From positions 176,703-240,702 of the forward strand of contig CAZJPE010000001.1 in NCBI GenBank assembly GCA_964547875.1: a stretch of 64,000 bases of DNA. The letters run 5' to 3'. Made by a program: the position numbers and the translations under genes. The DNA comes from Candidatus Woesearchaeota archaeon. GTDB lineage: Archaea > Nanobdellota > Nanobdellia > Pacearchaeales > GW2011-AR1. Below are positions 1 through 64,000 of the stretch, one piece after another (the stretch's first letter is position 1; each line of letters begins with the position of its first letter). A model generated the notes under the pieces. That model was not told the DNA's origin. It was given only the letters and a program-made list of their open reading frames with translations, and searched no databases.

Positions 1-889
1 CATGTGTTAAGGATTTTCCTTCTTCTCTTAATTTATTTGAATCTCTAATTGTAGATTTTAGAGTTTGCAAGAGTTTTTCTTCATTGGATTCGTCAATTAA
101 ATTTGCGTCAAATTCGTTATAAGCTATTCCTGCGCTCTCAATCATGTGTCCATCTGAATTCGCTACATAAGGAAGATTGTTTGCCATAGCAAATGCCTTA
201 GCTTTATCATTGTTTTCTCTTGTATATTTTCCTATTTTAGGAACATTTTTCCAAATTTTTCCAAAACGAATTTGCGCATTATGTCCTTCTACGAAATCCA
301 CTTTGTTCGTATACTCCTTTGCTCTTTCCAAACCAATTCCAAAATGTGCTTCCAGAGAGGGATGTTCAAAGCCATGCAGTAAACCTTTATCATTACAATA
401 ATTAATTGTGTCCTCAAGAGTTTTTAAACTAGTGTTATCAATAGAATTTGGCACTTGATCAGAGCCAATAACTAAATGGTCAAATCTTATAATTTTATCT
501 CCTGAAATTTTTTCTTTAATAATAGGTGTTTGGCCTGATATTAAATAAAGTGTTTTTTTGCCTTTCTCGTCTTCTTTTTCTACAATTATTGAATTATTTC
601 CAAACTTGTCTGCATGATATCCTTCATAATATTTATTGAGATTATTAATGTAAGTTTGGGCAACATAATTAATCCTATCGTGAACTGAATTTAGATAAAT
701 AAGACCCCTTTTATTAACTTGGTCGCTCTCTGATGTAAGTGCGCAGATTGTTATATCTCTCTTGAAACAAGTATCTGCAATTAGTTTAAGGAGATTTTTT
801 CCAGAATATCCTTGAACTCTAAGCCAATAAGGTTCAAAACCTATAGGACCATGATAATGCAAGTCTGCTTTATGCTTTTGAGATGCCAT
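1..889 (-). CDS. PHP-domain metal-dependent phosphoesterase (3' end runs off window)
   Basis: Edge ORF, absent from the ORF track. Reverse translation from the ATG at 889-887 reads MASQKHKADLHYHGPIGFEPYW and stays open to the window edge. DLHYH, EGHN and SDGH motifs fit the PHP fold. Consensus promoter motif at 910-924 (-). Confidence 0.65.
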   Translation of the reverse strand, partial: MASQKHKADLHYHGPIGFEPYWLRVQGYSGKNLLKLIADTCFKRDITICALTSESDQVNKRGLIYLNSVHDRINYVAQTYINNLNKYYEGYHADKFGNNSIIVEKEDEKGKKTLYLISGQTPIIKEKISGDKIIRFDHLVIGSDQVPNSIDNTSLKTLEDTINYCNDKGLLHGFEHPSLEAHFGIGLERAKEYTNKVDFVEGHNAQIRFGKIWKNVPKIGKYTRENNDKAKAFAMANNLPYVANSDGHMIESAGIAYNEFDANLIDESNEEKLLQTLKSTIRDSNKLREEGKSLTH

Positions 890-909
890 AAAATTTAAAT
901 TTCTGTTAA

Positions 910-924
910 GTATATAAATCTTTC
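910..924 (-). promoter_or_regulatory. BRE/TATA-like consensus promoter motif (gaaagatttatatac on minus strand)
   Basis: Matches the recurrent motif. The ATG at 889 lies about 25 nt downstream. Confidence 0.45.
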
Positions 925-1010
925 CCATGTTGCTATTTGAAAGATACTACTAAAACTTATACAAATTTATAAACAAAAAAATTTAAATAATTATCAATTT
1001 AAGAATAAAG

Positions 1011-1694
1011 ATGTCATTCAAAAAATTTGCGAAGGAATTAAATGGAAAAGGCGTTGAAGGCGAGCTTATCAAAACAATTCTTTATTCTTTAATTACTTCA
1101 TTTTTAACTCTTGGAATCCTTTATTTTTTAAAATTTAAAAACATTACAGATTTTATTCCAAAATATGGCTTTTCCCTTTTTTTCTCTGCTCTAAGCTACG
1201 CATTAATCATGCCAACGATAAGGCAGATTAGGGCGTATAAAGAATTGCCATGTATGAGCGGAATGATGGTTGGCATGACAATAGGAATGATATCTGGTTT
1301 CTTGCCTGGTTTTTATGTTGCTTCTACAAATGGAATGTTTATCGGAGGATTTTTCGGAGCTGCTTTAGGGATTGTTATTGGAATTTACAATGGGAAATGC
1401 TGTGGTGTAATGGGAATAATGGAAGGAATAATGGCTGGATTCATGGGAGGATTAATGGGAGCTATGACTGCGTTTATGTTATTTAATGATAATCTGAAAA
1501 TTGCCGCAGTATTAGTCTTTGTAATAGGAGCTGTAATTATGATAGGATTGAATTACATGATTTATAAAGAAACAAAAGAATTAGAAAGAAAATTAGTTGA
1601 AAGCCATTTTTTAACAATATTTTTTACATTTTTATTAATTTCTATTACTACTTGGATTATTGTGTTTGGCCCAAGAAGCGCGATATTTGGATAA
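1011..1694 (+). CDS. Met/Gly-rich polytopic membrane protein (possible metal-related; function unknown)
   Basis: 227-aa ORF with several hydrophobic segments, GxxxG/Met-rich stretches (MSGMMVGMTIGMISGF) and a CC pair. It is immediately followed by a cupredoxin-like gene. Confidence 0.55.
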   Translation: MSFKKFAKELNGKGVEGELIKTILYSLITSFLTLGILYFLKFKNITDFIPKYGFSLFFSALSYALIMPTIRQIRAYKELPCMSGMMVGMTIGMISGFLPGFYVASTNGMFIGGFFGAALGIVIGIYNGKCCGVMGIMEGIMAGFMGGLMGAMTAFMLFNDNLKIAAVLVFVIGAVIMIGLNYMIYKETKELERKLVESHFLTIFFTFLLISITTWIIVFGPRSAIFG

Positions 1695-1724
1695 ATTTAT
1701 ATATTTAATTATAATTATGTAATT

Positions 1725-2117
1725 ATGAGAAATACGACATTAGGAATAATAGCTCTTTTGATAATTGTCTTTGTAGGAGGATATATATTTCTTGGCTCTG
1801 CTAAAACTAACGGGAATTCTATAACAGGGAATGTTGTAAATAATGGAAATAACGGAGAAGTTCAAAAAATAGTTCTAAGCGAAAAGGGACTTAATTATTA
1901 TCCGAATACGATTAATGTAAAAGCAGGAGAGCCTGTAAGCATTTCTTTAGATGAAAAAGTTAAGGGATGTTTAAGGGCGATTACAATTCGTGATTTGGGA
2001 TTGTCTAAATATCTGAAGACGACATTGGATACATTAGATTTTACTCCAACAAAAAAGGGAGCATTTACCATTGCCTGCACAATGGGAATGGGCTATGGGA
2101 AGCTGATTGTTGAATAG
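1725..2117 (+). CDS. Cupredoxin-like domain protein with N-terminal membrane anchor
   Basis: N-terminal hydrophobic helix. C-terminal YYPNTINVKAGEPVSISL...FTIACTMGMGYGKLIVE resembles cupredoxin_1-type small metal-binding domains. Confidence 0.6.
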   Translation: MRNTTLGIIALLIIVFVGGYIFLGSAKTNGNSITGNVVNNGNNGEVQKIVLSEKGLNYYPNTINVKAGEPVSISLDEKVKGCLRAITIRDLGLSKYLKTTLDTLDFTPTKKGAFTIACTMGMGYGKLIVE

Positions 2118-2152
2118 GGCTTAAAATGTTTTTCCTTTCTGAATCAAAAGAA

Positions 2153-3280
2153 TCAACTGGCCTTATGTTCTAACCACATTTTAATTTCCTGAACAATAAC
2201 ATCCAACCTCTTTTTGTCTCTGATATCAGATTCTCGATATACTTTGCATTCAATTCCTTTTTTTGCGTATTCTTCAATAAGTCTTTCAGGAATCCATTTA
2301 TAATCTGGCAATCCTTTCTCTCTACAAAACTCTTCACTGTGCCAATAGCATCCATTAATTTCAATAACTTTAGGTTGCCCCTTAACTTTAAAGTCGGGAA
2401 GTGCAAATCTTCCATCTTCAAGTTTCTTAAACCAGTTGTTCCCTTTCAATCCGGTATAATAGATTTGCCCAGATTGGGCATTCTTCGCATGAGGAACATA
2501 CAATCCATGTTCTTCAAGAGAATTTATAAAAGCATATTCTAAATTATTAGGTGTTCGCTGAGATTTTCTTAATAAATTTTCAATTCGTTGTTCTTTTGGT
2601 AATCCAGATAATGATCCTTTGCGAGCATTCTTAATTCTTTGTTCTGCAGATAATAATGCCAATCCTTTTGGATAAGCTATTATTCCACCCTTTCTTCCAT
2701 TTCCTACTCTTTGTTCCTTTGTAAACTTTGCTAATCCTGCTTTATAACCTAGCTCATTAAATTTCACCCTTTGTTCAGGTGTCAATTGGGACATGGATTT
2801 ATGACCTGTTTGCTGAAACAAGATACGACGCCTGTAATCTATACTTTCCTTGTCAATATTCTCAGAAAGAGTATCTGCTATAGTTTGTGAACAGACCTGA
2901 TAAGACTCTGCTAAGTGGCTATTTGTGGATAATCTTTTTATTCTCCCCTCTTTAAAATCAGTAATTTCTCTTGTAATAAGACCAACTAACTCCTCCGTTT
3001 TTCCACTGAGTTTTTTATGACCCTGATGAGGTTTTCTTTTTTTTGTGCTTTGAGAAAAAAGCTGTTTTGCTCTTTTAAGAAGATCTTCTCTCGATATCAT
3101 ATTATTCCTATTATAGAGCAGATAATTAATATGTGTTTGAGACACATCATACAAAGAAGCTAATTCTTTATTAGGCGTTAATTCTCGGACAGTTCCAGCT
3201 TTATAATTCTCTATTTCTCTCTGAACTCTTTGTATTAATTCTAAACTTTTCTCTAGTGGAATTTCATTTTTTTTCGCCAT
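2153..3280 (-). CDS. Homing-endonuclease-like protein: duplicated N-terminal HTH-like modules, 4 NUMOD3-like repeats, C-terminal Vsr/DUF559-like PD-(D/E)xK nuclease
   Basis: Repeats: LTPEQRVKFNELGYKAG, FTKEQRVGNGRKGG, LSAEQRIKNARKGS, LPKEQRIENLLRKS. C-terminal ALPDFKVKGQPKVIEINGCYWHSEEFC matches the Vsr-type PD...IE..GC(F/Y)WH core. Confidence 0.65.
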   Translation of the reverse strand: MAKKNEIPLEKSLELIQRVQREIENYKAGTVRELTPNKELASLYDVSQTHINYLLYNRNNMISREDLLKRAKQLFSQSTKKRKPHQGHKKLSGKTEELVGLITREITDFKEGRIKRLSTNSHLAESYQVCSQTIADTLSENIDKESIDYRRRILFQQTGHKSMSQLTPEQRVKFNELGYKAGLAKFTKEQRVGNGRKGGIIAYPKGLALLSAEQRIKNARKGSLSGLPKEQRIENLLRKSQRTPNNLEYAFINSLEEHGLYVPHAKNAQSGQIYYTGLKGNNWFKKLEDGRFALPDFKVKGQPKVIEINGCYWHSEEFCREKGLPDYKWIPERLIEEYAKKGIECKVYRESDIRDKKRLDVIVQEIKMWLEHKAS

Positions 3281-3376
3281 TTTATCTTTTATAATAGTAT
3301 CACGATGACTTTATAAATCTTACTATATTAACTACTAATTAGTTAATACAAGAGAGGGGATTTAAAGGATTTGAAG

Positions 3377-3390
3377 AAAGATTTATAAAA
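3377..3390 (+). promoter_or_regulatory. Consensus promoter motif aaagatttataaaa
   Basis: ATG of 3410 ORF about 25 nt downstream. Confidence 0.45.
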
Positions 3391-3409
3391 CTTAAATATA
3401 TCACTCAAT

Positions 3410-3685
3410 ATGGCAAAGAAAAAAACCTCTCTTGAGAATGAAGGATGGTCTCTAGTTGGAATGCATAAAGAAAACCGCTTAGAAGCCAATTTAATTAGAA
3501 CTGAAATAAGAGGGAATACTACAATAAGAACATATCAAGAATATAATATAACAGTAGAAGTTGCTCAATATAGAAAAGGTAAAGAAACTAAGAGATTAGA
3601 AGAAATAAAAGAAAAGATATTCCGAAGAGAGTATAAAGAGGAATCTGGTTTTTTTCAATCTGTTTCAGGAGATTATAATAAATAG
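3410..3685 (+). CDS. Hypothetical protein
   Basis: 91-aa ORF with a consensus promoter at the correct distance. No recognisable domain. Confidence 0.5.
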   Translation: MAKKKTSLENEGWSLVGMHKENRLEANLIRTEIRGNTTIRTYQEYNITVEVAQYRKGKETKRLEEIKEKIFRREYKEESGFFQSVSGDYNK

Positions 3686-3728
3686 TTCTATTTCTTTAAA
3701 TTTTAAACTTGATTATACAAAGATTTAA

Positions 3729-3767
3729 ATATACCTAAAATATATAGATATATACCTAAAATATATA
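3729..3767 (+). promoter_or_regulatory. Tandem direct repeat 2 x atatacctaaaatatata (21-bp period), candidate operator of downstream TA operon
   Basis: Exact 18-nt copies at 3729-3746 and 3750-3767, between a promoter motif (3719-3733) and the ATG at 3778. Confidence 0.55.
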
Positions 3768-3777
3768 AATTAATAGA

Positions 3778-4044
3778 ATGAAGACACAAAATCAGATATC
3801 ACACTCGCCAACACTAAATACAGTATTAATGGTAGAGAGAACCTTAAAAGACGCAAAAGAAGTTATAACTCTAGCCGAGCTAAAAAGAAGACTTCCTAAA
3901 AAAGTGATGCATCAAACACTTCTTCAAATTTTTGATTATCTTCAATTTAGCGGTAAGATAATAATTGGAACAAAAGGTATTCTCTGGATATACGCGGAAA
4001 GAAAAGAACTAAATTTGTTAATTAGTAAAGGTCTTGAAATATGA
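3778..4044 (+). CDS. Putative antitoxin (partner of RelE/ParE-like toxin)
   Basis: 88-aa ORF whose stop overlaps the toxin start (ATGA at 4041-4044). The call rests on position only. Confidence 0.5.
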   Translation: MKTQNQISHSPTLNTVLMVERTLKDAKEVITLAELKRRLPKKVMHQTLLQIFDYLQFSGKIIIGTKGILWIYAERKELNLLISKGLEI

Positions 4045-4400
4045 ATAAAACTATTAGAGTAATTCTCATTGATAATGCAAAAGAGGAATATAGTAGATTG
4101 AATATGATAGTTGGATATCAAACCAATGCAGGAAAAATGAATACAAATGAAATGCAATTATTAAAATCAATACGACAAAAAATAGAGCTAATAAAGGCAA
4201 ACCCTTTTTATGGGGATAATATTAAAAAACATTTAATTCCAAAAGAATATAATGTTGATAATCTATGGAGAGTTGAATTAAGTCAATTTTGGAGAATGCT
4301 ATATACTATAAAGGGAGATCAAATAGAGGTTATTTGTTTTATTCTTAATATAATAGATCATCTAACATATGATAAAATATTTGGATATAGAAAAAGATGA
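4041..4400 (+). CDS. RelE/ParE-family toxin
   Basis: C-terminal pattern IKANPFYGDNIKKHLIPKEY...LWRVELSQFWRMLYTIKGDQIEVICFILNIIDHLTYDK is typical of RelE/YoeB-like toxins. Confidence 0.7.
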   Translation: MNKTIRVILIDNAKEEYSRLNMIVGYQTNAGKMNTNEMQLLKSIRQKIELIKANPFYGDNIKKHLIPKEYNVDNLWRVELSQFWRMLYTIKGDQIEVICFILNIIDHLTYDKIFGYRKR

Positions 4401-4840
4401 GGCGCGTTTTTAAAAAACCATATTTATATTTTACAATTGGAATTTTTTTATTATATTTGTTAGTAAACTTTTTAATTAGCGGATTTTATGATACTATTCC
4501 TTTGATAATTGCTTATGCTAATAATGTGAATTGGTTAAAATTGGGACTATCTTTAATTTTATCATTAATTATAGGAATTTTAGTTGCTGTTAATGGTGTT
4601 TATGTTTACATAAAACATAGAGAAAGAAAAGAATGTACTGGCGGAGGGACAATTGCAGGAGCTGGAACTCTTGGCGGGCTTTTAACTGGTTTTTGCCCAC
4701 TCTGTATAACTGGATTATTTCCTCTGATATTTGGATTGTTTGGAGTTTCTTTTTCTCTGGCTTCATTGCCTTTTCAGGGCATAGAGATACAACTGGCTGT
4801 TATTGTTCTGTTAGCGATTAGCTTGAAGATGCTTAGATAA
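4397..4840 (+). CDS. Membrane protein with intramembrane CPLC motif (possible metal handling)
   Basis: 147 aa, hydrophobic, with the motif GGLLTGFCPLCITGLFPL. Its start overlaps the RelE stop (ATGA 4397-4400). Confidence 0.55.
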   Translation: MRRVFKKPYLYFTIGIFLLYLLVNFLISGFYDTIPLIIAYANNVNWLKLGLSLILSLIIGILVAVNGVYVYIKHRERKECTGGGTIAGAGTLGGLLTGFCPLCITGLFPLIFGLFGVSFSLASLPFQGIEIQLAVIVLLAISLKMLR

Positions 4841-4850
4841 TTGAAAGCAG

Positions 4851-4866
4851 GAAGATTTATATATTA
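4851..4866 (+). promoter_or_regulatory. Consensus promoter motif gaagatttatatatta
   Basis: ATG of the ArsR gene (4886) lies about 25 nt downstream. Confidence 0.45.
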
Positions 4867-4885
4867 ATATGTATTCTATTATCAT

Positions 4886-5272
4886 ATGATAAATAAGAGC
4901 ATATTGAGACTTTGCCATAAAGAAGGATTTAAAGAGGGAGAATTATGCGAAGCATATAAAATCTTTTTTGGCACTTTGGTTTCTGAGCCGCGATTGAACA
5001 TCATAAATTTATTAAGGAAGGGCAAAAAAAATGTCTCTGAAATTATGGAAGGACTTGGTATGGATCAGACTTCTGTTTCACATAATTTAGCAAGATTGAA
5101 GCTCTGCGGTTTTGTAAACTCGGAAATAGAGGGAAAGTATAGGTATTATAAGATTAACGAAGAGACGATTAAACCATTAATGGAAATAATTGAAAGTCAC
5201 ATGTCTCAATATTGCATTCATATTTTAAGAGCAATGAGAAATCAGGCTGAAATGAAAGGAGGTGCAAAATGA
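4886..5272 (+). CDS. ArsR/SmtB-family metalloregulator
   Basis: PRLNIINLLRKGKKNVSEIMEGLGMDQTSVSHNLARLKLCGFV is a canonical ArsR wHTH. Confidence 0.85.
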   Translation: MINKSILRLCHKEGFKEGELCEAYKIFFGTLVSEPRLNIINLLRKGKKNVSEIMEGLGMDQTSVSHNLARLKLCGFVNSEIEGKYRYYKINEETIKPLMEIIESHMSQYCIHILRAMRNQAEMKGGAK

Positions 5273-5541
5273 AAACTGAAAATTTAGTATTAATGATAGT
5301 CTTAATCATACTTGCACTATTTGTCTTCAGCAATTTATTTGGATATGGAACAAGAGGCTATAATTACGGGATGATGGGCATGATGAACAATTTCTTCGGG
5401 GGATTTGGCTTTATGTGGCTTTATGGCTCGCTATTCATGATTTTGATTTTTGTAGCATTAGTGCTCTTTGTAGTCTGGCTTGTCAGGCAATTGCAACAAC
5501 CACAACATTTGTCTCGTCAAGAGATTAGGAGAAGAAGATAA
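5269..5541 (+). CDS. Small membrane protein
   Basis: 90 aa with two hydrophobic helices and a Gly/Met-rich loop. ATGA overlap with the arsR stop. Confidence 0.5.
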   Translation: MKTENLVLMIVLIILALFVFSNLFGYGTRGYNYGMMGMMNNFFGGFGFMWLYGSLFMILIFVALVLFVVWLVRQLQQPQHLSRQEIRRRR

Positions 5542-5655
5542 ATGGTAAAAGAAACTAATTATAGAGACGGGGAAATTGCTGAAAAATGCCAGAACTGGTG
5601 TGAAAAATATAAAAGCTATAATTTAAAATTTGTTAAACATGCTATAAAATTGTAA
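5542..5655 (+). CDS. Unannotated 37-aa CxxC micro-ORF (MVKETNYRDGEIAEKCQNWCEKYKSYNLKFVKHAIKL)
   Basis: Read by hand. The ATG directly follows the stop at 5541. CQNWC motif, located inside the metal operon, and below the ORF-track size cutoff. Confidence 0.3.
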   Translation: MVKETNYRDGEIAEKCQNWCEKYKSYNLKFVKHAIKL

Positions 5656-5662
5656 GAAAAAA

Positions 5663-5881
5663 ATGAAGAAACTAAAACTAACTATATTGGGAATGCACTG
5701 CGCTTCATGCGCTTCTAATATAGAAAGAAGCTTGAAAAAGGTTAATGGCGTGAGGGGCGCATCTGTAAGCTTAATGACAAAAAAAGGATTTGTTGAGGCA
5801 GAGGATTCTGTTTCAGATGACGAGTTAAAAAAAGCAGTTACAAGAACAGGATATAAACTAATTAGTATTGAAAAAGAATAA
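5663..5881 (+). CDS. copZ: HMA-domain copper chaperone (CopZ-like)
   Basis: GMHCASCASNIERSLKKVNGV metal-binding loop and beta-alpha-beta-beta-alpha-beta length. Confidence 0.85.
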   Translation: MKKLKLTILGMHCASCASNIERSLKKVNGVRGASVSLMTKKGFVEAEDSVSDDELKKAVTRTGYKLISIEKE

Positions 5882-5882
5882 A

Positions 5883-7838
5883 ATGGATCATGGACATCAT
5901 GAAACAAAGGTTGATGAGAATCTAGAAGATATTGAGATGAGGACATGGCTAAAAAGAATGATTTTTGGCTGGATATTCGCAATACCTGTCGCAATAATAA
6001 TGCTTTCTGAAAGAATATTTGGACTTATGATTATTCCAGAGCAATATTTTGTAATTGTTTTATTGCTCTTGGCATTTCCTGTTGTTTTTATTTTTGGCTG
6101 GGAAACTATCAGAGGAGGAATGCGCGGACTTTTCACATTTTATTTTAACATGGATTCGTTGATTGCTTTAGGGACAGTCATTGCCTATATTACAGGCATA
6201 TTAAGTTTTATAGGCATAGTTGATGACTATTCTGGCGTTGCTGCAATGATAATGGCGTTTTTCATCACAGGAAAATATGTTGAAAGCAAGGCGAGGGGAA
6301 GGGCATCTCAAGAAATAAGAAAATTGCTTGAATTAGGAGCAAAAAAAGCGAGAGTTTTGAGAAATAGGAAAGAAATGGAAATACTAATTTCTGATGTTAA
6401 AGTAGGAGACATTATGATTATAAAACCTGGCGAGAAAATCCCGACTGATGGAATTGTGATTAAAGGCGAGAGTGCTATTGACGAGAGCATGATAAGCGGA
6501 GAGAGCATGCCTGCAGAAAAAAGAGCAAAGAGCAATGTTATTGGAGCAACAATCAATCAGGATGGAATTTTATATGTAAAGGCAACGAAAATAGGGAAAG
6601 ATACTTTTTTAGCTCATATTATAAAGTTAGTTGAAGAAGCCCAAGGCACAAAGGTTCCGATACAAAAATTAGCCGATAGAATAACTAGTATTTTTGTGCC
6701 TATGATTTTAATTATTGCGATTTTAACATTTATAGCATGGTGGTATTTTTCAGGGAATTTAAGCACGGCAATTGGAGTTGGAGTGGCTGTACTAGTTATA
6801 GCATGCCCTTGTGCATTGGGGTTAGCAACGCCGACTGCTTTGATGGTTGGCTCTGGAATGGGAGCAAGAAGGGGAATATTGTTCAGAAAAGGCGAAGCAA
6901 TCCAGACAATGAAAGAAGTGAAGATAGTTGTGTTTGACAAAACAGGGACAATTACTAAAGGAAAGCCAGAAGTTAGGGAAATATATTCAAAAATCAGAGA
7001 ATCTAATTTACTGGAGATTGCTGCGTCTTTGGAAAAACTTAGCGAGCATCCAATTGCTAAGGCAATTGTTGAAAAAGCGAAACAGAGAAAATACAAGGAT
7101 GTCGAGAAATTTAATATATTAAGAGGAAGGGGTGTAGAAGGTTTTATAGGTAAAAATAAGATAATTATTGGGAATTCTACATTGATGAAAGAGAGGAAGA
7201 TTTCATTAAATGGATTTGAAGAAATAATACAAAAATTTGAGAATTCTGGCTATACTACAATGATTGTATCTGAAAAAGAAAAACCAATAGGAGTTATAGG
7301 AGTGGCTGATTCTGTTAAAGACGATTCTGTTGAAGCGATAAACGCATTGAAAAATAGGGGCTATAAAACAATTATGATTACGGGAGACAATGAAAGAACT
7401 GCAAAGGCGATTGCAAAAGAGGTTGGAATAGATGAAGTTATCGCAAATGTCCTGCCAGAGGATAAAGCAAAAAAATTAGAGGAATTGCAGAAGCAAGGAA
7501 TGACTGCGTTTGTTGGGGACGGAATTAATGATGCCCCTGCATTGAAGCAGGCAAATGTGGGAATTGCAATGGGCAGCGGAACAGATATTGCTATTGAGTC
7601 AGGAGATATAGTTTTAGTTAAGGGCTCTTTAACAGGAGTTGTTCAGGCAATTAATTTATCAAAGGCTACTTTTAGGAAGATAAAGCAAAATTTGTTCTGG
7701 GCATTTGCTTATAACGTTATAGCTATTCCGTTGGCTGTTGCAGGATTATTGCATCCTGTAATTGCAGAGATTGCTATGGCTCTTTCTTCTGTGACAGTTG
7801 TAACTAATGCGAATTTGCTGAGGCGAGCGAGAATTTAA
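5883..7838 (+). CDS. copA: Copper-translocating P1B-type ATPase
   Basis: CPC motif (ACPCALGLATP), DKTGTIT phosphorylation site, TGDN, GDGINDAP. The track ORF starts at TTG 5868, but ATG 5883 (MDHGHHE) is preferred. Confidence 0.92.
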   Translation: MDHGHHETKVDENLEDIEMRTWLKRMIFGWIFAIPVAIIMLSERIFGLMIIPEQYFVIVLLLLAFPVVFIFGWETIRGGMRGLFTFYFNMDSLIALGTVIAYITGILSFIGIVDDYSGVAAMIMAFFITGKYVESKARGRASQEIRKLLELGAKKARVLRNRKEMEILISDVKVGDIMIIKPGEKIPTDGIVIKGESAIDESMISGESMPAEKRAKSNVIGATINQDGILYVKATKIGKDTFLAHIIKLVEEAQGTKVPIQKLADRITSIFVPMILIIAILTFIAWWYFSGNLSTAIGVGVAVLVIACPCALGLATPTALMVGSGMGARRGILFRKGEAIQTMKEVKIVVFDKTGTITKGKPEVREIYSKIRESNLLEIAASLEKLSEHPIAKAIVEKAKQRKYKDVEKFNILRGRGVEGFIGKNKIIIGNSTLMKERKISLNGFEEIIQKFENSGYTTMIVSEKEKPIGVIGVADSVKDDSVEAINALKNRGYKTIMITGDNERTAKAIAKEVGIDEVIANVLPEDKAKKLEELQKQGMTAFVGDGINDAPALKQANVGIAMGSGTDIAIESGDIVLVKGSLTGVVQAINLSKATFRKIKQNLFWAFAYNVIAIPLAVAGLLHPVIAEIAMALSSVTVVTNANLLRRARI

Positions 7839-7839
7839 T

Positions 7840-8367
7840 CTATCCCGCAATACCCTTTAATGTATAGCCAACAAAAAAAGCAATCAGCGCCGCAATTCCG
7901 CCAATAATTAAAGTTTCTAAGGCGGATTTAAATTTGCTTTTCTCTGTGATTTTGCCTTTGACAGAACCGACTATAATAAAAGCTATTCCTGTTAGTATTA
8001 TGGAAAACATAAACTCATTATTGTTGAAAGCAGGAAAGAATAAAGCAAAGATAAAAGATATTAGAGGGATGAAGCCTATCAATACAAATGCTATGAAAGT
8101 TGCCAGCGCTGTTTTCTTTGGATCTTTTTGATTATGCTCGTGCTGATGCTTTAAATTCAGCTCTTTCTGCGATTTAGTTGAGAGATAATTTGAAATAGCC
8201 ATTGAAAATCCGTCTGCGAACAAATTTGCAAATCCTAAAATTAATATTATTGAAGAGCTTAAGGACGCGCCTAACGAGCCTGCAACAATTGCAAATGTCG
8301 TGATTATTCCGTCAATTGCGCCATAAACAAATTCAGGAAGATATCTTCTTTCAAGACTCTTTTTCAT
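7840..8367 (-). CDS. VIT1/CCC1-family iron/manganese transporter
   Basis: EFVYGAIDGIITTFAIVAGSLGA and five hydrophobic helices. Confidence 0.8.
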   Translation of the reverse strand: MKKSLERRYLPEFVYGAIDGIITTFAIVAGSLGASLSSSIILILGFANLFADGFSMAISNYLSTKSQKELNLKHQHEHNQKDPKKTALATFIAFVLIGFIPLISFIFALFFPAFNNNEFMFSIILTGIAFIIVGSVKGKITEKSKFKSALETLIIGGIAALIAFFVGYTLKGIAG

Positions 8368-8605
8368 TATTAAATAAATGAGCTTTTATTAATAAATCTA
8401 TTCCAAATGTCAAATCTAATTTATATTTTAACTAAAGTACATTCAATCAATCTCAAATTGTATCTTCTCGTTATTTCTGTTATTAATGGATATATTAATC
8501 TTTATGATTTTAGCTTTTCTTTGTATAAAAACAAAGGTATAAATAATTATAACGAGAGAGCAAAATATAGCTAAAGACAAACTGATAAATTACTTCAGTC
8601 TTTTG

Positions 8606-9133
8606 CTATATTCCTATGGAATTGTAGATATGGGATATGTAATCTCTGTCCAAAGGAGCATAATCTGATTCTGTTTGCTCAAATAACATAATATCTTCTT
8701 CCTTACAGCCCATATTGTTGAGAAGAGATGGAATCTCTCTTAATTCTACGATGTTCACTGATTCGCCTATCTCAATTGAGAATAGAGAATCCATAAAAAC
8801 ATTATATCTTTTATTTAATTTTTTAGGATAATCCTTGTTAGATAGTTTTGTTAGTATGACTAAAGGTCTTGAAAGAGCTTTAAGCAGATTCTCTAATTTA
8901 TCATTTGGCATAATATCTGTCGATATTGGATTTTCTGTTCCTATATTATCTATTTGCGATGGATGTACGTTAAATAATCTTAATAATCTAGAGAAATCCT
9001 CAAATGATTGAGAGCTTGCGAAACTGGCTTTGTCATATGTCTCCCATGCGTATCTTTGACCGCCCTCTAATAAAGGATTATAAAATCTTGTGTATCCTAC
9101 TTTTACTATTCCTTCTAAAGGCTTGTATTTCAT
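8606..9133 (-). CDS. Hypothetical protein
   Basis: 175-aa ORF with no recognisable motif. Confidence 0.5.
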   Translation of the reverse strand: MKYKPLEGIVKVGYTRFYNPLLEGGQRYAWETYDKASFASSQSFEDFSRLLRLFNVHPSQIDNIGTENPISTDIMPNDKLENLLKALSRPLVILTKLSNKDYPKKLNKRYNVFMDSLFSIEIGESVNIVELREIPSLLNNMGCKEEDIMLFEQTESDYAPLDRDYISHIYNSIGI

Positions 9134-9177
9134 TTGTTATTCTTATTAAGAGGGTTTAAAAAACTTTGTGATTGTTT

Positions 9178-9393
9178 TTATTTTGTATTATATTTCTTAT
9201 TTTCGTCCTTGCCTAATTTTAAAATAACTATTGGATAGAATATTATGGGCTCACCTTGATTATTCACTTTTTGATAAGATGAGAGATATGCCTCCTCTTC
9301 TACATAATTATTATGCTTATTTTCTTTAATGCTAAACGCACAGCTATTGAGAATTAATGGCAAAGAAATCAATAATTTCTCTAAATTTTTCAT
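9178..9393 (-). CDS. Small hypothetical protein with N-terminal signal/lipobox-like segment (LILNSC)
   Basis: 71-aa ORF. The call is weak. Confidence 0.35.
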   Translation of the reverse strand: MKNLEKLLISLPLILNSCAFSIKENKHNNYVEEEAYLSSYQKVNNQGEPIIFYPIVILKLGKDENKKYNTK

Positions 9394-9669
9394 AAATTTT
9401 ATTGATATTTAGTAGTTAAATATCTTATGAGTTTTAAGCTGTGTAGAGCACACACATTTTACACAAGTTATTTTATAAAAATTTACATACAAATCCAAAG
9501 AATTATTAAAAGTTTGTAATTTTGTTAATTATATCGACAAATATCATAATTAATCGAATCTAGAATGAACGGGGAATATGCTAATTCATCAGTTGTACAA
9601 AATGTCACTAACCCACACAATTATGTTTAAAAGCAATAGCTTTAAAAATACTAAGATTTATCACTTGAA

Positions 9670-11490
9670 GTGGACGATACGAAGCAGGATAAACACGAGA
9701 ACAAACACGAAAAGAAGACTGATTTAACTGGATATGTGAGCGGGACAGGGGGAGGCGGAAAGCCTGGCGGACTTAATCAGTCTGTGCCTAACGACAATAT
9801 TGAGAAACTTAAGAATAAGCTTGAAGCTTTAAAGAAGGCAATTTTAAAGAAATTTTCGTTTACTAAGGCTTTGGGACTGCTTCCTGCAAAGGCATTTCCA
9901 ATGTTTGAAGAGGAAGAGGTGCCTCAAGAATTCCATGAAGAGATTAAGAAAAACAAGCCCTTGCATTTGATTATGGTTATTCCTGAAGAAGAATACAAGA
10001 ATCTTGGGAAAATTAAACCAGAGGTTGTCAAGCTTGCAAAGGAGTCAGGGGAAAAATTATGGATTCATATAAAGACAGAGATTGATTTGTGGAATTATGG
10101 ATTAGATAGCAAATTTAATTTCATAGATGCTATTTCCGCAAGCATGCCTTTGCATGACAGCGGCTTCTTAGGAGCATTGAGAGTTGCTAATATTCACAAA
10201 TCTTTAGTTCTTGGGAGATTTGACAGATACATCGCGAGCTATTGCATTGGGGGAAGCTTAGTCAGAGGCACTGCTGACCCTACAAGTGATATTGACGTGT
10301 TCATTGTCATTGACGACACTGACGTGAAAAGAATGTCCCGCATTGAATTGCTAGAGAGATTAAGAGGCATAATCTATGAATATATAAAAGAAGCTACTGC
10401 ATTGGCTGGAGTTAAGAACAGATTAGAACCGCAGGTTTATTTATTGACTGATTTTTGGCAGGGCGTTAAAGACGCAAGCCCTGTTTATTTCACTTTTATA
10501 AGAGACGGTGTTCCTTTATACGACAGAGGTACATTCCTGCCATGGAAAAGGTTACTTTTAATGGGAAGGATAAAACCAAGTCCAGAAGCTATTGATCAAT
10601 ACATGAAAGAGGGCGAGAGGACAGAGGAATTTGTCAAAAGGCGTTTAATAGACACTATGATTGACATTTATTACGGGGTTGTTACTCCAACGCAAGCTTT
10701 GATGATGCTTGCAGGACATTCACCGCCTGTTCCGAAAACAATAGTTGCAGAAGTTAAGGATGTATTAGTTAACAAAGAAAAAGTTATGAATTCTGAAGAG
10801 TTAAAGACATTAGAGAAAGCAGTCAAATACTTCAAAGATTATGAGCATGGCAAACTAAAAGAGATATCAGGGAAGGAGATTGACGAATTGCAGAAAGAGG
10901 CTGATGCTTATAGGAAGAAATTAAAGGCTATAAGAGAAAAATTAGAAATGAAAATGCAAGAGCATATGGTTGAAAAGCTGCATTCTGAAATGGAGAAGCT
11001 TCTTAAGAATATATTCGGCAATAAAAGCCAGGATGCCCTGATTGATAATCTGGATAATGAATTAGTAAAAAAGGGTAAATTGCAGCCAAGAATGTTTGAT
11101 ATTGCAAAAGAGATTCTAAAAATTAAAGTCAAAGTCAAAAACAAGAAATTAACGCAGACTGAATTGCAGAGAATTGGTAGGGATGCTAATGATTTGATCA
11201 GTGCCTTAGTTGAATACTTGCAGAGAAAAGAGCTTGTTTCTGCGCAGAAGGGAGTTGTGCAGATTGCTTACAGCGGGAAGAAAGGAGAGCTTGTGCTAAC
11301 AGATTCCGGGGTTTTTTTCGTTTCTGAAGGCAAAGTGCAGAAGGTTGAAAAAAAAGGCTTTGAAAACAGCGACAAGAAAGAATTGGAAGAGGCTTTGAGC
11401 AAGACGAGAGATAAATTGCAATTCAAATTAGACTCTGATATCCTAAATGTCTTGAAGAAAGAGCTTGGGAATTTTGAGATGGTACTATAA
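9670..11490 (+). CDS. Large Pol-beta-fold nucleotidyltransferase fused to helical HEPN-like region and long coiled-coil tail
   Basis: GGSLVRGTADPTSDIDVFIVIDD NTase motif. The downstream segment is paralogous to 18462-19370. GTG start, with TATA-like agctttaaaaata about 25 nt upstream. Confidence 0.7.
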   Translation: MDDTKQDKHENKHEKKTDLTGYVSGTGGGGKPGGLNQSVPNDNIEKLKNKLEALKKAILKKFSFTKALGLLPAKAFPMFEEEEVPQEFHEEIKKNKPLHLIMVIPEEEYKNLGKIKPEVVKLAKESGEKLWIHIKTEIDLWNYGLDSKFNFIDAISASMPLHDSGFLGALRVANIHKSLVLGRFDRYIASYCIGGSLVRGTADPTSDIDVFIVIDDTDVKRMSRIELLERLRGIIYEYIKEATALAGVKNRLEPQVYLLTDFWQGVKDASPVYFTFIRDGVPLYDRGTFLPWKRLLLMGRIKPSPEAIDQYMKEGERTEEFVKRRLIDTMIDIYYGVVTPTQALMMLAGHSPPVPKTIVAEVKDVLVNKEKVMNSEELKTLEKAVKYFKDYEHGKLKEISGKEIDELQKEADAYRKKLKAIREKLEMKMQEHMVEKLHSEMEKLLKNIFGNKSQDALIDNLDNELVKKGKLQPRMFDIAKEILKIKVKVKNKKLTQTELQRIGRDANDLISALVEYLQRKELVSAQKGVVQIAYSGKKGELVLTDSGVFFVSEGKVQKVEKKGFENSDKKELEEALSKTRDKLQFKLDSDILNVLKKELGNFEMVL

Positions 11491-11538
11491 ATTGATATTT
11501 CTCGGAAGTTTTAAAAAGCTATAATCTCTCTCAGAGAA

Positions 11539-11826
11539 ATGAAAGGCATAGTTGTACAATTCAGGCGTGGTAGGCACACAATTCATGAAAAGCACTTTTT
11601 GTTGGATTTGGGTTTTTCTAGCAGGGAAGAGGCAAGAAAACTCGCGGGAAAAGAAGTTATTTGGAGAAGTCCTTCAGGAAAAACTATTAAAGGAAAGATT
11701 AGCGATGCACACGGAAATAAAGGCCTTGTCAGAGCTATTTTTGAAAAGGGTTTGCCTGGACAGGCAATTACTACAGAGATTGAAATCGCAGATATTGATA
11801 TCAATAAGAAGGAAGGCAAAAAATGA
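11539..11826 (+). CDS. rpl35ae: Ribosomal protein L35Ae (eL33)
   Basis: SREEARKLAGKEVIWRSPSGKTIKGKISDAHGNKGLVRAIFEKGLPGQA matches archaeal L35Ae. Confidence 0.9.
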   Translation: MKGIVVQFRRGRHTIHEKHFLLDLGFSSREEARKLAGKEVIWRSPSGKTIKGKISDAHGNKGLVRAIFEKGLPGQAITTEIEIADIDINKKEGKK

Positions 11827-12137
11827 ATGTAAGAATTGACAGGGAAAGAGAATTATTTTTTGATTTAGAGATATTTGAAAAAGACTCTAATGGGAAAACT
11901 AGAAAGAAAATTAGGGAATTGAATAGGGGAGAGGAATATGATTGGGTTGTGACATATCCTGGAGAATCGGCTGAAGATGGTACTAATTTATTCTTTAAAA
12001 CTCCAGCGCAAGCTTTTAATTATCTCTCCCGCATTAGACCAGAGATTATAAAGCCTAAAAATAGAGAAGATTTTGAGATTTATGTTACTAATAAGAAAAA
12101 TTTTAGGATAATGCATAGGAGGAAAACATGGGAATAA
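11823..12137 (+). CDS. Hypothetical protein
   Basis: 104 aa, with ATGA overlap onto the L35Ae stop. Confidence 0.5.
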   Translation: MNVRIDRERELFFDLEIFEKDSNGKTRKKIRELNRGEEYDWVVTYPGESAEDGTNLFFKTPAQAFNYLSRIRPEIIKPKNREDFEIYVTNKKNFRIMHRRKTWE

Positions 12138-12240
12138 GCAGAGGAATCGGAATTAGTATAGATTTAAGAGTTAATGTAAAAAGAGAACGGAACGGAGAAA
12201 GAATGATATTAAAAAGGAAATCAGGAGGAATCTAGAAATA

Positions 12241-12783
12241 ATGGCGTTAAGAAAAGCCGTAGCATATTCAAAGAAGAGGGTAAGGCCATACACTAGAAAG
12301 TCCAAGACTAGAAAAAAGGCATACATCAAAACAGTGCCTCAGATGAAGATTGTGAAATTTGCGATAGGAAATTCTAAAGCTTCTAAAGGAGGGGGGCATC
12401 CTTATGTTGTCAGGCTTATAGCTGACGAGAGCGTTCAGGTAAGAGATAATGCGCTTGAGGCATGCAGGATGTTTATAACAAAAGTTCTTGATACTAATGC
12501 GCCTAATCAATATTATTTTGCTATAAAAGTATATCCACACCATATACTAAGGGAGAATAAGACTGCTGCAGGAGCTGGGGCAGACAGGCTTTCAAGCGGA
12601 ATGAAGCATTCTTTTGGAATCACTATAGGAAGAGCTGCAATTGTGAATGCGGGAAAGGAAATATTTTATATTTCATGCGAGAACGAGAAAACAGCGAGAA
12701 TTGCCAGAGATGCCTTGACAGATGTTAAAGCTAAATTGCCATGCAGATGCAAAATTGTTTTTGAAAAATTAGCTATTCATTAA
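12241..12783 (+). CDS. rpl10e: Ribosomal protein L10e (uL16)
   Basis: MALRKAVAYSKKRVRPYTRKSK...KIVKFAIGN. GGAGG lies upstream of the ATG. Confidence 0.92.
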   Translation: MALRKAVAYSKKRVRPYTRKSKTRKKAYIKTVPQMKIVKFAIGNSKASKGGGHPYVVRLIADESVQVRDNALEACRMFITKVLDTNAPNQYYFAIKVYPHHILRENKTAAGAGADRLSSGMKHSFGITIGRAAIVNAGKEIFYISCENEKTARIARDALTDVKAKLPCRCKIVFEKLAIH

Positions 12784-13131
12784 TCTCGATTCAATATTTT
12801 AAGAAATATAACAGGGCTAACTATTTTTATTTTATTAAATTCTTTTAGCTTCAATAAATGCTCGTCTCCCGTGAGTATATAATCTGCATTGCTTTCTACT
12901 GCGACCTCTAATATTTTATTGTCTTTAGGATCTTCCAAAATAATATTGAATTTTTGTTCTGGGTTTACTAATTCGCTAAATTACTTCAATAAATTCTGTT
13001 AATAAAGAACTACTTAAAATAAAAATAATCTTGTCATTTAAAAATTTATGAAAAATTTCTCTTGGCTTTCCTGTTTTTATAAAGGCTGAAATTAAAACAT
13101 TAGTGTCTGGCACGATTCTTGGCTTTTTCAT
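12780..13131 (-). pseudogene. PIN_3-type VapC toxin disrupted by a 1-nt frameshift in a T3 run
   Basis: Hand translation. Frame 1 gives MKKPRIVPDTNVLISAFIKTGKPREIFHKFLNDKIIFILSSSLLTEFIEVI then a stop at 12978-12976. The +1 frame continues FSELVNPEQKFNIILEDPKDNKILEVAVESNADYILTGDEHLLKLKEFNKIKIVSPVIFLKILNRD. Neither piece is in the ORF track. Confidence 0.6.
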
Positions 13132-13381
13132 TTCTTACCGCCCTTATCTCTTCTTGTATATCCTCCTCTGTAATGTCTTTCTCTTCAAATTTTTTAGCCA
13201 TATAATCCATCAATTCCAGCAATTTTCTCTTTGCTCTTTCTTTAAAGACCTTTTTTAGAATAATCTGTCCTTTATCGCTTATTATTAATACCTTGTCTTG
13301 CTCTGCTAAGCCTACTTCTTCTCTTACTCTCTTTGGGATTACTATCTGTCCTTTAGTTGAAATAGTGGCTATATCTATCAT
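13100..13381 (-). CDS. AbrB/SpoVT-family antitoxin (VapB-like)
   Basis: MIDIATISTKGQIVIPKRVREEVGL is a looped-hinge-helix motif. Confidence 0.8.
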   Translation of the reverse strand: MIDIATISTKGQIVIPKRVREEVGLAEQDKVLIISDKGQIILKKVFKERAKRKLLELMDYMAKKFEEKDITEEDIQEEIRAVRNEKAKNRARH

Positions 13382-13382
13382 C

Positions 13383-13420
13383 TAAAAGTAAGACAAGACT
13401 TACTTTTAAATCTTTACATT
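13383..13420 (-). promoter_or_regulatory. Promoter motif overlapped by 10-bp inverted repeat TAAAAGTAAG-N6-CTTACTTTTA (candidate antitoxin operator)
   Basis: Arms at 13383-13392 and 13399-13408. The minus strand reads gtaaagatttaaaagtaag, about 25 nt upstream of the ATG at 13381. Confidence 0.5.
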
Positions 13421-13453
13421 ATATTAATAATTATTATATAATGGTAACAAAGG

Positions 13454-13467
13454 AGAGATTTAAATAG
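13454..13467 (+). promoter_or_regulatory. Consensus promoter motif agagatttaaatag
   Basis: ATG at 13488 lies about 25 nt downstream. This supports a plus-strand gene here. Confidence 0.45.
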
Positions 13468-13487
13468 TTAGAATTTTGTAAATTATT

Positions 13488-13779
13488 ATGGAAAACAGAA
13501 TACTAGAAAGATATTTAGGGCATATTGTCCATATAGAACCAAATCATACAAGTAATAAGTAGCAATGATTATATAGGAAGAGTTAAAGCGGTAGATAATA
13601 CTTTTATTATGCTTGGGCCATATGCCATATACAAACGATCTGATATTAATGCAGAAAGAATGAAGATAGAAGGTATTAGAGAATTTGAGAGTGGAAATTT
13701 TAGGTCGGATACAGGTATTAAAGCGGAAATTACACTTCATAAAGATTTAATAGCAACAATAAAAACTCTTGGGGAATAA
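13488..13779 (+). pseudogene. Small plus-strand gene (about 96 aa if repaired) interrupted by a +1 frameshift
   Basis: MENRILERYLGHIVHIEPNHTSNK then stop. The +1 frame continues NQIIQVISSNDYIGRVKAVDNTFIMLGPYAIYKRSDINAERMKIEGIREFESGNFRSDTGIKAEITLHKDLIATIKTLGE. The promoter is at the correct distance. Confidence 0.4.
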
Positions 13780-13836
13780 AAAAATCTATTTTTCGCAATC
13801 AACAATATTTATTAACTCGTTTCTTCTATTTTATTA

Positions 13837-16530
13837 ATGAAAGAAAAAAAGAGCGATTCGCATAATTTTGTAAAATGGTTTTCTGAATTGAGCAACAAAA
13901 ACGTTGCAATTGCTGGCGGAAAAGGGGCAAGCTTGGCAGAGATGTATAACAATAAATTTCCTGTGCCGCCCGGCTTTATTGTGACTGCACAAGCTTATCA
14001 GCATCTTATTGAAAAATCTGGATTGAAAGAAAAGATTAACTATGTTTTGGATAATTTAGATATTGAAGATACAGAAAGCTTGAATAAAGCCGCTAAAAAA
14101 GTAAGAGACATGATAGAAAATGCAGAGATGCCGAAAGACATGGGCGATGAAATTATTGAAGCATACGAGATTCTTGACATTGATAGAGAGCATATTGCTA
14201 AAGCTGGAAGCAAGGCTATGGACATATTAAAAACAAGCCATGAAATGCCATTTGTTGCAGTTCGCTCAAGCGCAACAACTGAAGACTTGGCTGAAGCAAG
14301 TTTTGCAGGACAGCAGGAAACTTTTCTGAATGTAAAGGGAAACAGGCAGCTATTATTAAAAGTGAAGGAATGTTTTGCGTCCTTGTTTACTGCAAGAGCT
14401 GTTTATTACAGGCAGAAAAAAGGCTTTAAGCATGATAAATCCTATCTCGCTGTTGTTGTGCAGAGAATGATTGACTCTGAAAAATCAGGCGTTATTTTCT
14501 CTAAAAATCCAGTTAAAAATGACAATAATATCATGATAGAGGCTGTTTGGGGATTAGGTGAGGGTATTGTTTCAGGGAGAATAAAACCAGATCATTATGT
14601 TGTTGATTCTAATTTGGCTAATTTTAACTTTGTTAAATGTAATGTAGTTGAAAAAGACATTGCAATTGTCCGTGACTCAAGTGGAGAGAATAAGATTGTT
14701 AAATTGACTAAGGAGAGAAGCAGGCAACAAGTTCTAAATAATTACGAGATAAAAAGACTTGCGCAATATGCATTAAAACTTGAAGAGCATTATGGCAAGC
14801 CGCAAGATATTGAATTTGCAATTGAAGGTAATGAGATTTATATTGTGCAATCAAGGCCGATAACTACAAAAGCTAGAGAAGGAAAAGAAGGAGAGATAGA
14901 AGGAAAAGTGCTGCTTTCTGGACTAGGAGCAAGCCCGGGAGTTGCTTCTGGTACTGTAAAAATAGTGCATAAGATGGAGGAATTGAGCAAGATAAAGAAA
15001 GGTGATGTTCTTGTGACAAAGATGACAAATCCAGACATGGTTGTTACAATGCAAAAATCTGCAGCTATTGTCACTGACGAAGGAGGAATTACGTCTCACG
15101 CAAGCATAGTGAGCAGAGAAATGGGAATTCCAGCTGTTGTTGGAACTAATGAAGCTACTACAAAATTGAAAGATGGAGAAATTGTTACAGTTGATGGGAA
15201 TAGCGGAAGAGTTTTTGAGGGCAAAGCAGAAACAAAATTAGCAGAAGTAAAAGAGATAGTGCCTACAAAGACTAAAATCAAGGTTATTGTTGATTTGCCT
15301 GATTTTGCAGAAAGGGCTGCAAAGTCAGGGGCAAAAGAAGTTGGATTAGTAAGACTAGAAGGAATTATCGCTAGTTCTGGAAAGCATCCGATAAAATATG
15401 TCAAAGACAAGAAAATTGGAGAATATACCTCTGTTTTAGTTTCAGGATTAAAAAAAATTGCAGAGCCTTTTGATGAGATATGGATAAGAAGCTCTGATAT
15501 AAGGAGTGACGAATTCAGGCATTTAGAAGGGGCGCCTAAAGAGATTGAAGGAAATCCCATGCTTGGGGATCACGGCATAAGATTCAGCTTGAAGCATCTG
15601 GACATAATGAAGGCTGAATTGGCTGCTATAAAAGAGATAGCTAAAAACTTCCCTCAAAAGAAAATAGGACTAATGGCTCCTCAAATTATCAGCGTTGATG
15701 AAGTCAGAAAAATGAAAGAACTTGCAGCTAATATTGAAATGGCTGATAATGTAAAAATAGGAATAATGGTGGAAACTCCTGCAGCAGTTGAGATTATTGA
15801 AGATTTATGCAAGGAAGACATTGATTTTATCAGTTTTGGAAGCAATGATTTGACGCAATACATACTTGCAATTGATAGAAATAATGCAGAAGTGCAGCAT
15901 CTATATGACGAAACAAATCCTGCTGTTTTAAATGCAATTGCACACGTTATTAAAGTGTGTAGAAAATATGATGTAGAAACAAGCATCTGCGGACAGGCAG
16001 GAAGCAGAGAGGACATGGTTAGATTTTTGCTTTCGCAAGGAATTGACAGCATTTCTGTTAACGCAGACGCTGCTTATAAAATCAGCAAATTGGTTGCTGA
16101 AGTTGAGAGTTCAAGAGAAGATAATGTTTTAGACAAGGATTCTTATGACAAAGAAAAAGAAGTGCAGGACGAGAGCCAACTAGAGACAGGACAGGAGATT
16201 ATGATTCCGATGATGGAAGCTACTCCTGTTAAAGAAGATACAAATAAGGATGTTGAAGAGCTTGCACTGGATGAATTGGAAGATGATTATGTGCCTGGGA
16301 ATGCTGACAATAAAGAAGACATACCAAAATTGAATGAAGCTATTAGTGTTGAATTGCCTATTGAATCTGAAAATGCTGAATTTGAGCAGATTGAAGAAAA
16401 AAATGAAGAGAAGCGTGAGGAAAATAAAGACGAGGGAAAAGTTGAGCAAAGAGAAGAACAGCATTTGGATAAAGATGATAAGTTAAGTGAGGAATGGAAG
16501 GGCGAGAGGCATGACGAGAAACCGGCATAA
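13837..16530 (+). CDS. ppsA: Phosphoenolpyruvate synthase (pyruvate, water dikinase) with acidic C-terminal extension
   Basis: N-terminal ATP-grasp (IAGGKGASLAEM, FPVPPGF), phosphohistidine loop GGITSHASIVSREMGIPAVVG, and a PEP-utilising TIM barrel. The last 130 aa or so are D/E/K-rich. Confidence 0.92.
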   Translation: MKEKKSDSHNFVKWFSELSNKNVAIAGGKGASLAEMYNNKFPVPPGFIVTAQAYQHLIEKSGLKEKINYVLDNLDIEDTESLNKAAKKVRDMIENAEMPKDMGDEIIEAYEILDIDREHIAKAGSKAMDILKTSHEMPFVAVRSSATTEDLAEASFAGQQETFLNVKGNRQLLLKVKECFASLFTARAVYYRQKKGFKHDKSYLAVVVQRMIDSEKSGVIFSKNPVKNDNNIMIEAVWGLGEGIVSGRIKPDHYVVDSNLANFNFVKCNVVEKDIAIVRDSSGENKIVKLTKERSRQQVLNNYEIKRLAQYALKLEEHYGKPQDIEFAIEGNEIYIVQSRPITTKAREGKEGEIEGKVLLSGLGASPGVASGTVKIVHKMEELSKIKKGDVLVTKMTNPDMVVTMQKSAAIVTDEGGITSHASIVSREMGIPAVVGTNEATTKLKDGEIVTVDGNSGRVFEGKAETKLAEVKEIVPTKTKIKVIVDLPDFAERAAKSGAKEVGLVRLEGIIASSGKHPIKYVKDKKIGEYTSVLVSGLKKIAEPFDEIWIRSSDIRSDEFRHLEGAPKEIEGNPMLGDHGIRFSLKHLDIMKAELAAIKEIAKNFPQKKIGLMAPQIISVDEVRKMKELAANIEMADNVKIGIMVETPAAVEIIEDLCKEDIDFISFGSNDLTQYILAIDRNNAEVQHLYDETNPAVLNAIAHVIKVCRKYDVETSICGQAGSREDMVRFLLSQGIDSISVNADAAYKISKLVAEVESSREDNVLDKDSYDKEKEVQDESQLETGQEIMIPMMEATPVKEDTNKDVEELALDELEDDYVPGNADNKEDIPKLNEAISVELPIESENAEFEQIEEKNEEKREENKDEGKVEQREEQHLDKDDKLSEEWKGERHDEKPA

Positions 16531-16533
16531 TTT

Positions 16534-17181
16534 TTAGCCTTTTTTTAGAACAGCTTCTAACTTATTATTTTGATATTCAATTTGTTGAACTGCTGGCTGA
16601 ATAACAGGCTCTTTATTTGGTGTTAAGTTATATATCAAACCCATCAAACCAAGAGAGGATGCTACTAAACCTGCAGCAATTGCTTTCTTTAGCCTTGGGC
16701 TTCTTTTTTTTAAGAATTTTGGAACTCTTTGAGATTCTCGCAATCCTGTTAAATCACGAGAAGTATCAATAGAATATCCTCCAATAACGCCCATTGGAAG
16801 TGCCATAACCATGCCTCCAAGTGTGCCCAATGCAATTTCCTTCCAGTTTTGCGCTCCGGATATTAAATACAGAATAGGACATGTTAAACCATTAAAGGCA
16901 GAAGTGTAAAGTGCATCATGAATTTTCTGAATCTTTTCCCTAGTTTTATCTGTAATATGAAAAATTTCTCTGGATAAATCCCTTCCTTTAACATATAACA
17001 AAGCAATGCCTGCATAAGACATCCATGCGACATTAAGTCTTGCATTTATTGAAGTTTCATCTGTCATTCCATAGGCTATTTTTTCTAGAATAGAGTAAAA
17101 AGGATTTGTAGAAACCAATAGTGCCGTGGTATCTACTATGTGATATTTGCCCCACTCTTTTAATTTCCTTAAATTAGTCAT
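16534..17181 (-). CDS. Membrane protein, AlaE-like (tentative)
   Basis: HIVDTTALLVSTNPFYSILEKIAYGMTDETSINARL resembles the L-alanine exporter family. The assignment is weak. Confidence 0.45.
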   Translation of the reverse strand: MTNLRKLKEWGKYHIVDTTALLVSTNPFYSILEKIAYGMTDETSINARLNVAWMSYAGIALLYVKGRDLSREIFHITDKTREKIQKIHDALYTSAFNGLTCPILYLISGAQNWKEIALGTLGGMVMALPMGVIGGYSIDTSRDLTGLRESQRVPKFLKKRSPRLKKAIAAGLVASSLGLMGLIYNLTPNKEPVIQPAVQQIEYQNNKLEAVLKKG

Positions 17182-17250
17182 TTTCCATAGAGAGAAATAG
17201 CATTTATATACCTTTTCATATTGTTACTTCTATATAGTTATCACAAATAG

Positions 17251-17264
17251 AAAGATTTAAATAG
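17251..17264 (+). promoter_or_regulatory. Consensus promoter motif aaagatttaaatag
   Basis: ATG at 17285 lies about 25 nt downstream. Confidence 0.5.
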
Positions 17265-17284
17265 CTCTTTTTATTAGGTTTTTC

Positions 17285-18163
17285 ATGGTAGAAAGGGATT
17301 ACAAAAAAGAATTTGTAAGATATACGAAGCAGTTGGAAGAGCTGCAAAAACTTAGCAAGGAAGACAGCCGTCCGGATAAAAGGGACAAGAAAGAAAAGAG
17401 ATTGAGAGAGCTTGCTTATAACGGATTGATGCTGGTTAAGGACGATTTAAAGGCAGGGGGATATGATACTTCTAAATTAACTCCAGAAGATGTGAAGAAA
17501 GACAAAGAGCTTTATGAAATTGGAATAAATGCAATCCAGAGAATTACAGATGAAAGTTCTGCAAAGATACTTGAAAAAAATCTTGAAAACATATTAGCAG
17601 ACGCTCCAAGGGGCTCTTTGGAAGAGCTAGTATTGCAAAAGCCATTTGTTGAAAATGCAGATGAAAAATTAGTTGAGGAATATAAAGATGTTCTTGGCTT
17701 GTATCAAAATTACTTTAGAATCAGAGAGATTATTGAGAAATATAAGAATGGCGAGAAGCTTGACCCTGAAAAAGAAGAGCCTATTTTGTATGGGGCGATT
17801 GCTAGTGAAGCTGCTCAAAGAATAAAGAAAAGGCTAAAGAAAGAGGGCTTTAGTGAAGACATGCAGAGAATAGGAGAGAGCATTGCTGTATTGACTGCAA
17901 AATACATTGAAAGAGAAGCTATCTTAAAAAATGCTGATAAGATATTAAAGAAGGCAGAAGAGGAGTATAGGAAATATGAGGCAAATAAAGGCAAGAAAAT
18001 TATAGATTATGCTACAAAGTGCCTTAGCAAGCTAGCAAAAGACGAAAATCCTGAAAAATTCAATCTGGCAAGAAATCTTGTTTATCATATTGCGAAAGAG
18101 TCTGAGAACAGAGGAGAGAATAGAATCAAACAATATCCTACTATGACGAGAGAAGCTGCTTAA
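17285..18163 (+). CDS. Hypothetical charged/coiled-coil protein
   Basis: 292-aa ORF, K/E-rich, with a consensus promoter. Confidence 0.55.
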   Translation: MVERDYKKEFVRYTKQLEELQKLSKEDSRPDKRDKKEKRLRELAYNGLMLVKDDLKAGGYDTSKLTPEDVKKDKELYEIGINAIQRITDESSAKILEKNLENILADAPRGSLEELVLQKPFVENADEKLVEEYKDVLGLYQNYFRIREIIEKYKNGEKLDPEKEEPILYGAIASEAAQRIKKRLKKEGFSEDMQRIGESIAVLTAKYIEREAILKNADKILKKAEEEYRKYEANKGKKIIDYATKCLSKLAKDENPEKFNLARNLVYHIAKESENRGENRIKQYPTMTREAA

Positions 18164-18197
18164 ATTCTGCTTTCTCATAACAAAAAGGAAAAGAGAT

Positions 18198-18251
18198 GTT
18201 ACAAATAACATATTATGCGTTATTAATAACATAAAATATGTTACTGATAAC
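18198..18251. promoter_or_regulatory. Three GTTA-N4-TAAC palindromes phased exactly 21 bp apart
   Basis: gttacaaataac (18198-18209), gttattaataac (18219-18230, perfect 12-bp palindrome), gttactgataac (18240-18251). Confidence 0.5.
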
Positions 18252-18461
18252 AGAAAGACAAAATGAAAATCATTAGAGATCTTTTAGGTTATCAATTAAA
18301 AAGGGGAAATAGGACATATAAGCAAACTGGCTAATAGAAGAACTTAAGGCAAATAAATTATCAAATGTTATAATAATAGATAAAGAAAATTATAAAAAAT
18401 CACAAGTCTGCTGAAAAATAAAAAAGTCCAATACAAAATTATTGAAATTTAGACAGATAGC

Positions 18462-19370
18462 TTACTTTTCCCCTGCCTCAAGAATCCTATCAATTATTTT
18501 TGACATTTCCAATAGGAAAGATTCTGCAATGTTCTGCCATTTGTCAATCTCATTGCCTTTAATATCATTTATCTCGCGATGCTGGATTCCTTTATGAAGG
18601 AGATAAATTTCGCGTAGCTCTCCAACTCTGTCTAATTTTAATAAGCCATTATCGGCAAATGTAGTTTTCAGCATCTGTGGAATGTGCTCTGGGCTTGGAG
18701 GCAATTTGCCTGCTGTTATTAATGCTGCTTGCGCGGCATCGACCATTGTCCAATAAACTCCTTCTATTGAACTTAAAATAGCTATCTTACTTCTTGCCAA
18801 ATGCAAAGGAGATCTTTGAAGAGCATTATAAACTGCTTCAGGAGTAGAGCGTATTCTGCCCTGCAATAGAAGGGCTTTTAATGGATTGAAAAATCCTCCG
18901 GAGTCAATTAATGCTTCTCCATAACGCAGGGCATTTATTACAACAGGATCGCCATGGACAAGATCCTGCCACCATGTCGTTAGCTTTATTGTATTGACAT
19001 GCAAATCTTTTGGATATTTTTCTGATGCTATTAGCTTGCCTAATTCTTCCCTATACCATGCTATTAATTCTAAATCCCAATTTATTGACGCATCGTCTAT
19101 AATCAAGATTACGTCAATGTCTGAAGTTGAATGGGCCGTGCTCTGCGCCTGCGAGCCGAAGAGAATAGATGCCTTTACAATCCTGTCAAATTTTTTATGA
19201 ACTTTCTCTGCAAAATCCATTGCTATTTCTTTCTCATTAATCAGAGATTTTTTCTGCAGAGGAAGAGTTTTTATAAGCTTAACTCTTGATTTAGCAGAGG
19301 CGTGCTCATTTTTTTTGCTTTCAACCTTCTTTTTTAATGCCATTTTATATTTATTGAAAGATAATGACAT
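18462..19370 (-). CDS. Pol-beta-fold nucleotidyltransferase fused to HEPN-like helical domain
   Basis: FGSQAQSTAHSTSDIDVILIIDD. The C-terminal GRIRSTPEAVYNAL...AAQAALITAGKLPPSPEHIPQML parallels 9670-11490 (GRIKPSPEAIDQYM...QALMMLAGHSPPVPKTIVAEV). Confidence 0.7.
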   Translation of the reverse strand: MSLSFNKYKMALKKKVESKKNEHASAKSRVKLIKTLPLQKKSLINEKEIAMDFAEKVHKKFDRIVKASILFGSQAQSTAHSTSDIDVILIIDDASINWDLELIAWYREELGKLIASEKYPKDLHVNTIKLTTWWQDLVHGDPVVINALRYGEALIDSGGFFNPLKALLLQGRIRSTPEAVYNALQRSPLHLARSKIAILSSIEGVYWTMVDAAQAALITAGKLPPSPEHIPQMLKTTFADNGLLKLDRVGELREIYLLHKGIQHREINDIKGNEIDKWQNIAESFLLEMSKIIDRILEAGEK

Positions 19371-19372
19371 AT

Positions 19373-19753
19373 TTAAATCTTTAATTTTTTCTTTATTAAA
19401 GTGACATCATTTTTGATAATTTTTATGTCCGTCTTTATTGAATTGATATCGTTTTTTGCATTGCTAAAACTATATGTTATTCCAACTTTTATCTCTCCGA
19501 TTTCTCTATAGGTTTTGATAATAAATCCTATTATTGCTACAATTAAAGCAGAATTAAACTGACTTAAATCCGGACTTCCACCTAATATTAATTTAATAAG
19601 CCAATAAATAATTAATATTGTTATTAATATTAATATGGTATCTAAAATCACATCGAAAATTTTTCTTTTTCTCATTTTGGCTCGCCAGTGATTAAAATTT
19701 TTATTAAGAGTATTAATAGAAGTATAAAAATTGTTAATAAAATCCAATACCAA
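19373..19753 (-). CDS. Membrane protein, unknown function
   Basis: 126 aa with two hydrophobic helices. Confidence 0.5.
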   Translation of the reverse strand: MVLDFINNFYTSINTLNKNFNHWRAKMRKRKIFDVILDTILILITILIIYWLIKLILGGSPDLSQFNSALIVAIIGFIIKTYREIGEIKVGITYSFSNAKNDINSIKTDIKIIKNDVTLIKKKLKI

Positions 19754-19826
19754 AAGTCATGCTTTAATTTCATAATAATTTATAGCTTTATATATTATTA
19801 AAACTATCTTTGATTTTATTTATTAA

Positions 19827-21695
19827 TTACTCAATAGGTGCGCCAGAAACTCTACTGCGCCCTGCCATTTGCCCGCCTAATTCAACCGGAAGATTTGAGA
19901 AACCAGAGCCCCAGATTGAGTGATGTATTGGAGGATTTATTGCGCCTTGGCCAGAGAAATAACTGCCTGTTGTGTATGCTGTCTGATTCCAATATGGAGC
20001 GTCAGCGTCAAATACTGGAGAGCCGAAGGCTGAAAGGGTTTCCCTGACAGGACTTTTTTGATTTAGACCGCTTTGACTTAACCAATCTCCGGTTTCAACA
20101 ATTTTTTTAACCTTTTTATTATATTCATGAATTAAATCAAGCATCTTCTTTGTAGGGACATTTCCCATTCCCATTGGCAATTCTGTATGCTCTAAACCAA
20201 AATTATCTGACAAATGAACGTGCTTTACAAAAGGAGCTATCTTTTTTGTTTGTTCAAGAAGATGTTTTTCTTGATAGCCATGACCTCTCAACATGTTGAT
20301 ATGGCCAACATCCCAAGTAACGCCGATTAATTTTTCTGCCTGCTTCTGCGCTTCTGATTTTGAGAGATTGAGCTTTTTTGTCGCTTCTTCTACAAATTCC
20401 TCTCTTGCTTTTTTCACCAAATCTCTTAAGTCCTCTGCCCTGCTCAACCCGCTGCCTGCAGGAGGATTTTCTATGCTTATTATAGGCGAGGCATCTTTGT
20501 ATTTTTTGTATGAATCAAAAGCTACATTCGCAAATGTTTTTCCTGCCTCTTCTATTGCCCATTTTCTAAGAGGCTTATAAATCTGAGGAGTATTTATTGT
20601 TCTTAAAACTTGAATTCCTTTCTTTAATTCTTCTGCGAGAAGAGGGACATTTTCGCGCTTTGAAATTTCAGCAAATTTTGGCTGTATTTCTTTTCTGAAA
20701 TTGTCAAGTTTTTGCAAATCCTGTTTTGCCTCTTTTGTGTCTGATTTTTTCAAAGAGTCATATGCTCTGTCATAGATATCCTGAAACCCTTGATATGCCT
20801 GCCGAAGATTTAAATCGCCGAAAGTTATGTCATTAACTGCTTTTTCTGCTTGTTTTGTATTTATTCCTTCTTTTTGCAGGACTTGAAGCATTTTTTGCGC
20901 TTCATCTGTCCCTAATTTGCCGTAAAGTTCAAATAAATCTTTTCCCTTTTCAGATTCCTTAATTGCGTCAATGACTTCTGCGCCTCTTCTTACATTGAAA
21001 TTAATTGTCTCTAACGCTCCAAACCACGCATCTGTGTTTTGCTTGTCCAGAAATTTTTTGGGGTCTTCTGCCTTTAATTCGCCTTTAAAATGGCTTAATT
21101 TTGGAGCCATATTTTGAAATTGCCCCCTATATTCGTCAATTGCCCAGAAGTCTTTTACTTCTTTCTCGCCTTTATCGTTTATTACTATTGTTTGCGGATC
21201 TGGAAGGCCGTTACTTGAATGAAATGTTACAACTAAATTTCCTTTTGGGTCTAATTCGTGGCTCCTATGAATTGTGCTTATCATCTCTCTTTCAACTCTT
21301 TTTCTGTCTTCTTCTGTCCAGCCCTGCCTGCCTTGAAAGCCGGTTGCTTCAACTAAGGGGCCATGAAATGTTAAATCAACCCCTGTAAGTTTTTTGAGAC
21401 GGTTTATTTCCTTCCACATTTGTTTTGGAATATTGTCCATCCCCTTCATTGGTTCTCTGGCCATAATATTAAAACCAGATACTTCTATTGTCTTTATACC
21501 AGTTGATATTCTGTCTGAAACATTTTTCAATTGATTTGCTCCTATAGGATTTGATGGCACTCCAAATTCTCTCGCAGGAATTCTGTAATCAAATCCTAAA
21601 AATGATTCTCCATAATTCTCGCTAAGTCCATATGAAGCACCAATGGAAGAATCAAAGCCATATCCTTTATTTCTATAGATATTTTCAGTTGGCAT
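19827..21695 (-). CDS. Endonuclease IV / xylose-isomerase-like TIM-barrel protein with a roughly 230-aa helical insertion
   Basis: TFHGPLVEATG, VTFHSSNG, WDVGHINMLRGHGY and VKHVHLSDNFGLEHTELPMGMGNVP line up with AP-endonuclease-2 family metal-ligand strands. Confidence 0.6.
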   Translation of the reverse strand: MPTENIYRNKGYGFDSSIGASYGLSENYGESFLGFDYRIPAREFGVPSNPIGANQLKNVSDRISTGIKTIEVSGFNIMAREPMKGMDNIPKQMWKEINRLKKLTGVDLTFHGPLVEATGFQGRQGWTEEDRKRVEREMISTIHRSHELDPKGNLVVTFHSSNGLPDPQTIVINDKGEKEVKDFWAIDEYRGQFQNMAPKLSHFKGELKAEDPKKFLDKQNTDAWFGALETINFNVRRGAEVIDAIKESEKGKDLFELYGKLGTDEAQKMLQVLQKEGINTKQAEKAVNDITFGDLNLRQAYQGFQDIYDRAYDSLKKSDTKEAKQDLQKLDNFRKEIQPKFAEISKRENVPLLAEELKKGIQVLRTINTPQIYKPLRKWAIEEAGKTFANVAFDSYKKYKDASPIISIENPPAGSGLSRAEDLRDLVKKAREEFVEEATKKLNLSKSEAQKQAEKLIGVTWDVGHINMLRGHGYQEKHLLEQTKKIAPFVKHVHLSDNFGLEHTELPMGMGNVPTKKMLDLIHEYNKKVKKIVETGDWLSQSGLNQKSPVRETLSAFGSPVFDADAPYWNQTAYTTGSYFSGQGAINPPIHHSIWGSGFSNLPVELGGQMAGRSRVSGAPIE

Positions 21696-21843
21696 TTTTT
21701 AATATAGAGGGCTGTTTATTTAAAAGTATGTTTTTTATCCATTGCAATAAAGAATAATATTTTATACAAAATCAGAGAAATTTATAGATATATGAAAGTT
21801 ACCAATATAGGCAACTTTGGTCAATCGTTAAACATAACAATTT

Positions 21844-22383
21844 TTACTCCCGCCTTTTTTTCAGCCTGTATTGCCTTTCCCTGTCCTCGTATTGCCTTTC
21901 TGCTTCTAACTCGTCTCGCGCGAGAATGTCTTGTTGTAATGGCTCTATTCTTGACTCTACTGGGCGGAATATTCTTTGATTAGCTTCCCTTAATTGCGGT
22001 TGTAATTCTTCTGCGTGCGAATATTCTCTTTCTTCATCATCCTGCCTCATTGCGTATGCTCCAGGCCGAATTTCTGATTGAAGCCTTGAGGTGTATGGCA
22101 ATTCTCTTGCTGTCTGATATCTTGCTCTTGACGGCGCTTCTTCAGTTTCTGTCTTGGCTTGAAATTCTCTTGTTTCATCTATTTCTATTTCCGCTGCCTG
22201 TAATTTTGAGGGCTTGAATTCTTCTGTTGAGAAACTTTCCTGAAATTGCCCTTCTTTTATTTCTTCCTCAAGCTTCAAATTTTTCTTTGGGGTTTCTAAT
22301 TCTTTTATCTTTTTTATTCTTGAGCTTGCTTCTTTTATCTTCCTTAATTTTTTGCTTTTATTTTTTTGTTTTGGAATTTTCAT
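21844..22383 (-). CDS. Highly charged (K/E/R/Q-rich) hypothetical protein
   Basis: 179-aa ORF, predicted disordered. Same strand as its neighbours. Confidence 0.5.
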   Translation of the reverse strand: MKIPKQKNKSKKLRKIKEASSRIKKIKELETPKKNLKLEEEIKEGQFQESFSTEEFKPSKLQAAEIEIDETREFQAKTETEEAPSRARYQTARELPYTSRLQSEIRPGAYAMRQDDEEREYSHAEELQPQLREANQRIFRPVESRIEPLQQDILARDELEAERQYEDRERQYRLKKRRE

Positions 22384-22519
22384 TATTTAACAAATTGAAT
22401 GAAATATATAAATATAGGGGGTTGAATTTTCTTTTTTTATTGTTTGTGTGATTTTTTTAATTCTTCTTCAAGTTTTACCTAAAGTTATTTTATATTTAGA
22501 TTTTCCTGTGAATAATGCT

Positions 22520-24013
22520 CTAGAAAAAGCCAGGCATCTCATTTGCGTTCTTGTAAGAATTGTAAAGCTTCCTGCAGTTTACTCTGGCGAGAATTATTGC
22601 CTGATTTCGTATGACCTTTTCTGCATCGGTATCTTTTCTAATGTCTTTTGATAATTCTGGCTGTTTTTTCTGCGCGAAGATTGAAAACAAGGCAGAAAAT
22701 GGGTTCGTATCTTCTGATTCTTTTTTTTGCTTTTGCTTGTCTTCAAGAAATTCGTCAAGATCGACCTTAATTTGTTCAAGGCTCTCTGTTGTCGAGCCTT
22801 CTAATAATTGCATTAAATCGCCTAAATCATCTTTCTCCAATTCTTCCTTGAGAGTTTTTAATTCCCTCTCGTTTAATGCGTAACTTGTAAAGTCAATCTC
22901 AGCTCTGCCACGGAAGCCATAGCCTCCTTGCTGCGTTCTTTCTGGAGCAGAGCGATATCTGAATTCAACGATAACTATTGGAGAATATTTTCTTTTTGTT
23001 ATTTTCTTGAATGATTTCGGGAGAAGGCCTGCAAGAACATCTTTATCTGGCTCATATTTTCCTTTTCCCAGGATTGTCAATTCCAAGAGCGTTGTGTTAA
23101 ATGCGTTAACTAAAGATGCTGTTGCTGTTGCGCGCTGCTCTAATTGCCTTGCTGATTTAAGATAGGGCTTTATCCAGCGGGCATAAAGCTTGACTGAATT
23201 TACTTGGTTTTTTAGATATATTCTCTCTATCTCAAATCTTTTTCTCAATTCCTGCTCTGATTCCTTGAGCCATTTTTCAAATTCTCCAATTCTCTGCTCC
23301 AGGATTCTTTTTACTCTTTCATTTAAATCCAATTTTTTTACATCATCCAAAGAATTGGCAGCCATGAATGCGTCAATAACAGTAACATAATCATATTGAG
23401 CGGCTAATTGTTTCAAACTGGTTGTGCCTCGTTTTGTAAAATCAACCTGATCCAGCCAGATTTGTTTCAGAGAAAGAAGCGCTGAACTTTTTTTCTTTTT
23501 ATCTTTTGAGTTTAAGTCGTCGTATGTTGAAAGGCGGATTTTGAACTCTTTTAAATCATAAATAATGTTCAATATTGATTTTACAATTGCCCCTACTGTT
23601 CCCATCATTTTCATAGCTTCCTCCTGCATCCTTGTTGTACGCTGCCCCATCTCCCCAAATTGGGCAGAGCCTGTTGATGTCACGAAATTATCAATAAGTT
23701 TTTCTGATTCCTTATATTCCTTGTTTATATAATCTAAAATCCAGAAATAAATAGGCTCTAAAGCTTGTGAAAAATTGTCATAAATAAGAGAATGTTTTTC
23801 TATTGGGTTTTTTATGCCGTTCAGCTTGAAGGGATTAGAAACAAGGCGCTCTTTGTCCAAATCCATATAATCTGATTCGCCTGGCTTGGCCATTTCTGCT
23901 GCTGCCAGAAAGCCTTTCTGCTTTGCTATTGCTCTGACTTCTGATTTCAGCTCTGGAGAGCAGTATACATCTGGATTTATTGCTGCGATTAAATTATGTA
24001 CGTTAATTGCCAT
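22520..24013 (-). CDS. Hypothetical 497-aa protein with central coiled-coil and C-terminal amphipathic segment
   Basis: Long ORF with no P-loop or other motif I can name. NPFSALFSIFAQKK lies near the C-terminus. Confidence 0.6.
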   Translation of the reverse strand: MAINVHNLIAAINPDVYCSPELKSEVRAIAKQKGFLAAAEMAKPGESDYMDLDKERLVSNPFKLNGIKNPIEKHSLIYDNFSQALEPIYFWILDYINKEYKESEKLIDNFVTSTGSAQFGEMGQRTTRMQEEAMKMMGTVGAIVKSILNIIYDLKEFKIRLSTYDDLNSKDKKKKSSALLSLKQIWLDQVDFTKRGTTSLKQLAAQYDYVTVIDAFMAANSLDDVKKLDLNERVKRILEQRIGEFEKWLKESEQELRKRFEIERIYLKNQVNSVKLYARWIKPYLKSARQLEQRATATASLVNAFNTTLLELTILGKGKYEPDKDVLAGLLPKSFKKITKRKYSPIVIVEFRYRSAPERTQQGGYGFRGRAEIDFTSYALNERELKTLKEELEKDDLGDLMQLLEGSTTESLEQIKVDLDEFLEDKQKQKKESEDTNPFSALFSIFAQKKQPELSKDIRKDTDAEKVIRNQAIILARVNCRKLYNSYKNANEMPGFF

Positions 24014-24064
24014 ATTATCCTCTTTTGTTCAGATAAGATAATAAGCAATGAGGTTTATTTAAAT

Positions 24065-24736
24065 TTAAGCAAGCCTGCTATCTTCAATCTCTTTTTTTGC
24101 CTTTTTAATCAGAATCTTGTTTGCCAGCCTGTGCTTGTACGCATCGTCTTCACTGCCCATTGTATAGTTGTACATGCTATTAATTATATTATGCGCTGTT
24201 CTTGCTAAACTTGACCTGATAAAAGAATCTCCGAGTTTTAACGCTGCCATGCCTGTCAATGCCATAATTCCTGCAGATGTTATATAATCTAAGTCTGAAC
24301 TCTGATTTAATTGTGATAGATTCATTAGTGTTTCTGTTGCATGATTTAGTGTGCCTCGGACGTTTGATAAGACTGTCTCTAAGGTCATTTCCTGTAAATT
24401 TTCAGTTCTATTTTTTATTAGGTTTGCTAGATTTGCCAAGCTAAAGTAGCCTGCTATTTGCGAAAGTTTTCTAAAGTTAGGCGAGTTGGGAAGCATTCTT
24501 CCAGTTACTCGGTCAATGCAATGCCCTAAGAGCAACCCGCCTGCTATTCCCATTCCTTTGGCAGAATAATCATTGAGCTGATTTTCTATTTCATTAATTT
24601 TCTCTGATGTTGCTATATATGTTGCTGTTGGGATTATTGTGTAAGCAACTCTTGTTAAAGCTCTCGCTGTGTCATAGAGTTTATCTTTTATCCTATTTGA
24701 TATTCTTTTTATTGGTTTAGTCATTATGTTTGTCAT
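24065..24736 (-). CDS. Hypothetical protein
   Basis: 223 aa. Consensus promoter (24761-24774, minus) about 27 nt upstream. Confidence 0.55.
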   Translation of the reverse strand: MTNIMTKPIKRISNRIKDKLYDTARALTRVAYTIIPTATYIATSEKINEIENQLNDYSAKGMGIAGGLLLGHCIDRVTGRMLPNSPNFRKLSQIAGYFSLANLANLIKNRTENLQEMTLETVLSNVRGTLNHATETLMNLSQLNQSSDLDYITSAGIMALTGMAALKLGDSFIRSSLARTAHNIINSMYNYTMGSEDDAYKHRLANKILIKKAKKEIEDSRLA

Positions 24737-24760
24737 TATAAAAAAAGAGATAAATAATGG

Positions 24761-24774
24761 TATTTAAATCTTTG
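24761..24774 (-). promoter_or_regulatory. Consensus promoter motif (caaagatttaaata on minus strand)
   Basis: Divergent from the plus-strand motif at 24821-24834. Confidence 0.45.
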
Positions 24775-24820
24775 CATTTGTTATCATTATATAGTAATTA
24801 TTAAATAGAAAGCCCGTTAA

Positions 24821-24834
24821 GAAGATTTATTAAT
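24821..24834 (+). promoter_or_regulatory. Consensus promoter motif gaagatttattaat
   Basis: Start codons at 24852/24855 lie about 22 nt downstream. Confidence 0.4.
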
Positions 24835-24854
24835 CGAGAGTTATTTTTTTAGTG

Positions 24855-25055
24855 ATGGATAAGGTATTCAGGTTTTTTGGTATTATCTTCTTCATTTTAG
24901 GGATAACTCTAATTTTTAATGCATTCCAGGGAATTACTGGATTTGCAGTTTATGAGAATGTTGATTTGAACATAGGGGCTGTTATTGGAGCATGGTTTAT
25001 TTTGACAGGCATTTTACTATTTGTTTATAAAAAAGTGCAAAAAGGAGTTAAATAA
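24855..25055 (+). CDS. Small two-helix membrane protein
   Basis: The track ORF starts at GTG 24852, and the ATG at 24855 is adjacent. Hydrophobic. Confidence 0.45.
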   Translation: MDKVFRFFGIIFFILGITLIFNAFQGITGFAVYENVDLNIGAVIGAWFILTGILLFVYKKVQKGVK

Positions 25056-25105
25056 AATCATGAGAGAATGAGTGCTAAAGACAAAAAACAGGACAGAGTA
25101 TAAAC

Positions 25106-25438
25106 ATGGGATTATTCAAAAGAAGGAAGCAAGGCGTTATTGATTTGACTAAATTGGAAAAAAGAGGAATTCTACAAAAATCAAGAGAAATTGCTATAAG
25201 AAATGACAGGGAAAATACTAACGCAAATAAGATTGTGGACTTATCAGATAATTCTGATAATGATCTTGGCTTTTTGAATAGTTTAGCTAGTGCTGGAGCA
25301 GGAGCTGGAGAGGATAGAATGAAAAGTCTTGATAGTTTGCGACATTTAAAAATCAAGATTGAAGATATAGAATACAAGTTGAATAGGTTTATTGAAAGGC
25401 TTGATAAGATAGAAGAAAAACTTGATAGCAATAATTGA
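25106..25438 (+). CDS. Hypothetical protein, N-terminal MGLFKRRK amphipathic start and C-terminal coiled-coil
   Basis: 110-aa ORF. Confidence 0.5.
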   Translation: MGLFKRRKQGVIDLTKLEKRGILQKSREIAIRNDRENTNANKIVDLSDNSDNDLGFLNSLASAGAGAGEDRMKSLDSLRHLKIKIEDIEYKLNRFIERLDKIEEKLDSNN

Positions 25439-25494
25439 GGGAAGAAAAGTGCGCAATATATTTAATCTATTTGCTATTTATTTTATAGATAAGA

Positions 25495-25565
25495 GGGCTT
25501 GTAGTCTAAAGGCAAAATATCTCTTTCACATGGAGAAGTTCGAGGTTCAATTCCTCGCAGGCCCA
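25495..25565 (+). tRNA. tRNA-Val (anticodon CAC)
   Basis: Hand fold. Acceptor GGGCTTG/CAGGCCC, anticodon stem TCTCT/GGAGA with loop TTCACAT, T arm CGAGG-TTCAATT-CCTCG, discriminator A. The D stem has one C-A mismatch. No encoded CCA. Confidence 0.78.
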
Positions 25566-25584
25566 TCTTACGCTTTCAATCAAA

Positions 25585-25881
25585 CTATAATTCAACACCT
25601 TGCTTCATTGCATCTCTCATAATTCCAATTTCTTTTTTTTTCTTATTAAGTTCTTCAGGAGTTAAACATATAATATCAATATCGTAAGGAGCGTCCCAAA
25701 GCAAGTATAATTTTGGAGACCTTTTATAGAATTTTATATCCTCAAAATCCCTTGAAACTATAATTAAATCAATATCGCTATTTTCTTTTGCCTTACCAGT
25801 TGCTCTTGAGCCAAATAAAATAAATCTTTCTACATTTATAATTTTTCTTACTTTTTCCATAAAATTTTTAAGCGGATTCAT
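25585..25881 (-). CDS. Minimal nucleotidyltransferase (MNT) antitoxin
   Basis: FILFGSRATGKAKENSDIDLIIVS. The preferred start is the ATG at 25881, which forms an ATGA overlap with the HEPN stop. The track start at 25905 is also possible. Confidence 0.8.
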   Translation of the reverse strand: MNPLKNFMEKVRKIINVERFILFGSRATGKAKENSDIDLIIVSRDFEDIKFYKRSPKLYLLWDAPYDIDIICLTPEELNKKKKEIGIMRDAMKQGVEL

Positions 25882-26255
25882 AATTTCAATTTCTTTCTTG
25901 CCCATTCTAATACCTCTTGAGCTATATTAAAATAATCTGTTGCATCTTTCTCTTCAAATTCTTCAGCAGGAATTTTGTTGGCTATATCTGGATATCTTGT
26001 TTCTTGATATACAGGTTCTAATAAAGCTAATTTATTTAGAACTTCTTCTGGAACATTACTCAATTTTCCCAGTTTAGACACGCTATGCGTTTTAACTAAT
26101 TCTTTTTTTTCTTTTATGTACAATGCTTTCAAAGCTTTTTCTGCTGCTTGTTGAGACATAAAAGCAGATAAATAATAATCTCCAGCATTTAAAGAATTTT
26201 CAGCGCTTCGTAAATCCGCTTCTGCCTGCTTCCACCAATTTTCAACTTCCTTCAT
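25878..26255 (-). CDS. HEPN-domain toxin
   Basis: WWKQAEADLRSAENSLNAGDYYLSAFMSQQAAEKALKALYI...ETRYPD. Confidence 0.8.
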   Translation of the reverse strand: MKEVENWWKQAEADLRSAENSLNAGDYYLSAFMSQQAAEKALKALYIKEKKELVKTHSVSKLGKLSNVPEEVLNKLALLEPVYQETRYPDIANKIPAEEFEEKDATDYFNIAQEVLEWARKKLKL

Positions 26256-26383
26256 GACCCTATATCCTATTTAGAGTATTTATAAATATGTTTTCTTCTC
26301 GCAGACCCATTTTATTCCATTGGGAAACAGATTCTTCGCACAAATATCTCGAGAAGGATTGCCAGAAAATGAGAATTAAATAA

Positions 26384-27346
26384 CTAAGCTTGGGGAGATT
26401 GCTCTTGTCCTTTTAATCCATATCTGGCATAGAGCATTCTGTATATGCGGGCTTCTCTTCCCGCAATACCTAATTCTCTAATTGCTTCATCAAAGCCTAT
26501 ATTTTTATTGCTCATAAAAGATTTTACTTCCCCATACCTCCTAGCCTTGCCTTGTGCCTGTCTAGATTTAACTTCTCTTTTTCTGCTTTTGCTTATTTCC
26601 ATTGACATAAATCTCCCCCTTATAATTTTTTCAAATGTTTCTCTGTGAATATGAGCAACGCCATCTATCTCTTTTAAAGGAAGATTGCCTTTTTTTATAT
26701 CTCTAGAAATTCTGTTTATATAAGCTTGCTTTGTGGGATTTTTTTTAGAAAAAAATGATTTTTCAGCCATTCTATAAACCTCTGCGGCTAAATTCCTAGG
26801 AATATATTCTAAAGTAATTATATCCTCGCCCTTGATAGACATAGACTTATAAATTGTCTCTATATTGCTGTCATATATTAATTTGCTAAGGTCGCCTCTG
26901 TTTATACTTTTTATTATCTTTCCTCTTCTTTCTACATTTATTAATCCTTTATCTGCTGCTCGGCGTATCTTAAATGTGTAACCTCCATATGTTATAGCAT
27001 TTTTACCAAACTTTTCATCGTTTTCTTTTAGAAGTTCTATCGCATCTGAATATGAAATATAATCTTTAGAAACACTTTTTCTTTCTGCACTTTTCTTCAC
27101 ACGATTTTTCTCATTAATTTCAAGTCTAGAGATTAAACTATTAATTCTTCCTTCTAACCTATTAAGTTGAACGGCATTGGATAAATTATTTATAAGCCTT
27201 TCATATGCAGTAATATAATCATAATTCTTTGTACTGAATATTAATTCAGTCATTTCCTTTTGTACATTGACTACACTCTCTTTATACTCAGAGACTTTTT
27301 TATTATATTCATTAACTATCTCGCTTAAAGATTTAATGTTTGCCAT
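26384..27346 (-). CDS. Hypothetical 320-aa protein (basic C-terminus, possibly DNA-binding)
   Basis: Long ORF with TATA-like ctttttaaatg about 25 nt upstream on the minus strand. Confidence 0.55.
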   Translation of the reverse strand: MANIKSLSEIVNEYNKKVSEYKESVVNVQKEMTELIFSTKNYDYITAYERLINNLSNAVQLNRLEGRINSLISRLEINEKNRVKKSAERKSVSKDYISYSDAIELLKENDEKFGKNAITYGGYTFKIRRAADKGLINVERRGKIIKSINRGDLSKLIYDSNIETIYKSMSIKGEDIITLEYIPRNLAAEVYRMAEKSFFSKKNPTKQAYINRISRDIKKGNLPLKEIDGVAHIHRETFEKIIRGRFMSMEISKSRKREVKSRQAQGKARRYGEVKSFMSNKNIGFDEAIRELGIAGREARIYRMLYARYGLKGQEQSPQA

Positions 27347-27450
27347 AGTTATTTAAAAGTAGTGTATTCATTTAAAAAGATTTATTCTTTGAGATATACA
27401 TATTATTTTATATATCTCATATAACTACTTTTAAGTTTCTACTGAATAAC

Positions 27451-27465
27451 AAAGTTTATAAATAT
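27451..27465 (+). promoter_or_regulatory. Consensus promoter motif aaagtttataaatat
   Basis: ATG at 27491 lies about 28 nt downstream. Confidence 0.4.
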
Positions 27466-27490
27466 AAGAGATACTTTATTTATTTCTAAG

Positions 27491-27619
27491 ATGGCAAAAC
27501 TTGAAGATGTTTATCAAACTGCGCTAGCAATAGCAACACGAGCGCAAGATCTTAAAATAGATATTCTTAAAGCAAAAGAAGAAAAAATAAAACTGATTAG
27601 TCTCCTAATTATTCTATAA
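27491..27619 (+). CDS. Unannotated 42-aa ORF (MAKLEDVYQTALAIATRAQDLKIDILKAKEEKIKLISLLIIL)
   Basis: Hand-read. The promoter motif at the right distance is the only support. Confidence 0.3.
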   Translation: MAKLEDVYQTALAIATRAQDLKIDILKAKEEKIKLISLLIIL

Positions 27620-27841
27620 GAAAGAAAGCCCCTTATAATGCAAATTTTGCGCAATCTCTCCAACAGACATTTTTAAAAGGATATTGTATCTCGCATCAAA
27701 TTCTTGCTTTTGTATTCTATTCTGTAAATATCGGCATAATTCACTAACATACCAATGTGGCGAGATAGGATGCACATCTTTGAATTCCTTGGGAACAGCT
27801 TCTATTACATCATCAAGTTTCTTTATTATTTCGTTATTCAT
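27614..27841 (-). CDS. Hypothetical small protein
   Basis: 75-aa ORF. Confidence 0.45.
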   Translation of the reverse strand: MNNEIIKKLDDVIEAVPKEFKDVHPISPHWYVSELCRYLQNRIQKQEFDARYNILLKMSVGEIAQNLHYKGLSFL

Positions 27842-27956
27842 AGTTATTGTTTAGATTACTAAAATATAAATCTTTCTAAGATATTAAGTCAATAATATAG
27901 TAGCAATTTAAATAATCAATCAACAACCTTAAATAATCTCCTTGTTTAAAATTATT

Positions 27957-29612
27957 ATGGCAGATTTTTCAAAAGAGATTAAGGCTTACGCATTAAAAAA
28001 TGCTATTAAATTTGGAAAGGCTGATGTAAATAAGATTTTGCCGAAATTGTTCCAACACGGCTTGAAAAAGGAAGACATAAAAGAAGTTTTGAAGGAAATA
28101 AAGGGGATTGTAGAAGAGGTTAATTCTCTTTCTAGCGAAGAGAGAAAATTGATTTTTGCTAATTATGAGGGAATTGTTAAGATTAGAGAAGAAAAAAAAG
28201 ATTTGGCAGAAATTCCAAATGCAAAAAGGAAGAAGCTAATATTTAGGGCTGCCCCATTTCCGTCTGGAGCATTGCATTTAGGGAATGCTAAAACATTTAT
28301 TTTGAACGCCTTGTATGCTGAAAAATATAAAGGGAAATTATTGCTCGTTATGGACGATACAATTGGAAGTGCTGAGAAACAGATTGATAAAGAATCTTAT
28401 GAGTTAATAATAAACGCTTTTGACTGGCTTGGAATAAAATACAGCAAGAATATTATTTATAAGTCAGATAGGTTAAAGATTTATTATGACTATGCTAAGG
28501 AATTAATCAGAAAAGACAGGGCTTATGTATGCCATTGCCCTCAAGAGGAATTGAGAAAAAATCGAATTGAAGGAAAGGAATGCGGCTGTAGGGTTTTACC
28601 CTTGAAAGTGCAATTGAAAAGATGGGGGGAAATGTTTGAGATGAAAGAAGGGCAAGCGACATTGAGAATAAAGACAGACATGAAGCATGCTAATCCTGCA
28701 TTTCGTGATAGAGTTTTATTCAAGATATCAAATAGAGAGCATCCGAGAGCTGGAAAGAAATACAAAGTCTGGCCGACATTAGAGATGAGCTGGGCAATTG
28801 ACGATCATCTTTTGAAAGTGAGCCATATTATTAGAGGAAATGACTTGATGATTGAGAGCGAAATGGAGAGATATATCTGGGATATTTTCAAATGGAAGCA
28901 TCCCGAGATAATTCATACCGGACTTGTTAATATCGAGAATGCTAAAATCTCTAAGTCAAAGGCACAGAAAGAGGTTAAAAGTGAGAAATTTTTTGGATGG
29001 GATGACCCGAGAACATGGAGCATTCAGAGCTTGAGAAGAAGAGGAATTTCTGCAGAAGCGATAAAAGAATTCGTGAAAGAGATAGGATTAAACAGGCAGA
29101 ACATTAGTGTTCCAATTGATAGCTTATACGCTATTAATAGAAAACTTATTGACAGCGAGGCGCATCGCTATTCTTTTATTGTCAATCCCATTAAATTAGA
29201 CATAGCCAACAAACCTGATTGGAATAAGATTGACGTGCCTATACACCCGGAGAAAAAAGAGAAACGAGAGGTTTCATTGGGAGAGATTTATATTGGCAAG
29301 AATGATTATGAAAAGTTTAAGGGAAAGGAAATAAGACTGCTTCATTTGTATAATATTAAACTAAATAAGAAATGCGAATTAACATCTATAGACAATAAAG
29401 ATATTGCCAAGATAAACTGGGTTTCTAATTATGTTACAGCGCGGATTTTAATGCCTGATGGGAGCTGGATTGAGGGAATTGCAGAAGAGGGCGTTAAGAA
29501 TCTAGAGAAGGGAGAAGTTATCCAATTTGAAAGGAATTTTTTCTGCAGATTTGACAGCACAAAGAAAATTGACGATAGGGGCGTTTATGAATTCTGGTTT
29601 GCGCATAAATGA
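27957..29612 (+). CDS. gltX: Glutamyl-tRNA synthetase (archaeal type)
   Basis: RAAPFPSGALHLGNAKTFILNALYA (HIGH region), KISKSK (KMSKS region), WDDPR. The track start TTG 27942 is replaced by ATG 27957. Confidence 0.9.
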   Translation: MADFSKEIKAYALKNAIKFGKADVNKILPKLFQHGLKKEDIKEVLKEIKGIVEEVNSLSSEERKLIFANYEGIVKIREEKKDLAEIPNAKRKKLIFRAAPFPSGALHLGNAKTFILNALYAEKYKGKLLLVMDDTIGSAEKQIDKESYELIINAFDWLGIKYSKNIIYKSDRLKIYYDYAKELIRKDRAYVCHCPQEELRKNRIEGKECGCRVLPLKVQLKRWGEMFEMKEGQATLRIKTDMKHANPAFRDRVLFKISNREHPRAGKKYKVWPTLEMSWAIDDHLLKVSHIIRGNDLMIESEMERYIWDIFKWKHPEIIHTGLVNIENAKISKSKAQKEVKSEKFFGWDDPRTWSIQSLRRRGISAEAIKEFVKEIGLNRQNISVPIDSLYAINRKLIDSEAHRYSFIVNPIKLDIANKPDWNKIDVPIHPEKKEKREVSLGEIYIGKNDYEKFKGKEIRLLHLYNIKLNKKCELTSIDNKDIAKINWVSNYVTARILMPDGSWIEGIAEEGVKNLEKGEVIQFERNFFCRFDSTKKIDDRGVYEFWFAHK

Positions 29613-29845
29613 TTTTTCGCCTGCTATAAAGAAGAACAAAGAGGGATGGAAACAAGATAGCGAATCATTTCATAAAGGTTTACAGATAAAAGCTCTGCAA
29701 TTAAGAATGAATTATATAAAATTGATACGAAAGAAAAAACCAATTAGAAGAATTTGCAGCCAAAGAGAAACTTGAATTTTTTATAAGGATAGGTTTTTTA
29801 AACTCTCTTTTTTAATAATTATCATGGATTATTGGAGATTTGAAA

Positions 29846-31573
29846 ATGAAGCAAAACATTCAGCAAGAAATGAAAATTCGTTCGCCCATTGTCACAATAG
29901 TCGGGCATGTAGACCACGGAAAGACGTCGCTGCTTGACAGATTTAGAGGAACGTCTATTCAAAAGGGAGAAGCTGGGGGAATAACGCAGAAGATATCTTA
30001 TACTAAATATCCTCTAGAACAAATAAAGAGAACATGCCCTTTGATTGAGGCAGGAAGCGTTAAGCTTGATATCCCTGGATTTTTGTTTATTGATACTCCT
30101 GGACATGCTGCTTTTACTAATTTGAGAAAAAGAGGCGGCTCTTTAGCTGACTTGGCTATTTTAGTTATTTCTATCAAAGAAGGAATCAAGCCTCAGACTG
30201 CAGAAGTTTTGCAGATTTTAAAGGCGTATAAAACTCCGTTTTTGATAGCATTGAACAAGATTGACACAATATCTGGATGGAAACATCATCCTGGAGGTTT
30301 AAGAGATTCTATCAATAGTCAGGCTATTCATGTCAGCCAGGAATTTCAGCAGGCATTGCTGACTTTTCAGGGTTCATTAAACGAGCATGGCTTTGATTCA
30401 GGATTGTATTATGAGATTGATGATTTCAGGAAAAATGTCGCGATTGTCCCGTGCTCTGCCAGAACAGGCGAGGGCATTTCTGAATTGCTGTTAGTTCTTT
30501 GCGGGTTGTGCCAGAGATTTTTAAAGGAGAGACTAAAGATTTCTGATGAAGCCAAGGGCGTTATATTAGAGATTAAAAAAGAAAAAGCAATGGATTATGC
30601 TGAATCTATATTGTATGATGGAGCATTAAAAATAGGAGATGAAATTGCAATTGCCAGTTTTTTAGAGCCCATTATTAGTAAGATCAGAGCTTTAGAGGAA
30701 ATTGAGCCTTTGTCTTTTAGATATAAATCTGTTGAAAATGTAGGCGCTGCTTCGGGAATAAGGATTCATTTGACAAATAAAGAGGGTGTTCTTCCCGGGA
30801 TGCCTTTCCAGATAATTCATAAAAATTTTGATGAATTAAAAAAAATATTTAAAAAAGAATTATCAGGGGCTTTGCAGCTGGACAATAATGGTGTAATTGT
30901 CAAGGCTGATTCTCTCGGAAGTTTAGACGCCTTAATCAGCTTATTGAGATTTGAAAATATTAATATCGTTAAAGCAGGGATAGGGCCTATTGTCAAGGCA
31001 GACATAACAGCTGCAAAAGCGAATCTTGAGATAGATCCTTTAGATGCTGTTGTAATTGGATTTAATGTTCCAATTGAAGATAGTGTTGATTCAGGGAATG
31101 TGAAAATATTAAGAGATAATGTTATTTATAAACTAATTGAGAACTTGCAGGAATGGCGCAAGGCAAGACAGGGTGAAATGGAGAAGGAGAGATTAATGGG
31201 GCTCGCAAGCATCTGCAAATTAGAGATTTTGCATAATTTTGTTTTTAGAAATTCAAATCCTGCAATTTTCGGCGTTAGAGTTTCTGGAGGAAAGGTCAGA
31301 ATCGGATTGTCTTTAATCGACGAGAGCGGAGAAAAAGTTGCCAGAGTGAAGGGCCTGCAAAAAGAGAAAGAAAGCGTTCTTGAAGCTCTCGAGGGAGAGG
31401 AATTGTCAGTCTCTTTGCCCGGAGTGAATTTTGAAAGGCGCTTGGGTGACAAGAAGTATTTGTATTCTGATATCAGCGCTAGTGATTTCAAGAATTTCAA
31501 AAAGAACAAGGATTTATTGTCTGCTAACGAGTTGAGAATTTTAGACGAAATTGCTAGGATGAAGAGATTTTAG
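29846..31573 (+). CDS. infB: Translation initiation factor aIF5B (IF2-type GTPase)
   Basis: SPIVTIVGHVDHGKTSLLD, DTPGH, NKID. The ATG at 29846 follows track TTG 29840. Confidence 0.92.
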   Translation: MKQNIQQEMKIRSPIVTIVGHVDHGKTSLLDRFRGTSIQKGEAGGITQKISYTKYPLEQIKRTCPLIEAGSVKLDIPGFLFIDTPGHAAFTNLRKRGGSLADLAILVISIKEGIKPQTAEVLQILKAYKTPFLIALNKIDTISGWKHHPGGLRDSINSQAIHVSQEFQQALLTFQGSLNEHGFDSGLYYEIDDFRKNVAIVPCSARTGEGISELLLVLCGLCQRFLKERLKISDEAKGVILEIKKEKAMDYAESILYDGALKIGDEIAIASFLEPIISKIRALEEIEPLSFRYKSVENVGAASGIRIHLTNKEGVLPGMPFQIIHKNFDELKKIFKKELSGALQLDNNGVIVKADSLGSLDALISLLRFENINIVKAGIGPIVKADITAAKANLEIDPLDAVVIGFNVPIEDSVDSGNVKILRDNVIYKLIENLQEWRKARQGEMEKERLMGLASICKLEILHNFVFRNSNPAIFGVRVSGGKVRIGLSLIDESGEKVARVKGLQKEKESVLEALEGEELSVSLPGVNFERRLGDKKYLYSDISASDFKNFKKNKDLLSANELRILDEIARMKRF

Positions 31574-31595
31574 TTAAAAACCGAAAAATATATAA

Positions 31596-31619
31596 ATACC
31601 CACACATATGTGTGGGTAT
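31596..31619. promoter_or_regulatory. Perfect 24-bp palindrome ATACCCACACATATGTGTGGGTAT between TATA and vapB start
   Basis: Read directly. GC-rich core in an AT-rich spacer. It overlaps the ATG at 31618, with TATA aaaatatataaata immediately upstream. Confidence 0.65.
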
Positions 31620-31878
31620 GGCAACAAAAAATATTTCAATAACAGAAGAAGCATATAAAATTTTAGAGAGAAATAAAAAGGACGACGATAGTTTCTCTAA
31701 AGTCATAGTCAGAGAGATGGGAGGCAAAGGCAATATTAAAAAACTTAGAGAGTTTTATGGCATTTTATCCAAGGAGGCAGGAGACGCTTTAAAAAAAAAT
31801 ATTTCAGAAGGAAGAAAAAGACATAGAGAGACGCACAAAAAAAGAATTGAAAGATTAAGAGAGGAGTTTAATAATTAA
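31618..31878 (+). CDS. VapB-type antitoxin (MATKNISITEEAYKILE family)
   Basis: The N-terminus is typical of small archaeal antitoxins paired with PIN toxins. The track start GTG 31612 is replaced by ATG 31618. Confidence 0.7.
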   Translation: MATKNISITEEAYKILERNKKDDDSFSKVIVREMGGKGNIKKLREFYGILSKEAGDALKKNISEGRKRHRETHKKRIERLREEFNN

Positions 31879-32282
31879 TGGTTTGTTTAGATACTTCAAT
31901 AATTATAGACATATTAAGAGAAAAAGTTAATTTAGATCAGTTAGAATTAAATTTAGCGGAAAACGAAATAGCTAAGATACCTTCCCCTGCCATTATCGAA
32001 ATTATTCTGGGACTCCATTTGAATTCCAATATTCTTAATATCTATAAAAATGAGAGAGAGAAAATAGACAAATTGCTTTCTTCTTTTCCTATACTGGATT
32101 TAGATAAAGAGAGTGCTATTTTAGCGGGAGAGATTGAAGCTAATTTAATAAATATGGGAAATATCATTGATATAGAAGATATTATGATTGGAGCTATAGC
32201 CTTACATAATAACGAAAAATTAATTACAAGAAATAAAAAACATTTTGAAAGAATCAAAGGACTGGAAATCGAGGGATATTAA
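31878..32282 (+). CDS. vapC: PIN-domain toxin VapC
   Basis: MVCLDTSIIIDILR...TRNKKHFERI. The start overlaps the antitoxin stop. Confidence 0.85.
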   Translation: MVCLDTSIIIDILREKVNLDQLELNLAENEIAKIPSPAIIEIILGLHLNSNILNIYKNEREKIDKLLSSFPILDLDKESAILAGEIEANLINMGNIIDIEDIMIGAIALHNNEKLITRNKKHFERIKGLEIEGY

Positions 32283-32418
32283 TCGCTATAGCGAGAGACC
32301 TAAATCTTCACTCAAGGCTATTTAGTTCTCTCGAATATAGCAACTGGCAAATTGAGGAATTATTTAAGTCATTTACTATAGAAGCAAGTTTTAAAAACTC
32401 ACTTTTTCTTCAAAAGAT

Positions 32419-32871
32419 ATGGCATTTAAAATAATTATCGGAGATAAGGGAAAGGCGTGGAGAATGGAGAAAGATGCTGAATTCTTAGTCGGGCTTTCTG
32501 TCGGAGAAAAATTTGATGGCAAGGAGCTTGGAAACGAGCTTGAGGGATACGAGCTTGAGATTACGGGAGGGAGCGATATATCAGGATTCCCATTGTATAA
32601 AGAGGTTGAAGGAATTGGGTTGAAGAGAGTTTTGCTTAAAAGAGGTTGGGGGATGAGAGATAATAGAAAAGGGGTTAGATTAAGGAAAACTGTCAGGGGC
32701 AAAACGATTTCTAACAAAGCAGTCCAGATTAACATGAAAGTTATTAAAGAAGGGAAGAAAAAATTAAGCGAGATTTTTCCAGAGCAGAATAGGGCTGTTG
32801 AAAAAGTTGAGGAAAAAAAGATTGAGAAGGTTGAGAATAAGGTAGCGCAGGAAGTAAAAACTGAAGCATGA
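32419..32871 (+). CDS. rps6e: Ribosomal protein S6e (eS6)
   Basis: MAFKIIIGDKGKAWRMEKD...ELEITGGSDISGFPL. Confidence 0.92.
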   Translation: MAFKIIIGDKGKAWRMEKDAEFLVGLSVGEKFDGKELGNELEGYELEITGGSDISGFPLYKEVEGIGLKRVLLKRGWGMRDNRKGVRLRKTVRGKTISNKAVQINMKVIKEGKKKLSEIFPEQNRAVEKVEEKKIEKVENKVAQEVKTEA

Positions 32872-32906
32872 TTTTATTAAAGAAGATTTTTGATAGACAA
32901 GGATAA

Positions 32907-32950
32907 TACATAATTGTTGACGAATTTCAGGATACTTACAAAATAAAATT
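32907..32950 (+). pseudogene. Relic fragment of a UvrD-family helicase gene (motif II YIIVDEFQDT)
   Basis: A 23-nt exact match attgttgacgaatttcaggatac (32913-32935) to 35416-35438 in the intact helicase. The flanking codons differ only synonymously, and the fragment is bounded by stops. Confidence 0.55.
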
Positions 32951-32973
32951 TTATCATGAAAATTAATCTTAAT

Positions 32974-32987
32974 GAAGATTTAAAAAC
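32974..32987 (+). promoter_or_regulatory. Consensus promoter motif gaagatttaaaaac
   Basis: ATG of aIF2-gamma (33008) lies about 25 nt downstream. Confidence 0.45.
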
Positions 32988-33007
32988 ACTTATTTCTAAG
33001 AAAAGTT

Positions 33008-34213
33008 ATGAAAGAAAAGAAAGAGCCAGAAAGCGAAGACAACATCTTGAATGTAGGTTTAGTCGGGCATATTGACCATGGAAAAACAACTTTGTTGCAA
33101 AAGCTTAGCGGGAAGTGGACAGACACTCATTCAGAGGAATTAAAGAGAGGGATTACTATCAAGCTTGGGTATGCTGATAAAAAAATTTATTACGATGAAA
33201 AAGATGGCTATAATATCTCTGGGAATGGGAGAAAAATAAGAGAATTATCTTTTATTGACGCTCCAGGGCACGAGATGCTGATGGCTACGATGCTTTCAGG
33301 GGCTGCGTTGATTGATGTTGCTTTGCTTGTCATCGCGGCAAATGAGGGCATAAAGCCACAGACTAGAGAGCACTTAATTGCGTTAAAAGTCAAGGATATA
33401 AAGCATTTAATAGTTGTCCAGAACAAAATAGATTTGGTTGATGCGAAAAGAGCAAGGGAGAATTATAATGAGATAAGGGATTTTTTAAAGGGGAAATATG
33501 ATAACGCTATGATTATTCCCGTATCTGCGCAGCAAGGCGTTAATATAGATTTAATTTGGAAAGCGCTTTCTGAAATTCCTTATCCCGAAAGAGATAAAAG
33601 CGGATATCCTTTTTTTCTAATTGCGAGAAGTTTTGATATCAATAAGCCTGGAACAGAACCGAAGGATTTGCACGGGGCTGTGTTTGGAGGAGCATTGAAG
33701 CGGGGAGCGTTGAAAGTTGGAGACGAGATAGAAATTAAGCCAGGGAGAGTTGTAAAAGAGGCTAATAAGTATAGATATGAAACTATTACGACAAAAGTTA
33801 TTAATTTATTCAAGGGTAGCAAAAGTGTTCTTGAATTAACGCCTGGAGGAAGCATGTCTATTGAGACAGAGCTTGACATGGCTTTAGGAAAATCCGATGC
33901 GTTAGCTGGGAATGTTATTTCTATAAAAGGCAAATTGCCTGAATTAACGCAGCAACTCGGGCTCAAGTATGAATTGTTTAGCGAGGTTTTCGGGATAAAT
34001 GAAAAAATGGCAGTGGGGCCTATAAAACCATCAGAAGTATTGCTATTGAGCATAAACACCTCTACGACAGGAGGCAGTGTTTTTTCTATTAAGAATGATG
34101 AGATTGGAATTTCTTTGAAAGTGCCTGTTATTGCTTTTAGCAAGGATAACGTTGGCATCGCAAGAAATATTCAAGGACATTGGAGATTGATTGGGCACGG
34201 AAGAGTTATTTAG
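33008..34213 (+). CDS. eif2g: Translation initiation factor aIF2 gamma subunit
   Basis: LNVGLVGHIDHGKTTLLQKLSGKWTDTHSEELKRGITIKLGYA, DAPGH, NKID. Confidence 0.92.
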   Translation: MKEKKEPESEDNILNVGLVGHIDHGKTTLLQKLSGKWTDTHSEELKRGITIKLGYADKKIYYDEKDGYNISGNGRKIRELSFIDAPGHEMLMATMLSGAALIDVALLVIAANEGIKPQTREHLIALKVKDIKHLIVVQNKIDLVDAKRARENYNEIRDFLKGKYDNAMIIPVSAQQGVNIDLIWKALSEIPYPERDKSGYPFFLIARSFDINKPGTEPKDLHGAVFGGALKRGALKVGDEIEIKPGRVVKEANKYRYETITTKVINLFKGSKSVLELTPGGSMSIETELDMALGKSDALAGNVISIKGKLPELTQQLGLKYELFSEVFGINEKMAVGPIKPSEVLLLSINTSTTGGSVFSIKNDEIGISLKVPVIAFSKDNVGIARNIQGHWRLIGHGRVI

Positions 34214-34242
34214 TTTGTGTATTATTTAGGGGGTAACAAATA

Positions 34243-34258
34243 GAAAGATTTTATATAG
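34243..34258 (+). promoter_or_regulatory. Consensus promoter motif gaaagattttatatag
   Basis: ATG at 34279 lies about 25 nt downstream. Confidence 0.45.
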
Positions 34259-34278
34259 AAGTTATGCCTTAATAAATA

Positions 34279-34629
34279 ATGGAAGAAACAGCTGTTTTGG
34301 ATAGGGATTTCAGCAATATTTATGAGCATTATTCCGAATTAGTTAGACTAATAAAAGAGAAAAAAGACATGCCTCTTAGAATGAAGGAACATACTCATTC
34401 AGCGAATCAGGCATATCTTGAAAGAATGAATTGTTATCCAAAGGTTTTGTATGGAAGAGAGAATAGGGCTACAAAGTTTAATCTTGGACAGGATTCAAAT
34501 TTTTTAAATGAAACTGGATTGCGCAGAGCAGATTCTAAAGAGCTTTGCCTTGAGATAGATTTGGTATTATCCACTTTGTGCAAATATAAACTGGAAGAAT
34601 TGGCTGTTTCTCAGAAGAAAGCTATATAA
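34279..34629 (+). CDS. Hypothetical protein
   Basis: 116-aa ORF with a consensus promoter. Confidence 0.5.
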   Translation: MEETAVLDRDFSNIYEHYSELVRLIKEKKDMPLRMKEHTHSANQAYLERMNCYPKVLYGRENRATKFNLGQDSNFLNETGLRRADSKELCLEIDLVLSTLCKYKLEELAVSQKKAI

Positions 34630-34677
34630 TATTCTAAGATTAATAATATTTTTAACCTCTTTATTGTATGAAAGTTT

Positions 34678-37620
34678 ATGGCGCAGGAAGAAGCTATAAA
34701 AAGCGTTAAAGGGCCTTGTGTAATTTTGGCAGGGGCAGGAACAGGGAAGACTCATACTATTGTTGAGAAAATTAAATACATTATTAATAATAAGATATAC
34801 AAACCAGAAAGAATTGTCTGCATAACTTTTTCTTATGAGGCTGCGAATGATTTGCTGAATAGGGTCAGGAAAACATTAAATTCAGTTGAAGAGAGAGAGC
34901 CGATAATAAGGACTTTTCACGGCTTTTCAGCAGATTTATTGAGGGAATATGGGGAAAAGATGGGAATTAATGCTAGATTTAACATTCTCACTCCTGATGA
35001 TGCGAAGGTAGTTCTGCATCGCTATTTGAAGATTTCCAGTGCTGACTGCCATAAATACATAAGTGCGATAGGCATTGCGAAAGATTTAGGCATAGCTCTT
35101 GATTCCCTACAGAAATACTTAGAGGCTAAAATGAGGGGCATTGGCGATTCAGAGTTTTTAGAGAAAAAAATTGGGGATCTTGATTTTCAGCTAAAAACGC
35201 TTCATTTGAAGAAGGAAAAAATAATTAAAGAAGAGATTACAGCGGAAATAAGAAAGTTAAGGAATTTATTAAATTTAAAGAAATTCATTAAAGCATGGGC
35301 TGCTTATGAAAAAATAAAGCAGATTAAGAATTATCAGGATTATTCTGATTTGAATAAAAATGCCATAAATTTGCTGCAGAAAGATAAGGTAATTGCAGAT
35401 AGCTATGATTATATTATTGTTGACGAATTTCAGGATACAAATAAGGTGCAATTAGACATGTTATTTTTGCTAGCTGCTCATAGAAATATTACAGTAGTCG
35501 GAGATTTGAACCAATCAATTTACAGATTTCGCGGGGCATACAACAGGAATTTCAGTGATTTTAAAGAGAGGTTTAAAGTTGAAGAAAAGGATTTTTTTAA
35601 TTTAGATCGTTCATATAGATCGCCTAATAAGGTCCTAAGAGCAGCCTATCGTTTAATATTGAATAATTATTCTGATTTAGACAGATGTTTTCAAGTCCTT
35701 AATCGCGATGGCAGAGATGGAGAAAATATTGAGGCGTATGAACTGAAAAATGCAAGGGAAGAAGCAAGGAATGTTATTGAATTGGTCGAAAGAGAAATTC
35801 AGAAGGGGAATGAATTAAGGGATATTTGCGTGATGTTCAGGACTCATCAGCAGGGAAGGGTTTTTAAAAGAGCTTTTGAGGCAAGAGGGATTCCTTTTGT
35901 TTCTGTCAATAAGAATTCTTTATTGAAGGAAAAAAGCATAAAAATAGTTATTGACTACTTGGCAATTCTAAAGAAATTAAAAAATCAAGAAAATGGTGGG
36001 CAGGATGTATGGTGGAATTTATTTTATCATCTTGATTTTAAAGAAGAGGATTTAATCAAAATTGGGCGCTTTATCAAAAGCAATCCTGAAAATAAGAATT
36101 TGAGTAGGTCTATACTGGAAAATTTACAGAGTTTAGAATTATTAGAATCCGGGAGAATACTTGCGAGGATTTTAGTTGAAAGGCTCAACAAGCTATTGCC
36201 GTCTGCAAGCAAGAATGTGCAGGAGCTTATCAAGGATGTTTACAATGTTGCAGGCATGATTAATGAGCAAAAAATTAAGGAAGAAAAGATTGTCATGATG
36301 AATCTAAATAGATTTTATGAGCTGGCGAAAGAGCACGGCGCTTTATATGGCGATGACTTGGATGGATTTATATATTATCTTAATATCTTAGAAAGTTTGG
36401 GGATTGAGATTGAAGCCGCTGATTTTGAGGAGAATGGCGTCAGATTAATGACGCTGCATGCTACAAAGGGCTTGGAATATAAAATAGTAATAATCACGAA
36501 TCTTGCCCAGAAAAGATTCCCAATTGAAGGCGTTAAAAACAATCCTTTGATTCCTCCTGAATTATCACCTGAATTTAATTTTAACAATCTGTCAGAAAAG
36601 GATTTGGATTATTATATTTATGAGCATGAAAGGAAGAATCAGCTTTTTGAAGAGAGGAGATTATGCTATGTTGCATTTACGCGCGCAAAAGAAAAATTAA
36701 TATTGACTTATGCGAATGATTATGGGGGGAGAAGATATTATCCTTCTCCATTCCTGCACGAGATTAATTATAAAAACAACCTTGATTTTTCTTTTTTTGC
36801 TGATAAAGAGGAGAAGTATAATGAGCTGGAAACCAATAACAATTTGGTACAAGCCATTCCTTATAAAGACGAAAAAAATATTCCTTCTGACATAACTTTC
36901 TCTCCTTCTGCCTTGCTACTGTTTAAAGAATGCCAGAAAAAATATGAATATAAATATGTCTACAACATGCCTGAGCAGAAAACGATTTCTTGGGAGGCTG
37001 TGATGCTAGGAAGCTTTGTGCATAAAATATTGGAGGCAGGAGTAAATAAGAGATTTAGGAGTTTGAAGGAATATGAGGATTTGGCAAAGGAGATGCATAT
37101 TGAAGGTGATTGGAAGGATATAGATTTGCCTGAAGCGTTGCAAATAATAAGGATATTTTTTGAAAGGAATAAAAATAAGTACAATCTTAATTCAAAAACA
37201 GAGCAGGTTTTAAGGGCGCATTTAGGCGATTTTAATTTTGTCGGATTTGCAGACAGGATTGATTTCAATCCTGATGGAATTGAGATTGTGGATTATAAAA
37301 CAGGAAAGAGCGACGTGCCTTTATTGAATAGAAGCTGGCAATTGGGATATTATGCCTTGGCTGCTTCTTCTTTAGGAAAAGTGAGGAGAATTGTTTTAGA
37401 CGTGCTAAGGCACGAGAGGCCTTTGGAATTTGAGCTGGACGAGATGGGCAATGCACATGCGATCAATTCGCCGAAGATGGAAGGATTTAATGTTTTCGCA
37501 GTTGAGCAGGAACTGATTAAAACTGCCCAGGCAATTTTAGACGCCTATAAAAAAGGCTTTCAGCCGTGCGCTGTTGAGAAGAACTGCGAATTTTGCAACG
37601 AGTGGGTTTGGAGATTGTGA
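34678..37620 (+). CDS. UvrD/PcrA-type SF1 helicase fused to C-terminal Cas4/RecB-like PD-(D/E)xK nuclease with Cys cluster
   Basis: AGAGTGKTH (Walker A), VDEFQDT, TLHATKGLEY. C-terminal CQKKYEY...VDYKTGK...CAVEKNCEFC. Confidence 0.88.
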   Translation: MAQEEAIKSVKGPCVILAGAGTGKTHTIVEKIKYIINNKIYKPERIVCITFSYEAANDLLNRVRKTLNSVEEREPIIRTFHGFSADLLREYGEKMGINARFNILTPDDAKVVLHRYLKISSADCHKYISAIGIAKDLGIALDSLQKYLEAKMRGIGDSEFLEKKIGDLDFQLKTLHLKKEKIIKEEITAEIRKLRNLLNLKKFIKAWAAYEKIKQIKNYQDYSDLNKNAINLLQKDKVIADSYDYIIVDEFQDTNKVQLDMLFLLAAHRNITVVGDLNQSIYRFRGAYNRNFSDFKERFKVEEKDFFNLDRSYRSPNKVLRAAYRLILNNYSDLDRCFQVLNRDGRDGENIEAYELKNAREEARNVIELVEREIQKGNELRDICVMFRTHQQGRVFKRAFEARGIPFVSVNKNSLLKEKSIKIVIDYLAILKKLKNQENGGQDVWWNLFYHLDFKEEDLIKIGRFIKSNPENKNLSRSILENLQSLELLESGRILARILVERLNKLLPSASKNVQELIKDVYNVAGMINEQKIKEEKIVMMNLNRFYELAKEHGALYGDDLDGFIYYLNILESLGIEIEAADFEENGVRLMTLHATKGLEYKIVIITNLAQKRFPIEGVKNNPLIPPELSPEFNFNNLSEKDLDYYIYEHERKNQLFEERRLCYVAFTRAKEKLILTYANDYGGRRYYPSPFLHEINYKNNLDFSFFADKEEKYNELETNNNLVQAIPYKDEKNIPSDITFSPSALLLFKECQKKYEYKYVYNMPEQKTISWEAVMLGSFVHKILEAGVNKRFRSLKEYEDLAKEMHIEGDWKDIDLPEALQIIRIFFERNKNKYNLNSKTEQVLRAHLGDFNFVGFADRIDFNPDGIEIVDYKTGKSDVPLLNRSWQLGYYALAASSLGKVRRIVLDVLRHERPLEFELDEMGNAHAINSPKMEGFNVFAVEQELIKTAQAILDAYKKGFQPCAVEKNCEFCNEWVWRL

Positions 37621-37624
37621 AAAA

Positions 37625-37640
37625 GAAAGATTTTAATAAA
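37625..37640 (+). promoter_or_regulatory. Consensus promoter motif gaaagattttaataaa
   Basis: ATG at 37660 lies about 24 nt downstream. Confidence 0.45.
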
Positions 37641-37659
37641 CGCCTTCTTTCATAATTAA

Positions 37660-37755
37660 ATGAGTGATAATAAAATAAATTGGAAAGAAATTGCACTTTG
37701 GATTTTGATAATTTTGATTATTATAATGTTATTCGCATTATTTTTTAGAGAATGA
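37660..37755 (+). CDS. Unannotated 31-aa single-pass membrane micro-ORF (MSDNKINWKEIALWILIILIIIMLFALFFRE)
   Basis: Hand-read. Promoter motif at the correct distance, ATGA overlap with the next ORF, and an N-terminus paralogous to it. Confidence 0.35.
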   Translation: MSDNKINWKEIALWILIILIIIMLFALFFRE

Positions 37756-38003
37756 AGAATAAAATAAACATATACGAAATACTATTTTGGATATTTTTTA
37801 TAATTGCAATTATAATGATTTTATGGTATGTCTTTGGCGATAGCCCAACAATTGAACAAACATTATTGATTTTGATAATTACTTTTTTATTCAAGATACA
37901 GGCTGATGTAGTTTATAATATGTCTGAGATAAAGATTCTTAAGAGCAGTTTTATTAGATTGGCTGGAGATTTTAAAGAACATATAAAACAAACTAAAAGA
38001 TAA
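37752..38003 (+). CDS. Small membrane protein
   Basis: 83 aa. N-terminus MKNKINIYEILFWIFFIIAIIMILW. Confidence 0.5.
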   Translation: MKNKINIYEILFWIFFIIAIIMILWYVFGDSPTIEQTLLILIITFLFKIQADVVYNMSEIKILKSSFIRLAGDFKEHIKQTKR

Positions 38004-38021
38004 TTTAGAAAAGAGGATGAG

Positions 38022-38744
38022 ATGAAAAAAGAATTCTGGAAAGATTGGAAAAGAAAAACATCTATAGAGAAAAAAGCAATTGAAGCGGTAAAAAGAGCAA
38101 GAGAGTTAATTATAAGAGCAATTCCCAAGAAAAAACTCGTAGCTATTTATATCAAGGGAAGTTTTATAAGAAGAGAGATGAAAAGAGGAAGCGACGTTGA
38201 TATAGTTCCTATAGTAGCTGAAAACAAGTATGAAAAACCTATATTTGAATTGAATAAACCTGAAATTACGCCATGCGTAATCGTTCCTTTATCACTTTGG
38301 GAATTAAAAAATAATAAATTGTTCACTAAAAACAATTCTCCTAGAGCAAGACCAGATAGATTTATTAAATACCTAAGCCATTATAAGCTAATTTATGGAA
38401 AAGCCCTAAATACAACTAATTTTAAAATCAGAACAGATGAAGAAAGCTTTAAGGCTCTTATCAAAGCATTCAAAAAATCTTTTATCCCATTATACGAAAA
38501 AGGAAAGCTTGGATTTTCTGGAATAATAAAAGAAACATTCTGGCTAACTGAATTAGAGCAAAGAATTAAATTAATAATTCCAATCTTTTCGTTTAGAGGA
38601 GTATCTAAATCAATTAGAGACAAAAATCATATAGTTCATGATGCTTGGAAATTGAGATTACATAAAACAAAAGACAAAAGAAAGAGAAAAGCATTTATTA
38701 TTAAGTTAAAGAAACATCTTAAGCGATTGGAAGAATTAAATTAG
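38022..38744 (+). CDS. Pol-beta-fold nucleotidyltransferase domain protein
   Basis: VAIYIKGSFIRREMKRGSDVDIVPIV. Confidence 0.65.
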   Translation: MKKEFWKDWKRKTSIEKKAIEAVKRARELIIRAIPKKKLVAIYIKGSFIRREMKRGSDVDIVPIVAENKYEKPIFELNKPEITPCVIVPLSLWELKNNKLFTKNNSPRARPDRFIKYLSHYKLIYGKALNTTNFKIRTDEESFKALIKAFKKSFIPLYEKGKLGFSGIIKETFWLTELEQRIKLIIPIFSFRGVSKSIRDKNHIVHDAWKLRLHKTKDKRKRKAFIIKLKKHLKRLEELN

Positions 38745-38855
38745 CACATTTAGCGCTAATTGTTAGACACGCTCTGGAAATCGGAAGCCTTATAAATATT
38801 TGCGTAAAATATATCTAATTTAATACCAAAAAGGAAGTCGGCAAAAGCTTTTTAA

Positions 38856-38863
38856 GGGGGGGG
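38856..38863 (+). repeat. G8 homopolymer between TATA-like element and start codon of a secreted protein gene
   Basis: Read directly: ctttttaaGGGGGGGGcgtagataaggtATG. It is the longest G/C run I noticed in the window. Confidence 0.9.
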
Positions 38864-38875
38864 CGTAGATAAGGT

Positions 38876-40378
38876 ATGATGAAAAGAATCTTTTTACCAA
38901 TTAGTTTAATTATCTTAGTTGGATTTTTAGGTTTAGTAATTGCTTCAGAAATTGAGAGCGGCGTACCAATATACAAGGGATGGAATCTTATTTATGGATT
39001 TACTCCTAACTCATTAGATGGACAGGCATTTGAATTTAGCCATATAAAAGCAATATATTCTTATGTTCCTCAAGAAGGTAGGTATGTTAGACTTTTTCCA
39101 AGACCAGAAAATTCTATAGTGGATAAGTATGGTGATAGTTATTTTGAGAAGCAAGTTAATTGGGTTTACTCAGATGTTTCAGATACCTCATCACGAACAG
39201 AATATTGGCTTGAGGAACCGCTTCCTATAGGCGAGACTACTTTAGTTTCTGGTTGGAATTTTGTTAGAGTTACTCCTGACATGTTTTATGAGAAAGATGG
39301 AACTGAGGTTTTTTCTTGGAATTCTATAAAGGGAAGTTGTATTATACAAAGAGTTTATGCTTGGAATCCAGAAACTCAAGATTGGATGCAAATATCTCCT
39401 TCAGAAGAGTCTTTTGATTTTGATGATTTTCTTATGATGGGGATGGCTGTAAGAGTGTCAAATAATTGCAAATTAGAATTTTTAATTATTAGTCCGCCGT
39501 CTTTACCTATTATTGAGGAAGAGTCCACAGACGAAGATACAGAGGAAGAGTCCACTGATGACAACACAATAGAATCTACTTATTTTCCGAAAACAATTTC
39601 AACTTATTCACTTTATGATTCAGGAGAAGAACCTGAAGAATGTATTGACGATGGCTCTTTATGCGCTGAGGGATTAAGGGGAGAATATAGAGATTCTGCT
39701 ACAAATAGCGTAGTCTTTGTTGGGCTATGGGATATTGATGTGACGGATGCTACAAAGGGCAGTGAAGAAGCGCAACTTAAAGAATATTTTGCTTCTTCAT
39801 TTGACGAAGATAGTGATGGGACTTTAGATTCTATATTGATTGGCTCTAATAAGCTGTATCGTTTAGAAGATCATGAATTATTTTGGTTTACAGGCAAGGA
39901 TTTTCCTCCTTTGATATTTACTCAAGAGGGCAGTCTTCATTTAAGAGAAGAGGGAAGTTACGATTTCACTTATGGAACTGCGACTGGAGATAATGCGGTA
40001 ACTAAGAAGTTTTTATCACTTTATCCTTCTAAAGAAGTGGAAGATGCTACGCAGTTTGTAAGTGCCTGTGTTACTAATGCGCCTTTCAATTGCAAGGATT
40101 ATACTATCGGGACAAACGCAATTAATCTGAATATTGGGAATGGCGGAGGAGAATTTTTTGTAATTGACCAAGTTAAAATAACTATCAATGAAAAGATTTG
40201 CTCAACTTCTTCTGCTTGGACACTTGGCCCTAATACATCACATAGTTTTATACTTTCCTGCAATAATGCTCTTACGCTTGGAGCAAATATAGATGGTGAC
40301 ATTGCAATTATGTATCATAAATCAGGCAGTAATATAAAACTAGTATCTACGGGCGCAATTAAGGGCCAAGTTTATTGA
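38876..40378 (+). CDS. Secreted/surface protein with signal peptide and acidic linker
   Basis: MMKRIFLPISLIILVGFLGLVIA signal-like N-terminus and an EEESTDEDTEEESTDDN linker. Confidence 0.6.
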   Translation: MMKRIFLPISLIILVGFLGLVIASEIESGVPIYKGWNLIYGFTPNSLDGQAFEFSHIKAIYSYVPQEGRYVRLFPRPENSIVDKYGDSYFEKQVNWVYSDVSDTSSRTEYWLEEPLPIGETTLVSGWNFVRVTPDMFYEKDGTEVFSWNSIKGSCIIQRVYAWNPETQDWMQISPSEESFDFDDFLMMGMAVRVSNNCKLEFLIISPPSLPIIEEESTDEDTEEESTDDNTIESTYFPKTISTYSLYDSGEEPEECIDDGSLCAEGLRGEYRDSATNSVVFVGLWDIDVTDATKGSEEAQLKEYFASSFDEDSDGTLDSILIGSNKLYRLEDHELFWFTGKDFPPLIFTQEGSLHLREEGSYDFTYGTATGDNAVTKKFLSLYPSKEVEDATQFVSACVTNAPFNCKDYTIGTNAINLNIGNGGGEFFVIDQVKITINEKICSTSSAWTLGPNTSHSFILSCNNALTLGANIDGDIAIMYHKSGSNIKLVSTGAIKGQVY

Positions 40379-40380
40379 AT

Positions 40381-40575
40381 ATGAAAACAAAAGGAGATGA
40401 TAAAAAAGGGAGTGCTTGGATTTGGATTTTAGTAATTGTTATTTTAATTGTTATTGGAATTGTGATTTATATGGCAGTTTCCGGCAGTTTTGTTCCAAAA
40501 CCGCCTGCTTTGCCTGATGCTGGCGGCGCTGCTTCTGGCAGTTCAATACCGGCGCCACCTGGATTGCCTAAGTAG
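40381..40575 (+). CDS. Small single-pass membrane protein with Pro-rich tail
   Basis: WIWILVIVILIVIGIVIYMAV, then PKPPALPDAGG...PAPPGLPK. The ATG at 40381 follows track TTG 40375. Confidence 0.45.
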   Translation: MKTKGDDKKGSAWIWILVIVILIVIGIVIYMAVSGSFVPKPPALPDAGGAASGSSIPAPPGLPK

Positions 40576-40638
40576 TAAGAATTGTTTTTTATAAGAAAAA
40601 TAGATTCGAGTATTCAAAATATAGCTATGGTTTCTTAA

Positions 40639-40654
40639 AAAACCATATGGTTTT
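40639..40654. promoter_or_regulatory. Perfect 16-bp palindrome AAAACCATATGGTTTT (plus extra ATGGTTT half-site at 40627-40633) abutting promoter of the MNT/HEPN/PRTase operon
   Basis: Read directly. It ends 2 nt before the promoter motif at 40656-40670. Confidence 0.6.
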
Positions 40655-40655
40655 A

Positions 40656-40670
40656 GAAAGATTTATATAG
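40656..40670 (+). promoter_or_regulatory. Consensus promoter motif gaaagatttatatag
   Basis: ATG at 40691 lies about 24 nt downstream. Confidence 0.5.
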
Positions 40671-40690
40671 TTTCTATTGATACCATTAAT

Positions 40691-41257
40691 ATGAAAATAA
40701 AAGAAGTTAATTTGGACAGCAATGAACCTTATTTGAAAGTAATGAGATGGTTTTTCTCTTTTCCAGAGAGAAAAATAGGGCTAAATGACTTAATAAAAGA
40801 AGTCCATATATCTAAAACTACAGCGAATAAAGTTATTAACAGGCTGGAGAAGGAAGGCTTCTTAATAAAGGAAGTTATCGGCAAGGCATGGAGAATTAGT
40901 TGTAACCAAAAACATCAATATAATATAACCAAGAAGATATGTTATAATCTTGAATTGATTTATGAGTCTGGGATAATAAAAGAGATAGATAAAAAATATA
41001 AGCCCAAATCTATAATATTATTTGGTAGTTATAGAAAAGGAGATGATAATGAAAAAAGTGATATTGATATTGCAGTTGAGATTGTTTCTAATATTGGATT
41101 AAGAATTGAAGAATTTGGAATATTAGAGAAATTTGGATTTAGGAAAAATGTGAAGATTAATGTTCATATGTTTTCAAGAAAAAAGATAAACAATAATCTT
41201 TTTTCAAATATCGCTAATGGAATCATTCTCGATGGGTTTTTGGAGGTTAAACAATGA
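40691..41257 (+). CDS. Winged-helix-like domain fused to minimal nucleotidyltransferase (MNT)
   Basis: N-terminal GLNDLIKEVHISKTTANKVINRLEKEGFLIK. NTase motif IILFGSYRKGDDNEKSDIDIAVE. Confidence 0.8.
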   Translation: MKIKEVNLDSNEPYLKVMRWFFSFPERKIGLNDLIKEVHISKTTANKVINRLEKEGFLIKEVIGKAWRISCNQKHQYNITKKICYNLELIYESGIIKEIDKKYKPKSIILFGSYRKGDDNEKSDIDIAVEIVSNIGLRIEEFGILEKFGFRKNVKINVHMFSRKKINNNLFSNIANGIILDGFLEVKQ

Positions 41258-41646
41258 GGCAGAGAATTCCTGATAAAGAAAAGGCAAAAAGCTTGATTGC
41301 ATCTGCAAAAAAAGATTATGAATATACTTTAACTTTAGAAGTAAATGATAATTCTGCAAATACTATAATTAGAAATATTTATGAATCTTTTAGGATGTTG
41401 GGAGAATCTCTGCTAACTATAAAAGGAATTGAATTTACGGAGCATATTGAATGTATCAAGGAATTAATTAATTTAGATATAAAAACAAAGAGGCCAGCCC
41501 AGATTTTGGATTATTTGAGAAAAACAAGGCATAGAATCAACTATTATGGATATATTGCTAAAAAAGAAGAAGCAGAAGAAATTATTTCAATAGCTAAAGA
41601 CTTCTTTTTGGAATTTTATAAGGAGGTTGAAAAGAGGGCGAGATGA
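41254..41646 (+). CDS. HEPN-like helical protein
   Basis: 130 aa, all-helical, with an LRKTRHRINYYGY region resembling the HEPN R-x-H/Y motif zone. ATGA overlap with the MNT stop, and GGAGG upstream. Confidence 0.65.
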   Translation: MRQRIPDKEKAKSLIASAKKDYEYTLTLEVNDNSANTIIRNIYESFRMLGESLLTIKGIEFTEHIECIKELINLDIKTKRPAQILDYLRKTRHRINYYGYIAKKEEAEEIISIAKDFFLEFYKEVEKRAR

Positions 41647-42143
41647 AAATTCAAGCTGAATTAAAGAAGAGAATGAAAGAGGATAGTGGATATTTAATTA
41701 CGGCATATCCCAAATTATATAGAAAAGTCATAAGTGCTATGATAAAACCATTTAAAAACAAGGATATTGATAAAATAATGTCTCCGGAAATGAAAGGTAT
41801 GCTCTTTGGACCTGTTGTTGCATTTAAAATGAATTTGCCCTTTGTGAGTATTGTAAAAGGTGGAAGAATTCCAAAGAAATTTATATTGAGTAGAACTTTC
41901 AAAGATTATACCAATAATACAAAAACGCTTAATATCGCTAAAATTACTGTAAATAGAGGAGATAAGATACTTCTAGTGGATGATGTTTTTGAGAGCGGAA
42001 AATCTGGAAAAGCAATAATAAAAATGATAGAGAAACTAGGAGGAAAAGTCGTTGGTATCTCACTAGTCTATAATAAATTAAATGAAAAGAATGAGAATTT
42101 TTTTAAGAAATATAATTTTCATTATTGTGTAAAAATGAAATAG
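41643..42143 (+). CDS. Type I phosphoribosyltransferase, adenine-PRTase-like
   Basis: IDKIMSPEMKGMLFGPVVAFKMNLPFVSIVKGGRIP...GDKILLVDDVFESGKSGKAIIKMIEKLGGKV (PRPP-binding loop). ATGA overlap with the HEPN stop. Confidence 0.8.
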   Translation: MKIQAELKKRMKEDSGYLITAYPKLYRKVISAMIKPFKNKDIDKIMSPEMKGMLFGPVVAFKMNLPFVSIVKGGRIPKKFILSRTFKDYTNNTKTLNIAKITVNRGDKILLVDDVFESGKSGKAIIKMIEKLGGKVVGISLVYNKLNEKNENFFKKYNFHYCVKMK

Positions 42144-42157
42144 TCTGAGGTAATAAG

Positions 42158-42259
42158 ATGAAAAACTTAGAAATTGCCAAGATTCTTTATGAAATAGCAG
42201 ACATGCTTGAGATAAAAGGAGTGGAATTCAAAGATATAAAAGAGAGACGATTACGATAG
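42158..42259 (+). pseudogene. 5' fragment of a polX gene (33 codons; first 25 homologous to 43564-43638)
   Basis: MKNLEIAKILYEIADMLEIKGVEFK versus PolX MKNLEIAKILYEIADMLEIQGVAFK. 64/75 nt identical, and 7 of 9 changed codons are synonymous. Confidence 0.8.
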
Positions 42260-42300
42260 GTTTATAAATTACTAGTAATTATTAATAATAACTTTAAGTC

Positions 42301-42333
42301 CCCAGTATGACCTCTTCATGAGGGAATGCTGGG
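42301..42333 (+). other. Imperfect 14-bp-arm hairpin CCCAGTATGACCTC-ttcat-GAGGGAATGCTGGG followed by T-rich tract
   Basis: 12 of 14 positions pair. The following sequence is tttaatattttattttt. Possibly a terminator or RNA element at the cassette boundary. Confidence 0.4.
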
Positions 42334-42386
42334 TTTAATATTTTATTTTTACAAATATTTATAATCTTATTTTCTAATTGAATTAT

Positions 42387-43064
42387 ATGAAAAAGCCAAA
42401 AGCCATTATTTTCTTTGATGCAAATAACTGGTATCATAATGTAAAGAACATGGTAAAGCCAAGCGATATTGATATAAGAAAGATTGCAAACTTAATATGT
42501 TCTGCTAATGAATACGAATTAGAAGGAGTAAGATGGTATGTATCAACTCCAAGCATAAAAGATGGGGAAGCAATGTATTATCGTCATATGTCTTTCTTAT
42601 CACATTTAGAGAAGCAAGGAATTAAAGTTGTTACAAGAAAACTTCAGAGATTATCTAATAAAGAGGTACAGGAAAAGAAAAAAGAACTGATTGATTCATT
42701 GGGGTTTTGTAAAGTTTGTAAACCATTAGCAGAAGAGAACTTTCTTGAATTAGCTGATATGAAAAGAAAGGAAAAAGGAATAGACGTCTGGATTGCAATT
42801 GATATGATTAGAAAATTAATAATAGAAAATAAGTGTGATGTCTGTATTTTGATATCCGGAGATGCTGATTTTGTTCCAGCCTTAGAATTAATTAAGGAAA
42901 GCGGAAAAGAGATATTAAGCTCTTTTGTCCCAATTGGTTATTCTTATGAATTAAGAAGCAAATTCAAATATTTCTTTCTAGGTAAGAACAATATAATAAG
43001 TTGTTTAAAGGGTTATAAGCAGACCAAGAAGGAGAAAAATAATAGTGAAAAGAGGCTGAAATGA
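42387..43064 (+). CDS. NYN/LabA-like domain protein (PIN-like nuclease fold)
   Basis: KAIIFFDANNWYHNV...GIDVWIAIDMI...ILISGDADFVPALELIKESGKEI. The ATG at 42387 follows track TTG 42378. Confidence 0.8.
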   Translation: MKKPKAIIFFDANNWYHNVKNMVKPSDIDIRKIANLICSANEYELEGVRWYVSTPSIKDGEAMYYRHMSFLSHLEKQGIKVVTRKLQRLSNKEVQEKKKELIDSLGFCKVCKPLAEENFLELADMKRKEKGIDVWIAIDMIRKLIIENKCDVCILISGDADFVPALELIKESGKEILSSFVPIGYSYELRSKFKYFFLGKNNIISCLKGYKQTKKEKNNSEKRLK

Positions 43065-43567
43065 AATTCAAAACAAAAAACTTTATTTTAAGACCGCCCA
43101 AAAAGGGTGATGAAGGTAGCTTATGGGAGAATTATAATGAACCCCAAGTTATTAGAAGTTTTGTAACAAATCCTACAGAGAAGCAATTTAAATCTGATTT
43201 TAAAAAAGGACTAAAAAATCAAGAAAAAGATGCAGAAAGATTTGTTATCGAAATTGATGGAAAAGCTGTTGGGAAAATAAATATAAAACTCTTTGATCCT
43301 TATAATAAGACAAAGGCGAAAATAGGATATTGGATAGGGAAGAAGTATCGTGGAAAGGGAATTGTTACTGAAGTAATTAAATTAGCTGTTCCTTATTGGA
43401 TGAAAAAATATAAATTAAAAAGAGTTGAAGCAAGAGCGAGAACCTATAACAAAGCTTCAGCGAGAGTGCTTGAAAAAGCTGGTTTTGAGTTGGAAGGAAT
43501 TTTAAGAAAGAATGTTCTTAAAGATGGAAAATTGTATGACGATTTTCTCTATGCGAGGCTGAAATGA
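43061..43567 (+). CDS. GNAT-family N-acetyltransferase (RimJ/RimL-like)
   Basis: GYWIGKKYRGKGIVTEVIKLAVPYWMKKYKLKRVEARARTYNKASARVLEKAGFELEG. Confidence 0.85.
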   Translation: MKFKTKNFILRPPKKGDEGSLWENYNEPQVIRSFVTNPTEKQFKSDFKKGLKNQEKDAERFVIEIDGKAVGKINIKLFDPYNKTKAKIGYWIGKKYRGKGIVTEVIKLAVPYWMKKYKLKRVEARARTYNKASARVLEKAGFELEGILRKNVLKDGKLYDDFLYARLK

Positions 43568-45276
43568 AAAACCTAGAAATTGCGAAAATCCTTTATGAAA
43601 TAGCAGACATGCTTGAAATACAGGGAGTTGCGTTCAAGCCGAGGGCTTATCAACGAGCAGCTCGGGCTATTGAAAGTCTGTCAGAGGACATAGAAAAGAT
43701 TTACAAGAGAGGCGAATTGACGAGCATTCCTGGAGTTGGCGAGCATATTGCAGAGAAGATTTCTGAATTTCTTGAGACTGGAAAGCTGAAATATTATGAT
43801 GATTTGAAGAAGAAAATGCCGATAAAAGTTGAGGAGCTGACAGGCGTTTCAGGGATAGGGCCAAAGAGGATTATGACATTGTACAAAAAACTTGGGGTGA
43901 AAAATTTGAAAGATTTGCAGAAAGCTGCTGAAAAGCATAAAATCCAGAAGATAGAGGGATTTGGAGAAAAGGTTGAAGAGGACATACTTAAGGGCATTGA
44001 ATTCGCCAAGAAGAAAACAGGAAGATTTTTGCTGGGCTATATCATGCCTCTTGCAGAAGAAATTAAAGATAATATCGCCAAGCTGAAGAGCGTTAAAAAA
44101 GTGGAGATAGCTGGCTCTTACAGGAGAAGAAAAGAGACTGTTGGAGATATTGATATTTTAGTTACTTCTAATAAGCCAAAAGATGTAATGGATTATATTA
44201 TTAAAATGCAGGATGTTGATGCGGTTTTAGCGCATGGAATTACAAAATCAATGATAAAATTAAAAAATGGCTTGGAAGTTGATGTAAGAGTTTTAGACGA
44301 GAAAGAATATGGAAGCGCATTGCAGTATTTTACAGGGAACAAAGAGCATAATATTGCTTTAAGGAACATTGCACTGAAAAAAGGATATAGTTTAAGCGAG
44401 TATGGCTTGTTCAAACTAAAGGGGAAAAAATGGATTGCTGGAAGAGCGGAAAAAGACATTTATCAAAAACTTGGATTACAATACATAGAGCCTGAGATGA
44501 GAGAGAATAATGGCGAGATTGAATTGGCTTTGAAGAAGAAATTGCCCGGCCTTATTAATTATGGGGATGTTAAAGGAGATTTGCAGATGCATAGCGAATG
44601 GAGTGACGGAAGCAATACAATTGAAGAAATGGCTTCTGAAGCCAAGAAATTAGGAATGAAATTTATTGCGATTACAGATCATGTTGGACAATTGGCAATT
44701 GCGCATCCTTTAAATAAAAAAAGGCTTGAGAAACAGAGCAAAATTATTGACAAATTAAATGACAAGCTGAATATCAGAATTTTTAAGGGAGCTGAAGTTG
44801 ATATATTAAAAGACGGAAAATTAGCTCTTGATAGGAAAATGCAGGATGAGCTGGATATTGTGCTTGCAGCTGTTCATTCTGGCTTTAAGATGAGCGAGGG
44901 AGAGATGACTGCAAGAATATGCAAAGCGCTAGAGAATGATAGAGTTCATATTTTTGCGCATCCAACTGGAAGGTTATTACAGCAGAGAGAGCATTACGCT
45001 GTGAATTTTGAGAAACTCTTTGAAACTGCAAAGCAGAACGATGTTTTTTTGGAGATTAATTGCTATCCTGAAAGGATGGACTTAAATGGGGGGCTTATAA
45101 AATCTGCAAAAGAAAGCGGTTGCAAGTTCAGCATTGGCACAGATTCTCATAATAAAGAGCATTTAAAATATTTGAAATTAGGAGTTTCTTTGGCAAGGCG
45201 AGGCTGGCTTGAGGCAAGGGATGTTTTAAACACATTCAATGCAAAGATGATTGAGAGGGTTTTGAGAAGGAAGTAG
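43564..45276 (+). CDS. polX: Family X DNA polymerase with C-terminal PHP domain
   Basis: HhH motifs, GSYRRRKETVGDIDILV, and PHP DLQMHSEWSDG...HP...GTDSH. Confidence 0.92.
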   Translation: MKNLEIAKILYEIADMLEIQGVAFKPRAYQRAARAIESLSEDIEKIYKRGELTSIPGVGEHIAEKISEFLETGKLKYYDDLKKKMPIKVEELTGVSGIGPKRIMTLYKKLGVKNLKDLQKAAEKHKIQKIEGFGEKVEEDILKGIEFAKKKTGRFLLGYIMPLAEEIKDNIAKLKSVKKVEIAGSYRRRKETVGDIDILVTSNKPKDVMDYIIKMQDVDAVLAHGITKSMIKLKNGLEVDVRVLDEKEYGSALQYFTGNKEHNIALRNIALKKGYSLSEYGLFKLKGKKWIAGRAEKDIYQKLGLQYIEPEMRENNGEIELALKKKLPGLINYGDVKGDLQMHSEWSDGSNTIEEMASEAKKLGMKFIAITDHVGQLAIAHPLNKKRLEKQSKIIDKLNDKLNIRIFKGAEVDILKDGKLALDRKMQDELDIVLAAVHSGFKMSEGEMTARICKALENDRVHIFAHPTGRLLQQREHYAVNFEKLFETAKQNDVFLEINCYPERMDLNGGLIKSAKESGCKFSIGTDSHNKEHLKYLKLGVSLARRGWLEARDVLNTFNAKMIERVLRRK

Positions 45277-45351
45277 ATAGCTACGATGTTATTATCAAAG
45301 ATTTAAAAGCAAATGAATAATTTTAATAAGGTAATTTAGCCTATTTTATTT

Positions 45352-46557
45352 ATGATTAAATGTGATTATTGTAGCAAGAAAATAGAACAGGTTTTACCAC
45401 ATAAATGTAAATTTTGTGGACTAACCCATTGTCATAACCATCTGTTACCAGAATCTCATTATTGTGTTGGGTTGGAACAACATAAAAAAGGAAATTTAGA
45501 AAGATGGAAAAAAGGAATTTTACAAAGTCGTCCTATTAATTATTATTCTGATGTAAATGAAGGGCTTGAAAAATTAGATAATCCTAAACCAGTAAAAGCA
45601 AAACAAAATATAAAACAAAAGTTTTCTGATAAGATAAAGAGTTATTTGATTGATAAATATGAAAACTTTGGATATTGGTTAAGAAAAAGAGAGCATCATA
45701 AATATGACTTTGAAGGAAGGTTAAATCATCTTATAGTAACTATCTTATTTTCGATAGCGTCTATTGTTGGGCTTGCTATATTTTATTCAAATGCCCCAAA
45801 ACTAAATGAGATAGATTTTTGGATAATTAAGTTAGGAGGGGTTTTAATCTTAACTTCTCTATTCTTTACTATAAAATTTGGGTGGAGGCTTGGCAAAGAA
45901 ATATTAAATATTTTCAAAAGACAGAGAAATTGGTTGAAATATCTAATAGTTATTTTAATTGCCTTCTTCTTATGGTCAGCATATATAGATAAAGATACTA
46001 TATTAGACCCAGTTTTTGATATTTATAATAAAATAAATTTTAGTTTATCTGTTCCAATTAATTTAGGCAATTTTAGTTTTGAAAGTAATTCAAATCCTTT
46101 AAGCACAAATTCTGATGCAAATAAAGAAGGAAATAGCTGGTTTGATAGTAATTCGGATAGAGACGTAGGAGAAATAGAACAAGAGATATTAATATTAGTA
46201 AACGAAGAACGTCAAAGAAATGGGGTTAGAGCATTAAGTGCTAAAAGCAACCTTAATAGTTTCGCAAGAAGTTGGAGCGAGAAGATGATTTCTCAAAACT
46301 TCTTTGAACATAGCAATTTGGATTTTCCTTATCCCTCAATAGCAGGAGAAAATATTGGCGAGACCCCTGTTCATTACAATGTTGTTGGATGTGGTTCGAC
46401 ATATACAAATTATCAGATGGCTGAATGTTTCGTAAGCGGATGGATTAGTAGTTATGGTCATCATGAAAATATGATAAGCAAGAGCTTTTCTATGACTGGA
46501 GTAGGCGTAGCTTGTGATTCTTCTAAATGTAGAGCAACGCAGGTGTTTAGTGGTTAA
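45352..46557 (+). CDS. AN1-like zinc-finger / transmembrane / CAP (SCP/PR1) domain protein
   Basis: CDYCSKKIEQVLPHKCKFCGLTHCHNHLLPESHYC, three or four hydrophobic helices, and C-terminal LVNEERQRNGVRAL...GHHENM. Confidence 0.7.
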   Translation: MIKCDYCSKKIEQVLPHKCKFCGLTHCHNHLLPESHYCVGLEQHKKGNLERWKKGILQSRPINYYSDVNEGLEKLDNPKPVKAKQNIKQKFSDKIKSYLIDKYENFGYWLRKREHHKYDFEGRLNHLIVTILFSIASIVGLAIFYSNAPKLNEIDFWIIKLGGVLILTSLFFTIKFGWRLGKEILNIFKRQRNWLKYLIVILIAFFLWSAYIDKDTILDPVFDIYNKINFSLSVPINLGNFSFESNSNPLSTNSDANKEGNSWFDSNSDRDVGEIEQEILILVNEERQRNGVRALSAKSNLNSFARSWSEKMISQNFFEHSNLDFPYPSIAGENIGETPVHYNVVGCGSTYTNYQMAECFVSGWISSYGHHENMISKSFSMTGVGVACDSSKCRATQVFSG

Positions 46558-46601
46558 TTAGATAAAAGAATGCTTTAATAATATGAGAATCCCGTTATCT
46601 T

Positions 46602-47051
46602 ATGGACATATATTCTTATATTGAGAATATCTCTCAAAATATAATTTCAAGTCTAGTTAGTATAGAAAGACCTATAGATGATTTTTTTAATGTTCTTTTT
46701 AATAGCTTTTCTGATTGGATATTTATTTTAATAGCAACGATTATTGGTTCAGTTGTTGCAGTAACTGTGGATAGGAAATTTAAAGACCATAAAAGTATAC
46801 AAACAAAATATTTATTGAAAGAGGTTTTTAAACAGACTATCGCCGTTACAATCACAGTTGCGATTACTTTAATATTTGCTGGAATATTTTTAGGTTTATT
46901 TGCTGGATTGTTGAATGTTGGAGCAAAATATTCTGCTTTAGTAACTTTATTAGTAGTTATAGCAATTGGATTTTGCATTTATCTTAAAAGAAAAAAGAGA
47001 AAGAGGGCTCTTTTGGCTAGACTTAGAAAAATAAAGAATAGAAAAGTGTAA
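46602..47051 (+). CDS. Membrane protein, basic C-terminus
   Basis: 149-aa ORF with hydrophobic helices. Confidence 0.5.
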   Translation: MDIYSYIENISQNIISSLVSIERPIDDFFNVLFNSFSDWIFILIATIIGSVVAVTVDRKFKDHKSIQTKYLLKEVFKQTIAVTITVAITLIFAGIFLGLFAGLLNVGAKYSALVTLLVVIAIGFCIYLKRKKRKRALLARLRKIKNRKV

Positions 47052-47130
47052 ATTGTTATTTCACATCTTCACTTCCGTTCAAAATGCCTCTGTTTTTGTT
47101 CATTTGAAGTCATCTTTAGTTAATCCTGTC

Positions 47131-47157
47131 AAAAACCTTTGAAAGCCAAAGGTTTTT
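47131..47157. other. Perfect 11-bp stem hairpin AAAAACCTTTG-aaagc-CAAAGGTTTTT
   Basis: Read directly. It lies between the gene ending at 47051 and the TATA (ttttatatat) of rpoE. Confidence 0.6.
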
Positions 47158-47196
47158 AAATCAATTTTTCCCATAATTTTATATATTTTGAATAAT

Positions 47197-47790
47197 ATGT
47201 TTTATCTTTTAGACGTTGAGGATTATGTAAGAGTTGAGCCGAAGCATTTCGGACTTGCTACTAAAGAAGCTATTGAAAGGCAGTTGAATGAGAGTCATGT
47301 CAATAACTTCAATAAGGAATTGGGCTATATAATTACTATTGTCAGTGTTGACAAGATAGAAGAAGGAGTTATTATTCCAGGCGATGGAGCTGCTTTTTAT
47401 AAGTCTCTTTTCAAACTTGTTGTTTGGAGGCCAGAACTGCACGAGCTTGTCTATGGGACTATTACCGAGATAACAAATTTTGGGGCTTTCATGCAGATAG
47501 GGCCTGCTCAAGGAATGATTCATATTTCGCAGGCTATGAACGATTACGTCTCTTTGACAAAGATGGGCACTCTGTCTGGGAAAAGCTCAAAGAGAAGCCT
47601 GAGCAGGGGAGATGATTGCGTTGCAAGAGTTGTTGCTATTAGCTACAAGGGCGACAATCCAAAAATAGGATTGACAATGAGGCAGCCGGGATTGGGAAAG
47701 ATTGAGTGGCTTGTTGAAGAGAAGAGGAAGCAGGAAATTGTAGTTAAAAAGAGCGCTAAAAAATCCAAGAAGGAGGAGAAAACTAAATAA
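47197..47790 (+). CDS. rpoE: DNA-directed RNA polymerase subunit E' (Rpo7)
   Basis: MFYLLDVEDYVRVEPKHFG plus an S1 domain. The ATG at 47197 follows track TTG 47188. Confidence 0.9.
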   Translation: MFYLLDVEDYVRVEPKHFGLATKEAIERQLNESHVNNFNKELGYIITIVSVDKIEEGVIIPGDGAAFYKSLFKLVVWRPELHELVYGTITEITNFGAFMQIGPAQGMIHISQAMNDYVSLTKMGTLSGKSSKRSLSRGDDCVARVVAISYKGDNPKIGLTMRQPGLGKIEWLVEEKRKQEIVVKKSAKKSKKEEKTK

Positions 47791-47975
47791 TGGCGGAAAA
47801 ATTCGTTAAGATTTTTGAATTGAATGAGACTGGAATTAGCAGCACAAAACTTGTTCCCAAGGAAGAATTTGAAAACTTAAGAGGCAAGATTGTTATTCTT
47901 AATCCAGAGCAGTCAGAGATTGCCAAAAATTTGACGATAAAGGAAAAAGGCGTTTATGGGGCGCGGTTTAGATAG
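47790..47975 (+). CDS. spt4: Spt4 / RpoE''-like protein lacking all zinc-ribbon cysteines
   Basis: C-terminal RGKIVILNPEQSEIAKNLTIKEKGVYGARF matches the Spt4 core. Canonical position between rpoE and rps24e. There are no Cys residues in the protein. Confidence 0.65.
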   Translation: MAEKFVKIFELNETGISSTKLVPKEEFENLRGKIVILNPEQSEIAKNLTIKEKGVYGARFR

Positions 47976-47986
47976 AATGAGTAAAA

Positions 47987-48256
47987 ATGAAGACTATTAA
48001 GGATTTTAGGAATGAATTATTGAAGAGAAAAGAAATAGTTTTTTCAATAGACGCTATATCTAATCCTGGATTTACCAAGATGCGGGAAGAATGCGCAAAA
48101 TATTTCAATGCTGAAATTGAAAGAGTTGTCGTGAGGAACGTCTCAAACAAATTTGGAAGCAAGGAATTTTTTATAGAAGCATTTATTTATGATTCTGCAA
48201 AAGACAAGGAAAAAATAGAACAAAAACCAAAACCTAAAAAGGAGGCAAAAAAGTAG
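47987..48256 (+). CDS. rps24e: Ribosomal protein S24e (eS24)
   Basis: NELLKRKEIVFSID...VVVRNVSNKFGSKEFFIEAFIYD. Confidence 0.9.
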   Translation: MKTIKDFRNELLKRKEIVFSIDAISNPGFTKMREECAKYFNAEIERVVVRNVSNKFGSKEFFIEAFIYDSAKDKEKIEQKPKPKKEAKK

Positions 48257-48257
48257 A

Positions 48258-48482
48258 ATGACTACAAAAGTTGGAGGGGCGGCAGAGGGAAAGAAAAAGG
48301 GCAAGAAACCGCATAAAAATAAGCCGACTGCGAAGAAGTATAAGCATTATATCATTGAAGGAGATAAAGTCAAGCGCGGCAAGTCGTGCCCAAGATGCGG
48401 GCTTGGAATTTTCCTTGCAAATCACAAGAACAGATTGTATTGCGGGAAATGTAGATATACTGAATTTATTAAAATAAGATAA
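48258..48482 (+). CDS. rps27ae: Ribosomal protein S27ae (eS31)
   Basis: CPRCGLGIFLANHKNRLYCGKCRYT zinc ribbon. Confidence 0.9.
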   Translation: MTTKVGGAAEGKKKGKKPHKNKPTAKKYKHYIIEGDKVKRGKSCPRCGLGIFLANHKNRLYCGKCRYTEFIKIR

Positions 48483-48484
48483 AG

Positions 48485-48724
48485 ATGACTTCGATACAAA
48501 AATTAAGATTTGCTTATGAATGTGGAGAGGAAAAAGCAGATTTGATTTATAAGGTGAAATATTATCGGCCTAGAGATTTTAGTCTGCTAGACGATCCTGT
48601 TTACGAGGAGATTTGTCGCAATTTAGCAGAAACTGAAGAAAGGGAGAGACAATATGGATTTTTGGAAAGAATAGCTTTTGGAATAGGCTATTCTTTTGCA
48701 AGAAAATATCAAATCATTTCTTAA
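48485..48724 (+). CDS. Hypothetical protein
   Basis: 79-aa ORF directly after rps27ae. Confidence 0.45.
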   Translation: MTSIQKLRFAYECGEEKADLIYKVKYYRPRDFSLLDDPVYEEICRNLAETEERERQYGFLERIAFGIGYSFARKYQIIS

Positions 48725-49373
48725 ATTGAAGTCTAAATCCTGGATTAAATTGAATAATATCTTTATTATCTAATTGGCATAATGTATTATGTTCAATAAG
48801 TGCTTCAATATTCTCTTTTTGATTTTCTGACATAAAACGATTTAAAAAATAATCCATTCTCATTTCCCATTCTTCAAAACCAATTTCTATTTCTCCTCCA
48901 GTTACTAAAACTCTTTTTTGGGGAGCGTAAAGATCTTTCTCAAGATTTAGTTCTCCATAAGTTTCTCTAAATCTAGATTCAAATATAGGTACTCTTAAGA
49001 GATTAGGAAGTTTTAAACTCTCTCTTTTCAAAAAGCCAATTCTTTTTTCTATATATGTTACAGGAAATGCTTTCATAGAAAGCAATGCTACTGGCAGCCT
49101 TTTCTTTTTCGTCAATACATAACCTCTAAGGTCGCTATCAGGATAAAAGCTTCCCGCACTTAAGGTTCCAGCATAAAATCTTTTATGAAATTCTGCAAGA
49201 AAAACCTCTGGACCATGACTAACCTTACCATGAACATATGGACAAGGTTTTTTATTAGCAAAATCAACTCCAATTACCTCGTATCCTTTCTCAAAATTTA
49301 AATGCATTGGTTCAATTCTTTCATATCTTTCACCAAAAAGATCTTTCGGTGTTTTATCAATTAATCTTGCCAT
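48714..49373 (-). CDS. Hypothetical protein
   Basis: 219-aa ORF. Confidence 0.55.
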   Translation of the reverse strand: MARLIDKTPKDLFGERYERIEPMHLNFEKGYEVIGVDFANKKPCPYVHGKVSHGPEVFLAEFHKRFYAGTLSAGSFYPDSDLRGYVLTKKKRLPVALLSMKAFPVTYIEKRIGFLKRESLKLPNLLRVPIFESRFRETYGELNLEKDLYAPQKRVLVTGGEIEIGFEEWEMRMDYFLNRFMSENQKENIEALIEHNTLCQLDNKDIIQFNPGFRLQFKK

Positions 49374-49433
49374 GGTTTTTACGAGAATGAGTGCTATTTA
49401 AACCTTTTGTTTCTTTATAGTAGTTACAAAATG

Positions 49434-49449
49434 AAAAGATTAATAAATA
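49434..49449 (+). promoter_or_regulatory. Consensus promoter motif aaaagattaataaata
   Basis: ATG at 49471 lies about 25 nt downstream. Confidence 0.4.
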
Positions 49450-49470
49450 CTTCTTTGCCCATTTAAAACC

Positions 49471-49613
49471 ATGACAAAATAAGATTTAATGAGAAATCTA
49501 ATATCAAATATACCGAGGCATTCCTTGATCCGACTACTGGACAACATTCTATTTCAGAACCATCTCAAGAAACTCCTTACACTCCAAGAAGAGGATTAGA
49601 AACAGAGATTTAA
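49471..49613 (+). pseudogene. Small gene (47 aa if repaired) with stop at codon 4 caused by apparent 1-nt loss in an A-run
   Basis: ATG ACA AAA TAA. With A5 instead of A4 the frame reads MTKIRFNEKSNIKYTEAFLDPTTGQHSISEPSQETPYTPRRGLETEI. A promoter motif is present. Confidence 0.35.
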
Positions 49614-49643
49614 TCTCTAAAATTCAATGGTATCTTGTGCGTT

Positions 49644-49877
49644 CTAAATTGAAGAAAAATTAACTTCAAAGGGCAAATTAAGTTCAATGTCTCTAAGAGA
49701 TTTTGTTCTTTTCTTAAAATTAAGAATGCCTATGCCAACTGCCTCATTAGTTTCCTCTTTCTTAAATAAAGTAATATCCTCTCCAATCTCTTCTCCATAA
49801 GTTGGGCTGGCATTGGCTATGAAAATTTCTAAATAATCTGCTTCTTCATCATAATAAATTTGCATTTTACCTTTCAT
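49644..49877 (-). CDS. DUF2283-family small protein (antitoxin-like)
   Basis: MQIYYDEEADYLEIF...EAVGIGILNF. Confidence 0.7.
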   Translation of the reverse strand: MKGKMQIYYDEEADYLEIFIANASPTYGEEIGEDITLFKKEETNEAVGIGILNFKKRTKSLRDIELNLPFEVNFSSI

Positions 49878-50068
49878 CTTAAACTCTTAACAAAATATGA
49901 TGTTATTACATACCCATCTCCATTTAAATATTTAACTACAACTTTTAGATATTTTCCTTTATTTTTATAATATTTGTAAAGATTTATTTTATATTCGTCA
50001 TAAAGACTCTCAATAATTTTGTCAGGTTTAATTAAAGTTTCCTTGACTTCTTCTAAATAATTTGTCAT
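49874..50068 (-). CDS. Small toxin-like partner of DUF2283, apparently 5'-truncated or decayed
   Basis: EEVKETLIKPDKIIES...KYLKVVVKYLNGDGYVITSYF. Upstream in frame, RKIRLTKEQWKHITSLSSPHAH has no start codon. An A5 run at about 50128-50132 separates it from a further upstream coding-like frame (FEFVIKVNGKEVWRGLNPKEK). Confidence 0.5.
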   Translation of the reverse strand: MTNYLEEVKETLIKPDKIIESLYDEYKINLYKYYKNKGKYLKVVVKYLNGDGYVITSYFVKSLR

Positions 50069-50303
50069 ATGTGCGTGTGGAGAACTTAGAGAAGTAATGT
50101 GCTTCCACTGCTCTTTTGTTAATCTAATTTTTCTTTAGGATTTAATCCACGCCAGACTTCTTTCCCATTTACTTTTATTACAAATTCAAATTTCTTTTCA
50201 ATTTTTAAATAAGAACTTTTTAGTTAATAATGTTTTCTGTTATGTTTGTATCGGAAGTAATTTATAAAAAACTTTAAAAATAATAAATGAAGTATAATTT
50301 AAA

Positions 50304-50525
50304 ATGATAGAAAGGCAATTTCTTAAGGAGAGATTAGTTATTTTTGGAAGAGGGGATTTGTTTGGAGAAGCTAATTTACAGGATAAAGATGTGGCAATAG
50401 TTGAAGTGAGATATACACTAAAACGCATTAAAGGAGATAGCGTAGAGAGATTTGGAGGAGCGAGAATTAAAGAACTTTACAAAATAGTTATTCCTTTGGA
50501 TAACAGCAGACTCGCTTGCGGATAA
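50304..50525 (+). CDS. Hypothetical protein
   Basis: 73-aa ORF with TATA-like ctttaaaaataat about 25 nt upstream. Confidence 0.45.
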   Translation: MIERQFLKERLVIFGRGDLFGEANLQDKDVAIVEVRYTLKRIKGDSVERFGGARIKELYKIVIPLDNSRLACG

Positions 50526-50559
50526 AATAGGTTTAAATATTTTCATTCTTTCTATTGTT

Positions 50560-51759
50560 ATGGGATATCTCATAAAAAAGAGGAATCTTTTGCGTTTTAA
50601 TCTTAGCATAAGGAAATTAGCTTTAATAGCGATATTAACAACTTTTTCTGCTGCGCTTATTGATACAATCTGGGCTATTTATCTTGACAGCTATTTGAAC
50701 AGCCTAACTTTGGTTGGTTTTTTCTCTTCTGCTTTAACTTTTATTTCTTTTATCTCATTTTTTTTATTTATACCTATGATTGAAAAAAAGGATAAAGAAA
50801 AGCTTTATATTTTCGCCTTAGTAATTTCAATATTCTCCTATATATTATTTAGTTTTGTTGAAGAAATTAAGGCGATATTTTTTCTTGCTTTGTTATTGAC
50901 ACTTGCTATAAATTTGAGAATATCAAGCTGGGGCATTATTGTAAGAGACAAATCAAAGAGAAAAGAATTAACTAAGAACGAGGGCATTCTTTATACTGTT
51001 TATAATGCCGGCTGGCTTATAGGACCGCCTGTTGCAGGATATATTGCTTCAAGATTTAATTTTAAAGGAGTATTTTTTTCAGCCGCATTGATTTTGTTTA
51101 TAGCGCTTATTTTATTTGTCAGATTCAAGATAAAAGATCACAAGAAGACAAAGCATATTGACGAAAATGTGCTGAAGAATTTTATTGATTTTTTCAAAAG
51201 CAAGGACAGAGTTGTTGCTTATTTATTGGGGGGAGGAGGTAATTTTTGGTGGGTTTTAATTTATCTTTTCATGCCCTTGTACATTGTTAGAGAAGGATTT
51301 GGAATATTTGGACTAAGCATCTTTTTCATGGCTGTGCTTCTGCCATCTGTTCTCTTTGCATATCCATTTGCCAGACTTGCGAGCAAGATAGGACATAAGA
51401 AGATATTTATTACAGGATATGCTGTTCTTAGCGCTGCGACATTGGCTTGTTTTCTTTTGGGTAATATTTACTTAATATTTGCTTTTCTTGTAATTGCGAG
51501 CATAGGCATTTCAATGCTGGAATCAACAACAGAGGCTTATTTCTTTGATATTTCGACAAATGAAGAAGTGTATAGGTTTTTCGCGCCCTTTAACACGAGC
51601 ATTGACGCCAATCATTTAGTTGCCAAGTTTCTTCCTTCTGTTATCCTTATTTTTCTTCCGTTTAGATTTGTCTTTCTATTCTTCGGGATTTTTATGATTG
51701 GATTTTGCGTCTTAGCTACATGGACGAGGAATATTATTGAGGCAAGGAGAAAGGGTTAA
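50560..51759 (+). CDS. MFS-type transporter
   Basis: 399 aa, about 11-12 hydrophobic helices, and a central basic loop. Confidence 0.78.
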   Translation: MGYLIKKRNLLRFNLSIRKLALIAILTTFSAALIDTIWAIYLDSYLNSLTLVGFFSSALTFISFISFFLFIPMIEKKDKEKLYIFALVISIFSYILFSFVEEIKAIFFLALLLTLAINLRISSWGIIVRDKSKRKELTKNEGILYTVYNAGWLIGPPVAGYIASRFNFKGVFFSAALILFIALILFVRFKIKDHKKTKHIDENVLKNFIDFFKSKDRVVAYLLGGGGNFWWVLIYLFMPLYIVREGFGIFGLSIFFMAVLLPSVLFAYPFARLASKIGHKKIFITGYAVLSAATLACFLLGNIYLIFAFLVIASIGISMLESTTEAYFFDISTNEEVYRFFAPFNTSIDANHLVAKFLPSVILIFLPFRFVFLFFGIFMIGFCVLATWTRNIIEARRKG

Positions 51760-51786
51760 TTTAACGTATGCGATTAAGAGAAGTTG

Positions 51787-51875
51787 TTAGGCGACATATT
51801 ACTCAGTGGGCTCGAAAACGATTACGAATATTTTTCTTTCAGAAAAATTAGGGGGTCGGCTCGAAGTCGCCCTAA
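51787..51875 (+). repeat. Repeat element copy X (TTAGGCGA ... GTGGGCTC ... GGGGTCGGC) with self-complementary ends
   Basis: Blocks at 51787-51794, 51806-51813 and 51852-51860. The ends TTAGGCGAC / GTCGCCCTAA (51866-51875) can pair. T-runs follow. Confidence 0.6.
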
Positions 51876-52645
51876 GAGCTTTTATTATTTTTTTCAAGAT
51901 GGAAAGTCAATTCTGTATCAATTTCTAAAGGACGAGTATATGCTATTAATCTTTTATTTGGATTGTCTGTCCCTGATCCAAAATGATGCCAGATTCTCAT
52001 AACTAAACTTTTCCTAATTGCATCTATGTCTTTACCTAAAGATTCATCATAAGAAGCCCCTACTACTTTTCCAGTTATATTATAATGGTCGCTACCTCTT
52101 GGTCTATGAATATCGATTGTTTCGCATTCTAAATGAGCCAAACATTCTTCAATTAATGGGGGATATACTTCGTGTTGTTGTGGGAAAATAAATGGTTTTA
52201 ATTTAGTAAGATTTGCTAATGCAATTTTATCTTTTAATTTATTCCTTGGATATGGTTGTGCAACAATGTCTAACAATCCTGACGCCCATTTTCCCTCACA
52301 ATTACCGTATAGGAGTTCTCTTGGTGGGACATTTACAATAAATAACCCATTTTGTTTTATGTTAAGATAAGTGTTCATTTTCGCATTAGTTGGCTTCTCT
52401 CCATGTGCTACATGCTGTTTTGTTGCACAAGATATTTGTACATAAGGAGGTTCATAACTTGTGTCCAAGCAAGTTGCAAAGGGGGCAATATCGGTTTTTA
52501 ATTCCCCCCCTATTTTACCAATAGTTGTTATAAATTCAACTGGGTGAGTAGTCAAGAGATATTTAGTCCAAGAAGAGGTAACTTGTATTTTAGAGCAGGG
52601 GCTATGAAAATCAAGCCCGGTATCTATTTTATTTATTAATTTCAT
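51872..52645 (-). CDS. Flavin-reductase-like split-barrel protein (tentative)
   Basis: PVEFITTIGKIGGELKTDIAPFATCLDTSYEPPYVQIS resembles the flavin reductase-like domain. The assignment is weak. Confidence 0.5.
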   Translation of the reverse strand: MKLINKIDTGLDFHSPCSKIQVTSSWTKYLLTTHPVEFITTIGKIGGELKTDIAPFATCLDTSYEPPYVQISCATKQHVAHGEKPTNAKMNTYLNIKQNGLFIVNVPPRELLYGNCEGKWASGLLDIVAQPYPRNKLKDKIALANLTKLKPFIFPQQHEVYPPLIEECLAHLECETIDIHRPRGSDHYNITGKVVGASYDESLGKDIDAIRKSLVMRIWHHFGSGTDNPNKRLIAYTRPLEIDTELTFHLEKNNKSS

Positions 52646-52706
52646 AGTAGTAAAACTATGATAAAAGTATTTAAAATGTTGCTGTAAATATTTTACGACA
52701 TATAAT

Positions 52707-52719
52707 AAAGTTTAAATAG
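52707..52719 (+). promoter_or_regulatory. Consensus promoter motif aaagtttaaatag
   Basis: ATG at 52740 lies about 24 nt downstream. Confidence 0.45.
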
Positions 52720-52739
52720 GTTGAACGGGTCTTAACGAT

Positions 52740-53480
52740 ATGGAAATCATAAAAGCTCTTGAAAAATTCGGACTCTCAGAGAAAGAAGCCAAAGTTTATT
52801 TAGCATGTCTTGAATTAGGGGAAGTTACAGCCAGCGATATTTCATTAAAAAGTAATTTGCCTAGAACCCTAATTTATGACATCTTAGAAAGATTAATAGA
52901 CTTGGGATTAATCTCATACGTTGTTAAAAATAATAAAAAATATTTTACTGCTTCAGACCCTCACGAATTGCAAAGGATACTTAAAGAAAAAGAAGTTGAA
53001 ATAGATAAAATTTTACCCGATCTTGAAAATCTTCAAAAAATAAAGGGATTAAAACGACCGAGAGTAGAAATTTATGAAGGAATTGAAGGAATGAAAACAA
53101 TTATGAATAACATTCTAAGGTCAAATGTAAGAGAGTTTTATGCTTACGGGAGTTCCAGATCGTCTTACGAGATAATGCCTGCTTTCATGGATGATTGGCA
53201 TAGGCAAAGAATTAAGAAAAAAGTTATTATGAAAGTATTATATAATAATACAAAACAGGCAAGAGAAAAAGTAAAAAATATTCCAGAAACTTTAAAATAC
53301 GCTGATTATAAGTTTATGCCGATAGAATTAGAGTCACCAACAGCTACATTAATATATGAGAATAAAGTTGTTTTACAATCATGGACAAAAGAACCCTTTG
53401 CGGTACTAATAGAAGATGAAAGAATGGCGGAAAATCAAAAAAGATATTTTGAGGAGTTGTGGAAGATAGCTCAAAACTAA
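52740..53480 (+). CDS. TrmB-family transcriptional regulator
   Basis: LEKFGLSEKEAKVYLACLELGEVTASDISLKSNLPRTLIYDILERLIDLGLI. Confidence 0.85.
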   Translation: MEIIKALEKFGLSEKEAKVYLACLELGEVTASDISLKSNLPRTLIYDILERLIDLGLISYVVKNNKKYFTASDPHELQRILKEKEVEIDKILPDLENLQKIKGLKRPRVEIYEGIEGMKTIMNNILRSNVREFYAYGSSRSSYEIMPAFMDDWHRQRIKKKVIMKVLYNNTKQAREKVKNIPETLKYADYKFMPIELESPTATLIYENKVVLQSWTKEPFAVLIEDERMAENQKRYFEELWKIAQN

Positions 53481-53511
53481 ATATTTATAATAAATCAATC
53501 CTTATGGAATC

Positions 53512-54093
53512 ATGGAAGAAAAAAAGATCGACAAAAGTGATGAGAAAAAGAAGGAAAGAGTTTCAATTTTTATTGATGGAAGTAACCTTTATCATGGTTT
53601 GAAGGTTCTTGGAATTAAGAGAATTGATTTTAATGAATTTACGAAATTACTTGCTGGGGGTAATGAGATAAAAAGAATTTTTTATTATACTGCTAGAATG
53701 GATAGAGCTTTTGATGAACAAAGATTCCTTAAACACCAAAAATTTCTTCGGAAATTATCTTTGATTCCAAAGTTTAAGATAGTTTTTTGTACATTTAAGA
53801 AAATTGTGGAAAAAGACGGGAAAATCAGATATGAAGTTAAGGGAGATGATGTTCAATTAGCAAATGATATGCTTGTAGGGGCCTATGAAGATTTTTATGA
53901 TATTGCAATATTAGTTTCGGGGGATGAAGATTTTAAGCCAGTAGTTCGAACTGTTAAAAGATTAGGAAAAAGAGCTGAAAATATATTTTTTAGAGGAGGA
54001 TCTTCATCTCGTTTAAGAAAAACTTGCAACTCTTCTAAGAATATAAGATTTATTTTAGAAGAATTAAAAAGGCGTCCTGGCATTACAAAGTAA
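53512..54093 (+). CDS. NYN/LabA-like domain protein
   Basis: RVSIFIDGSNLYHGL...DDVQLANDML...ILVSGDEDFKPVVRTVKRLGKR. Confidence 0.8.
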   Translation: MEEKKIDKSDEKKKERVSIFIDGSNLYHGLKVLGIKRIDFNEFTKLLAGGNEIKRIFYYTARMDRAFDEQRFLKHQKFLRKLSLIPKFKIVFCTFKKIVEKDGKIRYEVKGDDVQLANDMLVGAYEDFYDIAILVSGDEDFKPVVRTVKRLGKRAENIFFRGGSSSRLRKTCNSSKNIRFILEELKRRPGITK

Positions 54094-54159
54094 CCCAGGA
54101 CAGTTATTAATATTATAATAATATGCTACTTTAAAAAACCTTCGGTTTGTCAAAAATTT

Positions 54160-54650
54160 TCTTGCCGACCCCACAAAACCCCGAAGATACTTTTGAGCCC
54201 ACCTGCGTGGATACGCAAAATTCTTAGAATTTTTGGGACGCTGCGCTCTCATTTCATTCGCCCTCGCCTAATAGACATTTACAGGAAAATGCCTCAGCTC
54301 GGCATTTTGCCCAAATTTGCATTTTTCAAGATAGTTCGCTTTGCTCAAAATAATATTGCAAACTTCTCTAAATCGCATACGTTTGCAGTAACTTTAATAC
54401 AATAATGAGCAAACAATTTTGGTTAATTTCTGGTTTTAGACTCATCTGTGATTTCCCTTTTTCGTAAGAAAAAGGCATCAACCTGAACAATTCGGATACT
54501 CTCCTTCATTTTCAGCCAAAAAGGCTTTACTTCAACCGAAAGGAGATTTGAAGAATTGTTTTTATATAAACCCTTAGAGAGGAGGCCCAATCTTATTAAC
54601 TAGATAGATTGAACGTCCTCTCCCGGGCAAAAAGAGGTGATAATATTTAA
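54160..54650. ncRNA. Candidate structured noncoding RNA locus (class unknown)
   Basis: At least nine perfect or near-perfect stems of 6-8 bp within about 450 nt. The strongest are 54296-54318, 54350-54357/54416-54423, 54367-54397, 54466-54485 (GTAA loop), 54540-54563 and 54581-54637. There are local GC-rich patches, no credible ORF, and a promoter motif at 54672-54687 (-) aimed into the locus. Confidence 0.4.
54174..54281 (-). repeat. Repeat element copy Y (same three blocks as X, inverted orientation, with insertions)
   Basis: Minus-strand blocks: TTAGGCGA (54281-54274), GTGGGCTC (54212-54205), GGGGTCGGC (54182-54174). Order and orientation match X. Confidence 0.6.
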
Positions 54651-54671
54651 TGCATATTGAAGTATTTAAAT

Positions 54672-54687
54672 CTTTCGTTTTGTTGTA
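54672..54687 (-). promoter_or_regulatory. Consensus promoter motif (cgaaagatttaaatac on minus strand) with no protein-coding ORF downstream
   Basis: Full match to the motif used by protein genes. The predicted start is near 54650, reading leftwards. Confidence 0.45.
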
Positions 54688-54756
54688 ACTTCTTAATAAG
54701 CACATTAACTTTTTACATCTTTTGCATTGTGTTTTGATTATACGAACTTCGTAGCT

Positions 54757-54772
54757 AAAAGCATATAAATAG
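54757..54772 (+). promoter_or_regulatory. Promoter motif aaaagcatataaatag
   Basis: ATG of scpA (54791) lies about 24 nt downstream. Confidence 0.4.
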
Positions 54773-54790
54773 CTTTTTATTATAGATTTT

Positions 54791-55639
54791 ATGGATAAAA
54801 ATAGCGAGAGCATTCAGCATAAAAATTTGAGCCAGAGAATAGGACAGGAGCAGATTCACGGCTTGCTTTTTAGCGACAAATTGAGCTGGCAGTCTATAAT
54901 TTATGATTTAATTAACACTGAACAGCTGGATCCGTGGGACGTTGATATCTGCTTATTGGCAAATAAGTATTTAGAGAAGATAAAAGAACTTGAAGAGGCG
55001 AATTTTTTTATGTCCAGCAAAGTTTTATTGGCTGCTTCTTTGCTGTTGAGAATTAAATCAGAGATTTTATTGAATTATTATATTCCTGGCTTGGACGATA
55101 TATTATTTGGCAAGGAAGAGAAGAAGAATTATGTGCAGGAAAGAATTGAATTAGACGACGAGATTCCTGAATTAATTCCAAGAACGCCCTTGCCAAGAGT
55201 AAGAAAAGTGACATTGCATGAATTGATGAGTGCTTTGGGAAAGGCTATTAAGACAGAGACAAGAAGAATTAAAAGGATTGTTGTTGACAGGCAGAGGGAA
55301 TTTGATACTATGGCGGTAATTCCAAGAAAAAGCATTGACTTAAAGGCGCAGATAATAGTTTTATATAAGAAATTAAAAGACTATTTTTTAAAAAATAAAG
55401 ATGAAAAAATAGCTTTTTCAAGTTTTTGCGATAAGAAAGGCAAGGAGAAGATATTTCATTTTTTACCTTTATTGTATTTGGACAATCAGCATAGGATTTT
55501 GCTTGAGCAGGAAAATCATTTTGACGAGATTTGGATATGGCTGAAACACATACATGACAAAAAGCACGCTGATATTTTAGAGGCTGCGAGGAGAGAGGTT
55601 GAGGAAGCGATGAATAGGGAAGATGTTGAAGGAGAATAA
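54791..55639 (+). CDS. scpA: Segregation and condensation protein A (kleisin)
   Basis: LDPWDVDICLLANKYLEKIKELEEANFFMSSKVLLAASLLLRIKSE. Confidence 0.85.
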   Translation: MDKNSESIQHKNLSQRIGQEQIHGLLFSDKLSWQSIIYDLINTEQLDPWDVDICLLANKYLEKIKELEEANFFMSSKVLLAASLLLRIKSEILLNYYIPGLDDILFGKEEKKNYVQERIELDDEIPELIPRTPLPRVRKVTLHELMSALGKAIKTETRRIKRIVVDRQREFDTMAVIPRKSIDLKAQIIVLYKKLKDYFLKNKDEKIAFSSFCDKKGKEKIFHFLPLLYLDNQHRILLEQENHFDEIWIWLKHIHDKKHADILEAARREVEEAMNREDVEGE

Positions 55640-57005
55640 AAAAGAAGATGAGAAATTAGCTATAAATGACGCTTTAAATTTGGCTGTAAAATATCATAAA
55701 GAGGGAAGACTAAAGCAGGCAGAAATTCTTTATAGAAAAATTTTAGTTGAAGATTCTAATAATGCTGACGCGATGCATTTATTGGGCGTGATTGTGCATC
55801 AACTAGGCAAACATGAAGAGGCTATTGCGTATATTAGCAAGGCTATCAAATTAAATCCAAATAATGCTATTTATTATAATAATTTGGCAATGGTTTATGA
55901 TTCCTTAAATAGAGAAGAAGAATCTACTAAAAATTTTAAAAGAGCATTAGAAATTGATTCTAATCATACAAATGCTCACCTTGCATATTATAATTTAGGC
56001 GTTTGTTATGCTGATAAAGGTGATATCACAAGTGCGCTTGAATATTATGATAAAGCAATAGAGCTCAATAGGAATTTTTATGACGCACGCTGGAATAGAG
56101 GGCTATTATTGCTTACCTCAGGAAGATTTGAAGAGGGTTGGAGAGAATATGAATGTAGATTTAAAAAGAAAAGTCCAACTGATTCCAGGGTTTTTGACAA
56201 GCCGCAATGGGATGGCTCTTCCCTTAAAGGCAGAAGAATTTTAATTCTTTCAGAACAGGGTCTCGGAGATAGTATTCAGTTTATGCGATACATCCCCTTA
56301 GTTAAAGATAAAGTAGGCTATGTTATTTATGAATGTAAAAAAGAGCTGAGAAGATTGTTTGATGACTTCCCAGGAATTGACGAAATTGTAGAAAAAGAAA
56401 AAAATACGATTCCCAATGTAAAATTTGATACATATACTTATCTTATGAGTTTACCAGGAATATTTAATACGAGTTTAGATAATATTCCGAATAAAATTCC
56501 TTATTTGAAAGCTAATCCTGGACTTGCGAAAAATTTTAAACTAGAATTTAATAATGATAACTTTAAAGTTGGGATAGTTTGGGCAGGAAATCCTGAACAA
56601 GATAATGATAAGAATAGGTCAACAACATTTGAGAAATTCAAGGCTCTAAAAAATATTCAGGGAATACAATTATATTCCTTGCAAAAAGGCGAGGCTGAAA
56701 AACAATTAGATGATTCTGCAATAATTAATATGGCTGATAAAATAAATGATTTTGCTGATACTGCCGCCATTATCGAGAATTTAGATCTAGTTATTTCAGT
56801 AGACACTTCAGTAGCTCATTTAGCCGGGGCAATGGGTAAACCTGTATGGACTTTATTGACATTTATGCCAGATTGGCGTTGGTTATTAGACAGAAACGAC
56901 AGTCCTTGGTATCCAAATATGAAATTGTTTAGACAACAAAAATTAGGAGATTGGGATTCTATGTTTGATGAAGTTAGTGAGGAATTGGCTAATTTAGTTA
57001 AATGA
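55623..57005 (+). CDS. TPR-repeat protein fused to glycosyltransferase family 9-like domain
   Basis: N-terminal TPRs (AEILYRKIL...AMHLLGVI...). C-terminal ILILSEQGLGDSIQFMRY...VGIVWAGN...ISVDTSVAHLAGAMGKPVW. Confidence 0.75.
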   Translation: MLKENKKEDEKLAINDALNLAVKYHKEGRLKQAEILYRKILVEDSNNADAMHLLGVIVHQLGKHEEAIAYISKAIKLNPNNAIYYNNLAMVYDSLNREEESTKNFKRALEIDSNHTNAHLAYYNLGVCYADKGDITSALEYYDKAIELNRNFYDARWNRGLLLLTSGRFEEGWREYECRFKKKSPTDSRVFDKPQWDGSSLKGRRILILSEQGLGDSIQFMRYIPLVKDKVGYVIYECKKELRRLFDDFPGIDEIVEKEKNTIPNVKFDTYTYLMSLPGIFNTSLDNIPNKIPYLKANPGLAKNFKLEFNNDNFKVGIVWAGNPEQDNDKNRSTTFEKFKALKNIQGIQLYSLQKGEAEKQLDDSAIINMADKINDFADTAAIIENLDLVISVDTSVAHLAGAMGKPVWTLLTFMPDWRWLLDRNDSPWYPNMKLFRQQKLGDWDSMFDEVSEELANLVK

Positions 57006-57010
57006 TATTA

Positions 57011-57775
57011 TTAGTTGAAACTCTTTAAATATCGTGCGACCCTTGAGGCAATACCTCTTTTTGAATATATAAAATCTCTATTAGCAGTGTAAACCATTAA
57101 GTCTTTAGGAATAACTCCCTTTCTATATGGTAGCATATTTCTCATTTGTCTTACATAACCACATTGTTTCCAAAATAAATTAAAATCTACACTATCATTT
57201 CCTACATGAAAACAATCTGATTCTATTCCAGGCCATTGTGAAAGACCGATATAAACACCCTTTACATTAACCCCATTTGATCTTAAATAATTAGTCACTG
57301 TTCTTAATGTTCTTCCACTAACAAAATCTATATCTGTTAATAATACACTCTGACTTTTTTGCAATTGCCTTAAATCAGATGTATCTATTTCTGGCTGATC
57401 CATTTTTCTTTTATAATGAGAAAAATCTATGTTAAATATGGGCAAGCCTATCATTTCAAAAATTTTGGCAAAAGGGACGCCAGCTTCTTTAATACCAACA
57501 ACAGCATCATAATCTCTACTTAAACTAATCGCACTGTCAGCATGAGCTAAAAGAGGTGTGTCAAGATATCTTTGCCAATCATTACCATATGTCCAATTAG
57601 AAAGAAGATATGCTTCAACCTCTATCATTTTCCCATCTGGACTTAATCTTCCTCTCTCTAAAACATCCTCTAAATTTCCGTCATAGTTTATAGCGTCCTT
57701 TGTAAGTTCAGGATTCTGAATAGGAGAATGAGGTTCTACTATAAGGGCCTGTTGTAAACATAATTGCATTAACAT
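57011..57775 (-). CDS. Phosphoribosyltransferase-like protein (divergent)
   Basis: YDAVVGIKEAGVPFAKIF...SVLLTDIDFVSGRTLRTVTNYL resembles a PRPP loop. Confidence 0.5.
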   Translation of the reverse strand: MLMQLCLQQALIVEPHSPIQNPELTKDAINYDGNLEDVLERGRLSPDGKMIEVEAYLLSNWTYGNDWQRYLDTPLLAHADSAISLSRDYDAVVGIKEAGVPFAKIFEMIGLPIFNIDFSHYKRKMDQPEIDTSDLRQLQKSQSVLLTDIDFVSGRTLRTVTNYLRSNGVNVKGVYIGLSQWPGIESDCFHVGNDSVDFNLFWKQCGYVRQMRNMLPYRKGVIPKDLMVYTANRDFIYSKRGIASRVARYLKSFN

Positions 57776-57956
57776 GTTTGTATTGTCTATACTTAGTTTA
57801 TAAATCTTTCTATTTAGTATAACTAATTAATAGTAACAAAGCAAAAATTTAAATAAGGTTTATTCTGTCTAAGAATATGGAAAATGGAATGCCACCTGCT
57901 CGAGAAGAATATAAAATTGAAGAATTAGCTAAATTAAGAGAAATGCTTATTAGAAA

Positions 57957-59057
57957 ATGAAAAAAATAGTTCTATCAACAGATATTGGAACAGATGGGGA
58001 TGATGCACTTGCACTTGACATATGTATGAATCATTCTGAAATAGAAATTAAGGGAATTTATGTGACAAATGGGATTGTTGAAACGCGAGCTAAATTAGCA
58101 AAAAGCATAGTTGATAAAGCAAAATTTAAAACACAAGTTGCGACAGGCAGTGAGTATCCATTATCTGGCCACCCCAACCCATTTGTTTTAGAATATGAAG
58201 AATATGCAATTCCTAAAAAATATAAAGATAAATCACTTGAGGAATTATCAATTAGAAGAAATGGAGTAGAATCTCTTGCAGAAAAAGTCTCCGAGGGGAA
58301 TATTATTATCGCGAGTATTGCTCCTTTAACAACCATAGCAGAAGCATTAGAAAAATATCCTAATCAATTAAAAAAAGTTAAAGAGGTTTATATTATGGGC
58401 GGAAGAGAGGGAGAATATGAACATAACTTCAAATTTGATCCAGAAGCAATTAAAATTATATTAAAATCACATCTTCCAATAATTATTGTTCCAGCTGACA
58501 TATGTGACAAATTAAGATTAAGAAAAGACAAACTAGGAAAATTAATATCTTCTTATGGAAAGATGGTTTATGATTCAATAAGACCTAAATTAGCACATGA
58601 TACCACATTCAATTATAATGAAGCTTTAGTATCAAAACAAATGGATAACAATTCAATAGAATGTTATATTAATTTAATGTTGCAATCGAATAGATTCCCA
58701 TTTCATATATCAGAGTCATTTAGGATGCTTACTGACAATAAAATAGCAATGAAAAAACCGGATGAATATTTTTTGAATATGGCGGTATTAAAACATATGA
58801 TAGAGACTACACCTGAAATAAAATTTAGAAAAGATATTTTAGATTTTTTAAATAATCACCAAATAGAAAAAATTTCTGTGCATGATGTCTATACAATTTA
58901 TTCTATTATACATCCTGAAAAAACCAAAATAGAACATTGTAAGATTGAAGTGGATAATGAAGGAAGAATGACAAAAAATAAAGGGTCTAAACATAAAATT
59001 ATAACTAATTTAGACTATGAACATTTTGAAAAATTCATAGATCAATATTTATATTGA
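57957..59057 (+). CDS. Inosine-uridine-preferring nucleoside hydrolase family protein
   Basis: KKIVLSTDIGTDGDDALALDICMN (DxDxxxDD fingerprint). Confidence 0.8.
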   Translation: MKKIVLSTDIGTDGDDALALDICMNHSEIEIKGIYVTNGIVETRAKLAKSIVDKAKFKTQVATGSEYPLSGHPNPFVLEYEEYAIPKKYKDKSLEELSIRRNGVESLAEKVSEGNIIIASIAPLTTIAEALEKYPNQLKKVKEVYIMGGREGEYEHNFKFDPEAIKIILKSHLPIIIVPADICDKLRLRKDKLGKLISSYGKMVYDSIRPKLAHDTTFNYNEALVSKQMDNNSIECYINLMLQSNRFPFHISESFRMLTDNKIAMKKPDEYFLNMAVLKHMIETTPEIKFRKDILDFLNNHQIEKISVHDVYTIYSIIHPEKTKIEHCKIEVDNEGRMTKNKGSKHKIITNLDYEHFEKFIDQYLY

Positions 59058-59081
59058 TTATCCCAAAGTAAACTAATAATT

Positions 59082-60329
59082 TTATTTCCCAAATTTAGCG
59101 AATAATTGCTTTTCTGAAAGCAGTTTTTCCTCGCCGGAAGACATTTCTTTCAGTTTATATTTTTCTTTTTCTATCTCTGCATCGCCGAGAAATATAGCGT
59201 AAGGTATTCTCTGGGCATTTGCGAAATCTAAAGCCCTGCTTGGCTGGCCTTCTGTTATTGAGCACGAAATATTATTCTTTCTTAGTTTTTTAGCCAACTT
59301 TATTGCTTCCTCCTCTTGGTTGAAAGAGATGATTAAAACCTGTGGAATAGATTCTACCTCTAATTTCGCTATTTCTTCTTCGCATAATCCCATCAGCGCT
59401 TCAATACTGAAAGAAATTCCCACAGCCGGAATATCCCTGTTTACAAATTTTCCGACTGTTTTGTCATATCTCCCTCCTGCAACTATTGACGTTTTCTTTA
59501 AGGGAATAACAAATTCAAATACGTTTCCAGTATAGTATGAAAAGCCCCTCGCCAAGGTAAGATTTAATTTTGTCTTAACTCCATAAGTCTTGGATTTTTT
59601 AATTAATTCTTCCAGTTCATTAATGCCATCAAATGCATTATCCTTAAAAAATTCTACGCTTTTTTCCAGCAATTTGAATAGCGTTATTATTTGATTCGTA
59701 CTAGCATATCTTCTAAGATTTGCCTTTACAATGTCTGAACCTAATTTTTCTATTTTATCCAGCTCTCTCAAAACTTGCCTCTGCTCTCTTATCTCAACAC
59801 TTTCAATTATTGCGTTTAAGAGCTTTCTGTTGTTAACTTGTATTTCAAAGTTATTTATTTTCAGCTCTTTTAATATATCTGACGCAAGAGCTAGGCATTC
59901 TACATCCGCTGCTGTTGAAGAATCGCCGACAATGTCTGCGTCGCATTGTATAAACTGGCGAGTTCTTCCCTGCCTTATCGGCTCATCTCTGAAAACAGGA
60001 CCTATTTGATATCTTTTGAAAGGTGTTTTTATATTCTGGTTTTCTCTGAATATTCTCGCTAACTGAAATGTAAACTCATATCTCAATCCTAGATTCCTAC
60101 CTCCTCGGTCCTGTAGTTTAAATCGCTCCGCAACAGCATCATCTTCTTGCTCATTACTCATAGAATCAGGCTTCATTAATTCATCAAATTCTATTATTGG
60201 AGTTTCAATTGGCAAGAAGCCGTAAAGCTTGTAATATTTTTCTGCAATTTTCATTATTGCTTCTCTTTTCAGTGATTCTGGCGGCAGATAATCCTGAAAA
60301 CCTTTAACTGTGCCTACTTCTAATCTCAT
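59082..60329 (-). CDS. hisS: Histidyl-tRNA synthetase
   Basis: GFQDYLPPE, LRYEFT, KRYQIGPVFRDE, RQFIQCDADIVG, GGRYD. Confidence 0.92.
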   Translation of the reverse strand: MRLEVGTVKGFQDYLPPESLKREAIMKIAEKYYKLYGFLPIETPIIEFDELMKPDSMSNEQEDDAVAERFKLQDRGGRNLGLRYEFTFQLARIFRENQNIKTPFKRYQIGPVFRDEPIRQGRTRQFIQCDADIVGDSSTAADVECLALASDILKELKINNFEIQVNNRKLLNAIIESVEIREQRQVLRELDKIEKLGSDIVKANLRRYASTNQIITLFKLLEKSVEFFKDNAFDGINELEELIKKSKTYGVKTKLNLTLARGFSYYTGNVFEFVIPLKKTSIVAGGRYDKTVGKFVNRDIPAVGISFSIEALMGLCEEEIAKLEVESIPQVLIISFNQEEEAIKLAKKLRKNNISCSITEGQPSRALDFANAQRIPYAIFLGDAEIEKEKYKLKEMSSGEEKLLSEKQLFAKFGK

Positions 60330-60351
60330 AATTCTTGGAATGTTGGAATAT

Positions 60352-61488
60352 TTATAAATGTTCGGGCTTTCTCTGTCTTTTAATTTCTTTCATGAAGTCA
60401 AATTGCATTTGTTTTATTTCTTGCTTTATCGGAAGCGAATCCGGAGTTATGTATTTTCTTGGATTTTTGTTTCTTCCTATATAATCTAATATTAAGGATC
60501 GTCTTAAATGGACCTCTGTATTTCTTGTCATTTCGTCGCATTCTTCTTGATAAAAGCATCTTTTGCAATGATTTCCTCTAAAAGGAACTATATAATTTCT
60601 GTCGCTCATGTCTGTTTGCAATCCATTTGCAGCATTTATGTTTAGGCATAATTCTTTGTAATGAAAATTTTCCCTTTTTACTTTTATAATTGGATTCTTT
60701 TCAACTATGATATATTTTTTTTTCTCTTTATCCCATTCTGTTGGAAGGTCTGTCATAAAATATTCAAAAATTAGATTCTCTCCAATTAATTCTGGCTCTT
60801 TTATCATCGATTCAACTTGCTCTTTTGTGATTCCAAGGTATTTTCTAAATATTTCATCTCCTTGTAATAAAAAAGATACAGCAAATACATATTCTGTCGG
60901 CTGGAATGCATATTCTTGCTTATCTTCAATAAATTTCCATCTTCCTGTCTTATAATCTCTTATGATTATTTTATCTTCTTCTTTTCTTATTTCATCAATT
61001 TCTCCTGTAAAACCTCTGCTTCTATAGGAAAATCCAAATTCATAAGATGCGTGATAGACAATATTCCCGCTTTTTGTTTGATGAGTAAATATAATAGGAG
61101 GATTTTTTTCATGCTCTTCCATTAATGTAGGGTATATTCTTAATCCTATTTCCTTTATTTCTTCTTTTATTCTGTAAGGCTGTTTTTCATCTTCCCACAT
61201 AATTTTATCTCCCTTTATCTCGCCTTTTTTTATAGGGCCTTGATGCCAATCATTTGCTATAACATTAGCAAATGCTTTTGCTGACAAGTATCTTGGATTT
61301 TTTCCCATGTATTTTCTTAGATGATGCAATCTCAATTCCTCTATTTTTCTGTGCATATGTGTGCCTTTAGCTAAATCAGGCCATGTTAATTTCTTCTTAA
61401 ATTTTTTATGTAGAAATCTTCTTCTAGGACATTCAAGTTCTGATTCAAGTCCTGTTGGAGAGTAATGAATTAAGTCGTCTCTTTTCAT
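60352..61488 (-). CDS. Cas4/RecB-like PD-(D/E)xK nuclease with four-Cys cluster (stand-alone)
   Basis: ECPRRRFL near the N-terminus, GEIDEI...IIRDYKTGR, C-terminal CKRCFYQEEC. The ATG at 61488 follows track TTG 61494. Confidence 0.7.
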   Translation of the reverse strand: MKRDDLIHYSPTGLESELECPRRRFLHKKFKKKLTWPDLAKGTHMHRKIEELRLHHLRKYMGKNPRYLSAKAFANVIANDWHQGPIKKGEIKGDKIMWEDEKQPYRIKEEIKEIGLRIYPTLMEEHEKNPPIIFTHQTKSGNIVYHASYEFGFSYRSRGFTGEIDEIRKEEDKIIIRDYKTGRWKFIEDKQEYAFQPTEYVFAVSFLLQGDEIFRKYLGITKEQVESMIKEPELIGENLIFEYFMTDLPTEWDKEKKKYIIVEKNPIIKVKRENFHYKELCLNINAANGLQTDMSDRNYIVPFRGNHCKRCFYQEECDEMTRNTEVHLRRSLILDYIGRNKNPRKYITPDSLPIKQEIKQMQFDFMKEIKRQRKPEHL

Positions 61489-61556
61489 TCTCAACTTTAG
61501 AAAGTTTGTTTTTTAAAGATTATTGAGATTTGATGTTATGTTATTTGCAATTCAGA

Positions 61557-61921
61557 TCAATCATCTATTTTTATATCTAAATTAAGATTATTTATAACCT
61601 CTTTTATCTTTTCTATATTTAGTTTTCCTATTTTCATGATTATTCTTTTCCTTAAAATTGAATATATCTTTCCAGGTTAATGCTTTCTAGTTTCAGATTT
61701 CCTTCTTCCAAGTTCTGGTTATTTATTTTTATTCCGTGATATATTTCTCTCTTACTTGAAGTTAAAGCGCAACAGATTACATCCTGATTATTTTTATGAT
61801 AATTTTCGTTGGATATTATTAAAACAGGTCTTTTCTTTTCTGTTGACAAATCGGAATAAGGAAATGGTATTAAAACGATATCTCTTTGTTTAATATTCGT
61901 TCCAAACTTCATCGTCTTCAT
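61557..61921 (-). pseudogene. MazF/PemK-family toxin interrupted by a 1-nt frameshift near 61677
   Basis: QRDIVLIPFPYSDLSTEKKRPVLIIS...LKLESIN, then the frame closes (ERYIQF stop at 61652). The shifted frame continues PGKIYSILRKRIIMKIGKLNIEKIKEVINNLNLDIKIDD to the stop at 61557, which is the expected MazF C-terminus. Confidence 0.6.
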
Positions 61922-62081
61922 TATCCCATATTTCCGCCATAGATTCATCTATTACTGTAACTCTTTTTTTTCCTTGTTCTTCTAATATCCTTTCTTTTTC
62001 TTTAAGCATCTCTACATCTGCTTGAAGCTTAGCTAGTTTTATCAAAATTTCTTTAGGATTAAATTTTGTTTTTTGTTCCAT
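61890..62081 (-). CDS. Putative MazE-like antitoxin
   Basis: 63-aa acidic-tailed ORF overlapping the toxin start. The call rests on position. Confidence 0.5.
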   Translation of the reverse strand: MEQKTKFNPKEILIKLAKLQADVEMLKEKERILEEQGKKRVTVIDESMAEIWDNEDDEVWNEY

Positions 62082-62157
62082 AGTTTATTAAAAGACAAGG
62101 AATTTATAAAGATTTAGGATGGGATTTTATAGCAGATGATTAATTTAAATATTTTAA

Positions 62158-62514
62158 TTAAACAGTTATCTCTTTTTCTACTCTAATAATAGGCCTCTTA
62201 CCATATTCTGCTTCATAAAAATCTGCATATCTTTCAGCATTTCTTCTATGTTTGGGGTAAACTACTAAAGAAGAACCGTCCTCACTTTCAAATCTTCCTA
62301 TTGGACTTTCAAAAAATCCCAAACTTATTAATGGGATTTTAGAAATGCACTCTAACCTATTAACCTTATAAAAAGGATTGCTATGGCCTGTTTGATGACG
62401 ACTATATTTTAAATTTCCTCTTGTGGTAATGCCAAATGCTTTTTTTAATAATCTATTTACATTCCTAACTTGATTTACTTCGTTTCTTGTTTCATTTTCC
62501 ATAATATTTATCAC
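62158..62514 (-). CDS. Hypothetical protein
   Basis: 118-aa ORF. Confidence 0.5.
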   Translation of the reverse strand: MINIMENETRNEVNQVRNVNRLLKKAFGITTRGNLKYSRHQTGHSNPFYKVNRLECISKIPLISLGFFESPIGRFESEDGSSLVVYPKHRRNAERYADFYEAEYGKRPIIRVEKEITV

Positions 62515-62547
62515 TTTTAATAATATTTAAATTTTTTGTTTTTCAAT

Positions 62548-62958
62548 TTAATGAACGATGTTATAATATTGATAAAATTTCTCTAAACTTTCTCTTGCTT
62601 CCCCAATTGTATGCTCGCTGCCAATCTTAACTGTAAACCCCTCTCTTTCTAATTCTTCTCCTAAAGAAAGCATTTTCTCGATTTCCGATGCTTCATATTC
62701 TCTTAATTCTTTTTGCCCTTGTTTCCCCAATAAAAATATTATTCTATAATTGTCTTTATTCTTTAATTTTAAAGAAGTTATACCTGACTTAAGAATAGGA
62801 TAAAAAGAGCATACAAATGAGTTACCAACACCATAGTCATCTTGAAAACTGTCTAAATAAATCTCAACAACTCTCTCTCCCTCTCTTTTTTTTCTCATCT
62901 TATCTAAAAATTCTTCTTTATTTCTTGGTATTCCGAATAACTTATATGTTAATGTCAT
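62548..62958 (-). CDS. Hypothetical protein
   Basis: 136-aa ORF. Confidence 0.5.
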   Translation of the reverse strand: MTLTYKLFGIPRNKEEFLDKMRKKREGERVVEIYLDSFQDDYGVGNSFVCSFYPILKSGITSLKLKNKDNYRIIFLLGKQGQKELREYEASEIEKMLSLGEELEREGFTVKIGSEHTIGEARESLEKFYQYYNIVH

Positions 62959-63036
62959 TTATAATAAAGAGCGCTCCCATTTATAAATCTTTCGTTTTGT
63001 CTTAATTTTTAAGTGACAGAGAGACATGAAAATAAG

Positions 63037-63108
63037 GGCGGAAGGGGAGAATCGAACTCCCGTCTTCAGCGCCACAAGCTAACGTTCTGCCTTTAAACTA
63101 CAACCGCC
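63037..63108 (-). tRNA. tRNA-His (anticodon GTG) with encoded G-1 and C73
   Basis: Hand fold. G-1, acceptor GCGGTTG/CTTCCGC, D arm GTTT-AAAGGCA-GAAC, anticodon arm TTAGC-TTGTGGC-GCTGA, T arm GGGAG-TTCGATT-CTCCC, discriminator C. Positions 5:68 and 6:67 are U-U. Confidence 0.8.
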
Positions 63109-63161
63109 ATATTTTTAGATAAAAGAAGAGAGTATAAAAATGTTGTTAGCTCTATTGTTTT

Positions 63162-63794
63162 ATGAAAAGAAAATTTAGATTTTATGCCTTGAAATTGTGT
63201 TTTTTTATGATAATTATCTTCTTATTTCAGATTTTGTTTAAAGGATTTACAGAATTGCTTATTTTGAATATTTTAGCGTTTGGAGAATTATGGAGATTTA
63301 TTAGCTCTATTTTTTTGCATGCGAGTCTTTTACATTTGATTTATAATTTATTTGCGCTTGCCCTTTTTGGGAGCATTTTAGAAAGTTTAATTGGAAGTAG
63401 GAAATTTTTGGTAGTATTTTTTATCAGTGGAATATTAGCTAATTTAATATCTGTGAATTTTTATTCCAGTTCTTTAGGGGCGAGCGGAGCTATTTTTGGA
63501 ATTATAGGGGCATTAATTGCAATAAGGCCTTTGCTGATTGTCTGGGCTTTTGGACTACCTATGCCAATTTTTATTGCAGGCATTTTGTGGGGAATAGGCG
63601 ATTTATTGGGAGCAGTAGGTTTTCTTATTGGAAATCCTATTAATAACACGGGAAATATTGCACATCTTTCTGGGATGCTATTTGGCTTGATTTTGGGGAT
63701 GCTTTTCAGAGAGAGGAAAATAAGAAAAAGGAAATCTAGAGCTTTAATTGACGAGCATGCGATGAGGGGCTGGGAGGATAGTTATTTGCGCTAA
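63162..63794 (+). CDS. Rhomboid-family intramembrane serine protease
   Basis: GASGAIFGIIGA (catalytic Ser) and AHLSGMLFG (catalytic His). Confidence 0.85.
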   Translation: MKRKFRFYALKLCFFMIIIFLFQILFKGFTELLILNILAFGELWRFISSIFLHASLLHLIYNLFALALFGSILESLIGSRKFLVVFFISGILANLISVNFYSSSLGASGAIFGIIGALIAIRPLLIVWAFGLPMPIFIAGILWGIGDLLGAVGFLIGNPINNTGNIAHLSGMLFGLILGMLFRERKIRKRKSRALIDEHAMRGWEDSYLR

Positions 63795-64000
63795 TGAACT
63801 TTTAATATAGGGCTGTTTTCAGGAAGACCTAATGTTATGGCGAAATTATTAATTTCAAAGACACTTTCACCATAAATACTTAAGCAATGTACTGCTTTTG
63901 GATTATTTATTTCATATCTAATGAAGAATTCTCTTTTGTTTAGATAGTCTTGTCTTTCATATGGAAATTGTTGAGCAAATTCTTCCGATTCATCATTAAT
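63791..64000 (-). CDS. Hypothetical protein (C-terminal 69 codons; 5' end off window)
   Basis: Edge ORF read by hand: ...EEFAQQFPYERQDYLNKREFFIRYEINNPKAVHCLSIYGESVFEINNFAITLGLPENSPILKVH, stop at 63793-63791. Confidence 0.4.
   Translation of the reverse strand: MNDESEEFAQQFPYERQDYLNKREFFIRYEINNPKAVHCLSIYGESVFEINNFAITLGLPENSPILKVH

Follow-up and report, generated by a model that had tools for sequence, protein, structure and literature searches.

Two units or one system? A nucleotidyltransferase–HEPN gene pair overlapping an Apt-like phosphoribosyltransferase gene in a DPANN archaeon

Introduction

When three consecutive genes are chained by overlapping start and stop codons, do they form one functional system, or are they simply neighbours in a compact genome? 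The question is raised by a locus in the 64-kb stretch of DNA from a Candidatus Woesearchaeota archaeon that was analysed here as a whole (the window). Its three genes encode a wHTH domain fused to a minimal nucleotidyltransferase (MNT), a HEPN-fold protein and an Apt-like type I phosphoribosyltransferase (PRTase), referred to below as ORF1, ORF2 and ORF3.

A first-pass annotation, made from the sequence, had proposed that the PRTase is a dedicated, translationally coupled third component of the pair. Every feature on which it drew is present in the DNA at the position it gave (Table 1), but our reading of them differs. With a probability of roughly 0.8, the locus consists of two independent units arranged head to tail – a self-contained MNT/HEPN cassette and, behind it, an unrelated resident PRTase gene. 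Read in this way, the locus is ordinary, with no new three-gene system.

Table 1. Features of the locus, its flanking regions and a second HEPN/MNT pair, in window coordinates.
Feature	Position	Strand	Description	Predicted role or remark
Second, canonical HEPN/MNT pair	25585–26255	-	Within the window	
Upstream operator half-site ATGGTTTC	40627–40634	+	Shared with L009 and L011	Start of their homology to the window
Perfect 16-bp palindrome AAAACCATATGGTTTT	40639–40654	+	Core ACCAnnTGGT	Main predicted wHTH operator
BRE-like AGAAAGA and TATA box TTTATATA	40655–40669 (TATA 40662–40669)	+	TATA begins 29 nt upstream of the ORF1 ATG	
Promoter-proximal half-site GATACCAT	40679–40686	+	Between TATA box and start codon	Overlaps the expected transcription start
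ORF1	40691–41257	+	wHTH + MNT, 188 aa	Predicted autorepressor and antitoxin
ORF2	41254–41646	+	HEPN-fold protein, 130 aa	Predicted toxin/MNT partner
ORF3	41643–42143	+	Apt-like type I PRTase, 166 aa	Probably a resident salvage-type gene outside the cassette
polX 5' fragment	42158–42259	+	33 codons and a stop	Second copy of the beginning of polX, whose intact gene starts at 43564
Hairpin and T-rich tract	42301–42349 (hairpin 42301–42333)	+	Tandem G-A internal loop	Probable 3' end of the ORF1–ORF2–ORF3 transcript

Gene overlaps at the locus

The chaining of the three genes stands as first described: ATGA overlaps join ORF1 to ORF2 (41254–41257) and ORF2 to ORF3 (41643–41646), and a GGAGG at 41242–41246 precedes the ORF2 start codon by 7 nt. 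Further ATGA overlaps are found in the window, among others at 4397, 43061 and 43564, and a GAGG Shine–Dalgarno-like motif is combined with such an overlap also at the NYN/GNAT and GNAT/PolX junctions. As these arrangements are routine in this genome, an overlap is by itself no proof of a dedicated module. At the junction between the HEPN and PRTase genes, neither a terminator nor a promoter-like gap is seen; a TATA-like TTTATAAG does lie 28 nt upstream of the PRTase ATG, where it may serve this gene as a leaderless promoter of its own.

The MNT/HEPN pair

ORF1, which contains IILFGSYRKGDDNEKSDIDIAVE, is matched by the Pfam families NTP_transf_2 (8.4e-10), Polbeta (2e-8) and HTH_24 (1.1e-4), and by the PADLOC model PDC-M05A (6.1e-10, 37 bits) over residues 16–167 – nearly the full length, including the N-terminal wHTH region. 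These matches bear out the proposed fusion of a wHTH domain with an MNT. The same PADLOC model matches 29 of 29 ORF1 family members (best 5.7e-13), and across 29 relatives G112, S123, D124 and D126 are invariant, with F111 nearly so. Homologues number more than 1300, and those with names are all from DPANN archaea. Against the NCBIfam MntA equivalog NF047752, ORF1 scores 35.1 bits, below the curated cut-off of 60.

For ORF2, the assignment to the HEPN fold – also made in the first-pass annotation, and upheld here – comes mainly from structure prediction. The AF2 model is of high confidence (pLDDT 93.3, pTM 0.88), and its top Foldseek matches in the PDB, among them 2hsb, 1ylm, 8xeh (a HEPN–MNT complex), 1wol and 7ae8, are mostly HEPN proteins, with probabilities up to 1.0 and TM scores of 0.5–0.67. 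As the ORF2 family profile found 0 matches at E<=1 among PDB sequences, we draw the HEPN identity from the model and its Foldseek matches. The sole Pfam HEPN match of ORF2 is PF05168, which scores 21.9 bits where the gathering cut-off is 22; in the family, 10 of 33 members are matched by this model. No Pfam match to PF01934 (DUF86/HepT) was found. The PADLOC M05B match is weak (1.8e-4, 19.5 bits), and two M05B models are matched by 10 and 5 of the 33 relatives. Compared by hhalign with the HEPN protein of the window's canonical pair (25881–26255), the ORF2 family gave no significant similarity, and by sequence the two would be only distantly related.

Conservation in ORF2 centres on H64, R89, R92, H93, N96, Y97, Y98, G99 and Y100, of which H64, R89, R92, Y97 and Y100 are invariant and H93 and Y98 near-invariant. 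The motif reads R92-H-N-I-N-Y97-Y98, i.e. R92-x4-Y97. The canonical Rx4-6H is missing, which puts the putative RNase activity in doubt.

Two described systems offer themselves for comparison. PDC-M05, a candidate defence system in PADLOC, shares with ORF1–ORF2 its two-gene architecture of an NTase (M05A) and a HEPN protein (M05B); it is enriched in archaea, and its putative antiviral role is not yet validated (PMC12988326). Several PDC candidates are enriched in DPANN genomes (PMC12988326). Since both M05 scores are modest, the ORF1–ORF2 pair probably represents a diverged DPANN branch. The type VII toxin–antitoxin (TA) systems HepT/MntA (Shewanella SO_3165/3166; Aphanizomenon HEPN/MNT) likewise place the MNT upstream of the HEPN gene with overlapping codons; the GS...DxD residues of their MNT are invariant in the ORF1 family too, the fold of ORF2 matches 7ae8, 7bxo, 5yep and 8xeh, and the ORF2 family has conserved tyrosines beside a conserved arginine. 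Unlike type VII MntA, however, ORF1 carries an N-terminal wHTH fusion, and unlike type VII HepT, ORF2 is of the PF05168 rather than the DUF86/HepT (PF01934) type, with R-x4-Y in place of R-x4-H-x-Y. Both hallmarks of the general class of MNT–HEPN dyads (Anantharaman 2013) – an MNT with hG[GS]...DxD and an adjacent HEPN fold encoded downstream of it – are found here. From these sequence and fold comparisons, the pair appears to be a diverged member of the archaeal-enriched PDC-M05/MNT–HEPN class, and hence of something already known.

Instead of a TA system, the pair might be a domesticated two-subunit NTase or regulator under wHTH control, in which the HEPN protein serves as a substrate-binding subunit, as in kanamycin NTase-type enzymes. 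The missing Rx4-6H would fit this, as would the match of ORF2 to the PF05168 'HEPN-T' type, whose catalytic His is often replaced (PMC3710099), and the fact that searches of viral contigs, phage records and plasmids turned up no relative of the cassette. We nevertheless regard it as unlikely: the gene order, sizes, overlap and patchy distribution over many contexts are those of MNT–HEPN TA dyads (PMC3710099), the invariant R89, R92, H64 and Y97 and the near-invariant H93 are still available for catalysis, and a genome-scale screen is reported to have found toxicity also in HEPN proteins without the motif (PMC3710099).

A conserved operator-like element and promoter

The palindrome and extra half-site beside the promoter, already pointed out in the first-pass annotation, proved to be a conserved, operator-like element in relatives. 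Within the window, AAAACCATATGGTTTT occurs once, and the sole other match requires 3 mismatches; its copy is identical in L009 and off by one base in L011, the loci of the two nearest pairs. Of 73 related loci, 42 have a strict ACCnnnnGGT immediately before the TATA box and most others a near-match, and an xTGGTT half-site recurs in the family consensus at the position of ATGGTTTC. To these can be added a feature beyond those described earlier, the half-site GATACCAT, where the family consensus reads GTTACCAT; 54 of 73 loci have an ACC-type half-site downstream. The predicted target DNA of ORF1 lies within 40620–40690 and comprises ACCATATGGT and the half-sites on either side of the TATA box.

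An AAA-rich BRE followed by a TATA box is found in 73 of 77 related loci, and in most of them the TATA box starts 28–32 nt upstream of the predicted ATG; a spacing of -29 is also seen at 11 other plus-strand gene starts in the window, where many genes that open a transcription unit have it. From the spacing at ORF1, the mRNA is predicted to be leaderless. Although the encoded proteins are only 50–60% identical, the layout of palindrome and TATA box is kept at about 70 independent loci, a recurrence beyond chance, and it fits autoregulation of a leaderless operon, as far as sequence can tell. Rfam searches over 40300–42500 found nothing. A scan for sigma-70 promoters and intrinsic terminators gave fewer sites than shuffled sequences and is, the host being archaeal, uninformative.

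Where the cassette ends

By amino-acid identity, the nearest pairs are those of L009 (83% for ORF1 and 89% for ORF2) and L011 (79% and 82%). DNA alignments with both show homology from the ATGGTTTC half-site to the ATGA that contains the PRTase start codon, and no further. Beyond this point, L009 has a gene for an unknown 199-aa protein, which was considered as a diverged PRTase and is not one, and L011 has PGK. The boundary is thus drawn exactly between the pair and the PRTase, and the claim that the latter is a dedicated, coupled third component fails here on the side of the pair. The wider census, comprising 181 relatives from species-representative genomes, points the same way: the MNT gene lies upstream of the HEPN gene in 80 loci – wherever the contig extends upstream of HEPN – and a PRTase occurs within 4 kb in 0 of 82 related pair loci. 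In most of the 80 loci no gene follows the pair tightly; where one does, it encodes PGK, an E1 dehydrogenase, GH12, HIT (twice), a class-V aminotransferase or an M48 peptidase.

One regularity counts against the two-unit reading. In all three closest-subfamily cassettes the terminal ATGA is shared with a downstream gene, a different one each time, and the more distant cassettes of L021 and L028 likewise end in an ATGA shared with the gene that follows. The cassette might therefore be imagined as a mobile 'operon head' that lands on start codons and places resident genes under its wHTH-controlled promoter, so that expression of the PRTase would depend on the state of the TA pair although the proteins were not biochemical partners. 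The uninterrupted HEPN–PRTase junction, with a hairpin and T-tract only after the PRTase, would agree with such regulatory capture. The scarcity of tightly coupled downstream genes across the census, the generic nature of ATGA overlaps in this genome and the possible promoter of the PRTase itself make it quite unlikely, as does the failure to see a recombinase, target duplication or terminal repeats. A possible family trait, a TATA box that faces outward at -28 relative to the terminal ATGA, was considered and rejected: only the window, L009 (a member of its subfamily) and L050 have one, as do 2 of 70 uncoupled loci, and so the trait is not general.

Taken further, this idea would make the closest subfamily a recombinase-less mobile unit with its own promoter that settles exactly on resident start codons – of the PRTase here, of PGK in L011 and of the 199-aa protein gene in L009. 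We think this very unlikely; if true, it would mean that housekeeping genes are wired to a TA-controlled, wHTH-repressed promoter.

An Apt-like phosphoribosyltransferase of its own kind

The two-unit reading has to hold from the side of the PRTase as well. ORF3, which contains ILLVDDVFESGKSG, matches Pfam Pribosyltran (1.5e-10); its best 11 matches among solved structures, and most of the remaining ones, are adenine PRTases (e.g. 7xi2 at 1.7e-18), and its best NCBIfam matches are apt models, in keeping with the original description of an Apt-like type I enzyme. These apt matches, at 79–87 bits, are all below the curated cut-offs (87.3 against 224 bits for NF002633, 79.3 against 125 for NF002636). 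Of the type I PRPP-loop and PPi-loop residues, D114, G119 and K72 are invariant and D113 nearly so; Y89 is near-invariant as well. Compared with Apt (TIGR01090/PRK02304), ORF3 conserves the acidic PRPP loop, a Lys/Arg in the PPi loop and a Tyr in the flexible loop, but has SGYLIT for FxDI(T/S)P, PEMKG for EARGF and ESGxSG for ATGGT. Throughout the ORF3 clade the Apt hood FxDI[TS]P is replaced by DSGYLITAYP, whereas the canonical Apt sequences in the alignment (P0044–P0046) keep FKDITPL.

In a tree with ordinary Apt genes from a metagenome scan as outgroup (25–41% identity), ORF3 falls in a separate, small and divergent clade of about 40 known genes that is specific to Pacearchaeota and allied DPANN lineages. 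When metagenomes were scanned with ORF3 by itself, no relative was confirmed; the scan with the family alignment drew only on the generic PRPP-loop pattern and yielded ordinary Apt genes, which served solely as this outgroup. From its sequence, ORF3 most likely salvages a purine base, although scores below every curated apt cut-off and a different base-binding hood put the putative substrate in doubt.

Might such an enzyme nonetheless serve the pair, as an accessory effector or modulator that supplies or removes nucleotides, or as a defence effector like ShosT (of Shosta) or PsyrT (of PsyrTA)? Besides the overlaps and the single promoter common to the three genes, weak partial PADLOC matches of ORF3 to ShosT (2.3e-6, residues 90–158) and PsyrT (1.1e-4, residues 58–137), with which it shares the PRTase fold and PRPP loop, could be cited for this. 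These matches span little beyond the C-terminal 70–80 residues or so that hold the PRPP loop, however; ORF3 matches Apt far better (1e-24), and no partner genes of ShosT or PsyrT are present.

Ten other genomic contexts of ORF3 orthologues were found, most of them without an MNT/HEPN pair, so that the proposed link also fails when followed from the PRTase; genes of nucleotide metabolism (PNP, NUDIX, thymidylate kinase, a YfbR-like HD protein, adenylate kinase) are often nearby. In 7 of the 10 contexts MNT is absent altogether. One of the remaining contexts, L176, is the only one of the ten with a same-family pair upstream: a distant pair (34% and 33% identity), GrpB and an ORF3 orthologue (64%) form one overlapping operon, which counts against the two-unit reading. 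In L005 and L007, unrelated MNT/HepT pairs lie 0.45–1.1 kb downstream of the PRTase, a weak, non-significant trend. MNT genes are dense in this genome – five NTP_transf_2 genes in the window, that of the canonical HEPN/MNT pair among them, and about 16 additional MNT-motif ORFs across 456 kb of flanks – and an MNT-type gene near 3 of 10 orthologues outside the window, against 1–2 expected (p ~0.07–0.4), is therefore not significant.

The three-gene idea was to be given up if the PRTase grouped with housekeeping Apt, was the only apt gene and had no conserved adjacency to such pairs; of these three linked outcomes, two have largely been observed. Adjacency is essentially not conserved, and a search for a second apt or PRTase gene within the 64-kb window found none; the enzyme is Apt-like, though in a divergent clade of its own. 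With the census already largely refuting it, a dedicated three-component system is highly improbable. As a weaker addition to the very unlikely mobile-unit idea, the L176 operon hints that the DPANN Apt-like PRTase might have a genuine, if loose, tie in function to MNT/HEPN pairs.

Downstream of the PRTase

The first-pass annotation also had the module end at a scar left by a polX gene fragment. The fragment is real: 42158–42231 is 86% identical in DNA, over 74 nt, to the true start of polX (43564–43637), and 23 of its first 25 residues are identical to those of the intact protein. The scar lies downstream of the PRTase, however, and not at the cassette boundary. Beyond it, the hairpin folds with a dG of -21.5 kcal/mol (z -4.45; 0 of 200 shuffled sequences fold as well), and neither it nor its T-tract has an Rfam match.

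Could the cassette, the PRTase and the polX fragment (~40.6–42.26 kb) have been acquired horizontally in one piece, with the fragment as a recombination scar? The position of the polX duplicate directly after the PRTase is suggestive, and so is a block of lower GC content at ~40.7–43.3 kb (26–30%, against 34–39% in the flanks). The block also covers NYN and GNAT, however, and other low-GC genes occur close by. Moreover, in L172 a PRTase orthologue and NYN (65% and 52% identity) lie in synteny without the cassette; after the PRTase comes a hairpin of the same stem sequence but another apical loop, and the polX fragment is absent from the spacer. The shared PRTase–hairpin–NYN order suggests that PRTase and NYN are ancestral neighbours and the polX fragment a later insertion, and joint acquisition is accordingly an unlikely history for this locus.

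A tentative mode of action

The two-unit reading suggests how the locus might work. The cassette, of ~1.02 kb (roughly 40627–41646), carries its own BRE/TATA promoter, bracketed by ACCAnnTGGT-type sites. The wHTH domain of ORF1 is predicted to bind the palindrome together with the half-sites that flank the TATA box, and so to repress its own transcription. Its MNT domain, through GS...DxD, would nucleotidylate the HEPN protein, probably on Y97, Y98 or Y100 next to R92, and thereby keep it inactive; were MNT activity lost, the HEPN protein would be freed to cut or bind RNA. The PRTase would be a resident gene, adjacent to the cassette by chance and with no dedicated role in the function of the pair; it would be co-transcribed with the cassette, its start codon overlapping the HEPN stop codon as at many junctions in this compact genome.

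Implications

The outcome is mainly a correction: in a compact DPANN genome, an ATGA-coupled trio can resemble a new three-component system while being, in all probability, a common two-gene MNT/HEPN cassette of the PDC-M05 type that precedes a salvage gene specific to the lineage. Two points of wider biological interest follow from the analysis. The strongly conserved operator and promoter layout of the DPANN cassette family defines a specific DNA site at which binding by the wHTH domain can be tested. The clade of Apt-like PRTases with an altered hood, for its part, bears on nucleotide salvage in the reduced Pacearchaeota and their relatives.

Gene layout and junctions

The three open reading frames described in the first-pass annotation – ORF1 (wHTH–MNT), ORF2 (HEPN) and ORF3 (an Apt-like phosphoribosyltransferase, PRTase) – are present and chained by ATGA overlaps, with a GGAGG ending 7 nt upstream of the ORF2 ATG. 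Such coupling is generic for this genome, since the NYN/GNAT and GNAT/PolX junctions are likewise ATGA overlaps with GAGG approximately 5 nt upstream, and GAGGNNGARATGAAA recurs in four exact copies in the window, all within 38.0–43.6 kb (shuffles: mean 0.47 matches with one mismatch allowed).

The GNAT acetyltransferase gene (43061–43567) has a perfect 15-bp direct repeat, GAGGCTGAAATGAAA, at both its ATGA junctions (43052–43066 and 43555–43569), with related copies at 41634 (HEPN/PRTase junction) and 38013; three different proteins upstream of junctions of this type end R-[AL]-[RK]-stop. The repeats reflect either strong selection for an SD–spacer–ATGA coupling signal or a recombination hotspot.

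Features of the locus and other nucleotidyltransferase genes in the window
Feature	Position	Strand	Details
Half-site ATGGTTTC	40627–40634		
Perfect palindrome AAAACCATATGGTTTT	40639–40654		
TATA box TTTATATA	40662–40669		
ORF1	40691–41257	+	188 aa
ORF2	41254–41646	+	130 aa
TATA-like TTTATAAG	41615–41622		inside HEPN coding sequence, 28 nt before PRTase ATG
ORF3	41643–42143	+	166 aa
polX fragment	42158–42259		33 codons; duplicate of intact polX 5' end (43564–43665)
Hairpin and T-tract	42301–42349		3' of PRTase; dG -21.5, z -4.45
NTP_transf_2-domain protein	9670–11490	+	606 aa
NTP_transf_2-domain protein	18462–19370	-	302 aa
Second, canonical HEPN/MNT pair	25585–26255	-	overlapping genes, HEPN upstream
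Canonical MNT	25585–25905	-	NTP_transf_2 2.9e-13
Canonical HEPN	25878–26255	-	PF05168 4.8e-30
NTP_transf_2-domain protein	38022–38744	+	240 aa

The MNT–HEPN pair

Profile matches bear out the reading of ORF1 as a winged helix joined to a Pol-beta nucleotidyltransferase (NTase): Pfam NTP_transf_2 (8.4e-10), Polbeta (2e-8) and HTH_24 (1.1e-4, just above cut-off), together with PDC-M05A, the nucleotidyltransferase model of a PADLOC candidate defence system, which aligns to residues 16–167 – thus covering both wHTH and NTase – and is matched by 29 of 29 aligned ORF1 relatives. Across the family alignment G112, S123, D124 and D126 are invariant and F111 nearly so.

For ORF2, the score against Pfam HEPN (PF05168) lies just under the gathering score (21.9 bits; gathering score 22), the match to PDC-M05B, the HEPN model of the same system, is weak, and the family profile finds no match among PDB sequences. 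The proposed HEPN-like character is supported by a confident AlphaFold model (pLDDT 93.3, pTM 0.88), for which HEPN proteins make up the majority of top Foldseek matches in the PDB: AF0298 (2hsb), YutE (1ylm), ST0689 (1wol) and sacsin HEPN, with the HEPN–MNT complex 8xeh and the HepT structures 7ae8, 7bxo and 5yep also matched. Helix 3 ends in a conserved block (R89..R92-H93-x-x-N96-Y97-Y98-G99-Y100; H64 is also invariant) that differs from the canonical Rx4-6H motif. In the HEPN-T / PF05168 type the His is often replaced and another His is conserved elsewhere (PMC3710099); the ORF2 block fits this type.

The pair belongs to the MNT–HEPN toxin–antitoxin class, in which MNT lies 5' of HEPN (PMC3710099) and for which HEPN tyrosine nucleotidylation is described as proposed or demonstrated (PMC3710099; Songailiene 2020, as cited in PMC12988326). 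More specifically it is probably a diverged member of PDC-M05, an NTase plus HEPN candidate system, 59% archaeal and functionally unvalidated, and DPANN are enriched in several PDC candidates (PMC12988326). We rejected the pair as an MntA/HepT equivalog because ORF1 scores 35 bits against an MntA cut-off of 60 bits, and ORF2, unlike HepT, is of PF05168 rather than PF01934 type and without RxxxxHxY.

Operator and promoter

The palindrome occurs once in the window, the sole other match taking three mismatches. Its proposed role as an operator beside the promoter is strengthened by the recurrence of this layout at ~70 loci whose proteins are just 50–60% identical to those of the window; anchored on the TATA box, these give the consensus TGGTT.t.AAAAAa.TCAtaTGgtTttTTA.A.aACCAtaTGGTAACCAAAAAGTTTATATAGTt.t.aatGTTACCAta..tATG, comprising a distal site, an ACCAnnTGGT palindrome abutting BRE/TATA, and a GTTACCAT half-site between TATA box and ATG. 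With sites flanking the TATA box on either side, the layout suits a wHTH that would repress transcription through them. The TATA box begins ~29 nt before the ATG, the spacing seen at many transcription-unit first genes in the window, so the cassette mRNA is predicted to be leaderless; internal genes have GGAGG- or GAGG-type sites instead.

The TATA-like TTTATAAG within ORF2 could be an internal leaderless promoter for the PRTase: its spacing is close to the 29 nt of leaderless promoters in this genome, although the pattern has a frequency of 1.6 per kb per strand. L009, the nearest pair relative, shares it but most relatives do not, and it is no family trait.

The PRTase as a neighbour of the cassette

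A dedicated third component, as the first-pass annotation had proposed for the PRTase, was rejected on the cassette ends, the census of pair loci and the PRTase contexts. The cassette ends are defined by alignment with the nearest relatives, L009 (83% and 89% identical for the two proteins) and L011 (79% and 82%): homology begins at the ATGGTTTC half-site, continues through palindrome and TATA box across both genes, and ends at the ATGA, which is followed in L009 by a protein of 199 aa with no relation to the PRTase and in L011 by phosphoglycerate kinase (PGK).

Scanning species-representative genomes for relatives of the HEPN gene gave 181. Eighty loci were retrieved, and MNT lies 5' of HEPN in every one whose contig extends upstream of HEPN. 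The suggested survey for a PRTase directly behind the pair returned none within 4 kb at 82 pair loci (tblastn and PRTase HMM). At most pair loci nothing downstream is tightly coupled to the pair; the genes that do follow tightly are PGK, E1 dehydrogenase, GH12, HIT (twice), class-V aminotransferase, M48 peptidase and several unknowns. HIT-domain (nucleotide hydrolase/transferase) genes lie close behind the pair in L014 (2670–3371) and L082 (4391–4942), and one occurs in L178 (6065–6511) within a PRTase–GNAT–aminotransferase–HIT string, numbers too small to judge.

Among ten other ORF3 orthologue contexts (57–66% identity), seven lack MNT genes altogether. L172 keeps the PRTase–hairpin–NYN synteny (NYN 52% identical), preceded by an ordinary spacer of 65 nt, and thus represents an 'empty site'. 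Nucleotide-metabolism genes are frequent neighbours of the orthologues: PNP, NUDIX, thymidylate kinase or synthase, a YfbR-like HD protein and adenylate kinase.

Downstream, the polX fragment noted earlier is indeed present and is a rearrangement scar: it matches the intact polX start at 86% over 74 nt (23 of the first 25 residues identical), is separated from that gene by NYN and GNAT, and is absent from the syntenic L172 spacer. The stable hairpin, conserved between PRTase and NYN in L172 (4583–4617), has a stem (CCCAGUAUGACC...GGGAAUGCUGGG) whose symmetric internal loop is of the tandem G-A type (kink-turn/loop-E-like), a variable apical loop and then the T-tract; an Rfam search gave no family match. 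It probably ends the transcript, and could act either as a terminator or, in the NYN 5' region, as a protein-binding (L7Ae-type) element. GC is lower (26–30%) across 40700–43300, from the cassette through PRTase and NYN into GNAT, than in the flanking 500-aa ORF and polX (34–39%).

Only one other locus, L176, combines the pair family and the PRTase clade in one directon: a distant pair (34% identical to ORF1 and 33% to ORF2) heads an operon (1082–3983) of wHTH–MNT, HEPN, GrpB, Apt-like PRTase and APH, with overlapping codons throughout and a PNP_UDP_1 nucleoside phosphorylase gene 62 nt upstream. GrpB is itself a nucleotidyltransferase-fold family. In L005 and L007, unrelated MNT/HepT pairs lie 0.45–1.1 kb downstream of the PRTase. 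With five NTP_transf_2 genes, one of them in the second, canonical pair, the 64-kb window is unusually dense in such genes, and this sets the background for any argument from a nearby MNT. The canonical pair is unrelated in sequence to the family of ORF1 and ORF2, with no significant hhalign match. DPANN flanks (456 kb) add ~16 MNT-motif ORFs. Against one MNT gene per 16–35 kb, the three of ten PRTase loci with MNT within ~1.6 kb are not significant (p ~0.07–0.4). A loose PRTase–MNT/HEPN link may exist, and nothing requires it.

A lineage-specific Apt-like family

ORF3, a type I PRTase, finds its best NCBIfam matches among the apt models, with scores that reach 87 bits and in every case stay below cut-off, and the best 11 and most of the other 15 solved-structure matches are adenine PRTases (7xi2, 1.7e-18). 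The PRPP loop, PPi-loop Lys and flexible-loop Tyr are conserved, whereas the base-binding hood reads SGYLIT where Apt has FKDITP, and ESGxSG stands in place of ATGGT. It reaches none of the curated apt cut-offs and lacks the hood motif, and is here called Apt-like, not Apt. A word-based search found only 46 relatives, and six of 1.84 billion representatives reach E<=1e-30. In a neighbour-joining tree the ORF3 clade is monophyletic, with two sister proteins (P0041, labelled Woesearchaeota, and P0043); the clade is small and separate.

Overall, the features, domain assignments and operator idea hold, and the three-gene module does not: the pair adds a new, diverged member to a two-gene class already known, and adjoins a lineage-specific putative salvage gene.

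Follow-up and report, generated by a model that had tools for sequence, protein, structure and literature searches.

At the icd locus of Escherichia coli, the prophages e14 and phage 21 bring a substitute gene end with them, and the resident end that they displace persists as a partial duplicate. Homology-facilitated illegitimate recombination and the replacement of islets at hot spots flanked by core genes are both established in naturally transformable bacteria. To our knowledge, DPANN archaea can be neither grown nor genetically manipulated, and we know of no genetic system for them; scars like the polX stub described below are therefore among the few records of gene gain and shuffling in these small genomes. 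The NYN/PIN-like RNase Regnase-1 reportedly cleaves stem-loops in its own mRNA and so regulates itself. A preprint describes HEC-09, an NYN-domain gene and candidate for a defence function, as "embedded" in Hma and type I RM systems, and states that the representative assayed did not protect against the phages used (PADLOC; Payne et al., bioRxiv 10.1101/2024.01.29.577857). As judged by comparison with its relatives, the locus reported here, from a groundwater DPANN archaeon, is a real, old scar of the entry of an NYN cassette ahead of polX.

The window (the whole stretch of DNA analysed, 64 kb) contains an intact polX gene and, upstream of it, a second copy of the first 25 polX codons, here called the stub (Table 1). 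The two copies are identical at 64 of 75 nt, with a longest exact run of 26 nt (42185–42210), and the direct repeats extend to 75–79 nt (42154–42232 and 43560–43638). Nine codons change, seven synonymously and two by replacement (K20Q, E23A), and the upstream ORF diverges past codon 25 to reach a stop codon at 42257–42259. The identity, the codon changes and the stop reproduce the original prediction, and so does the mostly synonymous divergence between stub and polX start, which is significant (P = 6e-5). Elsewhere in the 64-kb window, on both strands, every position has fewer than 42 of 75 matches to either copy, which places the repeat far above chance. Similarity between the tail that follows the stub and codons 26–45 of six polX genes is not significant; with no detectable polX homology beyond codon 25, the break there is sharp. 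The spacing of the Shine-Dalgarno (SD)-like motif before the stub is that of the GAGG before real polX starts. The downstream gene is full-length: PolX has the HhH 8-kDa, fingers, palm, thumb and PHP domains (Pfam HHH_8, HHH_5, DNA_pol_B_palm, DNA_pol_B_thumb and PHP) and matches the NCBIfam equivalog NF006375 over residues 3–569 (506.8 bits; cut-off 426).

Table 1. Features of the polX locus (positions within the window).
Feature	Position	Strand	Remark
orf83, 83-aa membrane-protein gene	37752–38003	+	Conserved left anchor of the islet; abuts polX in L175 and L152
Left part of the islet	38004–42143	+	Pfam, PADLOC and NCBIfam matches
NTase-like gene	38022–38744	+	Left islet
Gene for a 500-aa secreted-looking protein	38876–40378	+	Left islet; followed by a 66-aa ORF
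HTH-MNT gene	40691–41257	+	Left islet
HEPN gene	41254–41646	+	Left islet
PRTase gene	41643–42143	+	Left islet
SD-like GAGGT	42147–42151	+	6 nt upstream of the stub ATG
polX stub, codons 1–25 of polX (MKNLEIAKILYEIADMLEIKGVEFK)	42158–42232	+	Left direct repeat; 64/75 nt identical to 43564–43638
Junction tail	42233–42260	+	Not polX-derived; left end of the cassette, just upstream of the TATA box
TATA-box-like TTTATAAA	42261–42268	+	Putative NYN promoter; TTTATAWA-type box in six NYN loci
Conserved NYN-leader hairpin motif (UUUAAGUC, stem-loop, GGGUUU)	42293–42338	+	Stem-loop proper 42301–42333
NYN (LabA/DUF88-type) nuclease gene	42387–43064	+	PADLOC HEC-09-like; alternative TTG start 42378
15-nt junction repeat GAGGCTGAAATGAAA, first copy	43052–43066	+	NYN stop overlapping GNAT start
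GNAT acetyltransferase gene (Acetyltransf_3, RimL/RimJ-like)	43061–43567	+	Secondary insertion between NYN and polX
15-nt junction repeat, second copy	43555–43569	+	Replaces native GNAT 3' end; carries polX start
Intact polX, 570 aa	43564–45276	+	First 75 nt (43564–43638) are the right direct repeat
zf-AN1/CAP-domain gene and 149-aa membrane-protein gene	45292–47138	+	Second strain-specific insertion, downstream of polX

Two related strains share one sample and the assembly graph branches within NYN, so the repeat could in theory be an artefact, with strain variants of the polX start collapsed or chimerically joined. Independent contigs make this scarcely credible. Logan contigs of a public groundwater run (X1) match 41033–42274 and 42902–44028 exactly; each copy lies inside its own exact contig, with unique flanks on both sides and an even depth of ~32, and the chimeric assembly against which the original prediction had cautioned is thereby excluded. 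The arrangement of a co-occurring sister strain (L002/L150) also has exact contig support in run X1 (depth ~20), and an ENA contig and an NCBI MAG, assembled independently of each other, both show that strain with the same architecture.

The sister strain, with a PolX 83% identical at the amino acid level, carries the same stub, the same joint between stub and tail, and the same putative promoter, hairpin and NYN gene, which indicates that stub and cassette go back to a single old event. Its tail is homologous to that of the window apart from one substitution and a 4-nt indel, and it has an SD-like AGGAG at the matching site, though the DNA farther upstream is unrelated. In this strain NYN is directly fused to polX, without GNAT between, and the genes to the left are unrelated. 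Among 33 polX loci the stub occurs only in these two strains. More distant relatives have neither stub nor NYN at polX: (i) in L175 and L152 the orf83 homologue directly adjoins polX, with an ATGA overlap, (ii) in L003 one gene lies between polX and an orf83 homologue of 47% identity (E 6e-19), and (iii) in L176 the polX neighbours are different. Relative to these four cassette-free loci the repeat-bracketed block is an insertion, as had been proposed, and an arrangement shared by all relatives, which would have spoken against that proposal, is not what the comparison gave.

Zero or one gene separates orf83 from polX in the relatives, against nine TA- or defence-like genes in the window genome. 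By this comparison, positions 38004–43563 are a variable islet, and the stub is the left edge of the NYN cassette within it. No transposase, integrase or recombinase domain was found in the islet (38004–43563), and NYN and GNAT are the only genes between the polX repeats. The left part (38004–42143) has no DNA homology to L150, where the left block instead reads MTase-GNAT-HEPN-MNT-UPF0175-DUF3368-APH. The original prediction had named the neighbours correctly (MNT, HEPN, PRTase, NYN, GNAT and polX). It had also held that either the left or the right block was inserted; an insertion did occur, but this division is too simple, since the left block varies independently (ending in PRTase in the window, in APH in L150), the unit linked to the stub is the NYN cassette, and GNAT belongs to a separate, later rearrangement.

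The explanation that we favour, and as a whole regard as probable though short of secure, is that the stub is the displaced original start of polX (ribosome-binding site plus codons 1–25) at the left edge of the NYN cassette. The arrangement would have arisen once, before two co-occurring groundwater Woesearchaeota-like strains split, in a recombination hot spot between orf83 and polX. The comparison of strains shows four later changes: (i) all DNA to the left of the stub was swapped, (ii) replacement or homogenisation between strains renewed the NYN cassette interior, long after the flanks had diverged, (iii) the window strain gained GNAT between NYN and polX, and with it a 15-nt duplicate of the NYN 3' end, and (iv) the stub retained its frame, start, SD motif and amino acid sequence while its silent sites saturated. 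We infer that the joints formed while islet DNA was exchanged between strains, by recombination in which homology anchored one side and the other was joined illegitimately, and that neither an integrase nor a transposase would have taken part.

This proposed course resembles homology-facilitated illegitimate recombination in having one homology-anchored end, one illegitimate end and short duplications at the joints, and it resembles known islet hot spots in that variable content, differing among close strains, lies between conserved orf83 and polX. It differs from the bacterial cases in being inferred for DPANN archaea, in the apparent role of the stub as a secondary anchor, and in joints that fall precisely at start/stop codon overlaps. 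As in icd/e14, a partial duplicate of a gene end flanks the insert, the inserted side restores the gene and the differences are mostly silent. Unlike icd/e14, it is the 5' end that is duplicated rather than the 3' end, the insert measures 0.9–1.4 kb and has no integrase, the polX repeats are old (85% identical), and the displaced copy still evolves as coding sequence.

That last property emerges from the two stubs. Over 25 codons in one pairwise comparison of the two stub-bearing strains, the stubs differ at 10 nt but at only one amino acid (D/E; P < 2e-5), with pS 0.585 and pN 0.033 (pN/pS ~0.06, dN/dS ~0.03); they therefore evolve as coding sequence and not as a decaying remnant. Codons 1–25 are free of indels and stops in both strains, and the 4-nt indel follows immediately after. 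The intact reading frame and the excess of pS over pN do not fit a neutrally decaying pseudogene fragment. Moreover, wherever a stub and its own polX differ by a replacement, the change maps to polX; the stub peptide of L150 is identical to the N-terminus of L003 PolX, and the ancestral peptide is better preserved in the two orthologous stubs than in the live polX genes.

The stub may look selected for one of two reasons. Firstly, it might serve as the right-hand homology anchor for swaps of the left islet, and be re-templated from functional polX. Re-templating predicts that stub divergence rises towards the 5' end, whereas the 10 differences are in fact evenly spread over positions 10–72 of 75 (n is small). 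Gene conversion in cis between stub and polX is unproven: the stub agrees with its own polX at three sites, and the other two groupings have two sites each. Secondly, the stub might still be translated and constrained. We consider it doubtful that the stub is a functional micro-gene. It would then encode a 33–37-aa peptide in which residues 1–25, corresponding to the first helix-hairpin of the PolX 8-kDa domain, are under selection for a separate function. The ATG, the SD-like motif, the low pN/pS across 25 codons kept in two strains, a peptide better conserved than the same residues of live polX, and its recognition by gene callers in both assemblies would all suit such a gene. The C-terminal tails, however, are wholly different through the 4-nt indel (DIKERRLR versus DTKDDYDRFINY), no such ORF was found elsewhere among 1.84 billion representative proteins, and no independent function is known for an HhH-domain piece of 25 residues.

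The original prediction took the stub for the remnant of a different polX allele. In its strict form, a foreign NYN+polX block entered the resident polX, its right end anchored by homology and its left end joined illegitimately after resident codon 25; the stub would be the dead resident remnant, and the silent differences would record two alleles that diverged while both were functional. This is possible, though on the whole rather unlikely. The mainly silent differences between the repeat copies and the sharp loss of homology at codon 25 fit it, related strains in the same sample make exchange plausible, and the 15-nt GNAT junction is itself a one-sided illegitimate join at the same locus. 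Set against these is the presence of the joint in two strains, which makes the remnant older than their split (polX dS 1.4), yet the stub has not decayed: it keeps 25 codons without stop or indel and with a single D/E change, when the next 27 nt already contain a 4-nt indel. Nor does a stub-less NYN-polX donor occur among the 33 polX loci. The data do not favour a different allele over in-place duplication: the two stubs and six polX starts are mutually about equidistant (52–65 of 75 nt), with silent sites near saturation, and no allele close to the stub was found among the sampled polX genes.

The NYN cassette is best explained as a self-contained unit of ~0.9 kb, consisting of a TATA box, a 5' hairpin leader and an ORF; as part of the favoured explanation, it shares the moderate confidence placed in the whole. 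The protein matches Pfam NYN (PF01936; 4.9e-17, 63.2 bits, cut-off 24.2) and PADLOC HEC-09 (E 4.9e-11), and D11, N13, N14, D133, D139, D159, D161 and four Cys are invariant in 12 homologues. NYN homologues (62–74% identity) stand elsewhere in the order hsdS-NYN-hsdR, beside Mre11/Rad50-like genes, after an NTase and before a tRNA synthetase. TATA box and hairpin are present at every such locus whose DNA was compared, which marks the cassette as a discrete unit. At six NYN loci the TTTATAWA-type box lies 25–30 nt upstream of a AAGTCCCC motif, consistent with a promoter role.

The history of the cassette differs from that of its flanks. Between window and L150, dS is 1.14 for the stub, 0.20 for NYN, 1.38 for polX, 0.59 for rpoE' and 1.04 for GNAT; differences number 10/75 in the stub and 40/807 in the cassette interior (p = 0.007), and the silent sites of NYN and polX diverge to very different degrees (p = 4e-19). 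A three-strain comparison places NYN divergence 2.5–4 times below that of the adjacent GNAT. The NYN value, far below those of stub, polX and rpoE', suggests later exchange of the cassette interior between strains; unusual constraint could in principle produce it instead.

A younger interior between older repeats is also what an integrase-less mobile module would show, if it carried a look-alike of the polX start and moved by Campbell-type recombination between the 75–79-nt repeats, much as phage 21 and e14 supply an icd 3' end of their own. Either copy could then become the working polX start, placing both under purifying selection. The direct repeats exactly flank the cassette, the right copy restores the gene and both copies look selected; the right-hand neighbours of NYN differ in three close strains (GNAT-polX, polX and GNAT-HEPN), and in L066 an 18-nt exact direct repeat flanks the NYN cassette. 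We nevertheless find such a module unlikely. Independent entry predicts that one copy should be cassette-like between strains, when both are old (65/75 and 59/75), and the start of the downstream gene is not duplicated at other NYN loci. The Logan contigs of three runs contain no skip joints of excised, circular or empty forms, although contigs drop rare variants. With respect to integrative elements with att duplication, the repeats flank the insert and polX is intact, but a recombinase is absent. Transposons and IS elements were rejected, the duplications of 75–79 nt, 18 nt (L066) and 15 nt (GNAT) being of no fixed length and a transposase domain being absent; the repeats reported for the locus include no terminal inverted repeat. 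An integron cassette was likewise rejected: the hairpin is found 5' of the ORF and downstream of a TATA box, measures 33 nt and lacks an R''/R' core, and there is no integrase.

GNAT is, by the same strain comparison, a secondary addition flanked by the 15-nt junction duplication. In the sister strain it does not lie between NYN and polX; an orthologue (85% nt identity) is found 3.9 kb upstream. Homology of the window GNAT to those of L149 and L150 ends at 43554; the latter two end in GCTTGC(A/G)TAAGATGA and the window gene in GCGAGGCTGAAATGA, the NYN 3' end. The polX start overlaps the GNAT stop (ATGA), and because it thus overlaps the stop of the last cassette gene, polX is probably co-transcribed and translationally coupled with the cassette.

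The hairpin 5' of NYN, with its T-tract, had been placed just inside the junction. It is real, but it belongs to NYN, as the conserved 5' leader of that gene, and not to the junction. Its basal stem has 8 bp and its apical stem 4 bp, with a GA/GA internal loop between the two and a loop of 5 nt at the tip; a T-rich tract follows (at several homologous loci, a pyrimidine-rich tract and not a T run). The 127-nt intergenic region folds with z = -3.3. Across eight sequences, 100% of cells are paired, with compensatory changes at four pairs and one U-G that never varies on the sense strand; none of 500 shuffles scores as high. Model R1 of the motif scores 66.6 bits at the hairpin and nothing above 15 bits elsewhere in the window. 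As regards a possible role as intrinsic terminator of the upstream operon, a consensus terminator scan does not call the hairpin, which lies downstream of the TATA box. It recurs 5' of NYN homologues in unrelated contexts, and also before non-NYN genes in two virus-like contigs. No Rfam 15 covariance model matches 42293–42338, even at E ≤ 10; within the scope of that database it is an undescribed, candidate RNA element.

As with Regnase-1, the transcript of the nuclease would itself bear a conserved stem-loop, sense-strand specific (the invariant U-G) and with covarying stems; unlike the Regnase-1 case, it is 5' rather than 3' and stands before non-NYN genes too. The window NYN resembles HEC-09 in matching its model, in having 69–73% identical relatives between hsdS and hsdR and in its conserved catalytic Asp, and differs in being embedded before a DNA-repair polymerase rather than in an immune system. 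The 5' hairpin and four-Cys insert of the archaeal NYN family go unmentioned in the available text of bioRxiv 10.1101/2024.01.29.577857.

Read jointly, TATA box, hairpin and NYN would form a mobile, promoter-bearing nuclease module of DPANN archaea, a speculative reading to which we give little weight. Such a module (i) would insert immediately ahead of genes for large nucleic-acid enzymes (polX, hsdR, tRNA synthetase) and bring their transcription under its own control, (ii) would be exchanged among strains as a discrete unit, (iii) would carry in its hairpin a new RNA element recognised by NYN, for autoregulation or targeting, and (iv) would leave on insertion a selected coding stub, as recombination handle or micropeptide. 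The locus itself is a hot spot next to polX, a gene of DNA repair; TA- and defence-like genes have piled up there with codon-precise joints, and a nuclease cassette with an evolutionary history of its own seems to move among strains of the same groundwater. It also cautions that partial gene duplicates at islet borders may persist through re-templating or translation rather than simply decay. As a candidate new cis-acting RNA, the NYN-leader hairpin is open to testing, and the nuclease family that it accompanies is already suspected of a role in defence. Strain-specific insertion extends to the other side of polX (Table 1): in the sister strain, rpoE' directly follows polX.

The polX gene of interest belongs to a DPANN archaeon of low GC content (33%) and lies on a 290-kb contig recovered from groundwater metagenome ENA ERZ27284378. 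Codons 1–25 of polX are present a second time upstream, as a short stub, and the two copies bracket an NYN nuclease gene and a GNAT acetyltransferase gene. Comparison of the copies confirmed the repeat as first described: stub and polX start are identical at 64 of 75 nucleotides (longest exact run, 26 nt), and the differing codons comprise seven silent and two replacement changes. The homology ends sharply; a test for polX similarity beyond stub codon 25 gave no significant result, and the small stub ORF terminates shortly afterwards. No further, more decayed copy of the polX start (at least 42 of 75 positions) was found in the window or in L150, a contig of a sister strain. The downstream polX gene is full length and scores above the curated PolX threshold, while the NYN/GNAT and GNAT/polX joints both consist of an ATGA stop/start overlap.

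Coordinates of features at the polX locus and in related sequences
Feature	Sequence	Position
orf83, small membrane-protein gene	window	37752–38003
Variable islet	window	38004–43563
GAAAAGAGGnnGAnATGAAA motif at islet joints	window	38000–38027; 41621–41648; 43039–43066
27-nt tandem repeat	window	39515–39568
PRTase gene	window	41643–42143
polX stub (first 25 codons)	window	42158–42232
Stop codon of stub ORF	window	42257–42259
NYN nuclease gene	window	42387–43064
GNAT acetyltransferase gene	window	43061–43567
15-nt exact direct repeat GAGGCTGAAATGAAA	window	43052–43066; 43555–43569
polX, full gene	window	starts 43564
Second strain-specific insertion	window	45292–47138
Second NYN-domain gene	window	~53512–54093
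Hairpin motif	window	42293–42338
Hairpin motif	L150 (sister strain)	5088–5133
Hairpin motif	L063 (NYN locus)	5915–5959
Hairpin motif	L066 (NYN locus)	5536–5580
Hairpin motif	L068 (NYN locus)	5881–5929
Hairpin motif	L166 (NYN locus)	3913–3955
Hairpin motif	L171 (NYN locus)	3938–3977
Hairpin motif	L155 (IMG/VR contig)	517–557, minus strand
Hairpin motif	L179 (IMG/VR contig)	7988–8024
18-nt exact direct repeat	L066 (NYN locus)	5362–5379; 6393–6410

Assembly chimerism can be ruled out using a public groundwater run (X1), in which 96% of sampled words of the stretch are present. Independent X1 contigs match exactly (i) positions 41033–42274, encompassing the PRTase gene, the stub and the sequence past it, and (ii) positions 42902–44028, encompassing the NYN end, GNAT and the polX start; depth across the matching contigs is even (~32). 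At the contig level, both copies and their flanks are recovered exactly. Branching of the X1 assembly graph is confined to NYN, where a second strain has common sequence. The sister-strain arrangement (L150) also has exact support in X1, at a depth of ~20.

The sister strain is the closest relative (polX 83% identical in amino acids, 79% in nucleotides), and is represented by an NCBI MAG contig (L002) and by L150, a 60-kb contig out of the window's own sample. Both carry the stub and the same joint between stub and non-polX tail, followed by the promoter region, hairpin and NYN; here, NYN is fused straight to polX, with no GNAT between. As the window and the sister strain have this joint in common, the stub predates their divergence. 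Left of the stub, L150 is unrelated to the window, with APH, a PIN-like gene, UPF0175, MNT and HEPN instead of MNT-HEPN-PRTase. The arrangement is not shared by all relatives: more distant ones lack both stub and NYN. In two of these (L175, polX 75%; L152, 72%) orf83 adjoins polX via an ATGA overlap, while in another (L003, 68%) a single HTH-NTase gene separates the two. Because distant relatives carry no more than one gene in this interval, the region between orf83 and polX is a hot spot, occupied in the window by a variable islet that behaves like the core-gene-bounded hot spots described in bacteria. Of the 33 polX loci that include an N-terminus, only the window and L002/L150 have the stub. 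No stub ORF was found elsewhere in 1.84 billion representative proteins—the matches being truncated polX genes only—and no close polX relative above 67% identity was found in JGI metagenome contigs.

Divergence between the window and L150 is uneven across the locus. The dS values are 1.14 for the stub, 1.38 for polX, 1.04 for GNAT (whose location is not the same in both strains) and 0.59 for rpoE', and 0.20 for NYN (silent sites, NYN versus polX: p = 4e-19). The 154 non-coding nucleotides before NYN contain seven substitutions and five gap columns. On the left the pace changes within ~12 nt of the stub end, and on the right ~25 nt short of the NYN stop codon, with differences at 10/75 positions in the stub versus 40/807 in the cassette interior (p = 0.007). 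A fragment of a third strain, L149, encodes an NYN 97% identical to that of L150, followed by GNAT and a HEPN-like gene; across the three strains the GNATs are 11–15% apart and the NYNs 3–6% apart, and NYN has three different right-hand neighbours. The far lower divergence of the interior shows that strains living together exchanged this part of the NYN cassette long after its flanks had separated. A reversible cassette, recombining between the two repeats, is a possibility that fits both the repeats and the youth of the cassette, but it finds no direct support in these contig-level data. L149 is a 1.8-kb contig from another sample whose positions 1–1789 correspond to L150 5150–5863 and 1464–2548. 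Here NYN adjoins the GNAT-HEPN block, whereas in L150 this block is found 3.9 kb upstream of the gene; the linkage could represent a third chromosomal arrangement, or a tandem or circular form.

Exchange of the cassette interior was not the only later change. The L150 GNAT orthologue lies 3.9 kb upstream, behind a methyltransferase gene. The homology of the window GNAT to those of L149 and L150 stops at 43554, and its gene body is flanked by GAGGCTGAAATGAAA; the second copy of this repeat provides the NYN 3' end in place of the native GNAT 3' end, contributing the final four codons and the polX overlap. This means that polX formerly followed NYN directly, as it still does in L150. GNAT then came to lie between the two, and its right-hand join was made without homology.

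The original prediction held in part: the repeat does mark a junction, and the bracketed block is an insertion relative to cassette-free relatives. The stub does not behave as a dead remnant. Since the strain split, the window and L150 stubs have come to differ at 10 nucleotides and one conservative residue (D/E); in 50,000 trials that placed 10 changes at random, none yielded so few replacements. The stub pS (0.585) resembles that of polX, and its pN (0.033) is below the polX value. The replacements between each stub and its own polX are all in the live gene, and the L150 stub peptide is identical to the start of the L003 PolX protein. An ATG and an SD-like motif are present in both stubs, though the DNA further upstream is unrelated, whereas the tails past codon 25 carry a frameshifting 4-nt indel between strains. 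The stub thus appears unusual in still evolving like coding sequence. The eight 75-nt sequences compared, two stubs and six polX starts, are all about equally distant from one another (52–65 matches in 75), with silent sites near saturation. The copies may accordingly come either from one gene or from two alleles. In a test for conversion of a stub by its own polX, the site patterns (3 : 2 : 2 for stub with own polX versus the other groupings) carry no clear signal. No recent source allele was found among polX starts in the same runs, all of which differ at 5–8 of 45–70 nt.

The comparisons establish that a single old event put the NYN cassette between the polX stub and full polX, and that the left islet was later swapped, the cassette interior exchanged and GNAT added. 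The joints would have arisen by recombination of incoming related-strain DNA, with homology on one side and illegitimate joining on the other. An integrase or transposase probably took no part, none being present in the locus and the duplicated lengths being variable (75–79 nt at polX, 18 nt in L066, 15 nt at GNAT). The silent-only change of the stub may be accounted for in two ways. The stub is the only polX-like sequence left of the cassette and would therefore be the right-hand homology anchor when the left islet is replaced. Donors in which the islet abuts a working polX would re-template the stub from functional alleles; alternatively, the stub may be translated and constrained. The nearest analogy is that of icd with e14 and phage 21, where the inserted element supplies a replacement gene end and a partial duplicate, differing mostly at silent sites, stays behind. 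The polX locus differs in having no element-encoded integrase—the defining feature of those systems—and in duplicating the 5' end. As an insertion scar within a variable islet the locus is ordinary; its two unusual features are the coding-like stub and the leader hairpin.

This hairpin, originally noted as lying just inside the junction, is a conserved leader of the NYN gene, because the same motif lies 5' of NYN across loci in unrelated contexts. NYN homologues of 62–74% identity occur in the hsdS-hsdR interval of type I restriction systems, beside Mre11/Rad50-like genes, after an NTase, and directly 5' of a tRNA synthetase. Every such locus with DNA examined has a TTTATAWA box 5' of NYN, with UUUAAGUC and a stem-loop 25–30 nt downstream of the box. 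The stem consists of 8 bp (CCCRGURU/AYGCYGGG) including one invariant U-G, a pair consistent with the sense strand alone; the apical stem is variable, and most copies have a GA/GA internal loop. Across eight sequences, 93/93 pair cells are standard and four pairs are changed on both sides, a degree of covariation matched by none of the shuffled alignments. No matching Rfam family was found, and covariance model R1, trained on these eight sequences, returned a single copy when scanned across the window, at the NYN leader. The hairpin also precedes other genes in two low-GC, virus-like IMG/VR contigs with no NYN gene, in one ~200 nt upstream of an HNH-like ORF and in the other as the first of two tandem hairpins. 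Three other IMG/VR pattern matches (L177, L178, L180) are GC-rich, lie within coding sequence and were judged to be chance.

The inserted unit can thus be described, provisionally, as a minimal expression cassette reaching from promoter to stop codon. The leader hairpin is undescribed though conserved, and the nuclease cassette is separately evolving. Catalytic residues and four cysteines are invariant in the NYN family, no relatives of which were found in phage, plasmid and IMG/VR collections. The NYN protein matches PADLOC model HEC-09, an NYN candidate embedded in immune systems that gave no protection in the published test (Payne et al., bioRxiv 10.1101/2024.01.29.577857); the window gene belongs among these 'embedded' HEC-09-like candidates. 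No duplicate of the downstream gene's start was found in loci L063, L066 and L068, at the DNA or peptide level. In L066, an exact 18-nt direct repeat surrounds the cassette, its left copy covering the final codons of the upstream gene; this looks like a second case of junction duplication around an NYN cassette. A second, different NYN-domain gene (193 aa), without leader hairpin, lies ~10 kb downstream in the window.

Several further observations concern the islet and its surroundings. Firstly, a zf-AN1 and CAP/SCP-domain gene and a 149-aa membrane-protein gene lie between polX and rpoE', which follow each other directly in the sister strain; the two genes form a second strain-specific insertion, on the flank of polX opposite the islet. 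Secondly, the motif GAAAAGAGGnnGAnATGAAA (SD-like, with a stop/start overlap) occurs at three islet joints, and may be either a local ribosome-binding-site consensus only, or microhomology used in gene stacking. Thirdly, a 500-aa protein, in which no Pfam domain was found, has an acidic linker encoded by a tandem repeat (EEESTDEDT / EEESTDDNT). Finally, the best matches of the PRTase encoded beside MNT and HEPN are adenine phosphoribosyltransferases, though its scores fall far under their cut-offs. PADLOC gives weak matches to the PRTase effectors ShosT and PsyrT, and the protein may act as a toxin-like effector in a three-gene module.

Follow-up and report, generated by a model that had tools for sequence, protein, structure and literature searches.

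A dispersed family of three-way-junction elements, arranged in cassette arrays and linked to a XerA-like recombinase in Nanoarchaeia

The locus considered here lies within a 64,000-nucleotide stretch of archaeal DNA (the window) and consists of three genes bracketed by two related elements, denoted X and Y. Pfam assigns the genes to the Flavin_Reduct (51872-52645, minus strand), TrmB (52740-53480, plus strand) and NYN (53512-54093, plus strand) families, in agreement with the identities given in the initial annotation. Together with X, Y and a small ORF they make up a variable block spanning 51756-54567, the conserved flanks of which are an MFS gene (50560-51759) and a ScpA gene (54791-55639).

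X and Y had been recognized by three sequence blocks occurring in the same order and orientation, and the positions of all three match on re-inspection. Block TTAGGCGA is found at 51787-51794 (plus) in X and 54264-54271 (minus) in Y, block B (GTGGGCTCRAAA) at 51806-51817 (plus) and 54191-54202 (minus), and block C (GGGGTCGGC) at 51852-51860 (plus) and 54164-54172 (minus). The spacings reported for the blocks are roughly right, being ~11 and ~34 nt in X and ~58-61 and 18-22 nt in Y. A fourth common block, GTATGCGATT(A/T)AGAGAAGTT, is also present. The 12-mer of block B and the 9-mer of block C have X and Y as their sole occurrences in the entire 947.6-kb genome, and our own rough estimate from base composition puts the chance of the three blocks recurring in order within ~100 nt at roughly 1e-9, so that the repeat is indeed very unlikely to be a chance match. 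Block TTAGGCGA by itself is weak evidence, since it is found 6 times in the window and 23 times genome-wide, chiefly within coding regions, and it was rejected as a marker, the window's other four copies lying in unrelated sequence contexts. The self-complementarity of the ends of X (TTAGGCGAC / GTCGCCCTAA) is confirmed, with z = -2.2 for folding of 51780-51885, and so are the T-runs that follow each copy, at 51880-51895 (plus, in a convergent intergenic spacer) and 54140-54133 (minus). The outer ends of the two copies had to be moved, the true starts being 51762 for X and 54384 for Y, each on its own strand.

X and Y are, as proposed, diverged paralogues of one structured element, and they belong to a widespread and apparently undescribed family that is dispersed in Nanoarchaeia (Woese-/Pacearchaeota-type DPANN archaea). 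Read on one strand, the 5' part of the full element comprises a helix P0 (UAACA/UGUUA), a bulge of 2-3 nt, an 11-bp covarying helix P1, and the hairpins H1 and H2, which together form a three-way junction. P1 is followed by an almost invariant AAGU-[H1]-AUUUGGG-[H2]-CC arrangement. The covariance model of this 5' domain, R1, runs in the order P0-bulge-P1-AAGU-H1-AUUUGGG-H2-CC-P1'-P0', and the 5' core is 77-170 nt long. The 3' part, 100-250 nt in length, contains the GAGxGCARCG and CGCAGAGU motifs, variable hairpins, and G-rich boxes, while the segment directly after P0 is variable. Our literature search returned the canonical archaeal integrons, with their attC sites and IntI integrase (Ghaly et al. 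2022, PMC9668308), and reviews of Xer recombination, and no description of the element.

The analysis of further copies reveals strong covariation. Among 89 distinct copies, 94.4% of the cells are paired compared to 79.7% in shuffles, and 288 double-sided changes are counted compared to 82, the alignment being fitted to the model and hence favouring pairing; the observed covariation values were reached in 0 of 500 shuffles, and slid controls are only 36-52% paired. P1 varies between copies as GCGATTAAGAG/CTCTTAATCGC, GACATTTACAG/CTGTAAATGTC, GGCATTAACAG/CTGTTAATGCC, and AGAATTTAAAG/CTTTAAATTCT, while P0 (UAACA...UGUUA) is paired at 97.7% in the 89 copies, with its AAC/GUU nearly invariant. The excess of G.U and U.G over A.C and C.A combinations (60 vs 18) is an asymmetry which implies that one strand folds, and one of the G.U pairs is kept in 87 of the 89 copies. 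A number of unpaired nucleotides are nearly invariant as well, namely AAGU, AUUUGGG, the UGCAA and GAGCYGA loops, GCGCAGCG, and CGCAGAGU. The 5' motif, written as TAACATCGC-GATTAA-GAGAAGTTA, has a dyad symmetry of 6/9 by eye, which is not seen in all P1 variants.

Y is a full-length member of the family, extending from 54384 to 54161 on the minus strand. Its three-way-junction domain (54268-54384) is matched by R1 with 58.2 bits and an E value of 2e-9 to 9e-9. P0 is formed by 54384-80 with 54273-69, and P1 by the 5' strand GCGATTTAGAG (54376-66) and the 3' strand CTGTAAATGTC (54284-74), of which 8 out of 11 positions pair. H1 occupies 54365-54313, followed by GGG at 54312-10 and by H2 with its GAGCUGA loop at 54309-54286. 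The 3' part (54161-54273, minus) carries UAUUAGGCGA, the GAGAGCGCAGCG motif, a variable hairpin AAAAUUC/GAAUUUU, block B at 54202-191, and block C at 54172-64. Relatives of Y exist in other genera, and its 3' part recurs in genomes G009 and G012 with 74-77% identity over ~160 nt and with compensatory changes in the hairpin. Single-sequence folding of Y is uninformative, being no better than that of shuffles (z = 0.2 and -0.46). Beyond the element, a ACAAACCGAAGGTTTTTTAAAG tail (54129-54150, minus), which is BRE/TATA-like or terminator-like, abuts the NYN stop codon and is conserved in G012, G003, and G059. Upstream of Y on its own strand, a promoter-like box TTTATATA at ~54568-61 and an ORF of 28-55 amino acids (54423-54574, minus) lie inside the variable block, suggesting that Y could be transcribed.

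X, by comparison, is a decayed family member with two internal deletions. Its 5' motif (51762-51785, plus) matches the family consensus wTAACATCGCGATTAAGAGAAGTT and consists of the P0 5' strand TAACG (51762-66), the bulge TAT, the P1 5' strand GCGATTAAGAG (51770-80), and the junction AAGTT (51781-85). H1, H2, and the 3' strand of P1 are missing, these 24 nt being joined exactly to GTTA and then to a tail of the Y type. This shortened 3' part (51786-51875, plus) comprises a closing helix GTTAGGCGAC...GTCGCCCTAA, block B at 51806-17, a hairpin at 51832-48, and block C at 51852-60, and the flavin-reductase-like gene overlaps it with its stop codon. The closing helix, GGCGNCC/GGNCGCC, recurs in copies of G253 and G178. 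As expected from the deleted core, X is not detected by R1, and it is the 5' motif and the Y-type tail that place it in the family. A genome-wide scan for the core motif with up to 2 mismatches returned X, Y, and two weak sites only, and BLAST of X against 60 relatives gave low-complexity matches only.

The copies have a mosaic make-up that changes where one module meets the next, and the P1 of Y is a hybrid. The similarity between the copies on contigs C2 and C4, for example, starts at about P0 (C4 99453, the R1 match beginning at 99454). Partial overwriting of Y by other copies of the same genome would account for its mismatched P1, while X would be the remnant left after its two internal deletions.

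We have also considered whether X and Y correspond to known RNAs. Rfam 15 (at gathering thresholds and with E values up to 10) and ARAGORN gave nothing on X or Y, and the only known RNAs matched in the window are two tRNAs. A 5S rRNA, considered for the UUAGGCG start, was rejected because the 5S gene is located at C2:3999, and the SRP RNA, RNase P RNA, H/ACA, and C/D readings were dropped as the respective motifs are lacking. Reading GCGATTTAGAGAAGTT as a BRE/TATA promoter was likewise rejected, this sequence being the 5' strand of the covarying helix; the tRNA promoters of the window's genome differ from it in look. Upstream of 86 copies there is no promoter at a fixed distance, and only ATTG is conserved at -10 to -6. 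TATA-like words are slightly enriched 29-36 nt upstream of the TAAC of P0, that is, ~20-25 nt upstream of the ATTG.

The family is found across the class. The window's genome (948 kb) contains 5 full copies in addition to X. Within the order, R1 detects the family in 99 of the 251 genomes, and in a class-wide sample 100 of 301 genomes and 89 of 225 genera are matched, the largest number of copies in one genome being 13. The elements invariably lie between genes. Where they form arrays, all members lie on the same strand as direct repeats ~0.5-3 kb apart, with a median spacing of 942 bp over 54 intervals, 36 of which hold exactly one ORF. The cargo is very diverse: 87 cassette ORFs match 90 Pfam families, no family being present in more than 2 ORFs. 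TrmB genes recur in the arrays, and NYN genes are repeatedly found as cargo next to members of the family, which bears out the earlier remark that an NYN gene stands at the edge of a repeat-bounded block. A first impression that about two-thirds of the ORFs are antisense was dropped after counting, since in the 54 intervals 36 ORFs have the same orientation as the fold strand and 45 the opposite one, i.e., there is no polarity.

The arrays end directly upstream of, and co-oriented with, the gene of a distinct XerA-like tyrosine recombinase. At 9 of 30 Xer-like loci an element lies no more than 1.5 kb away, in every case on the upstream side and in the orientation of the gene, while ~0.1 would be expected; 3 more have an element at 1.8-2.5 kb, and 7 of the 30 are cut by a contig edge. 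The recombinase tree contains a XerA group that follows taxonomy and has no elements (including G000 C6) and another group which holds all element-linked genes (including G000 C8, at C8:89-889) and whose clades mix families. The array-linked proteins have the Phage_integrase and Phage_int_SAM_4 domains, and their best profile match is the archaeal XerA, NF040815, with 205 bits for G000 C8 (below the cut-off of 220) and 230-234 bits for the others, compared to 269.9 bits for the taxonomy-following C6. The IntI profile TIGR02249 gives 179-216 bits, under its cut-off of 265. Where its matches fall into two stretches, these end at ~178-203 or begin at ~237 of the profile, the middle being in no reported stretch; we take the IntI-specific insertion to be placed in this uncovered middle, and the array-linked recombinase is accordingly predicted from its sequence to lack the insertion near patch III.

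This link bears on the possibility that the elements are REP/BOX-like intergenic repeats, acting mainly as bidirectional terminators or insulators and spreading passively, the recombinase being incidental. X and Y do sit where two genes converge, each with a T-run after it, the intergenic position is general, and REP/BIME, BOX, and Correia elements are similarly multi-copy, structured, sometimes modular or mosaic, and possible terminators. However, those repeats are species- or genus-specific, whereas the present family is conserved class-wide in sequence and structure with compensatory changes, far beyond the needs of a terminator, and it differs further in its ordered arrays and in its tie to one separate recombinase clade at 9 of the 30 loci. 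We therefore consider such an explanation quite improbable, and the suggestion of a pure terminator leaves the recombinase link unexplained.

The structured-RNA half of the same suggestion is a live rival as regards the molecular form. According to it, the elements would be genes, or transcribed parts, of a multi-copy noncoding RNA (~200-400 nt) that acts in trans or in cis, e.g., on the neighbouring cassette genes or with the recombinase, with X as a pseudogene and Y as a paralogue that is either functional or in decay. Folding of one strand only, the G.U pair kept almost throughout, the many conserved unpaired motifs with recurring YGCAR loops, the T-rich hairpins or T-runs after many copies, the TATA-like box ~180 nt upstream of Y on the same strand, and the TATA-like words upstream of P0 all fit this picture. 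Arrays with unrelated cargo and an exclusive link to one recombinase clade, on the other hand, are unexpected for ordinary RNA genes; moreover, copies with a broken P1 persist, the 86 upstream regions share no fixed-distance promoter, Rfam has no match, and Y alone folds no better than its shuffles (z = -0.46). We regard the noncoding-RNA explanation as rather unlikely, albeit one to be taken seriously.

The locus itself is variable between relatives. A close relative, L124, lacks the block and has 3.9 kb of other genes in its place, the flanks being otherwise 82-93% identical. The replacement DNA contains no element, and the block is replaced rather than cleanly absent, so that a clean empty site was not obtained; both observations weigh against the elements being folded recombination sites. 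The initial annotation had put forward X and Y as terminal inverted repeats of a mobile cassette, to be recognized by a target-site duplication and empty sites, and at the block neither a duplication nor a clean empty site was found.

A single non-autonomous transposon or invertible segment carrying three genes would agree with the inverted orientation around 2.5 kb and with the loss of the block in a close relative. Yet the family is directional and normally direct-repeated, X and Y each being a complete or decayed unit of it, and two large deletions separate X from Y. The right edge of the variable block also lies ~185 nt past Y, the L124 boundaries not coinciding with the end of Y. Furthermore, each element is paired with neighbouring cargo of its own, X with the flavin-reductase-like gene, which ends in it, and Y with the TrmB and NYN genes, which end there, and the pair of NYN and Y-type element is conserved in two other genomes, there without X. 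The features of a TIR transposon or MITE are thus not those seen here, the transposon version is disfavoured, and we judge X and Y as terminal inverted repeats to be highly improbable. Since each element stands at the 3' end of its own gene(s), the three-gene block reads best as two back-to-back cassettes. Of the mobility proposed earlier, the tie to cassette turnover stands with the absence of the block in L124, and the single non-autonomous cassette does not.

The reading that we favour, with a probability of roughly 55%, is that the elements are folded recombination sites of the array-linked XerA-like recombinase. The sites would probably act as a folded single strand, like the attC of integrons or the folded attP of the CTX phage, allowing cassettes to be excised, captured, and reshuffled. 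The flavin-reductase-like gene with X and the TrmB and NYN genes with Y would then be two adjoining cassettes in back-to-back arrangement, located away from the main array. Family membership, the structure, the arrays, the tie to the recombinase, and the variability among relatives are observed; we infer that the elements are active as DNA and not as RNA, and that they are where recombination takes place.

The likeness to integrons is considerable. Both have arrays of mostly single-ORF cassettes of very mixed functions, a tyrosine recombinase gene at one array end, solitary sites elsewhere in the genome, and copies that resemble each other within a genome. The sites are in both cases imperfect fold-back structures with one fold-competent strand, structure conserved above sequence, and AAC...GTT at the two ends; the ends corresponding to the inverse core and core of attC (RYYYAAC ... 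GTTRRRY) pair, X reading GTTAGGC. Unlike attC, however, the element is not a simple 57-141 nt succession of R box, spacer, L box, and variable loop with extrahelical bases, but has a core with a three-way junction, an 11-bp P1, near-invariant junction bases, and a long conserved 3' part, the P0-P1 bulge being no more than an analogue of the extrahelical bases. The cassette ORFs, unlike those of integrons, are not co-oriented and do not follow the ORF-then-site order, and the recombinase is XerA-like, scores below the IntI family cut-off, and has its gene not in divergent position but downstream of the elements and in their orientation. The missing ORF polarity and the apparent lack of the integron-integrase insertion count against the folded-site reading.

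Xer systems provide a second set of parallels, beginning with the XerA/XerC/D-family recombinase. In the single-recombinase systems XerS/difSL and XerH/difH the site or sites also lie directly upstream of the Xer-family gene, and in the CTX phage a folded single-stranded attP is the Xer substrate, so that a fold-back strand could create a duplex site here as well. Acinetobacter pdif modules similarly contain toxin-antitoxin or accessory genes bounded by Xer sites, and cer and psi have ~200 bp of accessory sequence beside a short core. In contrast to Xer/dif, the linked enzyme is a second, horizontally moving Xer paralogue, the taxonomy-following XerA having no nearby elements, and the elements are direct repeats in long arrays instead of alternating inverted sites. 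As for a site of the Xer/dif type, which has ~28 bp with inverted arms of ~11 bp around a spacer of 6-8 bp, the partial dyad of the 5' motif may be a candidate, and no clear instance was recognized. To our knowledge, the conserved part is far longer than any known attC or dif site.

Further features of the elements argue against a folded DNA site. The conserved unpaired bases, taken with this length, fit an RNA or a large protein-DNA assembly equally well, a G.U pair in nearly all copies is more typical of RNA, and with the TATA-like box and the small ORF upstream of it Y could be transcribed. In another variant, transcription of the elements would yield a structured RNA that the array-linked Xer paralogue uses as a cofactor, serving as a scaffold or guide for recombination; the bridge or seek RNAs known from IS110-family recombinases offer a loose parallel. 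This idea draws on the one-strand folding, the conserved unpaired bases, the element being upstream of and co-oriented with the recombinase gene, and the variable segment after P0. We consider it a long shot; if it were true, it would be the first RNA-dependent tyrosine recombinase system.

On the folded-site reading, an integron-like gene-capture platform composed of a XerA paralogue and large three-way-junction fold-back sites would be present in a large share of Woese-/Pacearchaeota-type DPANN archaea. Gene gain matters to these organisms because of their tiny genomes and their dependence on other cells, and the platform would explain the shuffling of accessory genes, among them toxin-antitoxin pairs, NYN nucleases, TrmB regulators, restriction enzymes, and methyltransferases. 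Besides integron attC and the CTX phage, the elements would be the third case in nature in which a recombination site may function as a folded single strand, and the recombinase is small enough for bench testing. For annotation, elements like X and Y are indicators of cassette borders and variable islands, and calling them ORFs or unnamed RNAs should be avoided. Cassette arrays with such sites would, in addition, explain why array regions break assemblies and drop from bins: in a longer assembly of the window's organism a 12-element array precedes the recombinase gene of the element-linked group, and the MAG that contains the window lacks this array of its own organism.

The three GC-rich blocks of the initial annotation are present in X (plus strand, from 51762) and Y (minus strand, 54384 to 54161) as it had placed them, in the same order and on opposite strands, and the three genes between them are indeed Flavin_Reduct, TrmB, and NYN by Pfam. 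X and Y are the sole sites of GTGGGCTCRAAA and GGGGTCGGC in the genome (947.6 kb, 13 contigs, 33% G+C); the 8-mer TTAGGCGA is common there and constitutes weak evidence when taken alone. In the window, TTAGGCGA occurs 6 times against 1.6 expected, the four extra copies forming two minus/plus pairs about 1.6 kb apart, 22818(-)/24477(+) and 35620(-)/37222(+), with no other similarity to the element. A fourth block, GTATGCGATT(A/T)AGAGAAGTT, which had escaped the initial annotation, is also common to X and Y. In X this block lies immediately 5' of TTAGGCGA, and in Y some 95 nt upstream. It forms the 5' side of P1, a helix of 11 bp, whose 3' strand is located just before TTAGGCGA. The only Rfam matches in the window are two tRNAs, in agreement with ARAGORN; X and Y have none, even with E up to 10. 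A 5S rRNA identity was rejected, the 5S rRNA being found on another contig.

BLAST against 60 relatives matches the Y region at 74-77% identity over about 160 nt in one genome of the same genus (G009) and one of another genus (G012), with shorter matches in other genera; the hairpins in these alignments differ in sequence yet remain paired. With the stem gacatttacag/ctgtaaatgtc as query, full paralogues are obtained at C2:99303, C4:99454, and C7:13916 in the metagenome-assembled genome of the window organism (G000). The P1 strands vary from copy to copy and stay complementary: GCGATTAAGAG/CTCTTAATCGC, GACATTTACAG/CTGTAAATGTC, GGCATTAACAG/CTGTTAATGCC, GCGATTTAAAG/CTTTAAATCGC, AGAATTTAAAG/CTTTAAATTCT, and AGGATTTAGAG/CTCTAAATCCT. 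On the fold strand, i.e., the one on which the element folds, the 5' three-way-junction domain begins with the 5' side of the outer helix P0, (ATTG-N3-4)-UAACA, followed by a bulge of 2-3 nt, the 5' strand of P1, AAGU-H1-AUUU and GGG-H2-CC (H1 and H2 being variable hairpins, the latter segment often with a UGCAA or GAGCYGA loop), the 3' strand of P1, and the 3' side of P0, UGUUA. The 3' part consists of GAGxGCARCG, a variable hairpin, CGCAGAGU or a related sequence, and G-rich boxes. The C4 copy is a mosaic, with a C2-like 5' part from about P0 (C4 99453, the R1 match described below starting at 99454) and a C7-like 3' part. It belongs to a two-element mini-array after rpl15e (C4:97655-99721), with wHTH, RelE-like, and apparently frameshifted NYN genes, whose second element is interrupted by the contig end.

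In X, the 5' strand motif UAACGUAUGCGAUUAAGAGAAGUU is joined directly to GUUAGGCGAC, showing that H1, H2, and the 3' strand of P1 are precisely missing. X also lacks about 55 nt of the 3' core, and its remainder is a Y-type tail (the G-rich blocks B and C) closed by GGCGAC/GUCGCC. The three blocks noticed initially thus correspond to the junction of P0 with the 3' part and two G-rich tail pieces. In Y, P1 has only 8 of its 11 positions paired; it combines a 5' strand of G012 type with a 3' strand which, like H1, is of the type found in other G000 copies. X is a decayed, and Y a hybrid, stray member of a putative cassette-recombination system.

A whole-genome search for further copies, proposed initially together with a covariation analysis, was productive: R1, a covariance model built on the 5' domain, has 5 copies in G000. 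At E ≤ 1e-3 it matches 99 of 251 genomes in the order, spread over 60 of 112 genera. At E ≤ 1e-5 it matches 100 of 301 genomes (89 of 225 genera) of a sample spanning the class, where a single genome holds up to 13 copies. The relatives carry the names Candidatus Woesearchaeota, Pacearchaeota, and Nanoarchaeota. Covariation was evaluated on 89 distinct copies against 500 shuffles, the alignment being fitted to R1 and the sequences being related to each other. Paired cells amount to 94.4% (79.7% in shuffles), double-sided changes to 288 (82), and the covariation score to 0.412 (0.137), none of the 500 shuffles equalling these values. Shifting the partner by 1-3 columns lowers the pairing to 36-52%. 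Leaving out one G.U pair retained in 87 of the 89 copies, the non-Watson-Crick cells comprise 60 G.U/U.G and 18 A.C/C.A, an excess which indicates that one strand folds, as RNA or single-stranded DNA. That the elements are structured RNA is a tentative and rather unlikely alternative. In its favor, or against the recombination-site reading given below, are the near-universal G.U pair, the large number of unpaired yet invariant bases, the length of the conserved 3' part, and the possible transcription of Y; however, no promoter is found at a fixed distance upstream of the elements, which argues against independent RNA genes.

The copies are grouped in arrays, within each of which they share one strand. 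In 54 intervals from 17 arrays, the median element spacing is 942 bp (range 230-3399), and 36 intervals contain a single ORF of ≥70 aa. Of the ORFs between elements, 36 are encoded on the fold strand and 45 opposite to it. The 87 cassette ORFs match 90 Pfam families, none in more than two ORFs, including radical SAM, Mrr, APH, TrmB, methyltransferases, GT2, ABC, HAD, UDG, HIT, and IS200 transposase. NYN and TrmB genes are recurrent cargo, and G012 and G003, another relative, likewise have an NYN gene followed, on the opposite strand, by a Y-type element. A role of the elements as terminator or insulator repeats is considered improbable.

An all-against-all comparison of the ORFs flanking arrays at 16 loci yields a single recurrent family, a tyrosine recombinase of about 270 aa, located just past the last element and on the same strand in 8 of the 16. 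In the reverse direction, 9 of 30 Xer-like loci from the order (7 of the 30 having a contig edge just upstream) have an R1 match within 1.5 kb, always upstream and co-oriented, where about 0.1 would be expected by chance as estimated from copy density; three further loci have one at 1.8-2.5 kb. The recombinase tree has two groups. One is well supported, follows taxonomy, has no elements nearby, and includes the C6 gene of G000; the other holds every element-linked gene, including the C8 gene, and four families are intermixed in one clade of this group, suggestive of horizontal movement. All these recombinases are archaeal XerA-like according to NCBIfam, the scores being 269.9 bits for C6, 205 for C8, and 230-234 for other array-linked genes (cut-off 220). 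Against the integron-integrase model, all scores are under the cut-off. In its two-stretch matches, the stretches reported end at about profile position 178-203 or begin at about 237, and none of them covers the middle of the profile, where we take the IntI-specific insertion to be located. In L114 (1-1286, G245:C4), srp54 adjoins the array-linked recombinase and has an apparent intein-like insertion after the GxGKT motif.

Site-specific recombination at the elements is suggested by their association with the recombinase, by their ordered arrays of direct repeats, by the one-ORF intervals with unrelated cargo, by the differences between relatives, and by the mosaicism of the copies. We favor, with a probability of about 0.55, folded or duplex DNA recombination sites, and the system is rated as integron-like or Xer-exploiting cassette recombination. 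The element resembles the attC sites of integrons (PMC9668308) as well as the CTX phage's folded attP in having AAC...GTT at its two ends, a bulge between two helices, and only one folding strand. Canonical integrons with IntI and bacterial-type attC are known in Archaea, with only six IntI genes found (PMC9668308). Our literature search retrieved these and Xer/dif work, with no match to the element and no Xer-linked cassette array in DPANN archaea.

The C8 recombinase gene lies at a contig start, but an ENA assembly of the same organism (ERZ27284378) encodes the identical protein within a 169-kb contig, preceded by 12 elements over 14 kb, all on the recombinase strand; topA lies after the recombinase gene. 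This array is wholly absent from the metagenome-assembled genome. Among the contents of its cassettes are TrmB (twice), a B12/radical-SAM gene together with a SnoaL-like one, Exo_endo_phos accompanied by a MazE/PemK pair, a short-chain dehydrogenase, and a methyltransferase; several small ORFs, an rve insertion sequence, and NYN are also present. The rve-family insertion sequence (L168, the longer assembly, 15517-16389) separates the recombinase gene from the last element. A different repeat family, AAAATTTGGGTGAGTGAAACGAACTGCTTA...GATAAGCAAAG with a long hairpin, occurs at C7:15820-15950 and C7:33630-33900, and C7:33837-33899 and C8:1-63, the latter just upstream of the recombinase gene, have in common a 63-nt segment (hairpin plus TATA) that is 98% identical.

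In a close relative (L124; ScpA and MFS 88% identical in amino acids, DNA 82-93% on both sides), 51756-54567 is absent and is replaced by 3.9 kb of other genes, in which no elements are found. Homology ends with the stop codon of MFS, a few bases at most from the X start, and resumes about 185 nt past the 5' end of Y, a TATA-like box and a small ORF on Y's strand lying in that interval. Given this absence and the NYN/Y-type pairs of G012 and G003, we read the block as two units: in one, the flavin-reductase-like gene ends in X, and in the other, TrmB plus NYN end at Y. The units are transcribed divergently and lie outside the main array, in a variable island. A single element bounded by X and Y as terminal inverted repeats is very improbable.

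On Y's strand, upstream of Y within the variable block (54423-54574, minus), there are a consensus-like TATA-like box, TTTATATA, and an ORF of 28-55 aa, and Y could be the 3' end of a small transcript from it. On the strand opposite NYN, and adjoining its stop codon (54129-54150, minus), lies the motif (A)ACCGAAGGTTTTTTAAAG, which recurs at L003 ~1420-1445, L004 140-175, and L008 1501-1525, with 89-96% conservation in other genera and also in a different family; it could be an antisense promoter or else a terminator common to NYN cassettes. L124 also lacks window ~57000-59100 (2.1 kb; PRTase-like gene and nucleoside hydrolase), both flanks being 83-85% identical, which makes it a second such island at a distance of 2.4 kb.
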